A stretch of DNA of 57,704 bases, filler included, from Basidiobolus ranarum (taxonomy: Eukaryota): NCBI GenBank assembly GCA_040143965.1. It is 4 parts of 4 records of this genome, joined end to end, with 100 filler letters (N's around TTAATTAATTAA, not from the genome) between each part and the next. Parts side by side here need not be neighbours in the genome. Positions count along the whole stretch, not along the records: positions 14,478 to 28,840 come from JASJQH010000428.1; 3 more parts are not named here. The stretch is one strand, 5' to 3'. The notes beneath the pieces are model-generated. The model saw nothing but the letters and a program-made list of their open reading frames with translations. It was not told the DNA's origin and made no database searches. A program made the position numbers and the translations under genes. Positions within the stretch are counted from its first letter, which is position 1, and each line of letters starts with the position of its first letter. Shown here in pieces: positions 1 to 57,704 of the stretch.

Positions 1-220
1 AAATAATACCGGCCTTGGAAACAAGGGAATCGGTAAGGGTGGACTTTCCGTGATCGCCGTGAGCAATAACAGACATGTTACGAATGTTAGTAACCTTGTC
101 CATGAGGCCACGGATTTGATCTGGAAGAGAAACAAGAACATAACCGGGTTAGCACGAGCAATCAGACCGGATGCATCACCAAAATATAGAAGTATACATA
201 CCAATAGTGAAGTTAACCAT
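1..220 (-). CDS. EFT2: Translation elongation factor 2 (eEF2), 5' end only; truncated by the contig edge
   Basis: Manual minus-strand translation: exon 220-202 (MVNFTI), GTATGT..AG intron 201-121, then [40 protein letters not shown], the eEF2 N-terminus with its G1 P-loop. Not present in the ORF track. Confidence 0.95.
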
Positions 221-502
221 TTTGACGGGACACTAAAGGGATTAAAGTGGAGAAAAGACGAAAATGCCCAGGTAAAGAAGTTAAAAGGCTACATCATCCT
301 CTTATACTCTCTCACCTCGATCCTCCATCGATATTTTTTTTCGTCCTGGCTGCAAAAATTGAACCTTGAAAAGCAGGGCCCAAAGAAGAAAAAAAAGATC
401 AGACATCGCATAATTATTCATGGTACCTTGAGATGTGGTACACGCAATTTAATTGAATGAGAACGAATGTTTTTAGTTGATCTGGAGATACTGCATTTAG
501 AT

Positions 503-540
503 TCATTCCCTCAATCATTCCCTCAATCATTCCCTCAATC
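503..540. repeat. 12-bp tandem repeat (TCATTCCCTCAA)x3 in the eEF2/MRD1 divergent intergenic region
   Basis: Three exact copies at 503-514, 515-526 and 527-538, plus TC. Confidence 0.9.
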
Positions 541-944
541 CGATCTTGTTTAGTTACCAGTGTCAATCATTAACTAAACTCTCCCTTCTTTTAGTAACGT
601 CCGACCGGTTTTTGTGCTAGAATACATGCTTAGACAAAAGTTAATCAGGAACAACAAACATGGATGGTGCTGATCATTCATTGGCCCAAACACGAGGATA
701 AATTCTGCAATTATCTAAAATATTACTAAAAACTATTAAAACATAGAAATCTAGAAATCCAAGTATTTTATCTGATCAGGTGGAAAAGAATCATGCCATT
801 TTCAGTAACGCTGTGACTCTAGCTTTTTTTTCTTTTTTTTTTCACAGCGAGTTGGTGGTTACTTTGGATCACTTTAGTATTGGAAGTCCCCGCTCACGCC
901 TAGTCCATCACCAAGTTTCGTGTATATCGAAAGTTATTTTTAAT

Positions 945-3557
945 ATGTAAGAAGTGTTTTTTGCCATTCTATTTTGGTTGAGTAATTATTGATCTTTGCT
1001 CTTTAAATAATTCAGGTCACGTATCATTGTGAAGAATTTACCCAAACATTTCAATGAAGACAGATTTAAGGAGCACTTCTCAACACAGGGTGAAGTTACT
1101 GATGTGAAGTTAATTCGTACACCACAAGGGAAGAGTCGTAGATTTGGTTACGTCGGTTTTCGTACCGAAAAAGAAGCCAAAGCTGCTGTTCGACACTTCA
1201 ACGAGACTTTCATCGATACCTCCAAGATTGTTGTAGAAAAAGCCATACCGTATGGTGATTCCTCGCTTCCGCGTCCTTGGAGTCACCATAGTATTGGTTC
1301 CACAGGTTATTTTCAAAGGACGGGGATAAAACCCGAGGAAGCTCAGAAGGAAATGGAAGAGAAGAAGAAAAAACGCCAAGACGAGTTTGAGAAGGAATTA
1401 AAAAAGAAGCAGGAACATATTGAAAGTGTGTACAAAGAATTCGAGAATGATAAACTCAAAGAGTTCTTACAAGTTATGCAGCCTAAGACAAAAACCAGGA
1501 CCTGGGCTAACGACGACATGAAACCCGAGACTGAAATTCCTAAAGTTAAGACCAATGTTACTGCTGTAAAATCTAAGAAAGCTGGTGGAGAAGGAATTCT
1601 CCTCACCAAGACCCACGTAAAGTTTGATGATAGTGAGGATGAAATGTATGAGGATATGCCAGTCAAGTCTACTGAAGACGACGACAAGATGGAAATCAGC
1701 GTAGTAGTTCCAGAACAAATGCCAGAGATTGACTCTAGTGTCTCTGATCTAGATTGGCTAAAAAGCAGAATGACCATGAAGCCCGAAGATGAGGAAGAGA
1801 AGTCTGATGCTTCTGATAATGAGTCTATTTCTAACTCAAAGAAGGATCAGGATTCCGAAAGCGAAGCCGAAAACAATGTAGTAACAAGCGCCGCTGTTAA
1901 CGAGACTGCACCTGCTCCAGTCAATCCAACTCAACCGGCACCTACTACTGGTACTAAACCTAGTGATCTTCCCCCTGCTCGTCCCTTTGAAGTACCTCCG
2001 GCCGAACTGATTGCCGACACTGGTCGCCTTTTCTTGCGTAACTTGCCATATACTTGTACTGAAGATGATCTCAAGAAACTCTTCCACAAGTTTGGACCTC
2101 TTTCTGAAATCCATATGCCAATCGATAAAGAAACCAAGAAGCCCAAGGGCTTTGCTTACATTTTGTATCTTATTCCTGAGCATGCCGTTAAGGCATTCTT
2201 CGAGTTGGATGGAAAATTCTTCCAAGGTCGTCTTCTACACATTCTTCCAGCAAAAGAAAAGCCCCAACCTCCTAAGGAGGACGAAAGCAGCATGTCAATC
2301 AAAAAGCAAAAGGAAGCCAAACGCAAGGCGCAAAGTGGAAACGATTTCAATTGGAACAGTCTGTTCATGAGTAGTGATGCCATCGCAGACTCCATTGCCG
2401 ATCGCCTGAACGTTGCCAAGTCTGACATCTTAAACCCTGATGCTGACAATCTTGCAGTTCGTATGGCCATGGCTGAAACCCATATTATCACCGAAACCAA
2501 GGATTACCTTGAAGAGCATGGCATCTGTTTGGATGCTTTTGCCAAGAAAGAAAGAAGTGACACTGTCATTTTGGTCAAGAATATTCCATTCGGAACGGCC
2601 GAGGAAGAGTTTAGAGAACTCTTTGGCAAGCACGGATCATTGGGCAGAGTTTTAATCCCACCTGCCAAAACCATCGCAGTTGTGGAGTTTCTGGAGCCAA
2701 GCGAAGCTCGTGCTGCTTTCAGACATTTGGCTTATAAGCGTTTCAAGAATTCATTGATTTATCTTGAAAAAGCACCTGTTGGTGTATTTAAATCCGAATA
2801 CAACGCTGACGCACAAGCCGAAGTTAAGAAAGCTACCAAATCCTCCATGGAGGAGATTACTCAACCCGAAGAGGAGGAGGATCTGGACACAGTCACGCTC
2901 TTTGTCAAGAATCTTAACTTTGATACCACAGAGGAGTCTCTTCGTAAAACTTTCGAAGGGATTGAAGGAATGCGTGCAGTACATATCAAGACCAAGCCTG
3001 ATCCTAAGAACGCTGGTAAGAAACTATCCATGGGCTTCGGTTTTGTAGAATTCGCCTCTAAAAAGGCTGCACAAACTGCTCTGAAAGCTCTCCAAGGTGT
3101 TAAGTTAGATGATCATACATTACAACTTAAATTATCCGATAAGAAGTCTATTCACGAGCCCACTGGTCACCGTAAATCCACCTCTTCAAAGAAAGAAGGA
3201 ACCAAACTTTTGGTTAAGAATATTGCCTTCGAAGCTACCAAGAAAGACTTGCAACAATTGTTCAGCAACTATGGTCAACTCAAGCATGTTCGCCTTCCCA
3301 AGAAATTCTCTGGTGGCCATCGTGGTTTCGCTTTCGTAGAATTCTTGACGAAGCAGGAAGCTAAGAACGTAATGAACAACTTGGCTAGCACTCACTTGTA
3401 CGGTAGACATCTTGTTATTGAGTATGCGGAAGAAGAAAAGAGCATAGAGGAGATGAGAGCCAAGACCGAGAGAGAATACTCTAAAGAAGAAGCAATGAAT
3501 CCTCACAAGAAACAAAGAATCATGATGCCTGGTGAGGAGGAAGAAGAGGAGTTCTAA
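945..3557 (+). CDS. MRD1: Multiple-RRM pre-rRNA processing protein Mrd1/RBM19
   Basis: Five RRM-like domains (RNP1 motifs RFGYVGF, KGFAYILY, MGFGFVEF, RGFAFVEF) and the conserved linker FNWNSLFMSSDAI..AVRMAMAETHII. Splicing AT(945-946) across intron 947-1015 to G gives the typical MSRIIVKNLP start. Confidence 0.95.
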
Positions 3558-3984
3558 ATCACCGCCCTTGAATCCACCTTTGCTCATCTTTCACGTATAG
3601 AATGTAATCTAATTTACCCACTGAACTCTTGCACATCTGTAGAATAAATTTACTCATTTGTTAATCATTATTCGATATCATCCTCCATTCTGCCATTTCT
3701 CGTGCTAAAATTTGAGTGGCTATTATTGGTTGGGAGCATATATCCACAGAGAACATATTATCCTAGAAATCATTGTTTATTTTATTGAGGATTTTACATC
3801 ACGACATTAACAGCTATTGATTGGATAAATGTGAGCTTCCCTCGAAATACCAAGATTACTGCTTCTGGTGAATACAATAGATTTCTTTCGATGGCAGTTG
3901 GATTTTTTCTTTTATATCCACACTGTGTAGATAGTGACCTTTGCTTCACCTTTTCAATATATTTATTAAATTAATTCTTTAAGT

Positions 3985-4680
3985 ATGAACGTAGAAGAAA
4001 ACGGTGATACCAATCTGAACACTTATAAAGCCGCCTTCGAGAGAGTAAGTTATACACTTAGTAGTTGCTGTATTTTGAATACTCTTTCTTATTTGTCAAC
4101 AATAGAGATACCAAGCTTGGTTGGACTCCACTACCCCTCATGTCGCTCCTAGATGGGCCGTTTTCGGCCTTCTATTAGTTGTGTTCATGCTTCGTATTAT
4201 CTTTGCTCAAGGGTGGTACATTGTCTGTTATGCTCTAGGAATCTATTTGTTGAACCTGTTCCTTGCTTTCTTAACCCCGAAGTTTGATCCGGCTATGGAG
4301 GAGGAGTTGGATCTAGAAGGTGAAGCTGAAGAGGGTCCTTCACTTCCAACAAAAGCAGATGAAGAATTCCGTCCTTTCATTCGTCGCCTTCCTGAGTTTA
4401 AATTTTGGTAACACTTTTTTCAAAAGCAATAATTATGTAGGATAACTTTCTAAGCTCTTTTATGTTTATTTTCAGGTACTCTGCCCTCAAAGCTACTTTA
4501 ATCTCACTATTCTGCACCTTGTTCACTGCCTTAGACCTTCCCGTATTTTGGCCAATCTTACTGATCTACTTTATTATCTTATTTGCTCTCACGATGAAGC
4601 GTCAACTCCAACATATGTTGAGATACAAGTATCTTCCTTTCACCACTGGAAAGAAGCAGTACACGAAATCCAATAAATAG
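3985..4680 (+). CDS. RER1: Golgi-to-ER retrieval receptor Rer1 (3 exons)
   Basis: GWYIVCYALGIYLLNLFLAFLTPKFDP, EEFRPFIRRLPEFKFW and PVFWPILLIYF..TMKRQLQHM motifs. Introns at about 4045-4105 and 4408-4475. Confidence 0.96.
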
Positions 4681-5126
4681 AAGGGCTTAATGTTCAGTTT
4701 ATTTTACCGAAAAACTAGTCTAGCAATAAACTTTATAAATGATTTTGCAAACCAAGTGGCCGTTCTCTTTTACTATCCTCCTTACACTTGGAGCACACCC
4801 GCAGGTTTACTAACCCTAACCCTAAGGACTAAACAACACTGCCATAATAGAATTTGGTTAAATATAGCATCCTCATTGGATAGAAAGATTATATAATACT
4901 GAACGCAAGATAGTACGTATTCATTTAATATTTCATCAACCCAACGTCAACCACGTACATACAAAGTGATCCAATTCCAAATGAATTTTTTGTATATCAA
5001 GCTAACCCTAAAATCACCAATAGCATTTCAGCTAAATCATTCGTCGCCTTCCTTGATACTTGTGCATTTTTAGATAGCTTTTTCGTTTTTACCTAGTTGT
5101 TTAGCTATTGAAGAAAGTAATTGAAT

Positions 5127-6515
5127 ATGGTAACTATTTGTAACAATGCTCTCCTCTTTATCCCAAACTAAGCGTACTCCTTCTTTAAAATCAGGCTGAA
5201 AGCACTAAACCCGCCACTAACTCTTTTGATACCCAACATGAGGACATGATCGTAAGTTGCTTCTTTTTTGAGACCTTTGCAAGAAAGCTAATATTCACAG
5301 TGAATCAATAGCATGATGCTCAAATGGACTACTACGGTAAACGTTTGGCCACTTGTTCCTCCGATCGTACTATTCGGATCTTTGAAGTTGAAGGAGAGAA
5401 CCAAAGATTGATACAAGTATTGCAAGGGTGAGTTTTGGTTTAGAAAGCACTTATTTAGCCCAAGATGAAAAGCCCAAAGTTATTAATTGTGTTATTATTT
5501 TTTGAACAGCCATGAAGGTCCTGTATGGCAAGTTGCTTGGGCTCATCCTAAATTTGGTAGCATTCTTGCTTCTTGTTCTTATGACGGACGTGTTTTCATC
5601 TGGAAAGAAGTTGAAGGAAATTGGACCAAGATTAAGGAACACACTCATCATACTTCTTCTGGTAAGATATATCTCTTTAACAGTTATGATGACCCTCTTT
5701 CCCTTCTTTTCTTGCTAACTTGAATTTTTCTCTGTTTATAGTGAACTCAATTTCCTGGGCTCCCCATGAGTTGGGTCCAGTTATTGCTTGTGCCTCATCC
5801 GATGGAAAAGTCTCTGTTTTAACTTTCAGAGATGACGCCACTTGGGATGTTCAAGTACTTCAAGCAGATGCTATAGGCTGTAATGCTGTTGCCTGGGCAC
5901 CCGCTACCACACCAGGTGGATTAATTCAAGTTTCCGGTGCTGCTCCTAACGCAAATTCCGTTAAAAGATTTGCCACTGGCGGTTGTGATAACCAGATTAA
6001 GATTTGGTCTTGGAGGTAAAAATAATACAACTATACTTTATTAACTATTGACAAAGTCTCTAATTAGTTATTTATTACTCTATTACTCCCTTACTATTAG
6101 AGAGGATACTAATACTTGGAAAGAGGAGGATTCTCTTGAAGGACATACCGATTGGATTCGTGATTTAGCTTGGGCACCTAATATTGGCCTTCCTAAGACT
6201 TACCTTGCCAGTTGCTCTCAAGTAAGCATAGAAATTCAAGGGAATCTCTCTTTAGTTCTATAAATCCCTGCTAATCTTTGTTTCTTGAAGGATAAAACCG
6301 TATTGATCTGGACTAAAGACTCTCCTAATGGTAGCTGGGTCAAGAAGGCATTGAAGGCAGAGAAGTTCCCAGATGTCGTTTGGCGTGTTAGTTGGTCACT
6401 CTCTGGCAATATCTTGGCCGTCTCTTGCGGTGATAATAAAGTCACCCTTTGGAAGGAGAACTTGAAGGGAGATTGGGAATGTGTTAGTGAAATGGAAGAA
6501 AAGAATATATATTAG
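5127..6515 (+). CDS. SEC13: COPII/nuclear pore WD40 protein Sec13 (multi-exon)
   Basis: Spliced [65 protein letters not shown] and [27 protein letters not shown]. The first coding exon is ATG only. Confidence 0.96.
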
Positions 6516-6773
6516 ATAGGAATGAAATGAAATTTGAAGTCAAAATCCATAATAAACTACAATAATCCCATACCAAATTCAACCCGTCCTATCCCATTTC
6601 CATGGTCAGATATATATTTCAAAATATTCAAGTTCTAGGAGTTTAACCCTCACTTTACGCTTCTTTTATTATGAAAAAAAAGTATCTACGATAGTGTATA
6701 AGGCTAATGTTTTGTTTATTTGAATACGTGGTAGTTGTCAAACATTTAAAATCTCTAGTAAACTAAGAGGAAT

Positions 6774-7442
6774 TTACTTGCGGAGAGTGCTACGACCACA
6801 TCTCTTGGTGACCTTCTTGGGCTTTTGAGCGGCAAGAATAGCGGAGAGACGACCGAGAGCAGCCTAAATCAATTGAATGATTAGTAAAAAAGAAGCATAA
6901 CAGCAGTAATAACCATAATAATAATAATGAAGAGAATTGTTTCGACATAGAAATAACCCTTTTCCATAGAGATTAGAAAAAGCGTGGGTATCAGATGAAG
7001 ATATTAAATGTTGCAATCAGATTACGTCCAGCCTTCATGTTACGAATTGGGTGGATTCTAGCAGATTGCCATAATAATGATAGAAAGTAAGGGAAGGGTA
7101 TGCAACGAAATGTACCTTGCGCAAATCAGCACGATAACCGGAGCGAACGATGCTGTTGACAATGACCTTGGCAGATCTACGGGAAGATCCGGAGACAGCG
7201 GCCTTTTGGAATACTTTGTTGGGCTTGGAAGCAGAGATGGATTGCTTCTTGGTGGTCAAGACAACACCTTTACCAGTAGGAGCGGCAGTAACACCAACAA
7301 CCTTCTTGTTAGCCAAACCAGAGTACTTGAAGGAGTTCAAGTTGGTCAAGTTGTTAGGTTCAGTAGTGAATTGAACTCCGCTACGCTTAACGAGGAAGCT
7401 GGAGTTGTCCTTAACGAGAAGCCAGGTAAGATCAGCCGACAT
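6774..7442 (-). CDS. RPL28: 60S ribosomal protein eL28
   Basis: MSADLTWLLVKDNSSFLVKR..EPNNLTNLNSFKYSGL..GYRADLRK, intron 7115-6864, then AALGRLSAILAAQKPKK..RK*. A probable 5'UTR intron lies at 7526-7452. Confidence 0.95.
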
Positions 7443-7908
7443 GGTAAATATCTAGTATCAAAGAGTTGTTAGTTCTATCCTATGCATCCATTCAATATGT
7501 GGATTCCATCCATAATCAATACATACATCTAGACAAAAGCCAGTTCGAGAAAGAAGGAATCAGCCAGAGCTAACATCTGCTCAATAAAGTCTTTCCATTC
7601 ATTCTACAGGGGGACCCGGGGCTCATCTAAAAAAAATATGAAAAAGTTTCCATCCACGAATCCAACCTTAAACCCAAAAGTAACCCAAGATCTCGTAATG
7701 TTATGCGAACTCACGAAATATGCCAAACCGAGGATCACTTATACATCCCTAAAATTTTGACTTGATTACACTGTTGATAGAGACAGGAATATTATGATCA
7801 TTAACGTCACTATAGTATCAACCAAAGTTGTAGAAGCCAAGTAGTTTGTCAAAATATCTATTCAGCACTCTATTTATTCAGCACTCTTGGCTGACCTATT
7901 TAAATAAA

Positions 7909-9223
7909 ATGCAAACCAACGAGAGCAGATATATCAAAGAAGTGTGGGCTGAAAACCTTGAACAAGAGATAGCTTATCTTAGAATTCTCATTGATAAGTA
8001 TCCTTATGTTGCCATGGTACGTTCTTATACATCTCTATATCTTGATGTACGCGAAAAGTGTGCTTTATTTTCGTGTAAATGCACGACTTTCTATCGAATA
8101 CAGTCAAGTGGAAATTCTCTTTTATTAGTGGGAATTAATGCTTCGTTTAGGATACCGAGTTTCCTGGAGTTGTGGCCAGACCTATTGGAACTTTCAAAAA
8201 TTCCGCCGATTATCACTTTCAAACTTTACGCTGTAACGTAGATTTGTTGAAGTTGATCCAGCTAGGGATCACTTTAGCCGATGAAAGAGGTAACTTACCT
8301 CCCGGTATCTGTACATGGCAATTTAATTTCAAATTTAGCTTGAGGTAACCCACCGCATATTCTGGTCCATATGTTTGAAAGTACCAACTGATGTTGTATT
8401 TTAGTGAAGATTCTTACGCCCAAGACTCCATTGATTTACTTAACAAATCTGGCCTTGACTTTGAAAAACATCAGGAGTTTGGAATTGATGTCCATCAATT
8501 TGGAGAATTGTTGATCAGTTCTGGTTTTGTATTGTTCAAAGAAGTAAGATGGATCTCGTTTCACAGGTATATATATATCCTTTTCTATGGAAATCCCTCT
8601 CGAAGTATTCTAATAATATTGAATTTTTTTTAGTGGTTACGACTTTGGATATTTACTGAAAGTGCTCACCTGTGCTCCACTTCCTGCCGACGAAAAGGAT
8701 TTCTTTGAATTGTTACAGATTTATTTTCCATGTATTTATGATATCAAATATCTTATGAAAAGTTGTAGAAATCTCAAGGGGGGATTGCAAGATATCGCTG
8801 ATGAATTACAGGTAACCTTTATTATGATGAGGTTTCAGCAATCTCTCTTTTTAACCACCGTTTTACTCTTTAGGTTCCTAGGATTGGCCCTCAACACCAA
8901 GCTGGAAGTGATAGTCTTCTAACATGCACCACATTCTTTAAAATGAGACAAATCTTCTTTGATGATTATATAGAGGATGAAAAATTCCTGTAAGCGTCTT
9001 TGTTCTTCCATAGATTGAATAGCTCTTATTAATGCTTATTGTTGGATATAGCGGTCACTTGTATGGTTTAGGTTCAGGAACCAACAACAACTCCACCTCT
9101 ACAGCACCCAATCCGATGCCCACCCCGATTGCTGCTGCGTTGTCAGTCAACTCTACGATGCCAGAATTTAGTAATAGTAAGGTTCTAAGCGCTATTTTTA
9201 ATAGTGCCACTCCTGGTCTATAA
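7909..9223 (+). CDS. CAF1: CCR4-NOT deadenylase Caf1/Pop2 (CNOT7/8), DEDD nuclease
   Basis: [68 protein letters not shown] and [13 protein letters not shown] across several short introns. Confidence 0.95.
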
Positions 9224-9667
9224 TCCTCTTTCTTTCCCACATATGTCATTCTCACCATGTAAAGCTAGTTTCAATATATACGCTACTATCATACATCTTA
9301 TTCTACTTGTCATATATTCTGCCACCCATCCTGCCACCCATCCTGTCTATTTAGTTTGCAAAATAAACTCGCGATTGATGAATAGATTAGCTTGAGTTGA
9401 AGATATCAGCATGCTAGTGTAATATCTAGATATCTGTGATGAAATTAATCACCAATATCATGGACAATAGGATGATTTAATGAGAAGTGAAAATGATGGA
9501 AATTACCATGAACAAAGGTAGTTCTAATGGATTGGAATTTATTCGACACTAATAATGTTTGGTATGACTACTCCAAATAGGAAAGAAAGAGAGGATTATA
9601 ACGCAATTATAACGCATTTAGTTGCTCCGTCGCTATACAGAAGATTCTATGGGATTCAAGAGTTCAT

Positions 9668-12600
9668 TTACTCCGAAGTATGTTCTTTACGAGATCGATA
9701 AAAGTTAAGGTTTCCTTGAAGAAAGCTCCAGAAATGTTTCAAAGATTGTCTAAATTGAATGCATGAATGAACGTTAAGTAATTATCCAAGAGAGAGATCA
9801 CTGAATATACACATGTATACCTTCTTTCCGGAAGCATTGGGTACTAGGGCGGGAGGAAGCGCAAGGTGAGGGAGAAATAAAACAAATAGCATAGATAGAA
9901 TAAGCAGTGGATTTCGTGGCATCATTTTCTAACCAAATACAAGCTTACCTGAAGTTTGGGAACTGGCTTGATCATCTCTCCAGTTAGAAGACAGCGAAGG
10001 ACATACAGTGAGAGATAATGGGATCTCATTTCTTTTAGTAGCAACGAGTATTGAAAGAATACTGACATAATGGGTATTGGCATATTTCTAACAAACAAGT
10101 AGGTGATCTTTTTGGGATGAGAAGACGGTGGGGATGCAACTCTTTCATTCGACACTACACTAGAGTAAGTTCTCTGCTTTCCACGATAACGAATATCCAG
10201 ATTAGATGGCTCACTCACTCGCTCCCGATGATAAGAAGTAAGAGAGACAGGTTTAGGGGCTTGAAGGGTATGATTCCCATCTTTGACTGATTTCTCTCGG
10301 TTCGCACGGGAGTTACTCGCTCTGGACTTGGTACGTTGTCGGGGCGATTTGAAGGTTTGCTTTAATCGATCTAGTATGAGAGAGAATGGCTTCTTTCGAC
10401 GTAAAATATAATTACTATCGCAAATATCTAATTTCAATCCACCTGGTAATTTCTCCGGATCCAATATACGAAGCATGATGGCGAAGATAGGAAAATGATT
10501 CAACAACGCCAATAACATTCCAAATCCAATTTGCAGAAATACCACCCCAAGTCGTCCCTTTAGAAGACATGGTTAATGCTGGTTCAATGGTTACTTTCAC
10601 TATTCTTTGGTTACCGTTAAAAACGTCAGATAATACACCACAATGGTGGGAAATAGGAAGGTCAAAAGGGTAAACAGAATGGTTCCTATCAACAATTGGT
10701 CCAATCCGTAATCACATGAGTCGGTTCTGTTACGTAGTGGATTGTACTTCTTGCCTAGAATGTCCTAATAGTTAGATCTGAACGAAAGTTGTCAACATGC
10801 TGGTGAACTCACCTCGGAAGAGATTAAACAGAGAGTACAAAACTGAGAATTGCCAATTATAGATTCGTGCTGCCACCAGATAAAACCAGTAAATATGAAG
10901 TGTCAATAGCGACAACAGATCTATCATCAACGCAAGAATCATCGAACATCCAAACACCCCGAACAGTCCGATCACGGCAATGACAGCGGGGATCAATGGC
11001 CTCATAGGGACGATACATACTACACAAAAGAAACCATTGGCCCATAGTTCTAAAACATCAACACTACAAGTGAGCATTTACCTGACCACAAATGAATCAA
11101 CCACAGGAAGAGCTCTCCAAGGAACTTGTCTAATTCACTGTTCAGTTTGAGTCCAGCCGGCCATCCCATCAGCCATACCATCAACAGCTCGAGGGATGAT
11201 ATCGTATAATGCTACAGGGACATACATGCTTAGTTCCACCGTTGGTTTTTTGAAACATACGAGTGTTCTTACGTCTAGATTTTCCATTAGAAACCGCGTC
11301 ACTTCCACACTGTTGTTGATTAGAAAAGTTCCCACTGCTACACCGAACATGATATCATTGGCTACAAGCCACATGCTGTTGTAGAAGCTGAGGAAAAGCA
11401 TAGTGAGAACGGTGTATCCAATCTACTGATGAAACCAAGGATAACATTACTTGATGTAGTGAGCTCGGGTGATATCGGAGTCGGACCATCTCTTTTTCCG
11501 TAGTGTACTATATTGCCATGGCCAGAAACAAGCCAGTCGCAGCCTTAGATCAATCTGTTGACCTGGAAGGAGATCAGTCATCGAATATAGATTGGGGGAA
11601 TAAGTGGGAATTATCTGGTATACCTGTGGCTGTCAAGTCTTTCAATGAGGCTCCATTGAGACACCACTTGGGAAGATGAAGGTTGAGAAGTGTTAAGAAA
11701 AGCTCAGCTAATACGCGTGCAATAAACAACACAACCCACAAGGGCTGTGCAAACACTAAGGTAAGGACTTTGGACGCGATGGTGACAAATACGGATACCC
11801 ACGAGTCTAGCACTCGAAAGACAGAAGACATCCAGATGAATGGTCTACCTCGTCTGGTCAACGAGGCTTTCTTCGGGCATCGACGTTTTATGCAACGCTC
11901 GATATCGAACGAAGAATTGATCTGATTGGGTTAGTTCACAGCAGAGATGTCAAACGAAGACAAAGCAAGATCTTACTTGATTTAGAACCACATCCATATC
12001 ATCGTCGCCAGAATTTTCATTAGGATGGGTGCCACGCTTGTTAGGTAGCATGAAATTCTTGGCTTTCTTGGTTATCTGAGCGATCTCATTGTCCACATTC
12101 ACATCTTTACTCGCTTTCGTATTCGCATCCCCATCTCGTTCAATGTACTTGGAGATGTCAAGATCGAGTGGCTGATTAGAGAGATGTTGAAGATGGGATG
12201 GATCGGGCCGTTTAAAGAAGATGATCTCTGAACTTAAACTGTGGTAGCGATAACCACAACAATACACCGATCTACAACAGAAGCCGCGGTTAGTAGATCA
12301 AAAGGAACTTCAAGTGGGTTGGACGTACCGAAGAGTAGGCATTAGATTCTTCTGCATCTGTATCGTAACCCATAAGTTCGCAGTCTGTTTCTTTTCAATG
12401 ATCCCTAGAAACAAGCATCAGTAACTCTGAGTCGATAAGCTCTTCCTATGGCGAGAGAAAGGGTACCTTTGTCGTTAAGAATCCCGTTCGGGTCCTCTTC
12501 ATTCTCATCCATCGACATAAACACCCCAATCACACTCGGTGGAACCTTACATAGATCTAGCATGGTATCGTACTCCGAATAGCTTTCCGACGATAAATTC

Positions 12601-12839
12601 CCCAAGAATTTCTCTAAACTAGGGAGCTAATTCGATGAAAATAGAACGAACGGGTGTCATCAGATATCCTTAGGTAATGTCAAGACAAAACTTGAGCCTA
12701 CCTCCACGTCATGAATCACTGCCGCTACACACGCAGTAAAACTACGAACGTTCCAGCCAACAAGAAAGCCTGATTTTGTTTTCTCATCACAAACATGAGT
12801 TGGCCAAAATATCTTAGAGACAGCAAGGCCAGAGTTCAT
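9668..12839 (-). CDS. GPI1: GPI-GlcNAc transferase subunit Gpi1/PIG-Q (multi-exon)
   Basis: N-terminal [75 protein letters not shown] and LNHFPIF. Two small terminal exons ([17 protein letters not shown]) are inferred from splice sites. Confidence 0.9.
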
Positions 12840-12944
12840 GATTATGCTTATGTTGTGGGTGGACCAATGTATTCAAATAAAAACTTTACGAGATAAAGTC
12901 GGCGCGTTTAGTCTTCTGAAAAGACCCCTAATAAATTCTTCTGT

Positions 12945-13443
12945 CTATACTAAATCAGAAACTTCCTCTTCTCTGCAAATGTTCTCTCGCGGAAGTTCTA
13001 AAAGGATACCCGATGTTCTAAAAAATAGTATGTGTATTGTGTTAATGCTTTTCAAAGTCAAAGTAAAGTAAGGATGGAGTGCCTTGGTTGATTCGTAGTG
13101 AGCGATCCTCTCCAAGGGGATGAGAATTAGTGAAAACGATAAAGTAAGGCCAAGTAACGCGAACAGCAATGAGCTCTATAAAGATGAAGTCGGTAGGTAC
13201 TTTGAGTGGTTTCCTTTAGGTCAACAGGCTAAAGAAGACAGAGCAAACCTTATTTGTGGTGGAAGGGAAATCGAGCAAGACTTCGTAAAATTCGTAAAAC
13301 AGATCAATATTCGAAGTCAAATAACCAAGTGCAAAAGATATCACAACAACCGCTGCCCAACAGTTCATAAGATAGAGAGGTCGTTCGTTCTTTGGAACTG
13401 TCCGATATTTTCGAGTGAGGTTAGACTCTGTTAAATGATACAT
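12945..13443 (-). CDS. Small hypothetical membrane protein (about 140 aa, 2 exons, 2 hydrophobic segments)
   Basis: ORFs 13216-13443 and 12945-13169 can be joined by a GTTTGC..TTTATAG intron (about 13248-13176), giving ..STTNK|SSLLFALLGLTLSFSLILIP.. No family recognised. Confidence 0.45.
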
Positions 13444-13759
13444 TTTTGGGGATTTTCCGATATTAGCTCAATAATCAATTAATACGATAGACTTAGCTAA
13501 ATCTATATAGCCCCTATCGTGATTAAATCCATCAACTAATATGGACCAGTCATTTGTTTGGTCGTTGGTCGTTCGGTATTTATGATTGTCAGTACCTTAT
13601 CTGGATATACTATTTGTATTCACCCTAAAATCAGCAACAGAATCATATTTGTTATCCCTGTTCTTATCACATTTATGTTAATTGATGTTTATTACCCAAA
13701 TAAAACTTCAAAATTTGTCCATGCTGATAGCGTATACAGTGGTATGACAAGGGAAATCA

Positions 13760-14377
13760 TTTAACTGAACTTTTTCTATTAATCTAGGATTTCAATATAT
13801 ATATATATGTAACTGTATTTATGATCTCCTCACTTGATGAAGAACCCTTATTGTTCATCAGCTGTTAACCATCTATTATTGGCTAAAAAACTTAGTAAAA
13901 ATTTCTTGCTTGTAATAGGATGATTTTCACAGTGCTCAATAAAATATTCCGGTCTTCATTCATCATATTTTGATCAAATTTAGCCACTCTTCTATAATAC
14001 ATTGATTCACAATGTGAGGAGTAATATCTGCCATATTATATTGTATTTGTTAAAGTATTTGGGAGCCTGTTGGAAGTGGTTGGGATAATTAGAGGAATTG
14101 GTGGTTTTCACTTGTTGATTTATTGATTAGAAAGTTGACATTTATAGTTTTGTCAAGATGTGTTGGAGGATCTTGACATAATGGGGATAGACTTTGAGTA
14201 TTAGAAGCAACTTATGATAGTGTGTTTTAGTTATTTTATTCTTAAGAGCATATGGTGAATTATATAATTGAAAAGTAAATCAATTGCTTGAGATATTCAG
14301 GAGTTTGTGTAATAAGACATACTTGTTTTATAGATATAGAGATATTGCTATATAGAATATAGGGGCTATAGATATGT
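13760..14377. mobile_element. CpG-depleted dispersed repeat, probably a transposon remnant, at the end of contig 1
   Basis: About 14048-14110 matches the reverse complement of 28942-29005, and about 14160-14375 matches the reverse complement of 44596-44838. I found only one CG dinucleotide in about 600 bp. Confidence 0.7.
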
Positions 14378-14477
14378 NNNNNNNNNNNNNNNNNNNNNNN
14401 NNNNNNNNNNNNNNNNNNNNNTTAATTAATTAANNNNNNNNNNNNNNNNNNNNNNNNNNNNNNNNNNNNNNNNNNNN
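14378..14477. other. Artificial contig spacer N44-TTAATTAATTAA-N44
   Basis: Exactly 100 bp; the core has stops in all six frames; identical to the other two spacers. Confidence 0.99.
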
Positions 14478-17400
14478 CTATGGCTGCCTTATCTGTTACT
14501 CTTACCCCCCGGCTCCAACCGGAAAATAATTTTGTTTATCAGAAATTATAGTTCTTTGGACCAATGCATTCATATGTAATCGATTACTTGTATAAGAGCA
14601 CCTACGGGGAAAGACAAATAGAATGGTTTAACGAGGATGTGTTAGATCTCTTCCGAGCTTCTCTTACCTTTCTTTCGGTCTGCTGTTGCGATGATCGCGA
14701 ACTGCAAGGTACGGTTCTCATCCAAAATATCGATCTTTTGTTAGAGCTTGTGTCCTATGATAAAAGAATGACAGCACCGTTGATCGACATCTTTTCCAAG
14801 AGCGTAAACCTATGCTTGAGGGTAGAGGAGCGTCATATGCAACGACTACTTGAGCTTTCACAGGGTTATCGTGGTGAATATCTTTGCTTACTTCGAGCCT
14901 TAGTAAAGGTTTCAGGAAAGATCATCAAACGAAATCAACTTTATATTGCCGATTTACTGTTGGAAAAAAAAGATGAATATATAGTACTTGAGGCAGTTCA
15001 AGACTCGAAATCTGAATCATATCTCCATCCACCTCCAACTTCGTACCAAGCAGCATTGATCGATTTAATGGCTACTTGTGCTGAGGGAGAAAACAGTCTT
15101 CAATCCATCTTCCAATCAATCCTTCCCGCTAAGAAAGTCTTGGATGCGTTGGTTAATCAGAAGGCAGATTATTTGATGGAAAGATCGTATTTACGCTTCT
15201 TTATCGCTGTTTACCTATGGACCAGTCGACAAGGAACCACGGGTACTAGTTATATATTTGAAAATCCATTAATTTGGACTTACGTAGGAAAGCTGTGCAA
15301 CTTGTTGACTTCATTTAACCAAGACTTAAGAAATCCCGATATTCATGAAGATGACGTAGAGATAAGAAACAAATCAGCATACGTATACGAGGCGATTCTG
15401 ATATTTTTGAGACTGTTATTTGATATTTACTTCTCATCTCAAAAAAGTCCAGTCGCACAATTTGACGTCGCTGAAGATCGGAAAGAATTAGGCAACCGAA
15501 TTGTGGATGAGTTGGCGTCATTTGCAGAGTTGCCACCAAAATGTTCGAGACATTAGAAACACCTTATCAATTGATTGGATACACTTATTGTTTATGCAAG
15601 TCTATACGGAGATAAAAAGAAGACAGTATCTAAAGCGCTTTACAACTCTCTGAGAGTTGCTCAACCGCAAAGAACTAGGGTCGAAAGTTTATCCTCTGCA
15701 TTAGGTCAATTGAACAAGAACTTCCAGGAATTTCTCCATCGAATCATAACTTCCGGTAGAATCGTGGACTTGGAGAAAGAGGAATTCCGCCAACTAAGTC
15801 TTCATTTTCCATTAGAAGAATTTCAAACTCAAGGGGAATACTCCATCGTCTCATTGGTAGAGTATCTGTCCGGTAGACTGAACGATGTAGAGGATTTCAG
15901 AAAGGAATTGTACGATATTCGTACAATGAGGATTTTAGGAAATCTTGTCACCAATGTCACAGATGAGATCGACCAAATTCATTACTTGGATTGTCCCTTG
16001 GACCGGGTCCGGTTACAGAAACGAAAAACCGAACTTCAAAATAAGTTGAATAGACTGGGCTGTACCCTGATGGCAGAGAAACTTCTGTCCTCGAATAGCC
16101 AACAAATCTACATTAGTGCCATGAAGTTATTGAATGCCATACTCGATGGTGGTAACAAGAAAGTTCAGGTGGGGATTGGAAATCATCTGATTTATTTTAT
16201 CAGCACTCCGACTTGTATTAACACTTCCTCTTAGGATACTCTTGAGAACTATTTCTTAGGATCAAGGTAAAAAAACGGCCTAGTAACTATCGATTCAATT
16301 TGTAGGTCTTTTTTAAACTCTATTATTGACTTTAGGGTAGAACGATTCTTTTACTGCGTCCACCATAAGTTACGAGAAGGAATTCTTTCTCTTCGTAAGG
16401 CTAAAGAGCTACTTATCATGGATGCTAAAAAGAGAGAGAGAAGCTCCACCCTCTCGTCTAAAATCAGACGCAGGCTACGAGGTCATAAGAGTGGACTCTC
16501 TGTTAGTACATCAACTTTTTTGAATCAGATACTCTCCCATTCAGACGACGTTCCCATCATAACCCTTAATTCGTCACTTCCCAAGGAAGACAACAAGATC
16601 TCCAAGTACCTTCAGCTTGAGGATAAGTCAGATCTCGGCACCACCGCCCAGGATTTTGAAGCAATTTGCCATCTTATGAGATTACTACAGCTGATGGTGG
16701 AAGGGCACAACTACAGTTTACAAACCTATTTCAGTGCCCAGGGCGATAACATCAAAAGCTTCAATTTGGTTACTGGTGTAGTTGATTATTTACATGCGAT
16801 TGTGCCTATTACTAGTCTTCAAGATGAAAATTTAATTTTCCAAACTATGCCAGTTATAACTCAAGTGTTCGATACCATTATCGAAATGGTGCAAGGGTGT
16901 ATCTCAAATCAAGTAAGCATTTTCAATGCCAAAATCGTTCAATCGGTCAATATCATTCTTCGTGAACCTTTTCATCAATGCCCCGCAGAACAGGCAGTAG
17001 AACTTAAGGGGAAGGCGGTCTTATGTCTGTTAAGTTTACTAGAGGGAGGAAATATCGAGGCTAAATCAATCTTTAGAGAAATGGCTAACACCCTAGATCT
17101 AGATACTGTCAATCGTAATTTACGAAACTTGTTTGAACAGAGTAAAAATGACACTTGGAAACCCGGGAAGCAATCAGCTATCGACTCAGGGTTTCTATAT
17201 TGTATGCTGATTATGACATTGTTTCCTGCGCTTACTAAAGAACAGCAATATCGCTTACAAAGTGAACCTGCATTCAGCTTCTTTAAGAGGAATACTGGAC
17301 AAATTGAGATTATTCGAGAGCTCTCGCCTGGTGATAAGAGGGTAGTACCTGTACTCTTCCCAATCCCGGAGGTTTGTAGATATCTGCGGGAGGATACAAA

Positions 17401-19072
17401 AGAGCATTTCCTTTGGAATGTAAAGAGAGATTCGGCAGATGTCAAGATTGAAGATTTCGTCACTAAATCTGAGGATATTATATATGAAATTGAAAGTCAA
17501 GCCAGAGTTGCTAGAAATCATTACCTCTCAACGCTGTCTGGATACCATTCTTTGTGGTGGCAGGGGGCCTATTTGATGACACTCTTACTTAATGTTATAG
17601 GACTAATGTGTGCAACGGCTCCAGAAAGTACCGCCGTCAACGGCACTGGGAATGGTGAATTGTTTTTAGGATATGGATGCTATTGGTTTACAGAAACACT
17701 AAGGATGTGCTTTGGATTAATCCACCTGTTGCTCTGGATACTTTCTTCCGGGGAGTTTCTACTTATTCAGCTGCCAATTCTTATCAATAGAAAACGATTG
17801 GAAAAGTCAAATCAAATAAGGAAGCAGAAGGCCAAAGAAGAGGCACATCTACAATCACTTGAAACTGGCTTTATGAATGATGAAGAAACCTCGGATGTTC
17901 ACCATGACAATTCAACTGATCCATTCAATGTTCTTCTATCGGAGGGAGATACTCTTTCACCATCTGTAAGTTCAGTTTTGCTTACTGCCTCTATGACTCA
18001 TTGATTTATCTGCTAACAATTTTATTGCCTAGAACTTGATGGAAAAAATCTTGTATTTCATCACAGAACCCAAAGCACTTTATCATGTGTTTATGGTTGT
18101 ACTGTCTGTCGGTGGTATTCGCTACCATATGTTGTATTCTATCCACTTGTTAGACTTCATATACAGAGATCAAATACTTCAAGGAGTCATTGCCAGCGTT
18201 ACTGTCAATATCAACTCCTTAACGAAAACGGTAAATATTCATTTCATTGTAGTTCTTCAACATCTCTCCCCATAGATGGCATAGCCCTGGAAAAGAAATA
18301 AGGCTAACTTCGTATGAGCGTCTAGGTTTTACTCGGTGTAATTATTGTATATGCGTACTCAGTTGTAGGATTTGTTTACTTCCGCCATTCTTTTGACAGT
18401 GAGCAAGGATTTTACTGTGACACACTTTTCGATTGTTTTATTACCGTCCTCTCTTATGGGTATGTTTATCCTTGATCTCTTATCTTTCTAAATCTTTCGG
18501 TAACCCATTGAATATGATTCTTAACTAGTATTCGAGCAGGTGGTGGATTAGGAGACGTTCTACAAGCCCCTGTACATGGAGATAATTCATATGCTTACAG
18601 AATTGTCTTGGATTTGTCTTTCTTCCTTATTGTCATCGTTTTCCTTCTCAATGCGATCTTTGGTATAATCTTTGATACATTTGGTAGTCTAAGAGATGAG
18701 AGATCGTCCATACAGAATGATATGAAGAGCGTGTGCTTCATTTGCAACATCAGTGCTACCGAATTCCAAAAGCATGCCAAAGGATTTGAACATCATATCA
18801 AGCATGACCATAATATTTGGCAATATCTATTTTTCTTGGTTCATTTAAAAACGAAGGACGTCACAGAATATACTTCCCAAGAATCTTACGTAGCGGAGAT
18901 GCTGAAAGACAGTGATTACAGTTTCTTCCCGGTGAATCGAGCGTTATGTCTTCGTCAACGAGAAAAACACGATGATCAACGTATTGCCAACTTAGAAGAA
19001 ATGATCACTAGTCTTAACACTCGCATTGAACAGACATCCATCTCACAAACAACGAAATCCAAACATTATTAG
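14478..19072 (+). CDS. Inositol 1,4,5-trisphosphate receptor / ryanodine receptor family Ca2+ release channel, C-terminal part; 5' truncated, contains in-frame stops (possible pseudogene)
   Basis: RIH-like LIDLMATCAEGEN; LQNKLNRLG..LLNAILDGGNKKVQ; RIH-associated LMRLLQLMVEGHNYSLQTYF..FNLV and IIEMVQG..NQ; GQIEIIR..VLFPIP; pore CDTLFDCFITVLSYG|IRAGGGLGDVL; S6 LLNAIFGIIFDTFGSLR; Zn finger CFIC..HHIKHDHN; TEYTSQESYV. Confidence 0.93.
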
Positions 19073-20175
19073 CACATATAAGTGACTTCACTTTTCTTAC
19101 TTTTAATATACATATGATTTCTCATAAACATTTAAGGAGAATTTCCGACTTCTGTATTAATATGTATACATTATAGTACTATATACAAATTTACACAGAA
19201 AGGAACCACTCTTGCAGCTGTACACGTTGTATTTCTCTTGCTCTACTTCTACAATCTATTGATCGAGTGACAAGTATTCCAGAACAAAATTCGTTGGTTT
19301 GCTGAATAAATTTCCCGATCATCAACATGGGTTAGAATAGTGACTAGTCAATTATCAATAAGTAGTCGAATAATCCATTGGGAACCTTGAATTCGACGAT
19401 TATTTGATTGGTTCTTTGTAAAAATTAACTTATAGTGGTGGAGGTATAGTAACTGAGATTAATCAGAGAATTCACTGGAATATGTCTATTTAAACTAATA
19501 TGCGCTTCACTATTCTGTGGGTTTTGAACAGAAAATCGAGAATTTCCGAAACCCTCACAATCATAGCCCAGGCCAGCCCAAGCAAGGCAAAAATATGACA
19601 TGACCCATTGCTCAATATTAGGCTTGATGACATGAGACATGCTGACTTAATCTAACTGAAAGGTCATCGATATAGCACCAAGAGTGAAATACTACATACA
19701 TATATCTGTTACGAAATTCAATGAATTACTATACTACAATAAAATACCCACTTGTAGAGCATATGATTCATCTAATTACTCCCCAAATGGACGAATCCTG
19801 AATCGACTTCGTGAATCCGATGATGTATTATATTGGAAGCATGAATTATGTGACGCAATTTCATCCACATTTCCCCCTAACTTTAGTCGCTATCAATAAG
19901 GATTTGCAACTAACTTGGAAATAGACTGTCATCCTCGGATCACGTGACTCGACGGTTACTCTAGGTGGTGGAATAAAAGAAGGAATTTAAATATACAGTA
20001 CATAATAAGCACACGATCATTTCAAACATCAGCGATAGGAGTTCAAGTGTTTACTATTCACACCATCACCGTCATCTTCAAGTTCATTTAAGAAGTAATG
20101 AAAGGAGAATGTATATAAAAGAGAGGTCACTCTTATCATCTTAGAATCATTATTATCCATCATCATCTTACTATC

Positions 20176-20545
20176 ATGTTCACTATAACCAACACTGCCC
20201 GCCCTTCCATTCAAATATATAACCGATTTATCTCGCTTACACCCCGTTTCTATGCTGGGAGATTCTCCTCTAATATGTCCGATAACGATCCCGATGTTCT
20301 AGAGAAAGAAAAACAAAAGAATCTACGCGGTGAAACCAAAGGAACCATTAAAAATCATCCAGGATGGAATGAGAAATTAGCTAGTCATTCGGAAGCTAGT
20401 GTAAGTAAATCCACAAAAAGTCTCGCCAACCTAACCCATCTAACTCACACTATTATCTTAGGTCAAAGCAGATCGTACACCTGAAGTCCCTGCTGAGCAA
20501 ATGCAAAAGGAAACGGTCGAACACATTAAAAATAACAACAAATAA
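20176..20545 (+). CDS. Small conserved fungal protein of unknown function, probably mitochondrial (2 exons)
   Basis: Arg/Ser/Thr-rich N-terminus lacking acidic residues (presequence-like); GWNEKLASHSEAS|VKADR motif across GTAAGT..TAG intron 20401-20461. Confidence 0.7.
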
Positions 20546-21403
20546 TTACTCTTTCCTTTGTACCCTGTGAATAATAAATACTATCTCTTATTATTCTACC
20601 CTGGTTAACGAGAATGGTCACAATAATATAAATCATAAAAAATTGTTGTACTTCTACATGAACTTCGAAGTTCCATATGTAAATAACTAATATGAAATTT
20701 CACAACCACTACACATATCACAATTCAATTATTTGGATTTCAATGATTTCAGCGTTATATAACTCCAACAAGTTACACGAGGGGATGATCAGGGCCCACG
20801 CATAAAGGCATTGAAGCTGGTGGATTGGCATAAACATATACTTTTGTCTCTTAAACGATGGGCAAGCCTAGGAATTCTCCTTGGACAGTTATATCACATC
20901 TTGTAACTTTTTAACGATTATAGCGTAGTTTAATAACTATATAATGCATGACCTTCTCACTCATTAAATCCAATGGTATCAAATCACATACATACATGGT
21001 TGTTTACTGTAAATGATTTCTGATAACATATTATAATTTCATTTCCGTAGAGCAAGATTGTATATGTGAGGAGCACCTTTATTCTGTAGAAAATCAAGAT
21101 ATTTAGATGTCAATTGGGGCTAATACATACAAGGTACTACTACTACTACCACATCTAGGACCTTTAAAAAACTCGACCGAGTGTTTTGACTCATCATTAA
21201 GCATGATAAGAAGATGGCCTGTGAAAATTCATTATACAGTGTGGAAGTTACCAGTCTAACTTGTTATGACGAGATGAGATAAAGGCCTCTTAGCACGCTA
21301 TTGTGAAAAAAGATCGGTTTGAGATATCGAATGTGAGTGGACTTTCTCTCGGTCGTTACTTTGGTGACTCGAAATATGTTGAGTGAAGATGGATTCAATT
21401 GGC

Positions 21404-22333
21404 TTAGTAGCTAACTGAAAGTGCATTTTTTTTAACTTCTTTATGATGTGGCCCACAGTAAACGAAAAAGGTGTAGACAATTCCGCCCAAGATACCGCCT
21501 ACTATGGGACCCACTATCGGCACCCAAAAGTAATAATTATACGCTGTAAAACTTTCCCTTCCCCAGCCAGCGATGAGTAAAAATAACCGTGGGCCTAGAT
21601 CACGAGCGGGGTTGAGAGCGTACCCGGTCAAGTACCCAGTACTTATCCCAATTACCATCAATGTGAGACCTAGAAATATGGGAGCAAACTCCACCAAATT
21701 ATGCCTTTTCATATCTTCAACTGCGAATATAGCCATCACTAAAACCGAGGTAGACAAAATTTCTGTCCATACTGCATTTCCATTGTTAATGAAAGGTAGT
21801 GGGTATGTTGCAAAAAACCCGGCTGATCCTAAATCTCCAGTCACTCTTCTTACACCCCCATCAAAATTGTCAATGGCCGGATAGAATACACTGTAAACTA
21901 ATGCGGCTCCAATAAACGCTCCGAGTATTTGGGAAATAATATAGCCAGGTACTTTGCGAAGGGGGAATCCTTTAAGTAACCACAACGCTATCGTTAAGGC
22001 AGGATTAAGGTGAGCACCTGATATCCCGGCATTAGCATAAATTGCAATACTGAAGGCGAAACCAAATCCGATATTAATGCTTAACCAAGACCCAGCAGCG
22101 CCTTTCATATTTACATGAACTTGAGTTACTACTGATAAGCCTAGAAACACTAATATAGCCGTACTGAAGAACTCTGCTAAGTAGCACCGATAAAGCGAAC
22201 GTATCTTTCCCCAAACTGGAAAATATTCCCCGTGTAAGTAAGCTTTAATCCCCAGATGCTCACTATGTACATTGCTGGGTTGAACCTCTGGTGTGTCCAT
22301 TGCGACGATAGACTGTGGCTGGTTATAGTTCAT
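21404..22333 (-). CDS. Aquaglyceroporin (MIP family, GlpF/AQP3-like), intronless
   Basis: ISGAHLNPA and GYALNPARDLGPR motifs, AGFFATYP loop, six hydrophobic helices, YFWVPIVGP. Confidence 0.95.
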   Translation of the reverse strand: MNYNQPQSIVAMDTPEVQPSNVHSEHLGIKAYLHGEYFPVWGKIRSLYRCYLAEFFSTAILVFLGLSVVTQVHVNMKGAAGSWLSINIGFGFAFSIAIYANAGISGAHLNPALTIALWLLKGFPLRKVPGYIISQILGAFIGAALVYSVFYPAIDNFDGGVRRVTGDLGSAGFFATYPLPFINNGNAVWTEILSTSVLVMAIFAVEDMKRHNLVEFAPIFLGLTLMVIGISTGYLTGYALNPARDLGPRLFLLIAGWGRESFTAYNYYFWVPIVGPIVGGILGGIVYTFFVYCGPHHKEVKKNALSVSY

Positions 22334-23433
22334 GTGGATGTGTTGAGAAATAGTCGGACAAAAAGGTCGATTAAAAGAAATGCCAGAGCTTTGGCTTATA
22401 TACCTCCATCTTGATTAACAATTTCTCTAGTAGCAGTGAACGGAACCCAACTAAACGTTTAAGTATATGTTTGAAATTTTCTGAATCAAGTTTAAGGCCC
22501 ATCAGGAGAGATGAATAATCATTTTTGAATTTTTTTAGACAATTGCTAGAGTAGCGTGGAACCAACACCACTATAGATAGTCAAATATTGAGCATCTCCA
22601 ATCTCCCCTGCATATTTTGCACTTGGAACCATCGACATAAGGGTAGCCCTTGCTACTTTCAAGGACGAATAAATCCTTTTTCAGAAGAGAGTAATTAGTG
22701 CTTCGTACCTAACACCAGTACCACAGGATTGGCGTACTATAAAGAAAGCAATTTACAAATACGAAATATTGACTTCCTCTAACATCATTAAGAGCACGAC
22801 TTGAACACTACAAATCTACATATTCTTCGTCTCTCTTTAGGTTAAAACCCTGTATGTAAGCACATCAATCAAGCTATATTGAGTGAATTTCAATGTGGCC
22901 AGCAAACACGCCATAATAAATCGCCATCACATGAACGTGCAAATGAATTAATGTTCATCAATTTGAACATCATCCCAGACCTTTACTGCTTCATCTTCTC
23001 ATTACTAGTGGCATATAGTGCAGACCCAATGTTGCTCAAGACTTTCCCTTGATATTAAAAATGATGTACTCCCAAAGAGAATGGCTGATAGTGAACAGAT
23101 GTTTGGTAAACACTCATAAAATCTACGGTATTTGTGGATCTAGCGAAGCTCAAAGTTCAAGGGAACCAATATCGTTCGACACCTCTGTTAATTACACTTG
23201 ATTTTCACGAAATATACGCGAGATATTAGTGCTACACTAACTTGAAAGTACTGGCTCTCGTAACTGAGAATTCCATCGAATCCATCTCCTAAGAGGATTC
23301 AGCAAAGCAAGACCATGGTAATTCCTGTTTCAATGGGAGGGGGAGAAGGGATCTACAGATTAAAGGGAGAAATATTTATGGAATTCTTTTATTGGGTTCT
23401 AAAAATATGTGGAAAGCCTCGTTCCGGTTAATA

Positions 23434-24795
23434 TTAGGATTGATTTTCATTCTTCAAATTATGCTTCCACATGATATTCAATTCCGCTCTAGCTTGTTGG
23501 ACTTTCTCAACCCAATCTTCCCAGAGTGTTTCGTTATCTGCTACGAGATTTCCACCTACCTCTAGCAGCTTTAATGATGGAGCAAACCCGTTGATCAGAG
23601 CCTCACATGTTAAAATGAAACTTTCGGTAGAAATGTTGTTACATCCAAGGTCCAAAGTAATTAAATTTTCCAAAGGAGTTGAAATTTCGGTATTAGGTAA
23701 TCCATTGGCGAAGTCTACTTTGTTATTGAATAGTCCAAGATATTCAAGTCTTTCACAACTTAATAATGCCTCGAATCCCTTGGTGGTAATTTCGTTCTCA
23801 CCAAGCTCGAGTTTCCGGATGGTTGACTTCGACTCGGAAATAGCTTGACTGATGTATTGAGCCCCTTCATCTTGGATTTTATTACTACGAAGACGAATTT
23901 CATTAAACTGGGAGTGCTTGATAATTGTAGAGAGATGTTTTGCCCCCTCTTGACTGACTCTACAACCATCCATCCAAAGGCTACGAATCTGAAGTGTAGA
24001 GGACTCGCCAAGTGATTCCGCTAGTGTAGCAAGCATAGCATCTCCTGGTGAGCTTCCAATAGTTTGGAAATCTTCAGATTCTTGTTCGATGAAAGCAATC
24101 TTTAATACAGTTAAATGCTGGTTTCTACTCAATGCTCTGGCTATTTCCGAACCACCTTGAGAACCCAAAGGATTTTCTGAAAGTACAAGCTCTTTTAACT
24201 GGACTTTGTCCTCCACTAAAAGTTTACCCAAAGAGACTGAACCCTTATAGGAGATCTCATTTCCAGATAAATCTAACTTCTCCAAAGTAACCTCTTGATT
24301 ATTTAACATCTCGCAGAATGCTTCCATGGCAGCGTCGTTGATCCGATTTCTTGACAGATTCAACTCAACGAGGTGCTTATTACTGGCCAATACTTGACCC
24401 AATAATTGGGCTCCCTTGAGTCCGATAGCTTTATTCTCAAGATCGAGTTGTTTCAAACCTTCGCATCTTTTTAAACCTTCACAAAGAATCTCAAAGCTGC
24501 GAACATTTTCGTCTTCACCGAAACTGTTGTGGCCAATGTTGAGTCGCTCAAGGGTTTTATTCACGGTTAATGTTTCGGAAAGTACCTTCAAAGTATCCTG
24601 CTCCATTGCGTGTCCCGAGAGATAGAGTTCTGATAAAACATGGTTCTTACTAAGAGCAGCAAATATACGTTGGAAGTCTGGTTGACTAATTCGTCGAAAG
24701 CTAAGAATGTGCAGTGACTTTAAAGTAGGTTCATTGTTTTCTAACTTCTTGACCCAATCGTCAACAGGATTTGGTCCAGGATTCCCCCAAGCCAT
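23434..24795 (-). CDS. RNI-like leucine-rich repeat protein, intronless
   Basis: Repeated approximately 28-residue LxxLxLxxNxI units (LERLNIGHNSF, LVELNLSRNRI, LEKLDLSGNEI, LKELVLSENPL, IRKLELGENEI). Confidence 0.88.
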   Translation of the reverse strand: MAWGNPGPNPVDDWVKKLENNEPTLKSLHILSFRRISQPDFQRIFAALSKNHVLSELYLSGHAMEQDTLKVLSETLTVNKTLERLNIGHNSFGEDENVRSFEILCEGLKRCEGLKQLDLENKAIGLKGAQLLGQVLASNKHLVELNLSRNRINDAAMEAFCEMLNNQEVTLEKLDLSGNEISYKGSVSLGKLLVEDKVQLKELVLSENPLGSQGGSEIARALSRNQHLTVLKIAFIEQESEDFQTIGSSPGDAMLATLAESLGESSTLQIRSLWMDGCRVSQEGAKHLSTIIKHSQFNEIRLRSNKIQDEGAQYISQAISESKSTIRKLELGENEITTKGFEALLSCERLEYLGLFNNKVDFANGLPNTEISTPLENLITLDLGCNNISTESFILTCEALINGFAPSLKLLEVGGNLVADNETLWEDWVEKVQQARAELNIMWKHNLKNENQS

Positions 24796-25022
24796 AGTTA
24801 AATAGCTATTGATGGTTAATGATAAAGATAGACCAACGTCAAATAACAGTGATACTAAGGGGTGAAGGATGGTAATTTTTATTTTTTTTTATTTGATAAA
24901 ATTCTAAAATTGATGAATTCCATTGATTTCAATATTTAACTTTTTTATTTATACTCATTTATATTGAGAAAAAATCTATTATGTGGTCGACACTGACAAA
25001 GCAACGGATAAAATACATGGGA

Positions 25023-26028
25023 TTAACTTCCCCACCAAGAAATCAAACCAAGTCCATCTTCTTGTATGGAGCACTAAATGGATGGAGATATTAGATATTC
25101 AGAGTCATAATCAGTCTAAACTAATCATACAAGTGGGTAACGAACTTACCAAGAGTGAGTAAGGTGGTTCTAAGAGTTTGGGCTCTACTGGGTTACTGCT
25201 GTTATGCTTGTTTTTAGCATCTGGAATGGGTGTGGCGTCTACAAACATTTCGTCAATAACGCGTAGTCTAATCGTCTCATCCACATCCATGAAAAGCTCG
25301 TTTCCGTCAAAACGCCATACCCAGACTTGCTCGTTTTGATCACTATCAATAGATAGGTTAGCTTTTCTATCCACATAACCAACAAAAATATGGACATACG
25401 AGTACTTACAATTCCGTACTTTCTTGTAATAAGGCTGAGGGAATCAAAATATCATCAAAGAAGCCAAGCGATACTAAATATTCGCAACTGTATGAGAAAT
25501 CATCCTGCTACATATATCGTTGATACAACGTGCTACTGACCACTAACACCTTCAGCACTACAGCTACGAATTTTTCCGGTTATCACCTCACCAAGGAAAG
25601 GTCTGAAAACAACCAACCGGAATTTCACTAACATATACAGATTTGGGTAAGAAACCTGCTTTACAGGAAAGTATATTACGCGACCAATCTACACGGATGC
25701 ACATGGTGAGCAAAAGGTATACCTTTAATATAGCTACAACCATCACTATGATGGATAAAACCTTCACTAGCTTCGAGAATGTCGTGTAAAGATATACATA
25801 AACCAACACCATGAACGACCTTTTGTTTAACATACAAAAGAAAGTGCCAAAATAGCATGGACAATGTTTTAAGTTAATAAATGGTTTACTTCATAACAAT
25901 ATCACTTGAAAACAAACCTTGTTGGCGTATTTCTTGTTGATTTCGTCAGCTAAGGCATCATTTTTGCTTTTACGAAAATTTTGAGGAACAGTCTTAACCG
26001 TATCTTTAAATACGGATAATATAAACAT
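25023..26028 (-). CDS. RPC25: RNA polymerase III subunit Rpc25/RPC8 (multi-exon)
   Basis: MFILSVFKDTVK..EINKKYANK|VVHGVGLCISLHDILEASEGFIHHSDG, FRLVVFRPF.GEVITGKI, SLGFFDDILIP, EQVWVW and C-terminal EDGLGLISWWGS*. Confidence 0.94.
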
Positions 26029-27309
26029 ATCTCGAAGTAAAGGCGAAAGCGAGGTCGTTGAATATTCTATGAATTCATCTCGTACTTGCAAAATAGGATA
26101 AAAAAAAATTCCGTTTTTTCCACACTTGCTAATATAAAGAGGGATCAAATTCATTGATTGGATGGTATTTTTCCAGTTTATCAATACCCTACAAGTAGAG
26201 TGAATTTTCTTCGACTAAATTTAGTGATAACTTACCTGAGTTATATACAAGTTTCTACAAATTGTAGAGAATGTCGTTTCAAGGAGAAGCAATCCCTTTC
26301 TTATATCTATCTAAGAGTACCACATAGTATGTAGGAGTATTCGGCTATTTTCAATTCGTTTCCTAAAAGCCTGTCAACGAAAGGCATCGAATGCTTAGGA
26401 TATTTTACTCTCTATTGAAAGTCTAAGGTGGTCATCATCCTCATGACCCTTGGTTGTCTTGGCATAGATAGGTAGAGCTTGGAAGTACTCCTATGAAATC
26501 CATGTGGAGTTTATTCTGGAAAAGAACAATGTTATCTACTTTATATTTAGCTTATCATCTTTGATTAAATGCATGCATTTACAGATGTTCCAGGCTACTC
26601 CTTATAGATTAAATCCTAGCAGTTAGAATTATAGTTTATCCGTGTTACCTGAAATTTGCTGATGCTATGTTTGGACCATGAGTTTCTTATTCTGGCAAGT
26701 GAGAAACACAATTATGCAGGTTGACTCATTTGAAAAAGTAACAAGAGATAGGTTTCTTGTGGTGTTATCGTTCACACTAGGACCATTTTCACTAACATAG
26801 TTAGGTTATGGAGTCATTAGTAAATGATGGATCTATTAGATAAGATATACCAGAGGTCCAACTAAAGTGGATGCAGAAATGTAACAATATAGACAAGAGA
26901 CTGATTAAGATGATCAAAAAAAGCCTACTGTCGTATGATTGCTCAAATATTTGGCTCTAGTATTCTCTATATTAGTATCATCCACCCTGCGATGTACGTC
27001 GTATCAATCACGAGTAGTAATGGCAAATATCGCTTGATGTTTATGTTCATGTTGTAACTCGAATCTCTATCTCAACCTATTCCAATCATAGCGTTGAATA
27101 CTTCTCAGTTTCATCTGGATTTCTTGATATGAAGACCTTGAGCTTATAATTGAAACTAGGAATTTATTAGAGAATAGGGAATAAAAACGAACTGGGGAAT
27201 GGGACTCATACTGGAGAGAATGGGTCACTTCTAATTCTAAAGAGAGGGTCGAAGAAAACTAATCGACATAAAATAAATTGGTATAATAAAATTGATGATA
27301 TGCATTAAA

Positions 27310-28840
27310 TTAAGACATCTTCTTTGAAAACAGATCTCTAATTTCTTCAAGGCTCTTGCCCTTCGTTTCGGGTAGTAAGAAATAAACGAATACCCAACCG
27401 AGGCAAGCAATACCCGCATACAACCAAAAGGTTGCTGCCTGAGAGATAGCCTCAGTGAGTGAGAGGAACGTCATCGAAATAATCAAGTTGAATATCCAAT
27501 TGGCCGCGGTAGCAATACCTGAAGCTTGTCCACGAATGGATAATGGGAAGATTTCACTTTGTACAACCCATGGAATGTTACCTAATCCAAGGGCATAAAA
27601 CGCTACAAAAAGTATCAAACTAGCCAAGGCCAACCAACTAGACCAGGGTCTGGAGCCATCACATACATTGCTAGCTAAACCTGGGAAGCTCGACAAATCA
27701 ACACAAGTGTTCTGATAAATTCCACAACGGCTATCAGAAGTGCAAACTGCACATGCACTTCCATACTCGGCGCATGTATCAAAATGGGATGGGATTCCCA
27801 ACAAGAAATAAAAGGCAACACCAAGCAAGATCAAGAATGCGGCCATACCTGTAATGGTATTCAATAGGATTTTTCTTCTACCAATCTTGTCAATGAAATA
27901 CATAGCAACACCTAATTGAAATGAAGTAAGAGCCAACTCTACCAATGTTCAACTTTAAACTGTTCAAACCTGTCATGGCAACATTGGAAGCGGAAACAAA
28001 AATGGAGAACCAGATAGCACTTCCATCACTAGTGAAACCGGCCATCTTAAGAATGGTCGCTGAATAGTACATAGCAGTATTGATTCCGGACAATTGTTGG
28101 AAAACTTGGAGTCCAACAGCGATGATCAATGGGCGGATATTCTCTCTGCTGAACACCTCAGTAAGTCTAGCGGTGTCGGATAATGTGCTGCGTATAGTGG
28201 CAATTTCATGTTCGATGATACGCACAGGAACATTTTCACCCAGAATTCTTTGCAATACTTTTTTAGCTTGGTCCAGTTTCCCTTTGCGAATTAAATGGCG
28301 AGGGCTTTCGGGAAGAATCAACATACCTAAATTTTTGCATTAGTAAAGGCTACTGGTGAATAGGTGCTATTAAGGCGTCAGTAATTACCAAAAAACTGAA
28401 TGAAGGATGGAATTCCGGCACAACCGATAGTGTATCTCCAACTATCTGTAACATCGTGTGCAGCGTAACTGATGATATTAGCAAACAATTGGCCACCAGT
28501 GATCAACAAAACATTAGCTGCAATTAAAGTACCGCGGATACGTCTGTAGAAAATGGGTCAGTTTGATTCAATTACTCTCGTTACATTACAATTACTAACC
28601 TGGGTGCTATCTCTCCGATGTATACAGGAACTACCATACTAGCTAGACCAACTGCAAAGCCCACCAGTACTCTCCCCGTCAAAAGAACAGCATAACTGTG
28701 CGAAAAGGCCATAATGATAGCACTGACGGTAAAGGTCACAGAAGAGAAGAGAATAACCGGTTTACGACCAAACATGTCACTGCATTGCCCAGCAAACAAA
28801 CCACCGATAATGGCACCTAGAGTGAGACCTAAAATAAAGT
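27310..28840 (-). CDS. MFS sugar porter, myo-inositol/H+ symporter (ITR/HMIT-like); 5' truncated
   Basis: SDMFGRK, VPVYIGEIAP|RRIRG, LPESPR, FQQLSGINTAMYY, IDKIGRR, IPWVVQSEIFPLSIRG and LPETKGKSLEEI; introns explain the ORF breaks. Confidence 0.9.
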
Positions 28841-28940
28841 NNNNNNNNNNNNNNNNNNNNNNNNNNNNNNNNNNNNNNNNNNNNTTAATTAATTAANNNN
28901 NNNNNNNNNNNNNNNNNNNNNNNNNNNNNNNNNNNNNNNN
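28841..28940. other. Artificial contig spacer N44-TTAATTAATTAA-N44
   Basis: Same 100-bp structure as the other spacers. Confidence 0.99.
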
Positions 28941-29010
28941 CTGAAAACCACCAATTTCTCTAATTCTCCAAACCACTTGCCACAGGCTCCCAAATACTTT
29001 AACACTTTTA
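28941..29010. repeat. Fragment of the dispersed repeat family at the start of contig 3
   Basis: The reverse complement (GTTAAAGTATTTGGGAGCCTGT..AATTGGTGGTTTTCA) aligns with 14048-14110. Confidence 0.8.
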
Positions 29011-30299
29011 GCATGGTTTTGTGGAATCCAACCTTGTTTTCGCGAATTGAGTCTATCGCGCATTCACATGACAGCAACCAAGAATATATATAAGTATCAA
29101 GCACATAGGCTAAGTTGCCGGTCATGTGGTAGTGTAATGTAATTTTATTTCATCTATTTGAGCATTGCAAAATCAATAACCATATGATGTCAAAAATCTG
29201 ATAATAATAGAGTGGAATGACACTAGTTATGACTAATTTTTATGATCAAAATGAGATGTTATTGTAAATTTGGCAGTTTAGGAACCCAAGCACCAACTTT
29301 TCGTTACTAAATTGGGGATTAAGAACCATACATACATGTTGGCAATGCTCTCGTCAAAGACACATCCGTACTCAGTTTCGACCACTTTCCTTTTTGTACT
29401 GTAGATAAAGACGCAAAGCATGTGGTATCTAAAACTGCATACTTGCTAGCTACCAACATTCCAAAAGTTGGCATCCTGGGTTGTCCAGAAGAATCGCTAT
29501 TTGATTAATTTCTCACGTACGGATACCAAGAATACCAAGCGTCCTCCCAAAGGCATGATGAAATTTTCCGAGCATAAATCCACAATCCATGAATTATATT
29601 GACCATCAATTTAGAGTATCCTTCAAATGAATATGTACAAGTTTAGCAGCAAAATGGCATACCTATAGCTCTTAGCTCTTTAAAAAAGTAGTTCTTGTTG
29701 ACTAGGGCTGATATACAACATACAAACAACTTACTAGCATTTATTTGGCTTAATTCAACACACACACCGTAGCTTGGAATGACCGTTGACTGTGCTGTTA
29801 TATGGATCAAGCTCACTCGATAAACAAACTATGCACTGTCGAAGTGATTTCCAGGTAGCTCAAGGGCTCTACACAAGTTATTAAGGCTGGCTACCGGCAA
29901 ACTTTCTGCTTGGGCTCGGTTTCTTCATTGTCTTTACTTTACTTTAACCAGCAATGCGAAACCGATGCGATTCGTATTTGGTGATACTTGACAGTTACTT
30001 GTCAAAGATTGCTTATATGCTCATATCAGATATGACCTTGAATATTGATACCATATTCCCTATCGCCAATTCTTCGCTTATCAATTTCTGCCACATTTCA
30101 ATGATAAAATAAGGATGGCTAGCTTACATATTTAAATATAATGGGATTCCAATCCCACGCTGTCCCAGCTTAACAAGATTTGATAATACGACTTTCATTG
30201 GCACCTCGTTCGAATTGTCGAAGATCTATTGATAATCGTGCTTGCCGGTCAGTACCCCGTCAAATAACTCGACTCGATTTCTATCTGACTACGGTAGCC

Positions 30300-30850
30300 C
30301 TCAAACGCAGGGATTTGCACTATAAATCATCTGTAAATTAGCCGAGAATCTATACCGCCAATATCCCAATATCCACTCCCCTCAATATGGCTTACTTTAT
30401 CATTCTCCCGAAGCTAACCTGTTACGTTCCCGCCTAGTCCAAAGCGGATGATTTATTCACGCTTGAAGATGAGTTGATTGTTAACTCTATGGGGTTATGG
30501 TTACCTCTTATCTGCGTGTATCTTTTCAAATAGAAGCCGAATTGTCTGATACATATCGTAGATTAACGTCAATATCTTGCATAGTCATTTGGTTACATTT
30601 TTGCTAATCCCGCTTCTACGATAGGTAACAAATGATCTAGTAAGGATATGTGCAACTCTTAGATTATAATGGTGGCTTATGCATATATTATCACGACAAT
30701 TTGGATATTTTTCATGATACACACGTGAGGCCTTTGGGCCAATGGGTGCGGTTGCCTTGGAGTCATTCGTCACTGATTGGCTGTTTTCAGGAGCTAAGTG
30801 GGGCAAGCTTGATTTGTTGGCGAGAAAAGCTTCGAGATGATAGCCATCCT
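30300..30850 (+). pseudogene. Possible highly decayed membrane transporter gene (MATE-like C-terminus)
   Basis: Frame-broken hydrophobic fragments (LFTLEDELI..LPLICV, FQIEAELS, IIMVAYAYIITTIWIFFMIH, LGQWV..SLIGCFQ) and a residual GTAACA..CTTAG intron. The family resemblance is from memory and weak. Confidence 0.25.
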
Positions 30851-31059
30851 ATCGAAATATATTGCTTCGAATAAGGGGAAAAAACTAAACTAAAAAGCAG
30901 AATAGAAATATGAGAAAGTTTCATTCCCGAGTGTTCCCCAGAATTTGTTGAGATGAAGCTCTTAAATAGAGGAAGGATGTCCATCTTGAACTCGGTCACT
31001 AGCTCACATTTTGTTATTCTTCTGAGACTTTCCTCTTGTTCGCTACTTCTACCAACAAA

Positions 31060-32284
31060 ATGACTAACACTTCATCTCCCCTTGAGGCTCTTCCTACTAA
31101 CATCAAGCGTCGTCTCTTTGGCTTGAAACAATTACAGGTATACCTTCTGTATGTTTAACTCTCTTTGAACTCGTATTAACGAACCCTCTTTAGGCCAAAC
31201 ATGCTGAGCTTGAGCTTGAATTCCACACTGAGATTCTGAACTTGGAAAAGAAGTATCTTAACCTTTACTCTCCTCTGTACACTAAGAGAACCCAAATCAT
31301 CAACGGTAAGGCTGAGCCTTCAGAGGAGGAGGTTGAAGCTGGTAAGAAGGCTGACGAAGATTTGGCTCAAGAACTTGCCAAGAAACAAGAAGAAGATCCT
31401 GAGGTCCAGCCTTCTGGTTTGTTAAATTTTTCGGGATAGAGTTTTTCTTTCGTGGCATGCTAAGTAACTTTTCTTTAGGTGTCCCCGAATTTTGGTTGAC
31501 TGTCCTAAAGAACCACATTCAACTAGCCGATCTTATCACTACTAGAGATGAGGCTCCGCTAAAACACCTTGTTGATGTTCGTCTAGTCTATTCAGATGAT
31601 AAGCTTGTTAGTAACATAATTCATAATCTCTATGTGCTTTGGTTGAACCGTGATTAACTGTTCACATTAATAGGGCTTCCAAATTGAATTTGAATTTGAA
31701 GAGAATGAGTGGTTCACCAACCAAGTGTTAACCAAGACATACTACTATCAGCCCTCTGCCGAAGTAGGAGATCTTATCAGCGAACGCAGTGAAGGGTAAC
31801 ATACATAACAACCCATTTCGTGGGAAGCATGTGAACTAACATATTCATCAATAGTACTGAGGTCTCATGGAAGGAAGGAAAAGATCTCTCCGTAACCGTT
31901 GAAACTAAGAAACAAAGACACAAGGCCACCAACAAAACCCGCGTTGTCAAGAGAACGGTTCCTACTGAGACATTCTTCAACTTCTTCGCTCCTATCGCCG
32001 AAGAGGAGAATTCTAGTGCTGATGAGGATGAAGTAGACTTCAGTGACAGATTGGAAGCTGATTTTGAAATTGGTGAAGCTCTTAAGCAAAAGATCATCCC
32101 CCACGCTATTGACTGGTATACTGGTAAGGCTTTGCAATATGAAGGCTTTGATCTCGATGATTATGAAGATTTTGAAGATATCACTGATGAAGATGAGGAA
32201 GCTGAAGAAGTTGACGACTCTGAAGAAGAATACGGTACCTCTGCTCCCACAAACCAACCTGCTCCTGAGTGTAAACAACAGTAA
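31060..32284 (+). CDS. NAP1: Nucleosome assembly protein Nap1 (multi-exon)
   Basis: LEKKYLNLYSPLYTKRTQIING, GVPEFWLTVLKNH, NEWFTNQVLTKTY, KKQRHKATNKTRVVKRTVPTETFFNFF, IIPHAIDWYTG, acidic tail and C-terminal CKQQ. Confidence 0.96.
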
Positions 32285-32775
32285 CTCTAAGCAGTTCCAT
32301 TATGTTCTTTTGAGTTATTTTTAATCTCGTATCAGCAGTCTTTACTATATTGCATTTCATATCATGTAATTTCAATTAAATTCTATATATAAATCTCAAG
32401 CACCTACAACATGCATGAACTTTACCAATACCTGCTATGTAACCGTCAACTTAACTCAAGATCCACAATATGTGACTTGTTTAGGTATTCTCTCAATTGA
32501 GGAAGAATACAAGTATTGACCGGTTTTGTACGAGAGATCTCAATAAGATACTATTTAATAGGCCTACATATATCGCCTTGTGTGCTAGTGCTCTGCACGT
32601 ACGAATGGTGGGTAATAACTTAAATAACAATCGTAAAGCTGGCTGTCAGAGTTGATTTGGTTGTTTAATGAATAATAATACAACGTAACGAAAAATTTCT
32701 GTTGAGATGTTACAGATTGAAAGAAACAAGCTACCAGTTAAGGGTCTTGCTAGAGTTGATATGTTTGACAATTAG

Positions 32776-32949
32776 TCAAACGGCAAGAAGATCACCAAAG
32801 TTGCGAAGAAGAACGACACTGGCACCAAAGATAGTTACTCCAAATGCAACGTTGAGGTTACCAGCGCGTTTGTCAGCAGCAAGTATTTCGTTCTTGATGA
32901 ACTTGGTAACAATATTTCCAGAATCTTTGGGTTGAATTTTCTTGGCCAT
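32776..32949 (-). CDS. TOM6: Small TOM complex subunit (Tom6-like), 57 aa
   Basis: Manual translation MAKKIQPKDSGNIVTKFIKNEILAADKRAGNLNVAFGVTIFGASVVLLRNFGDLLAV*: a tail-anchored helix ending LRNFGDLL, as recalled for small Tom subunits. Below the ORF-track length cutoff. Confidence 0.7.
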   Translation of the reverse strand: MAKKIQPKDSGNIVTKFIKNEILAADKRAGNLNVAFGVTIFGASVVLLRNFGDLLAV

Positions 32950-33615
32950 GATGTGCGATCGTTAGAGAATGAAGCAAAGTTTTCGTCAAATATTAGGTAA
33001 TTATTTGACCATTCATATCATGTGATCGAACCAATAAATGTAAAAGTCCAAATAGCTTGCACATCCATTTTGGGACTCGTCACAATCACACAAGGTCTCT
33101 TTTAACATTGGCATTTGATTTGAATATTGCGCCTATCTCTGGGTGATGATCATGAAGTTGAGATTGCTTGTCACTTACTCCTTGGTCGGCGTTATTAAGT
33201 AGATAATGATCGAAATATACCAATGAAATAAGTGAATTCTGATTATACGGAATATTATCCAAGTGGGCTCATCTGTTTTCATTTGGGGTATCATGCTTTG
33301 GAAATGCTTCTTGCAGCAAAGATCAATTTAATTTGCTTGGCACTATATCATTATTGTTAGTAATTGATTTATGAAAACAGCAGTAATAATCAAACTTAGT
33401 GCGACTGACTATAAAATATAGCTTATGTCGTGAAGGGATTTCATTGGTTTCAACCCAAACACGCTTGATAGAATTCCAAGTGCCTTTTACTTATCAAATA
33501 AACTTACCGTCCAGTGTAAGTATTCATACTCCCCTTAGTGTATTCCCTATTGTTCATCTTTCTAGTAGAAAATCAACAGTTTCCAAATTTTCGAGTACAT
33601 AACAGTATTTACGAT

Positions 33616-36600
33616 ATGTCGTATTTTTCGGGATTAGTTAAGTCTACACTCTCACGAGTTGTAAGCGGCCAGGATCAATCTTTTCCTTACACAATAGGGG
33701 AAAAGAACTATCAATTTGAAGGCGCCACTATTTGGTCACTTCACGAGGGCACCAAAAAGGTAATCTCTATTCTTCTTTTCCTGCTTCTTTATATTCACTC
33801 ACACAGTAAACCACGAAAACCTAGGCCGACAACTCTCCTGTATCTATATTTGCCTTTGATTGTATCAACAATCGACATCTTCTTCCTTTGGCTAGAAACT
33901 ATTTTAAGAGAGTAAAAACTATTAGACATCCAGACTTGCTCCGATATATCGACGGTATTGAGGTTGGTTATTCTCAACTTGGTTACCTTAAGATGTTTTG
34001 AAGTTAAAGACCTTCCTAACATTACTGATAGACTGAGGAGCGCATTTATATTGTCACTGATCCAGTCTTTCCTCTATCGGAGCAACTGAAGGAAGATAAA
34101 AACAACAACCTTATATTTTGGGGCTTATACAAAACTGCGGTCAGCCTTTATTGTACTTCATTCTTTAAAGAAATTATCGGTTTTTAACTGGTAAATTCTC
34201 AATTAATCCACAGAATGCCGTCAAGTTCCTTAATGTCGATTGTAATCTGGTCCATGGAAATATCCGAATTAACTCTATCTTTACGAATAAAGCTGGAGAA
34301 TGGAAACTCGGAGGCTTTGAATTGCTCTCTTCCGTTCAAGAAGATAATCCAGTTATCGTGGTAATGTATAAAGCTAATGAATTCACTTAGCATAAGGATT
34401 TCCCTACTAACTGTCGCTTTTCATAAGTCTTATGGTGAATTAGTGCACGATTTCAGCAAATACGCAACTCCCGAAATTAAGAAGCACTCTCCAAGAGTCA
34501 TCAAAGAGTAAACCTGATTTCTGTTATCATACAATAGCTCATCATTACTCAAATACATCCATTTTTTTCAGTTATGAACCTAGGGTGACAGATTCATGGC
34601 AATATGGATGCTTGATTTATGAAGTTTTCAATGGAGACATAGCTTATTCTGAGCAAATCTACCAAAGGGGCGCTATACCTGCGGTACAGGCGATATAGAC
34701 ACTACTTATTATATTGCTCTATTGACTTACACTCGTGAATTGCTTGTCTAGAATATCTTCTCTCAATACAAGTCTCTGCTCGCACCAGAACCTCGGGCCC
34801 GTCCTGATTTGACCAACTTTATTAATACCGGTTTAATGCCAGATGGCTATTTCCAAAATGACTTGGTGCAAATCAATTTGTTTTTGGAAAACTTCGCAGT
34901 CAAAGAGCCCAGTGAAAAGGAAGCCTTTTTTAGGTAAAGTCCATCTACTTTTGTAAAAGAAACAGCATTCATTGATACTTTCATCATCAGGAAACTGGAA
35001 AACTCGTTGGACAATTTACCCCACAATTTTTCCAAATATAAGATTCTTCCTGAGCTATCTAAAGCATTGGAGTTTGGTTCGGGTGGACCCAAGGCTCTTG
35101 GCCTGATCGTTAAAATTGGGGCACATTTTAGTGATAAGGAATTCGAAACACAATTACTCCCTATGATAGTCAAGATGTTCAGTCTTTCCGATAGAACTAT
35201 TCGTTTGAGTTTACTCGAGAACCTTGCCAGCTTCATCGACCATTTGGACAACAAAACCGTTACCAATCAGATCTTCCCTCATTTCGTAAGTCTTCGATAT
35301 CGCTGGTGGACTTGATCCTATGTATTGATTTCTCCTCCCTCTCTCTACACATACGTATTGCGCTCTAGGCTTCCGGATTTACAGACTCTGTTCCAGTTTT
35401 AAGAGAACATACACTTAGAGCAGTTCTAATGCTAATCCCTAAGGTACACTTATCTGTCCCACATACCGCTTCTTAGAGCTTACTAACTTACTAACGCATC
35501 TGCCCTAGTTAAGCGACCGGATCATTAATAATGATTTGATGCGGCACTTGGCTAAGTTGCAAATAGATGAGCAGCCAGGAATCAGAACAAATACTGTCAT
35601 CTGTTTGGGAAAGATTGCTAAGAATCTAAATGAATCGGTAACTCTACAATTATGCTTATGATAAACAGGAAGGATATACCTTAACATTCAATGCGACAGA
35701 ACAAGAAAAAGGTATTAGGAAATGCTTTTGTTAAAAGTCTCCGAGATCCATTTCCGCATGCTAGAATGGCTAGTTTGATGGCACTTAACGGTTCGTTCTG
35801 ATGGGTTACACGTTTTCAATTTCCTTATTGTATTAATCAAACATCTTTACATAGCCACGGTTGAGTATTATGAGCCCGCGGAAAATGCTACAAAGATAAT
35901 ACCATGCATTTCAACTTGTTTATTGGACCCCGAAAAGTAAGCATATATGCACTGGCTACACTACTCGTTTCGTTACTAATCCATTGAATATATAGGGTAG
36001 TAAGAGATCAAGCTTTCAAAGCTATCGGCTCTTTCATAAAGAAACTTGAAGATGTTGCAGGCTCAATGGTATGCTTTCACTCCCCCTATCATTCTCAGAC
36101 TCTGGTTTAATGTGTGATTTGTGTTATCCAAATGCAGCCCGATACAACCGCTGTTAGACCTAATAGTCCTAATCAGCCTGCATCCAATGGTACTGCTACA
36201 GAGGATGGCTGGGCCAATTGGGCCGTTTCTTCTATTACAAAGAAGGTTTTTGTTTTTGTACCTTTATATTTGTGTTATTGATTTACTAACTTTCATGACT
36301 TTAGATTGCTGGTACCATTGACTCCACTAGTACTGCTATCTCTGGATCTCAAAGTAGCTCCCAAGCCTCCTCCCCCAACATCAATAATACCACCTCAGAG
36401 ACAGCCTCGCGCAACAATGTTTCTAATATATCTCCTCCAATTCAACCTAGTCCCTATAGCTCATTCTCTACAACTTCAAACAGCTTCAATAGCAAGCAAG
36501 GTTTGTATATATGTCAGTTGATTTGCGTGTGAAATAATACTTATTCTAACGTCTATTTAAAAGCATCATCACTCACCCCTGAACCATTTGGAGAGAAGAC

Positions 36601-36973
36601 TGACTTCACTGCAGCTTCTGCCTCAGCCTCAGCTGCTCTTGGTAGTATGAAACTACAAGGCCCGCCCAAATCGAAAACCACCGCTACATTTTTCAAGCAA
36701 GATTCGTTTATGGACACTTCTGGCTGGGATGATGATTTTGGAGGAGGCTGGGATAGCGAAAGCAGTGGGTGGGAAGCTTCCCCTATGGCATCTAACAAAT
36801 TCAAACCCTTGATCCCAACAAACGCTGCTTCTACTGGACAGTCTGTGGAATCTCGCACGGTATGTCTTCGTACAGTATAAATCTTACCACAATCAATCGT
36901 ACTAAATCTCATACAATATGTTGAACAGCACGAGAAGAAAAAACCAAATACCCTTGGTGCAAGGCGATTGTAA
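33616..36973 (+). CDS. CEX1: SCY1-like pseudokinase with HEAT repeats (Cex1/SCYL1), many exons
   Basis: LRHPDLLRY, VHGNIRINSIFTNKAGEWKLGGFEL (no HRD or DFG), KYKILPEL, DRTIRLSLLENL, DEQPGIRTNTVICLGKIA, LRDPFPHARMA and C-terminal KKKPNTLGARRL*. Confidence 0.92.
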
Positions 36974-37431
36974 TAAGTTTAATTTGCAGTTACATCCCTT
37001 CGTTTTAATTAGTTTTGCTATTCCATTCTCTTATAATTATAGCTTTAGTCCAAACGCCTTTAAATTTTCATTCGTCCAGAAGTTCTTCGTGGAGGAGGTT
37101 GCAATACTGAATACCATATTGATGAACGGATATTGGTTGATTCCTTTAAACTTAGAGATTTATATTAGCTCTGCTTTGGTTGGGTTCGATTCTTCAATTT
37201 AGATGTTTAACTATGAATCTGGATTAACATGCTTTCGGGTAGTACCTATATAACATGCCGAATATCGGAAGCATAAAAGAGATTAAATTTTTATTACTTT
37301 GAATCCAAGAATACGATCAATTATTCAATTCAATTCAAAATTACATGTTTATTATCTCCTGATAAATATCGTTTAGATGCATTGTTGATGAAATAACTGA
37401 ATAAATGCCTAATATTTAAAGTCGTACATAA

Positions 37432-37965
37432 TTAAGCTATCAGTAGCACGCTTACACTGTGACGTCCCAGCTTGTGGAACCAAGGGACTACGTGGCGTGA
37501 CTGCTGGCTCGTTATGGTTACATCATCTATCAGCAATTGATCGCGGTCAACATGACGCTCCAACAACTTGAGATTCCTTAAATTAGCCTTGAAGTATGCG
37601 TCCAAAGCATCTCCTAGAATGAGAGTGATTCCTAGCAGCCAATCGAAAAAAATATTCAGAAACATGCGTATCTTTATTGAATAAGGTAGACCAAAACGAC
37701 AAGAGAGAAAGAAAAGATATAAAGAGGCAAAGAGCCCAAAGAAATCTACAATTACTGGAATAAGCCCACTGACAACCTCGTAACCAATACCAAGTGGCAA
37801 TGACGGATGTTGGTCTAGCCACAGAGTTACCTTCCGAATATGACCCATAAGCTTTTTTACATTCTTGGCATTCATCTTTTTCTTCTTATTCTTTTGTTTG
37901 TTTCTTGACTGCTCGCCATTATCATTCTGGGTTTGCGGAAGAGTCTCTTCAGTTCGATTAGCCAT
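37432..37965 (-). CDS. DUF4112 family membrane protein, intronless
   Basis: WLD..IGYEVVSGLIPVIVD..RMFLNIFFDWLLGI..GDALDAYFKANLRNLKLLERH pattern. Confidence 0.8.
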   Translation of the reverse strand: MANRTEETLPQTQNDNGEQSRNKQKNKKKKMNAKNVKKLMGHIRKVTLWLDQHPSLPLGIGYEVVSGLIPVIVDFFGLFASLYLFFLSCRFGLPYSIKIRMFLNIFFDWLLGITLILGDALDAYFKANLRNLKLLERHVDRDQLLIDDVTITSQQSRHVVPWFHKLGRHSVSVLLIA

Positions 37966-38649
37966 TTCTTAGAAAGCAAACTCATATTCAACCTCTACTA
38001 CAGCTTTATATAGCTAGACGACTTGGTTTATCCGTTAGAATAGGAGTTGCTAGCGCTTTGCGATCATTTAGTTTCTCTTGGCTCTCTGTTGAGGTTTAGA
38101 GTGACATCATAGTACTGCATTATGTGTAAATTCATACATATCTTCGTATCAAGCGCAGGTCTTCGATGGTGCTTATGATGCTAGTTCACACTAGAAATAA
38201 TCAAGCTGAAACTTGACTGCAGATTGTGACCCTTGTTTGGCAGAGTCGATGGTTGATATCCTCATGAATGTGCAAGTCTGGTATTTGAAGTGATATCATC
38301 AATATTTAAACAAATGGACGCATCTTTGATTAGATCAGTCCATTGAGTCACTGGAGGAGTGCTACAGTGCTGATAAGAATATGGATGTCGGACCGCATCC
38401 CAGTCACTACAGAGCCAAATATGGGATTGGTAAGTCAGTATAAACTACGCGTAAGATTTTTTTGCTATCAAGCATGGCTTGTCGGTCCGAGATTCTGCAG
38501 ATACACTAAGATTTCCCTTTTTCGGATCCAAACGGTTACGTAGATCTATCAAATCATTAAGCCTTAAATTTAGTGTCTTTGTAGAATTCCTTTTTTGACT
38601 ATTCATTTCGTATAAAATGAGCCATTCTCAGTGGACATCGTGAAGCAAC

Positions 38650-40191
38650 ATGGATCAAGGACTCAGAAATCGTTCTTCTCGTAAATACGACATCATTTGT
38701 GAGTTTGACCCGTTTCTTTATTTTACTAGCAATCAGCACTAATAATTTTGCACTTCAAGTGTGGGGTGCCACTGGGTTCACCGGTTCCCGAACTGCGCAC
38801 TACATGGCCAAGAATGCTCCCAAGGTATTTAGTTAACAACCTCGTGAATATCTTTAAGTGTCCGTATCCTAACTTGCCATTTTTTTAAGTCTTTAAAATG
38901 GGCCTTGGGGGGCAGAAGTGAGGGCAAGCTAAATCAAGTCAAAAGTCAAGTTCTGGAGCTGGACCCCTCTTGGGAGGTGAGTGCTTTACATTTTGCTAAT
39001 ACTTTCTTCAAGACATGACTAACTTGTATTCCAGAGTAACCTTGGAATAGTCACTGCTGATTCCTCTAATTTGAACTCCCTTGAGCAGCTCGTCGGTCAA
39101 ACCAAAGTAGTTATCTCTACTGTTGGTAAGCAATTTCTATCGCTAACTCCTGCTCTGGAGATTCGTTAATAACTTCTTATTTTTGTTCAGGTCCTTACGC
39201 ACAATATGGCTCTCTCCTTGGTACGTTTCTCTTGGTGTATTGATGTATTTATGTTCCCTACATTAAACAAATTATTATAGTCGAAGCCTGCGCTCGCAAT
39301 GGTACAGATTACTGCGATATCACTGGCGAATCATTCTGGGTAAAGAAGATGATTGATCAATTCCATGAGCTTGCGATAGCCAACAACGCCCTCATTGTCA
39401 ACTTCTGTGGATTTGATTCAGTTCCCTCTGATATGGGTACGTTCATGATGGTGGATTATATCCAGAACAAATATCAAAAACCTACCAAATCAGTCAAAAT
39501 GACAATCACCAAGATAAGTGGTGGAATCAGTGGTGGTACTATTCATTCGGCTATTAACGGAGGAGCCGAGAGAGGTGCCATTAAAGATGTCAGCGACCCT
39601 TACTTCTTGAATCCTGCGGAATTCCGTGGACCAGAGAAATCCTATATTCCTAGTGTTTACTACGATCTAGATTTCCAAAGCTGGCAGGGGTTATTCATTA
39701 TGAGCCCAGTTAACGAGAAAGTAGTTCGTCGTAGTAATGGAGTTACCGCTAATTCATACGGAAAGAATTTCGTTTACCGTGAAACGCAAACCTTCTCTCT
39801 TATCGTTGCATACTTGGTTACCTATAGTTTGATTCTTTTCGGAATTTCCATCTCCCTCGCTCCTACACGTTGGTTATTAAAGAAAATTGTCCCCGTACAG
39901 GGTGAAGGACCATCGGATGAGCAAATTAAGAAAGGTCACTTCACGGCAGAATTTATCGCTGAGGTAGAGTCTGACGAAAAGACACAGGTTCGTGGACAGG
40001 TTCATGGCAGCAGTGACCCTGGTTACAGTGAGACATGCAAATATGTAGCAGAAGCTGCCATCACCATGGCCCTAAACCGTAGTGGCTGCAGATCCCAAGG
40101 CGGTGTTCTTACTCCTGCAAGTGCGCTAGGCCATGCGTATTTAGAACGCCTCAGAGCTATACCTGGCGCTGTATTCAAAGTTATTGAGTAA
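38650..40191 (+). CDS. Saccharopine dehydrogenase-like oxidoreductase (SCCPDH family)
   Basis: KYDII|LWGATGFTG Rossmann motif, WALGGRS, VVISTV|GPYAQYG, GTDYCDITGE, CGFDSVPSDMG, DPGYSET and GGVLTPASALG. Confidence 0.92.
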
Positions 40192-41092
40192 AAGTTGAGT
40201 CTCAACATGTTGAATTGTTGCTTCTGCGGGTTATTGATTTAAAACGATACATGTACTATTTATAATCTGTTATCAACCTAGTTGCATCTATAAAAGCTTG
40301 AATTATATTTATGAATAAGAAATAAATAAGAATATTTTCAATTTGGAGCTCAAAATCAAATAAATACACAATTATAACACCGCTTAGTTGCTTTGTAGCT
40401 TATATTCTATAGCATCAGTAGTACTCATTGGAACTGAAGACGAAATGACCATAGCCTAGAACTATTTGCCTTTCCATGCTCAATATATAGTCACGATAAT
40501 TTGGCTAGGGTATTGGTGTTGGTTGGCTAAGCCTCAAACGGATCTAACATTAGCCATCCGGCAGAGTAGCTGCGGATCTCATTTCAGCAAATTGGGTAAC
40601 ACTCTTCAGGCTTATTGGACTCGGTGACGATAGCATGGAGGTAGATGTTCGCACTATCTTGGAAAGAAGATCTCGAGCAAGCAAGGGAGTGCATACCATC
40701 CACTTGGGTTAGATCAAGCCTTTACTATCGAGGCCCATCAGATTGACGAGTGGAGAATAAATTAGTCACGAATCTATATTCATGGCTTGTACATTCTTGT
40801 TATCCTATGTGTCATACTTCAATGTAATCAGCACTTGACAGTTTAAAAATAAAATTGTTCGCGCAGACTAGAGCATGTTCAAGCATCACTGGGATTTTCA
40901 TCATCTTTGCTGACACTAGCTTCGTTAATCTATCTTAAATCAACAGATGGGTAAAATTCTATATTAGTAGATCATTGTAAGGGTCACATCATTTGTATAC
41001 TACAGTGAATTGAATTTCCCATTTTTGTAACAATTGACAGCGTAAGTAAAATACATAATTTTTACTGACGCCCTTTACCTTGATTTCATACC

Positions 41093-43283
41093 ATGACGGA
41101 GGAGCGACAAATCATAGAACACACCAAAAGCATCGACAATAAGAAACGAGAACTACTAGAACAAATTCCTTCAGAAAAATCCAAATCACTGAAAACCGAG
41201 AACGGTAAGTACTTTTACTGACTACCTTTCTTTTTAATACTGTTGATTCCATGAGACTGTTCGTTTTTCCTACTACAATTTTTTTTACGTTCTTGTATAT
41301 TTTGTTCTAAATATTTATGTTTCCTTAATTCCTGACTTGACCGCATTTCTCCCTTATCTATTACTTTTTTATGATCTATATATATTCTTGATATCCGCTA
41401 CATGGGTAGTCTCATTTGTGTAGGTACACTTGCCTCTGGTACAACTGAAACTCAAACTACACTGAATGCGGCATCTACAACACTAACGGAAGAACAAAAA
41501 AATGCATTAAATCAAGCCAAAGCATACATTCAGAAAATACAACTCACAGTAACAACATTTTATTTTTGGATTTTCTTGCGATTCTTTACCAACATTATTT
41601 GATTAGCTCATGAAAGCCCCTCAAACTACGACGTTGGAATCGGCTTCCTTAATAGAATCGATAAATAATCCGAAACTCAACACTGGGACCGACTTAAGAA
41701 CTATATCAGTGCTTTCTCGAATATATGTTGGTTCTATATATTTCGAGCTTAGTCAAGAACACATTAGAGCGGTCTTCAGTCAATTTGGATATGTTAAAAA
41801 TATCAGTATGTCAGTTAATCCATTGACCGGTAAACACAAAGGATTTTGTTTCATTGAGTTCGAAACCCCTGAAGCAGCCAATCTTGCACTGGAGACGATG
41901 AATGGAACTGAGTTAAGCGGAAGGTAACAATCTATCCAAATTATTTGATGACCTCTATATATGCTTAAAGTTCCGAACTATTAGACAACTTAAAGTCGGT
42001 AGACCCAACAATTATTCACCAGCACTTGTAGATGGTAAACTTCGAACCTTTCAACGATTGACTCATCTTTAACTGCTCCATGCTTTTTTTATTGTCTATC
42101 TTTAATCATTTGTATCAAAAGGCCTTCCTGACAAGCCAGTAGCCAGGATTTATATTGCTAATGTCAACGAGTTCATCAGTGAAGAAAATTTGGCTAGTCT
42201 ATTCGAGGCATTCGGAGTGCTTGAGAAGTGCATACTTATTGTTCGTAAACTCTTGAGCTATCTCAAATGTACCATATATTGTCTAACTCGTAGTTTTTCC
42301 TTAGCCTGATGTAGTATCGAAGAAGCACAAAGGCTATGGGTTAGTAGTAATATTTATGCGGCTTCTTTTATCCGTTATAGCATTCTATTCGTAGTTTTCA
42401 TATCCACACACCTTGTGCTCCTTGAATAATATTACTGGAAATTGAGTGAGATTCATCTACAAGACTCTGACCCTCTATCCTTATCTTTATCCATCTTTAT
42501 TTCCACACATTCGAGAATTTACCAGTTTGTCGTTGACAAGATTTATGAATCATTTATCGCTCCGCACGTCAGATCTGATTCAGCGCTATTTCAAAGCTGG
42601 TTATTCGTTTCCACAGTTATTTTCATTATTTGCTATAGAAATTCAACATCTAACCATCATGTTCTTTTCTCCTATGTACCTATATATATACTTTTTCTTT
42701 TCTTCACCATCTAAAGAGGCTCGCTCAATATCATGATTCAGCAACTTATGAACATCCTCAAGAGCATCAGGAAATCTAACTCGGTCCTTATAATACAATC
42801 ATAGATTCGTAGAGTTTCAGGATGAGATCATTGCCGATACTGCAGTTAGTTCTATGAATGGGTTTGAACTCGGTGGCCTCCCTTTGCACGTGTGCAAGGC
42901 TATTGTTGGTGGACCTCTGGGGGAAGGAATGAAAGCTCTGAACAAAATCGCCAAATCTACACCACATATACAATTACCAGAGCAGGTATTAAATGCGGCT
43001 AAAAACATAAACAACAGTATAGGTACGAAGTAATTTTCTCGAGGAGATAGCCCATCCACTATTAGAACGCTGTACACTAATCCATTTTTCATCATAGCTG
43101 GTCAGATGTCTAACACCATGGCAGCCAAAATTGCTGCACAAATCGTTGCCCGTGGTCAACAAACGGTAGTCGATTCTGTGGCACGAGAAGAGAATGTCAG
43201 TATTTCAGGGAGCCAAAGATACGCCATCATGCAGAAGCTTGCTCGCAGTGATGAGGTGATTAGTCCAAAAGAAACATGATTCT
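41093..43283 (+). CDS. PUF60: Poly(U)-binding splicing factor PUF60/Half-pint homolog; 3' truncated before the UHM
   Basis: RRM1 RIYVGSIYFEL..GKHKGFCFIEFETPEAANLALETMNG..GR|QLKVGRPNN; RRM2 RIYIANV..KHKGYG|FVEF..AVSSMNGFELGG..LHVCKA; EENVSISGSQRYAIMQKL, matching recalled PUF60 motifs. Confidence 0.9.
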
Positions 43284-43383
43284 NNNNNNNNNNNNNNNNN
43301 NNNNNNNNNNNNNNNNNNNNNNNNNNNTTAATTAATTAANNNNNNNNNNNNNNNNNNNNNNNNNNNNNNNNNNNNNNNNNNNN
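43284..43383. other. Artificial contig spacer N44-TTAATTAATTAA-N44
   Basis: Same 100-bp structure as the other spacers. Confidence 0.99.
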
Positions 43384-45120
43384 TCCTTGTCCAGTCCTGT
43401 CTTGTCTTGTCTTGTGGTCTACACCCAAGTACTCTCCTGCCTTCTAGCCTCTTGTCGTTGTTCCCAGTCCTTGTCCAGTTCCTTATTGTGACATAATGCA
43501 ATAAGTTAAGGAGGCTCAAGAGTATGTTAACCATCCAACAAAAGGCTCTTTTCAATATGCTCATGGGCTTTTGCATTGTCTGAGCATAACAACAGCAACA
43601 AAGCCCAATCCATGGACACAGAGTAAGTATCTTGATAATTTGAGCTAGTTTGTTTGTGTGATAATCTGACAGTATTTCTAGGAAAGCTGTATGATAGATT
43701 TCTTGGTGAGATAGATTGAGATATGCAGTATTATTGTCTTAGCCATGAGGTAATCTATTCAAGCAATGACACATCTACTTGTGGCAGGACATTTGTTGAC
43801 TGCAAGTTGGGGATATTTTAGCTGAACTCTTTATGGAAATTTGCAAAAATATAAGAGCTTATTCTCATTGTGAATGGTAACAAGAGTCAGCTATTTACCA
43901 AGTATCAGTGCTATTCAAAATTTCAGATGTTTAGCAATTTTTCCACAGTTAGTTTGCTGGTGAAGCATATTCATATTGTTGGGTTATGTCTGATCAGTCA
44001 AGTATGTGCATATGTAGATACTAAACAAAACAAGATTCTTGTATTTTTTGATTCTCATTATGGCTAGAATACAAAGCCTAAAATATCAAAATAAAGGCAT
44101 GCATATTAATTCAAATTCCTACAGCAGTAAACCCAGTAATTTGCCATTCAAAAATTAGATTTGTGCAAAAATTACTGGAAATTAAATAATGCATGCCAAA
44201 TATGAGGATCAATATTTTAACATGTATGAATACTGTCAAAATACTGTCAACCAGCTGCTGTCTCACCATCAAAATCCCTGGCAGAATGCAAACCATCAAT
44301 ATTGTGATGATTCTCTGATGGTTTTGCAATCCAGAAGGGAGGATCTGATCCAGATCAAATTGATTTTATTTGTGTTAGAGGACATAATACTTACTATGTT
44401 GGGAGGGGGAAGTTTTAAAACTACAAGTTTCTCTAGGATTGATAATCACAATGCAATGTCCAACTTTCTGTTGAAGAAATGATTGGTGCCTTGATAAAAG
44501 ATGTTGGATAATTAATCTTCATTTAACATCTCAGTTAACTTTAGTTATGATAGTCAACTTTTGTTATGATACATATATCAGAAACAGAAAGCAATGTATC
44601 TATAGCCCCTATATTCTAATAAGGAATATCTCTATATCTATATAACAAGTATGTCTTATTACCCCCTTGTATCTATTATATCTTATTACACAAACTCCTG
44701 AATATCTCAAACAATTGATTTACTTGTCTACTATATAAGTCATCATATACTCTTAAGAATAAAGTAACTAAAACACACTATCATAAGTTGCTTCTAATAC
44801 ACAAAGTCTACCCCCATTATGTCAAGATCCTCCAACAAAAGAATATGCTGGTATCAATGTCCTTTGATCTTGATCAAGTACTAAAGCTTCTTTGATCAAA
44901 AACAACTGTAAACTCAACCAGTAGTGTCTTGACAAGGATGCACTTAGAGCAATTATCCAAAGGTGGAAGGTACCTTTGCCTTAGAAGGGAAGCTTGGGAA
45001 AGATGGGTATCTAATAATTTCCAATATAATGTCAAGTTCATTATCTAGTAAAATATCACTTGGTTCCAAAATGGATAAATTGATAGTTGCACTTGGTGAA
45101 CACTAATTTAATGCAATATA
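43384..45120. mobile_element. CpG-depleted degenerate transposon/repeat region
   Basis: I read one CG in about 1.7 kb; only short broken ORFs; 44596-44838 is homologous (inverted) to 14160-14375; TCTTG/TCCTTGTCCAG simple repeats at 43384-43480. The element family is not identified. Confidence 0.65.
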
Positions 45121-45382
45121 TAACTAAGCGAAATATTATATAAATAATATGCTACTAGCCTCATCTCACCAGGGAACTCGGGTACTGCATTTGGTTCTCA
45201 ATACAGAAAGTCAGAAATCGCACCAATAATTCATTAAGCCAAATGCAGAATCTCATTGCATGAACTATCTCAAGCATGAAAGAAGCGGAAAGATAATTCA
45301 TACCAAAATTTGTTTTCGAAACTCTATAGGCTGGTTACCAAAGAAATTCGAAATATATCCTCTTGAGTGACAACAAAAACGA

Positions 45383-47350
45383 ATGACGGCCAATAAATCT
45401 GCCGTAATGCCAGGAAAAGCCACTACAAATGTAAACGCTTTTGAAAAGCGCCACTCTATCATCACCATTGTAGCAGTGATTCTCGTTTCCTCTATCCTAC
45501 TTTCCAAAACTACACTTTTTGCCGCCAGACTTAATGAGCCACTCTACGGAAATGTTTTCTCAACTTATAATCTAACTCTTGTCTCTTCCACTTTCTTTGT
45601 TATCGGTTGCATCACCAGTGCGTTATTTTCACATGTAACCAACATCTGGTCTATGTTTGATGTCCTCTCTTTGATGTATGCATTCGGCCCACTTTTAGTA
45701 CTTTACGAGCAACTTTTCTTCATTGATTATTCTCCATTTTTGGCGCCTCACGTTATTCAGGCTTCTTTTGCGTATCCGGTATACTTCTTGTTAGGGTTTG
45801 AAAACACCAGATTAGCTTTAGCTTGGGCCAAACAAAATGGAGTAGGAATCCAATGGTGGAAAATCCAAATATATGCCGGTTTATTATCCGGGCTTACATT
45901 TTGGTGCGGAAAGGATGAACCTTTCTACTCTAGTACCATTTACAACGTATTTTCTTTAGCTGCTCTTGCGGCTTTTACTTCACTCCTGTTCAAAGCTAAA
46001 GCGTTTATGAGATACCCCAAAAAGATTCAACCTAGCTATAGCACTCTCACGATACAACTCCTTGTTTTATTCGCCATGCTGTATTCACTATCCTCTGTAC
46101 CACAGTTTCAAGAAGGTTTAGTCGAGGTAGGTGAACTATATGCGTTTGGATAATAGGTCAGATTTTCTAAGCATCTTTGTTCTAGAGCGTACACAATTCT
46201 CCTGAACGCAACCAAACCATCTTGGCTAGGATAGAGTCCAACACTGGTTGGTTATCAGTGTTTGAGGAAGAAGAGCGAAATATCCGTCTGATGAGAAGTG
46301 GACATTCAGTGATTGGTGGCGTCTTTCGGGAAACCAATGAATCAGTATTTGGATCGTTTTATTTTATGGAAGGTAAATACTATATGTTCCGATTCACTAT
46401 AGGACATCTGTTAACTTTATCTGGAATTCAAGCGGTTCATCTGTGCAAGTATAGACCTACTGGACCTAAACGAGCTTTACAAATGTATGTATAAGGTTAC
46501 TGTGGTTGTGGAATCGAACTTTTTTTTAAACTCATTGAAAATCTAGCGGTCTTGGGGTAGGAGTATCTGCATGGTCGTTGATCAAGAACGGGGTTGCTGT
46601 CGATGTGGTTGAAATCGATCCGCAAGTGTATGGATATGCCAGAGAGTTCTTTGACTTGCCTGAGCCAAATCAGGTTTTCTTACAAGACGGAAGAGAATAC
46701 ATCAATCATGGTGAGCCGGCAATGTACGACTACATCCTTCACGATGTCTTTACCGGTGGCTCAGTACCACCTACACTGTTTTCTCACGAAGCATTACTGC
46801 AAATGAAAAGAGTTCTGAAGACAGATGGAATTCTTGCATTGGTAAATATAAAGTGTAGACATTGTTTTGTTAGATCGTACAAGTCCTGACCTTTTTTATT
46901 GCAGAACTTCTTGGGCTCCGACCTCCACCCTTACAATCTTACCATGGCTCATGTTACGCACACTCTGAAATCTGTATTCCCTTACGTTAGATGCTACGCT
47001 GAAGGAACCAAGAATGAAAAAGGAGTCCAAAACTTTGTTCGTTTACTCATAACTATTTGAACTAGCCACCGAGTTAACCTTGATTTCTTCTTCCCCAGGT
47101 ATATTTTGCTTCTACAAAGAGCATTGCCTTCAGGACACCTCGTGAAGAAGAGATTCATGACAGCTACTTAAGAGAGGATATGCTTCGTAGGATGCATGAA
47201 ATGGAAGTGAAATTGACCTATGATCCTAAGGAAGTAACCGTACTTACTGATCAAAATAATCTTCTTGTGGAAAATCAATTAGATTCAGCCTTAGAACACT
47301 GGAAAGCAATGCGAACTCTCTTTCCAAATGAATTCTGGTGGAACTATTAA
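45383..47350 (+). CDS. Multi-TM membrane protein fused to a spermidine-synthase-like class I SAM-binding domain
   Basis: Hydrophobic N-terminal exon, then ESNTGWLSV..RLMRSGHSVIGG, RALQI|GLGVG, VDVVEIDPQV, DGREYI, YDYILHDVFTGGSVP, LKTDGILAL|NF and terminal EHWKAMRTLFPNEFWWNY*. Confidence 0.85.
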
Positions 47351-47678
47351 ATCACGCAACACCCAATGTGGCATCCGGAGAATTGTTCACAAAACCCGAA
47401 GATTCACTATCCTGCAGCGTGTCATCTACTCTGTGTGCGCTCTATTTTATAAAATAAATTTATTTGGTGTCACTGTATGATTGCTAACATGCTGTAGAAA
47501 TATTTAAAGAAAATGATTCACAAGATCTTTTGACTAAGCCACCTACTCTCTATTTTGCCATAATGTTAAATGTCACTAACAAAAACAAATACCAATGAAG
47601 GGCCATAATAAGTAAAGTTTGAATTTACATGAAAAGAAAATGAACAAAAAGATAATGACGCATTTAGCACAAGTAAGC

Positions 47679-49057
47679 TTAGATTACATCCACGTCTACA
47701 TTCGAGTCGGTTCCACTAGGACTTGAGAAAGCAGTGCTATTTAAACGCTTTGAACGTCTAGTACCAGTAGAAATATAGGGTGTATGTTCTACTTTACGTG
47801 ATGATGGCACTTCAACTGGCTCGCTTTGGCTTGATGTATCACTCGTTCGATCACTAATTAATTCATCTAAGATCTCATCCGCATCATTGTAGTTCACACG
47901 CCTACTTCGGGTACGCAGAGTCGGAGGATTTTGACGTAGGCTAGACAACCTGTTACGCTTACGTTCCTGGCGCTAGAATGAAGTTTAGGCGCGTTCAGTT
48001 CGATAAAGTGAGAACGTAAAGAAAGTGGAACTTAAACTAACCAAAATCTCAGCTTGAACGCGAGGGATCATTTCTTCAACCAAAAACGTGCGCAGATTTT
48101 CTTGGTCACGGTTACAATCCTCTGTTAAACTCAGAGCTAACATTTCCAAATCTTCTATATTATATGCCACCTTAAAACTAATATGAATGGACTTCGTTAT
48201 GAAAAAAGAATAAACATAAGTTTACTTACTGTTTCCCAAATACAGCCTGTTAGTTTCTTTCTGCGCGTTTCTCTGTAGATTCGACTATTATCTTAATTGT
48301 TGCAAGAAATATAGGTTAGAATTAGTGACCCCTTAGTACTTGGTATGTGAAAGTTAAATTAACCACCTCCAACTCGCCAATATATTCTTTTCTTCGAATC
48401 CTTTCCAATAGGTATTGTGCCAAAATCCTCTTTCTCTTCCTGGGATTTTATGTAGTCTCGAATTTTGGAATTCTCTACCAAATGTGCTTCACACAAGCAC
48501 TTCAAAATATAAACCTGGGAAAAGGTAAGTATGCAGACGTTAGTATTTGGAAGGGTTAGTTAATAGAAGGGATATAAGATGTACCTTGAAGTGGAATTTG
48601 AGTTCATAGAAATTAACGACCGACCTCAAAGGATTCTCTTGGTTGGGAAAACAATCTTCGCTATCGATTCTCTCGTCGATGAATTTGGTCAGTGCTTTTT
48701 CGAGAGTGGTTCTACTCGAGTGAAATATTGTAAATAAATTTTGACCCTTTTTAAAAAAACGAAAATCAACTGCATCCTCAGATCTTCACTCACTTTCTTT
48801 GTTGATATCCAAGTATAGTAAGAAGCGACTGGCACAAGTCGTTAATTAAATCATTCTCTTGAGTATTTAGTATCGACTCTTCGAGTTCCTTAACGTGTTC
48901 TGTTAATAAATATATACTGGACTTGGAAAGAAAATGAGATTACTACCTCAATTGTAAACAATTTCTGATTTAAACATGTATGGAAAGTAGTAAAAAAGCC
49001 GTATACAAAAGCAGTTTCCCACATGTTAGAAGGATGAGTTGGGAGTTTTGTGGACAT
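47679..49057 (-). CDS. DDT/WHIM1/WSD-type chromatin-associated protein (ISWI accessory-like)
   Basis: MWETAFVYGFF..TIE|ELEE (DDT-like), FYELKFHFK|VYILKCLCE (WHIM1), PIGKDSKKRIYW..SRIYRE..WET|VAYNIEDL (WHIM2/3) and a basic Ser-rich tail. Confidence 0.72.
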
Positions 49058-49586
49058 TTTTCCCTTAAGCCTAGTATATCCTTGAATATATGAGGTGGAA
49101 TTACTATTTACTAGAGAGTGTGACACACTTGCTTTTCTATTAAAGAATAGTATTCAAGTTACTGAAAAGAAGTGACTGGCTTGGAGTAACTGAGGAAGGC
49201 TAATCAATCCCATGGTCAGGTATTTTTTATTTTAGTTTGTGGAAATTTGAATAAACAATGAATGTTGTTTGGAAATGATTTAACCACTTTTCGTAAAGTA
49301 AAGTATTGTTAAGTTGAAGTTATCACACCAAGCCACACATCCTATAATGATGTAAAAATAAGCAACTTGACTACTATTAAATAACATTCTGATTCAAATA
49401 TGTATGGAAATTGTGCCAAGAAGAGACATTATATTATGGTAATTGAAAATAAGATATATGATTTACTGATTAACTATACGATTTCCTAATTCCTCGATTT
49501 ACTTAACGTACCTGCTCTTAGTAGAATACAAGTTGGCTTTAAAAGTTACCCTTCGTTCCCCATACCACAACCTCAAAAACGTATAA

Positions 49587-50493
49587 ATGAAGGATATGAA
49601 GCTTTACAACAATAGTAAAGATCGAGAGGTGTATGAAAATATGGCCGATCTTTACGCCATCATAGTGACAATGGAACATTTAGAGAAAGCATACATTCGT
49701 GATTACATTACACATGCAGAGTGAGTTTTTATTGCTTGCAATCATCTGTAGACGGATGAAGAATAATAATATCCCTTGTATAGCTACTAATCTAAAGAAT
49801 TTTTGAAAGATATACACCCGCCTGTGCTAAACTAATTGCTCAATTCAAGACTGCGCTTAATTTAGTGAGCGACTCTGTCCCGGATGTCGAACAATTCATG
49901 AAAGAATATAAGGTGTTTTGGGTATTTTTAGAACATATAGCACCCCAAGTTTGATTTAACCTTATATCAAACAATACAGTTATCCTGTCCAGCTGCGGCT
50001 AATCGCCTTTTGAAAATTGGTGTTCCCGCTACTATAGAGCATGCAACATCTGGTCACGACCCCAGCAAGTCGGCCAAATATGTTGCGGAAACTGTTCAGG
50101 TATTTTTAATGAGATTTAATCCATCAAATTGAATCTATTCACACCTTAACCGTCAACTTTAGCATTTCATAACTCTTATGGACTCGCTTAAATTGAACAT
50201 GGTAGCTGTAGACCAAATTCATCCATGGCTAAGTGAATTGATGCAAAGCTTGAGCAACGTGAGTTCACTTCCAGCTGATTTTGAGGGCAAAGTGAAAATT
50301 CGGGATTGGTCAGTTTTTTTGTAGTATCGTATAATATATAGAGTCTTATTATATATTATATACATACAGGTTAATCACTTTAAATAAGATGAAGGCCAGC
50401 GATGAAATCAATGAAGAGCAGGTCAGGCAACTACTTTTCGATTTAGAAAACGCACATAGCGCTTTTTACCGATCATTATCGGATAAAACCTAA
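49587..50493 (+). CDS. VPS28: ESCRT-I subunit Vps28 (multi-exon; true start uncertain)
   Basis: KLYNNSKDREVYENMADLYAIIVTMEHLEKAYIRD, YTPACAKLIAQFK, CPAAANRLLKIGVPAT, HFITLMDSLKL, LITLNKMKASDEI..RQLLFDLE. An upstream ATG|GT at 49436 may be a first mini-exon. Confidence 0.93.
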
Positions 50494-50645
50494 TATGGTA
50501 CTTTGTAAAGATGCCATTATTTCCAATCAACCAAACTTTTCTGCAATCCTTCCGCAATTCGCAATATTATCCAATAAAACTCAGTGTAGCATTCTCGTTT
50601 TGTGGTATATATAGTAATTATCATTTGTTGAGACTTTATACTACC

Positions 50646-53600
50646 ATGTCTTCTCCAACATTACCAAGCCATCAAGCCAAACGTCCACCACCTTTGGTTG
50701 AGACCTCCAGCTTTTTCTCTTTCTTTACGTTTCAGTTTATTCAACCGTTGATTCTATTTGGACGCAAAAATGAAATCTCCGAGGAACATTTGCACGAGTT
50801 GAGTAAACGTGAAGACGTTGGTCTACTGACCGAACGCCTGTCTCAGGAATGGGATACTGAAGTACAGAAAGAGCAACCTAATTTCTGGAAAGTTTTGTAC
50901 AAGATTTTTGGACCTTTTTATAGCACTACCGTTTTAACTAGTGGTATCGAAGCCGCAGCTCAAATTGGTGAAGCCGTACTCCTCGGGTAAGTTTTAAACC
51001 AATTTTTAAATGACTACACTTTTTTATAATCAAGAAGAACTGATGCCAATCGATTTATAGATGAATTGGTTCCCAATGAACCTAGCAACCTCCGCTCAAC
51101 CACGTGAGATCATGCCGTTGTTATCTACTCGTTTTTTGGCCTCTGGGATAGACGTACCTCAGCATATATCTGTCTAGTTAACATCGCCGTAGCCTGTAGC
51201 GCAACCGAGATCAATGATCAAGTTGAAGAGGATGACCTATCCATTGATTGTGTACTCCGGGAATGCTTGAGAACGTATTTGAAGAACTATTCTAATACTT
51301 GAACAATTTGAATTTAGATACATCATCCGATTCTTTCAAAACCCGGATACTCCCATGCGAGATGGGTACCTCTATGCCTTTGCTCTTGCGATGTGCACTT
51401 TCATACATGCTGTTATCCATCATCATTATTTCTTTCCTGCTCTCAGAACTGGCCTTCATATGAGGATGGGTTTGATTGCACTTATGTATCGGAAGTGCCT
51501 GTCGCTGTCCGTTTCGTCGTCAATCTCTACTGGTGCAATTATTAATCTGATTTCAAATGATGTTCAACCTTTCGAAAATGCAGCTTGTTTTGCAACCTGG
51601 GTTATTGTAGGGCCTATTCAAGTTATCATCGTTATTGTCCTTCTTTACCTAGAGATTGGAGTTTCGGTGTTCGCTGGCTTGTGTGCATTCGCTTTTCTCC
51701 TTCCGTTGCAAACTTATTTTGCTAAGCGTTTCAGCGTCATGAGAAAACAAACTGTGAAATATCGTGATGATCGTATTAGATCCATCTCTGACGTTCTTTC
51801 TGGTATTAGTTTGGTCAAACTATCTGCTTGGGAAGATCCTCTTAGTGAACGTATCAGCGAACTCCGCGAGAAAGAGTTGAAATACATTGGTAAAGCCAAT
51901 AATATGCGTGCTTTCAACATGGCTAGTTATTTTTTCTTCCAAAGTGTTATTTCTCTCTTTACATTTGTGACGTACTGGTCTCTTGGAAACCCTCTTAGAC
52001 CTGATAAAGTATTTGTCTCACTTACTTTATTTAATGTCATTCGTTTGACCATGACCAGCTATTTCCCTCAAGCACTTTCTACTTTGGCCGAAGCTCGTGT
52101 ATCTGCGAAAAGAATCCGCGAGTTTTTATTGCTCCCTGAATTAAAGCCACTCAAATATATCCAAGAGGCCATTACAAAGGTCAACGAAACAATACGTTCC
52201 ACATCCTTTGACGATGTAGATGAGAAAAACACTTCCTTGTCGAAGGAGAAGGCTACTCGTGAAATGAATATCAAATCCGATCTTATTCTAGAAATGAAGA
52301 ATGCTTCCTTTTTCTGGTCCACTGCCTCCGAAACCAATACCCTAAGGGACGGGAATTCTTCTACTCCAGATGAAACGGATATCGAGGAGAAATTAGCAAG
52401 TCCGGTCATTCAAAATTTAACACTTCAACTGGGTCGTGGCGAGCTTCTAGCCGTTGTTGGACCTGTGGGCGCAGGAAAAACTTCTTTTTGTATGTCAATT
52501 CTTAAAGAGCTTCAAATCAGTCGTGGTACTATGAATATTGGGACTAAATTCAATGGCGAACCCATTAAAATCGCATACGCTGCTCAATCTCCTTGGCTAT
52601 TTGCCGGCAGTGTTCGCGACAATATTCTCTTTGGTGCTTCCTTGGATGCTACTCGTTTTCGTCAAGTTGTTGAAGTTTGTCAACTTGAACGCGATTTTAT
52701 GATTCTGAGTAATGGCGAGAACACATTAATCGGTGAAAGAGGAGTTACACTTTCTGGTGGTCAAAGAGCTCGTATTGCTCTCGCTCGTGCTGTTTATCAA
52801 AAAGCCGACTTGTATATTCTTGATGACCCATTATCAGCCGTGGATCCTCACGTGGGTTATAAGATGTTTAACGAGTGTATTCGCACCTTTTTAGGAGACA
52901 AAACTGTGATATTAGCTACTCACCAGCTTCAATTTGTAAAGGACTGTGATTCAGTGATCATTCTGGAAGCTGGAGTTCCCACTTTCTGCGGATCATCAAG
53001 TGATGTCACCTCAACTACAGGCCAATCCGAAAATATTGCAGACCCGAATCGACTCTTACGCAAAACTTTTATTAACGTTCTTCGAGAATATTATCAATCT
53101 GAAAAAAGCGTTAACGAAAGTACTGAAGATGTCGATAAAGTTGACCTTAATCCCAAAGAGAATCCGGCTTCCATACTAGAGGATAAAGATACCGCCGATC
53201 CCTCGACCAATGAGTATGATCCTAAAGCTAATCAGCTTGCTGTTGAGGATCGTAATATGGGAGGAACTAGTTTGAGCACGTATATTGAATTTTTCAAAGT
53301 CGGGTCATCAAACATTTACATGTTTTCTGTTATCGCCACTTTGTTTATTGGGCAAGGGTTCGCGGTAGCGGCTGATTTTTTCTTATCCGAATGGACAAGT
53401 TATGATGAAGAAGACCAGAAGGAACAAAAAAATGCGGGAATTTTCGCAGCGTTAGCTGTCCTCACCGTTATCTTCGCCAGTATTCGTGCTTTACTCTTTT
53501 TTAAAGCTCTTCATAAATCGTCGAAGGGAATTTTCAAAGTCATGCTTGATGCCATATTGAACACAGATATGAACTTCTTCCAGACACAACCCCAAGGACG

Positions 53601-55065
53601 TATTCTGAATCGGTTCTCCAAAGATCAAGCCAATTGCGATGAACTCTTACCATGGAATTTCTTTGATGCTGTTCAATGCTTCTTTATGCTATTGGGTTCT
53701 ATTGTAGTGGTCTGTATTGTCAATCCTTGGATCATCATTGCTTTGCCGTTCCTGGGGGCAATCTTCTACGCATTGAGACGACTCTATATGCTCACATCAC
53801 GCCAAATCAAGCAAATCGAATCCACTACTAGATCTCCCGTTTACTCTCTTCTCTCCGAAACTCTGGATGGATTAGCCACGATTCGAGCATTTTCTGCTCA
53901 AGACAGATTTCTTGATATGTTCATTACTGCTGAAAACGAGAACTGTAGAGCTTTCTTCATGTATCTTTGCTCGGCTAGATGGCTCGGTTTTCGTTTAGAT
54001 ATACTCGCAGCGATCTTCCTTACCATCACCGCATTTGCCTCTGTTGCTGCTAGACAAACTCAAACAGCAGGTCTGGTTGGATTATCTCTCAGCTACGTGC
54101 TGCAGCTTATGGGGCAGCTTCAATGGGCTGTTCGTCAATCTATCGAAGTGGAGATCACTTTTGTATCAGTTGAGCGTATGCTCGCTTATACTAAATTACA
54201 ACCAGAAGGACCACGCACCACCGATACTAGACCACCCAAGGATTGGCCGATCGATGCACAGGTTGAATTCAGGAACATGTCACTGACTTATCCCGGCTCT
54301 GACAAGCCTGTGCTTCAGGATATCAACCTCTCAATCAAACGTCATGAAAAGATTGGGGTAGTTGGGCGTACAGGTGCTGGTAAATCCTCCCTTCTAACAG
54401 CTTTGTTTCGCCTTATTGAAACCTCACCCTCCGGTTGTATTGTGATTGATGGTGTACCAATTTCCGACCTAGGATTGCATGATTTGAGAAAGGCGATCTC
54501 AATTATTCCGCAAGAGCCATTTCTATTCAAAGGCACGTTAAGATTTAATTTGGATCCATTTAGTGAACACGATGACCAATCAATCTGGAAAGCTTTAGAG
54601 CTGGCTGAACTCAAGGATACCGTAGGGAAATTAACCTCAGGACTGGATACCTTGGTAACAGAAAATGGGAAGAATTTCTCGATCGGTCAACGACAATTAC
54701 TCTCTCTTACTCGAGCTATACTTCGAAACACACGATTATTGGTGATGGACGAAGCGACAGCCAATGTGGATTTACAATCGGATAGATTCATTCAACGCTC
54801 TATTCATACTTGCTTTGAACATTCCACTGTACTCACCATCGCTCATCGTTTAAATACGGTCATTGGAGATTACGATAGAATCTTGGTATTAGATCAAGGA
54901 AAAGTCATGGAATTTGATGAACCTTGGAATCTATTATGCAATAAGCAAGGTTGGCTTTCCGATATGGTACGTAGTACCGGTTCAGAAAGTGAACTTGAAT
55001 TACGTAGAATTGCCAAACAACAGTGGGAGAGAGTACATGGTAGAAGTTGGGAGGGAAGTGTTTAA
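50646..55065 (+). CDS. ABCC/MRP-type ABC transporter (short MRP4-like, TMD-NBD-TMD-NBD)
   Basis: Walker A GPVGAGKT and GRTGAGKS, signatures LSGGQ and FSIGQ, Walker B ILDD and LVMDE, GRILNRFSKD; exon 1 at 50646-50986, intron 50987-51317. Confidence 0.95.
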
Positions 55066-55167
55066 CACCAATATTTTACTAATAGCACAATGATTCTTAG
55101 ATATTTTTCAATGAATTTATATATAATATACACATCACGTAACATACTACGAGATAAAATAAATCGA

Positions 55168-57704
55168 TCATTCTTTTTCTACATTCAATTTTTTCTCTTC
55201 ATGTGAATGATCTTGTAAGATATTCATCACTTTCTCCTCAATTTTATCTTTACCCCATTGAAGTTTACGGGCCAACTTGGATTTGGAAATATTTTGAGAT
55301 CTACCCTTTTTCGATAATTTCCCTTCTAATTTGTCCTTGTAATATTGCATCTTACTAGGTTCAATCACATCTTCATTCGGGTTCGGATTCAGCTTCGGAT
55401 TCGTATCTTCCTCTTCGTTAGAATCATTCGACAAGTCGGTAGTACTATCATCTTTAATATTTTGTGTATAGTCGAGTTGATTGACTCCCAACCAATCCGA
55501 TCTAAAGTCCAATCTTTCTTCATGAGTAGTAGAGATGCCTGGAATGAATCTCATCTCCACTTTTACATCACCGAAAGAGTCATTTTCAACGGAATTTGGA
55601 TCCCGTTCTCGTTCTCGTTCCCGTTCTCTTTCCCATTCATCATCTCGTTCCTCCAGATACATATTCATTCCTTCTTGTTCATCCTCAAATTTCTTAATAG
55701 ATGCATTTAAACAAACCCATTCTGAATCCAACATATTTCTTAACCAAATTTGTGTAGCACAAAAGATATTGGAGAATTTGAATGTACGTTTGTCGAATCT
55801 TAATAAGAGTCCCGTTTGATATCGATGATGAATTGGAAATCTTAAGTTAAGATTATTATATTCGATACTATTTTCGGAGATATTCGTTGGTTGATGGATC
55901 TTTTCTTCACATACAGGTGCTAAATTCAATTGTAGATGACACCCGATTTTGTTCAATTTATGACTGGTAAATTGTTCGGTTAAATTTTGCACCCATATGT
56001 TGCGTACCTCTAAGGTTCCAACCTCTGATGATGTAGATTTCATTAGATTCAATGTATAAACATGAAGGAAGAGGGAAACCACTAGACAATATCACACTTA
56101 CCAAAACCACACAGCTCCCTAGGAAGAGTAAGTAGCACCGGTTTGAAGAGAAAACTGATTCGAATTTTACCAAATCCAATTCCACCTTTCAATGGGAACC
56201 ATTGGGTATGTTGCTTTCTTTGCTGTAAGATATTCCAATTGAAATAAGTTAAACTAGTAGAGAGTGAACAGAGGAATTTGATAGTTTACCATGGATGATT
56301 TTCGGGTAACATCCGTTAGTCGTACCAATACCATTCCAAGAACTGGGTCATGTTCCATATTAATCTCATTTTTGACGGTGACTCGAACTGTAGCATTATC
56401 AAAATCATTGATAAATTGTTCGGTGGAGACGTTCCAAAACTAATTAAGTTAGGTTGGGTGTGGTTGTAATCTCTAGTTTGGAATAGAGCTTCTACTTACT
56501 GGTGCTGTACTGTGCATTTTGGTACGGGTTTTGTAAACTTTGGTGTCATTGACGAATATATTGGCATAAGGGTTGGGTGGCTGTGTGTGATCATATGGAT
56601 GCTCTTGATCGGTAAAGGATGGATCAGAAATCTCAACATCAATTGCCTGATGAACCTGTATACACAGAATACCAGCTAATCCAGTTCAATAGCGTTAGTA
56701 TAGGGGTAGTCGGTAGGGTTGGGTGGTTTTAATGGAACTAAACTTACGTGTATGGTCGAACTTGCTATGTTTGGAGTTGATAGCAGTAAAGCTTTGATCT
56801 TCCTCCAAAGGTCTCACTGGGTCATGAGAAACCCAAGCCATATCATCTGTTCGATTGTTCAATGGGGAACTGCTGTTTTCAGACGAGACGGATTTTCCTT
56901 TTAATGCCGTGGAGATTTGAGCTGCTTCATGATAAATATTCTGTGAGCCAGTTGCATTATTTAAAGTTGCATCTTCAATTGTTTGATCATTCTCAGCAGA
57001 TTTGAAGACATTTGCTGAGTTTCCGTTAACAGGCGCTTGGTCAGTAGTGGATGGGCTATTAGTGTTGTCTAGTAAGTCACGATCAGCCGAATCATCTTCA
57101 TCGGCAAGCTTCTCTCGGGGGTACTTTGGATGGAATGTCATTCGATAACGAATTTTAGGCAAATGCATCGACACTTTCCCTCTGGATTCTCCTTCTCCTA
57201 TGACCTGGGCTCCCTCATCGAAATACTCCCACCTTGAAACAGCAATTTGAATTAGTAAAAAGCTCCGTGATCAAGTCGCCACTTACTTACCCATCACAAA
57301 GTAGTTGCTCTTCGAAAAGATTCATCTCAATCAACTCCGAGACTCTCTTACGAATCACACCAACCATCTTATTGACAACACCAATTTTAGATTGGTCACG
57401 AACGGAGATTTGAATTTCATTTCCATTCTCAATATCGTCTTCTGTAATTAGCATCAACATCGTTTCATTCCACACTGGATTAATATTGTCCGACAGGATA
57501 CGAGTGTGTTGTACGGAACTTTTCGGGTCGTTCACCATCGATAATGTCAGGAATACTTTGTCTAAATCTGGTTCATATATAATAAATATATAGCTTAGTT
57601 GGAGAAGAATTGAAGTAACGAAGTAATGAAATCTAATCACCTCCAAGGTCAAGATCGGCCAGGTTCGCTCCTTCGTAAATGTCTACTTTGATTACCCCGA
57701 TGGA
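55168..57704 (-). CDS. Multi-C2-domain membrane contact protein (Mug190/tricalbin-like); 5' truncated
   Basis: C2 motifs HTRILSDNINPVWNET, GILCIQVHQAIDVE, PNPYANIFVNDTKVYKTRTK..FWN, HDPVLGMV, WFPLKGGIGFGKIRISFLF; contains an (ER)n repeat at about 55600-55635. Confidence 0.75.

Follow-up and report, generated by a model that had tools for sequence, protein, structure and literature searches.

A truncated IP3 receptor-type gene copy with conserved Ca2+-site residues and three in-frame stops in Basidiobolus ranarum

Results

The DNA analysed (the window, 57,704 nt with its filler) consists of four contigs joined by spacers, and it carries an IP3 receptor (IP3R)-like gene on the plus strand at 14478-19072 that is cut at the start of its contig (14478-28840, 14363 bases). 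Because the preceding positions, 14378-14477, are an artificial contig spacer (N44-TTAATTAATTAA-N44), the gene begins at a contig end. About 1,380 codons (~4.1 kb of coding sequence) are present in seven exons, in a model identical letter for letter to the NCBI protein K7432_008041 of Basidiobolus ranarum; the locus is the 3' 55% of that gene.

Upstream of the annotated start lies an in-frame stretch (14478-14551; all features are on the plus strand) that is homologous to paralogue coding sequence and ends in TAG (14549-14551). Exon 1 (14552-15528), which the public model opens at Met 14564, encodes ARM-repeat sequence with a sub-threshold match to a second RIH domain. It is followed by a 72-nt segment (15529-15600, GTTGCC...GCAAG) that is an intron in the public model and contains TAG (15554-15556) and TGA (15572-15574). 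Exon 2 (15601-16168) also belongs to the ARM region and has the C-terminal residues GGNKKVQ, and exon 3, a 32-nt micro-exon (16235-16266), encodes DTLENYFLGS. Exon 4 (16336-17965) holds RIH_assoc (16649-16957), the Ca2+-sensor motifs MVEGHN (16694-16711) and IIEMVQG (16877-16897), and the first transmembrane helices (17564-17785). The middle transmembrane helices fall in exon 5 (18033-18230), and S5 and the pore helix in exon 6 (18326-18459). Exon 7 (18529-19072) encodes the selectivity filter GGGLGD (18539-18556), the hydrophobic S6 (18614-18682), a zinc finger (CFIC, 18734-18745; HHIKHDH, 18791-18811), DVTEYT (18857-18874) and a C-terminal helix, and ends in the terminator TAG (19070-19072). 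Three other structures were dropped after homologues were aligned: a first junction at 15543-15611, a longer exon 4 starting at 16306, and a direct splice over 16169-16335 with no micro-exon.

Pfam searches of the raw open frames gave 77.4 bits for RIH_assoc (PF08454, cut-off 28.5), while Ion_trans scored 32 bits with the last exon alone and 57 bits with the whole model. The RIH match in exon 1 (PF01365) reached only 18.7 bits (E 0.0014, cut-off 22.3), whereas RIH was clear in the B. ranarum paralogue K7432_003395 (82.8 bits) and in K7432_007884 (66.5 bits), the presumed N-terminal half of the window gene. The last exon (180 aa) matched PDB structures of ITPR2 (5.9e-44), IP3R1 (2.6e-42), IP3R3 (2.2e-40) and RyR1 (7.7e-36), and the largest exon matched ITPR2 (7.8e-18) and RyR2 (1e-10). 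In these alignments GGGLGD pairs with GGGVGD, as part of a six-transmembrane pore with a GGGxGD filter, and the zinc finger after S6 (C-x2-C/H-x4-H) pairs CFIC...HIKHDH with CFIC...HIKSEH of ITPR2. A homologue profile built from 14 fungal rows and one sponge IP3R-like row matched IP3R1 over its whole length with 1023 bits, and RyRs with about 450-480 bits. Ins145_P3_rec, MIR, RIH, RIH_assoc and Ion_trans were all found in K7432_003395, and the first two also in K7432_007884, outside the window. No SPRY or RyR repeat was among the Pfam matches listed for K7432_003395, K493DRAFT_348021 or K7432_007884 (P0002, P0004 and P0035, respectively).

The full-length paralogue has the domain order and length class (about 2500-2700 aa) of the metazoan IP3Rs (ITPR1-3; for example PDB 3jav, 6dqj, 12ad), and the window gene has the GGGxGD filter, S6, zinc finger and C-terminal helix in common with them; it differs in its second RIH, detected only below threshold, and in its three premature stops. 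RyR1-3 also have the pore, the zinc finger, RIH_assoc and the Ca2+-activation site in common with the window gene, but RyRs are about 5000 aa long with SPRY and RyR repeats, the fungal protein is half as long, and every match to RyRs is weaker than to IP3Rs (8e-36 versus 6e-44; about 450-480 versus 1023 bits). A RyR-type identity was rejected on the listed domain matches and the profile scores. The window gene belongs to the IP3R/RyR superfamily and is of the IP3R type, and its product would be a tetrameric intracellular Ca2+-release channel. An earlier sequence-only reading had named this superfamily from RIH, RIH-associated, transmembrane/pore and zinc-finger motifs; the family assignment and the last three motifs held, as did the Pfam matches expected for RIH_assoc and Ion_trans, and the RIH motif fell short of threshold within the window.

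The Ca2+-activation site (two E, a main-chain T, plus H and Q) is kept in the window gene. In the PDB alignments the E and H residues in EGHN are matched by ENHN, those in EMVQG (E and Q) by EYCQG, and TEYT is identical, which agrees with the earlier proposal that these residues are retained; the C, F, I, K, H, N and W residues of the ATP site are kept also. The reference residues were taken from the available part of PMC8930994, and by that list the Ca2+-sensor E/H, E/Q and T and the ATP-site residues are common to metazoan IP3Rs and the window gene. Ca2+ gating of the putative channel is supported by these residues, and the encoded core would have the requirements of a Ca2+-activated, ATP-potentiated release channel.

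The IP3 pocket was compared in K7432_007884 and its paralogues, outside the window. The list of pocket residues is in part general background and in part from the available part of PMC13319452, where K508Q is stated to abolish IP3 binding. The pocket of metazoan IP3Rs is not kept in Basidiobolus, where only one, perhaps two, of the seven residues are retained. R511 is present in K7432_007884 and in all four Basidiobolus sequences, while R265 is alignment-dependent, its place possibly taken in the profile alignment by an Arg that lies two to four residues upstream. The residues at R269, R504, K508, Y567, R568 and K569 are P, V, D (N in K493DRAFT_348021), H, L and V. Of the 23 fungal rows, 20 keep R511, none has a basic residue at the K508 equivalent (D in three Basidiobolus rows, N in K493DRAFT_348021), and nine have one at the K569 position, in contrast to the Basidiobolus rows. 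In place of RTTGR most fungal rows have the conserved loop motif NPL[DN]P[KQ]E[ST]DS, of which NPL[DN]P[KQ]E is common to Basidiobolus and the Mucoromycota and chytrid homologues. Pocket loss as read here depends on the alignment of loops.

Three in-frame stops are present in the window copy, TAG 14549, TAG 15554 and TGA 15572, and they align with L, L and C of the paralogues. Homology of 14478-14551 over its last 14 codons was supported by shuffling (p 0.0002 against K7432_003395; about 0.005 against K493DRAFT_341790 and K493DRAFT_348021). The segment 15529-15600 is homologous to 24 coding residues of K7432_003395, inside a motif conserved in most fungal homologues, and TGA 15572-15574 stands in place of a Cys that most of them conserve. 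The public model bypasses the stops by starting late and by calling a weak intron of 72 nt. The only in-frame bypass of TAG 15554 and TGA 15572 is GTTGCC...GCAAG or GTTCGA...CGGAG; at +3 the five homology-confirmed introns of the gene carry A or G, and all five end in TAG. A sense reading of TAG was rejected, since the gene itself terminates with TAG at the point where three of the four Basidiobolus homologues stop. Apart from the three stops, which leave it interrupted, the frame is collinear with homologues; the coding sequence, about 4.1 kb, shows no frameshift, and each of the five canonical introns is intact. The contig truncation and the stops had escaped the earlier reading.

B. ranarum also has an intact 2502-aa paralogue, K7432_003395 (P0002, paralogue A), and B. 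meristosporus has two copies, K493DRAFT_341790 (P0003) and K493DRAFT_348021 (P0004). Over the shared 1,380 residues K7432_003395 and K493DRAFT_341790 are 86% and 83% identical to the window copy, with collinear exons; unlike it, they are uninterrupted through the 24-residue segment and the TAG 14549 position, and they are slower-evolving. The orthologue K493DRAFT_348021 is sister to the window gene (SH-aLRT 100) and, in contrast to the window copy, reads through the TAG 14549 position, but its model is without the same 24 residues. Elsewhere that model is interrupted by gaps of about 90 and 38 residues, and its N-terminus is short. Site patterns in the four Basidiobolus sequences were 38 for orthology, against 10 and 2. 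The window copy has 37 lineage-specific substitutions, and paralogue A from the same genome has 8 (chi-square 18.7, by hand); B. meristosporus singletons were 64 to 37, B versus A. The window gene is the faster-evolving of two paralogues whose split predates the divergence of B. ranarum and B. meristosporus. Judging from paralogue-specific residues, the N-terminal half of the gene is most likely K7432_007884 on a different contig, with about 85 residues unaccounted for. The search for such a half, proposed with the sequence-only reading, gave a probable candidate, and most of the IP3-contacting residues sought in it were not kept.

At 284 columns conserved in other fungi the window copy departs at 34 (250 of 284 kept), and the other copies at 31, 33 and 28 of 268. 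Along the protein, its conservation follows the same course as in paralogue A. Across aa 501-900, the central conserved region, the two copies are for the most part 93-99% identical, and in the pore region (aa 1101-1300) they are 90-95% identical.

The window gene is 99% identical to a B. ranarum protein and 80-88% identical to three other Basidiobolus proteins, and its tree position is in a Basidiobolus clade that adjoins Entomophthora among chytrid and Mucoromycota homologues (SH-aLRT 100 for the window gene with K493DRAFT_348021, for the Basidiobolus clade and for the fungal clade). Neighbouring genes are ordinary eukaryotic genes. With these matches, neighbours and a gene tree that agrees with the fungal phylogeny, a non-fungal contaminant contig has a negligible chance of being the source, and that origin was rejected as far as protein phylogeny can do so. 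Fungal sequences made up 29 of the 34 matches in the homologue search, none from Dikarya and all from genera that we take to be chytrids, Zoopagomycota or Mucoromycota; both the fungal origin and the early-diverging distribution proposed earlier were upheld. IP3R-like proteins of Mucoromycota and chytrids, such as the 'IP3 receptor' of Phycomyces blakesleeanus (P0007), have the same family and architecture and are 38-47% identical to the largest exon. A metagenome scan with exon 2 gave a sole locus (L001), which was rejected as a chance match, with no tblastn match to P0002, P0007 or P0015.

Discussion

The reading that we favour on balance is that the window holds a truncated B paralogue with a conserved Ca2+/ATP channel core and a mostly lost IP3 pocket, which is disabled or barely disabled and in which Ca2+ gating is likelier than IP3 gating. 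The copy may be a duplicate under relaxed constraint, and the intact K7432_003395 would then carry the function. Several points are at odds with a dead gene: frameshifts are absent, the canonical introns are intact, and conserved sites are kept about as in other copies. A fully functional copy is a serious contender, if one to which we give less than even weight. On that account the 72-nt segment is a genuine, recently intronised intron in the B paralogues of both species, TAG 14549 is spliced out (for example GT 14495 to AG 14551, 57 nt) or is an artefact of the contig end, and the channel works minus one ARM-region helix. The separately deposited model of K493DRAFT_348021 omits precisely the 24 residues of the 72-nt segment, at identical boundaries, which suggests that the skip is old and tolerated. 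Conserved-site retention similar to that of paralogue A, the heterogeneous conservation profile typical of selection and the absence of frameshifts point the same way, and singletons of only 64 to 37 suggest that the B lineage did not evolve neutrally once the two species had separated. However, the donor is GTT in both putative introns and the 72-nt intron terminates in AAG, unlike the five sure introns; the skipped piece contains the conserved Cys and motif; and the gaps and short N-terminus of K493DRAFT_348021 mean that its model may be threaded round lesions. Sequencing or assembly errors, or one null haplotype, would leave the true gene intact, and would suit both the stop within 75 nt of the contig end and the constrained appearance of the remainder. 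That explanation is improbable, given three separate substitutions with no indel error anywhere in 4.1 kb and two stops in a segment that the other species' orthologue model also skips.

With most IP3-contacting residues absent from the Basidiobolus N-terminal pocket, Ca2+ gating, possibly with another ligand, appears likelier than classical IP3 gating, which is doubtful for the Basidiobolus channels. The animal-like IP3 pathway of the sequence-only reading is not supported as it was written. A true IP3-gated receptor, as evidence of a PLC-IP3-Ca2+ release pathway of the animal kind, would fit the IP3R domain order, complete both in the paralogue and in the window gene's other half, the whole-length profile match to IP3R1-3 and the R511 retained in most fungal rows. 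It would also fit the inference of Merenyi et al. 2023, in the available part of that survey, that the IP3/DAG/Ca2+ pathway was retained up to the Mucoromycota-Dikarya split (PMC10406608). We nevertheless consider it unlikely: no fungal row has a basic residue at K508, where a single substitution is said in the accessible text of PMC13319452 to abolish binding, Basidiobolus has P, V, L and V at R269, R504, R568 and K569, and the RTTGR loop is replaced in most fungal rows. On a broader reading, to which we give less than even weight, fungal IP3R-like channels, both Basidiobolus paralogues included, would not be IP3 receptors but a separate Ca2+-/ATP-gated branch of the family, with a pocket rebuilt around the NPL[DN]P[KQ]E[ST]DS loop and sensing another ligand or none. 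In being gated by Ca2+ without IP3, the fungal proteins would resemble RyRs. A second possibility put forward with it, at the same tentative level, is that the 72-nt two-stop segment reflects stop-driven intronisation common to the two species.

Literature searches for an IP3 receptor in early-diverging fungi or Phycomyces found nothing specific, and for Basidiobolus with IP3 they found only the general survey PMC10406608. IP3R homologues in Mucor are published, as the available parts of PMC9694693 and PMC10406608 indicate. With the family in early-diverging fungi already published and the protein deposited in NCBI as hypothetical, the locus adds little there, and the novelty first claimed for it was overstated. 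The fungal homologues compared here retain intact Ca2+ and ATP sites but not most of the IP3 pocket, and the name 'IP3 receptor' may be wrong for them. If the fungal channels are not IP3 receptors, the IP3-evoked Ca2+ release described in fungi would be left without a known receptor. The stops hidden in the public model matter for comparative fungal genomics where copies of Ca2+-signalling genes are counted.

Gene family, gene model and fungal origin

We scanned the plus-strand stop-to-stop frames of the window against Pfam. In the IP3R-like channel gene at 14478-19072 (+), hereafter the window gene, RIH_assoc was matched at 77.4 bits (cut-off 28.5) and Ion_trans at 32 bits in the last exon; RIH in the first exon remained sub-threshold (18.7 bits vs a cut-off of 22.3). 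Against solved structures the last exon (180 aa) gave 5.9e-44 with ITPR2, 2.6e-42 with IP3R1, 2.2e-40 with IP3R3 and 7.7e-36 with RyR1, and the largest exon 7.8e-18 with ITPR2 and 1e-10 with RyR2. Membership of the IP3R/RyR family, proposed in the sequence-only reading, is thus backed far beyond chance. Seven plus-strand exons (14564-15528, 15601-16168, 16235-16266, 16336-17965, 18033-18230, 18326-18459 and 18529-19072) reproduce the NCBI protein K7432_008041 (P0001) exactly. Five of the introns, 66-95 nt long, are backed by collinearity with homologues; their donors are GTGGGG, GTAAAA, GTAAGT, GTAAAT and GTATGT, and all five have a TAG acceptor.

With the largest exon as query, a search of a large protein collection matched 34 proteins. 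Four were from Basidiobolus: P0001 itself (B. ranarum, 14363-base contig, 1356 aa, 99% identity to the exon), K7432_003395 (P0002; B. ranarum, 2502 aa, 88%), K493DRAFT_341790 (P0003; B. meristosporus, 2495 aa, 87%) and K493DRAFT_348021 (P0004; B. meristosporus, 2278 aa, 80%). Beyond these there were 24 more fungal proteins and one weaker fungal match, from genera that we take to be Mucoromycota, Entomophthora, Piptocephalis and chytrids; with genera assigned from general knowledge, none of the 29 fungal matches came from Ascomycota or Basidiomycota. A single metagenome match to exon 2 (L001:376-435, 20 residues at 65% identity) was dismissed as chance: tblastn linked it to none of three full-length homologues.

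In a maximum-likelihood tree (26 rows, 1299 columns, quick LG+G4 method) the window gene paired with P0004 (SH-aLRT 100), and this pair joined P0002 and P0003 in a Basidiobolus clade (100). Next to the Basidiobolus clade stood Entomophthora (86), and both fell within a fungal clade (100) that also contained chytrids and Mucoromycota. This placement refutes a non-fungal contaminant contig and upholds the fungal origin first proposed. Among four-sequence site patterns, 38 supported orthology, 10 grouping by species and 2 the third pattern; on these counts we assign the window gene to paralogue B, with P0004, and the duplication that separated it from paralogue A (P0002 and P0003) is older than the split of the two species. 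The surplus of species-grouping patterns (10 vs 2) hints at slight gene conversion. Over about 16880-17180 (read-through aa 701-800) the window gene agrees with paralogue A of this genome at 99/100 residues and with the B. meristosporus sequences at 94-95/100; this stretch and the 10:2 patterns may reflect conversion between the paralogues.

A probable N-terminal half on another contig

The N-terminal 1130 residues of P0002 were searched among shorter proteins. The single match was K7432_007884 (P0035), marked 'partial', a 1054-aa protein on a 14798-base contig, with 84% identity. It carries Ins145_P3_rec (69.8 bits), MIR (49.4) and RIH (66.5), and has residues typical of paralogue B in common with P0004. 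Its end, ...IVVMHRL, falls about 85 residues short of the point where the window contig starts. The two contigs probably each carry half of a single gene of about 2490 codons.

Ligand pocket, Ca2+ site and pore

PMC13319452 places R265, R504, K508, R511, Y567, R568 and K569 in the IP3R1 pocket and states that K508Q abolishes IP3 binding. The pocket, which lies outside the window itself, was analysed by pairwise alignment of P0035 with rat IP3R1, by a 25-row alignment that included two animal sequences and by profile alignment, and the three agree for the four Basidiobolus sequences. R511 is kept. R265 is ambiguous, being P in the pairwise alignment with an Arg two to four residues upstream. 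R504 is replaced by V, K508 by D (N in P0004), Y567 by H, R568 by L and K569 by V; R269, which we count in the pocket together with T266-G268, is P. Across 23 fungal rows the K508 position is basic in none, the K569 position is basic in nine and the R511 position is Arg in 20. Most of these rows have NPL[DN]P[KQ]E[ST]DS instead of the animal RTTGR loop. In P0035 and its fungal homologues this motif sits in the N-terminal beta-trefoil loop, followed by ..FWEIE.

A profile of 14 fungal homologues and one sponge IP3R-like row scored 1023 bits against the whole IP3R1 chain vs about 450-480 bits against RyRs, and no SPRY or RyR-repeat match was listed by Pfam for P0002, P0004 or P0035. The architecture is that of an IP3R. 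Classical IP3 binding by the Basidiobolus proteins is doubtful, judging from alignments of sequences outside the window, and the animal-like IP3 pathway is not supported in the form originally suggested.

Schmitz et al. (2022; PMC8930994) assign the activating Ca2+ site of human IP3R3 to E1882, E1946 and the T2581 main chain, with H1884 and Q1949 nearby, and the ATP site, beside the zinc finger, to C2538, F2539, I2559, K2560, H2563, N2564, M2565 and W2566. Aligned to ITPR2, the window gene keeps E-x-H (EGHN vs ENHN), E-x-x-Q (EMVQ vs EYCQ) and TEYT, so that the claimed retention of the Ca2+-activation residues holds. It also keeps the CF of CFIC and the IK and HN-W of HIKHDHNIW, with Met changed to Ile. 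Its filter GGGLGD matches GGGVGD, and its S6 motif LNAIFGIIFDTF matches LNLIFGVIIDTF. Since these residues are kept, the prediction that the channel would be Ca2+-activated, ATP-potentiated and Ca2+-conducting is well supported by sequence.

Gene family, fungal origin and Ca2+ site are confirmed. Prole and Taylor (2012; PMC3410928), working on human pathogenic fungi, state that fungal genomes lack IP3R and RyR genes, PMC7016017 counts IP3R as one of the losses 'across several or all fungi', PMC9694693 states that Mucor spp. encode IP3R homologues, and Merenyi et al. (2023; PMC10406608) infer that IP3/DAG/Ca2+ pathways were kept until the Mucoromycota-Dikarya split. A Phycomyces protein is already named 'IP3 receptor' at NCBI. 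Literature searches pairing Basidiobolus with IP3 found only PMC10406608, and those for 'IP3 receptor' alongside 'early-diverging fungi' or 'Phycomyces' brought up no paper. Two points merit follow-up: the ligand pocket rebuilt in the fungal clade, and a coding segment that may have been intronised.

Premature stops and the state of the window copy

The window copy is a contig-truncated paralogue interrupted by stops, which both the sequence-only reading and the public NCBI model passed over. TAG 15554-15556 and TGA 15572-15574 lie in the same frame as both flanking exons; the window here reads ELPPKCSRH*KHLIN*LDTLIVYASLYGD and paralogue A reads ELPPKSPKHLKHLTNCLDTLIIESNLYGN. The segment is part of a motif (..LAC LDSMIN .. 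GF.G) that most homologues from Mucoromycota, chytrids and Entomophthora retain, and the TGA takes the place of its conserved Cys. In the public model 15529-15600 is spliced out as an intron of 72 nt that keeps the frame (GTTGCC...GCAAG); GTTCGA...CGGAG is the one alternative in frame, and both are unlike the five sure introns at donor +3 and acceptor. A third stop, TAG 14549-14551, lies just upstream of the annotated exon, at the position of the Leu of QKIL|F in the paralogues. Same-frame homology to the paralogues extends over the 14 codons preceding this stop (shuffle p 0.0002 vs P0002, about 0.005 vs P0003 and P0004), and the public model starts at the next Met, 14564.

On balance we favour, by a modest preference, relaxed constraint on the window copy that would have left it disabled or barely working. 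The three in-frame stops count towards decay, as do the weak splice signals of the sole introns able to remove stops. The window copy has gathered 37 lineage-specific substitutions in the time in which paralogue A of this genome gathered 8 (chi-square, by hand, 18.7). Against decay, about 4.1 kb of the gene is free of any frameshift. Among 284 columns conserved across 16 further fungi, the window copy departs at 34, P0002 at 31 and P0003 at 33 (P0004, 28/268). The identity profile of the window copy tracks that of paralogue A; the two are 93-99% identical over aa 501-900, 90-95% over aa 1101-1300 (the pore region) and 68-82% in variable parts. The B lineage in B. meristosporus has not been neutral since the species split (64 singletons vs 37), and exactly the 24 residues of the 72-nt segment are missing from P0004, the orthologue model. 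That model has further gaps, of about 90 residues and about 38, with a short N-terminus, and may itself be threaded round lesions. It is a serious if less probable alternative that the window copy is functional with the stop-bearing segment intronised, and it is improbable that the stops are sequence error or a null haplotype.

P0004 lacks about 90 ARM-region residues, about 38 including a transmembrane helix and about 70 at the N-terminus; either the model is poor or the gene is damaged.

Layout of the window and neighbouring genes

Spacers of the form N44-TTAATTAATTAA-N44 at 14378-14477, 28841-28940 and 43284-43383 divide the window into four pieces of about 14.3 kb each, and features on different pieces have no physical linkage. 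The window gene opens the second piece (14478-28840). Its contig also carries four ordinary eukaryotic genes, all on the minus strand: an aquaporin (MIP, 191.6 bits) at 21404-22414, a leucine-rich-repeat protein at 23434-24888, an RNA polymerase III Rpc25-like fragment at 25111-25443 and a sugar transporter divided between two frames at 27310-28339. On the other contigs we observed five RRM stretches in one protein at 1011-3557 (+), a Gpi1 fragment at 9922-10572 (-), a DUF4112 protein at 37432-37968 (-), a full ABC transporter of 1260 open codons at 51283-55065 (+) and a Mug190-type C2 domain at 55168-56091 (-).
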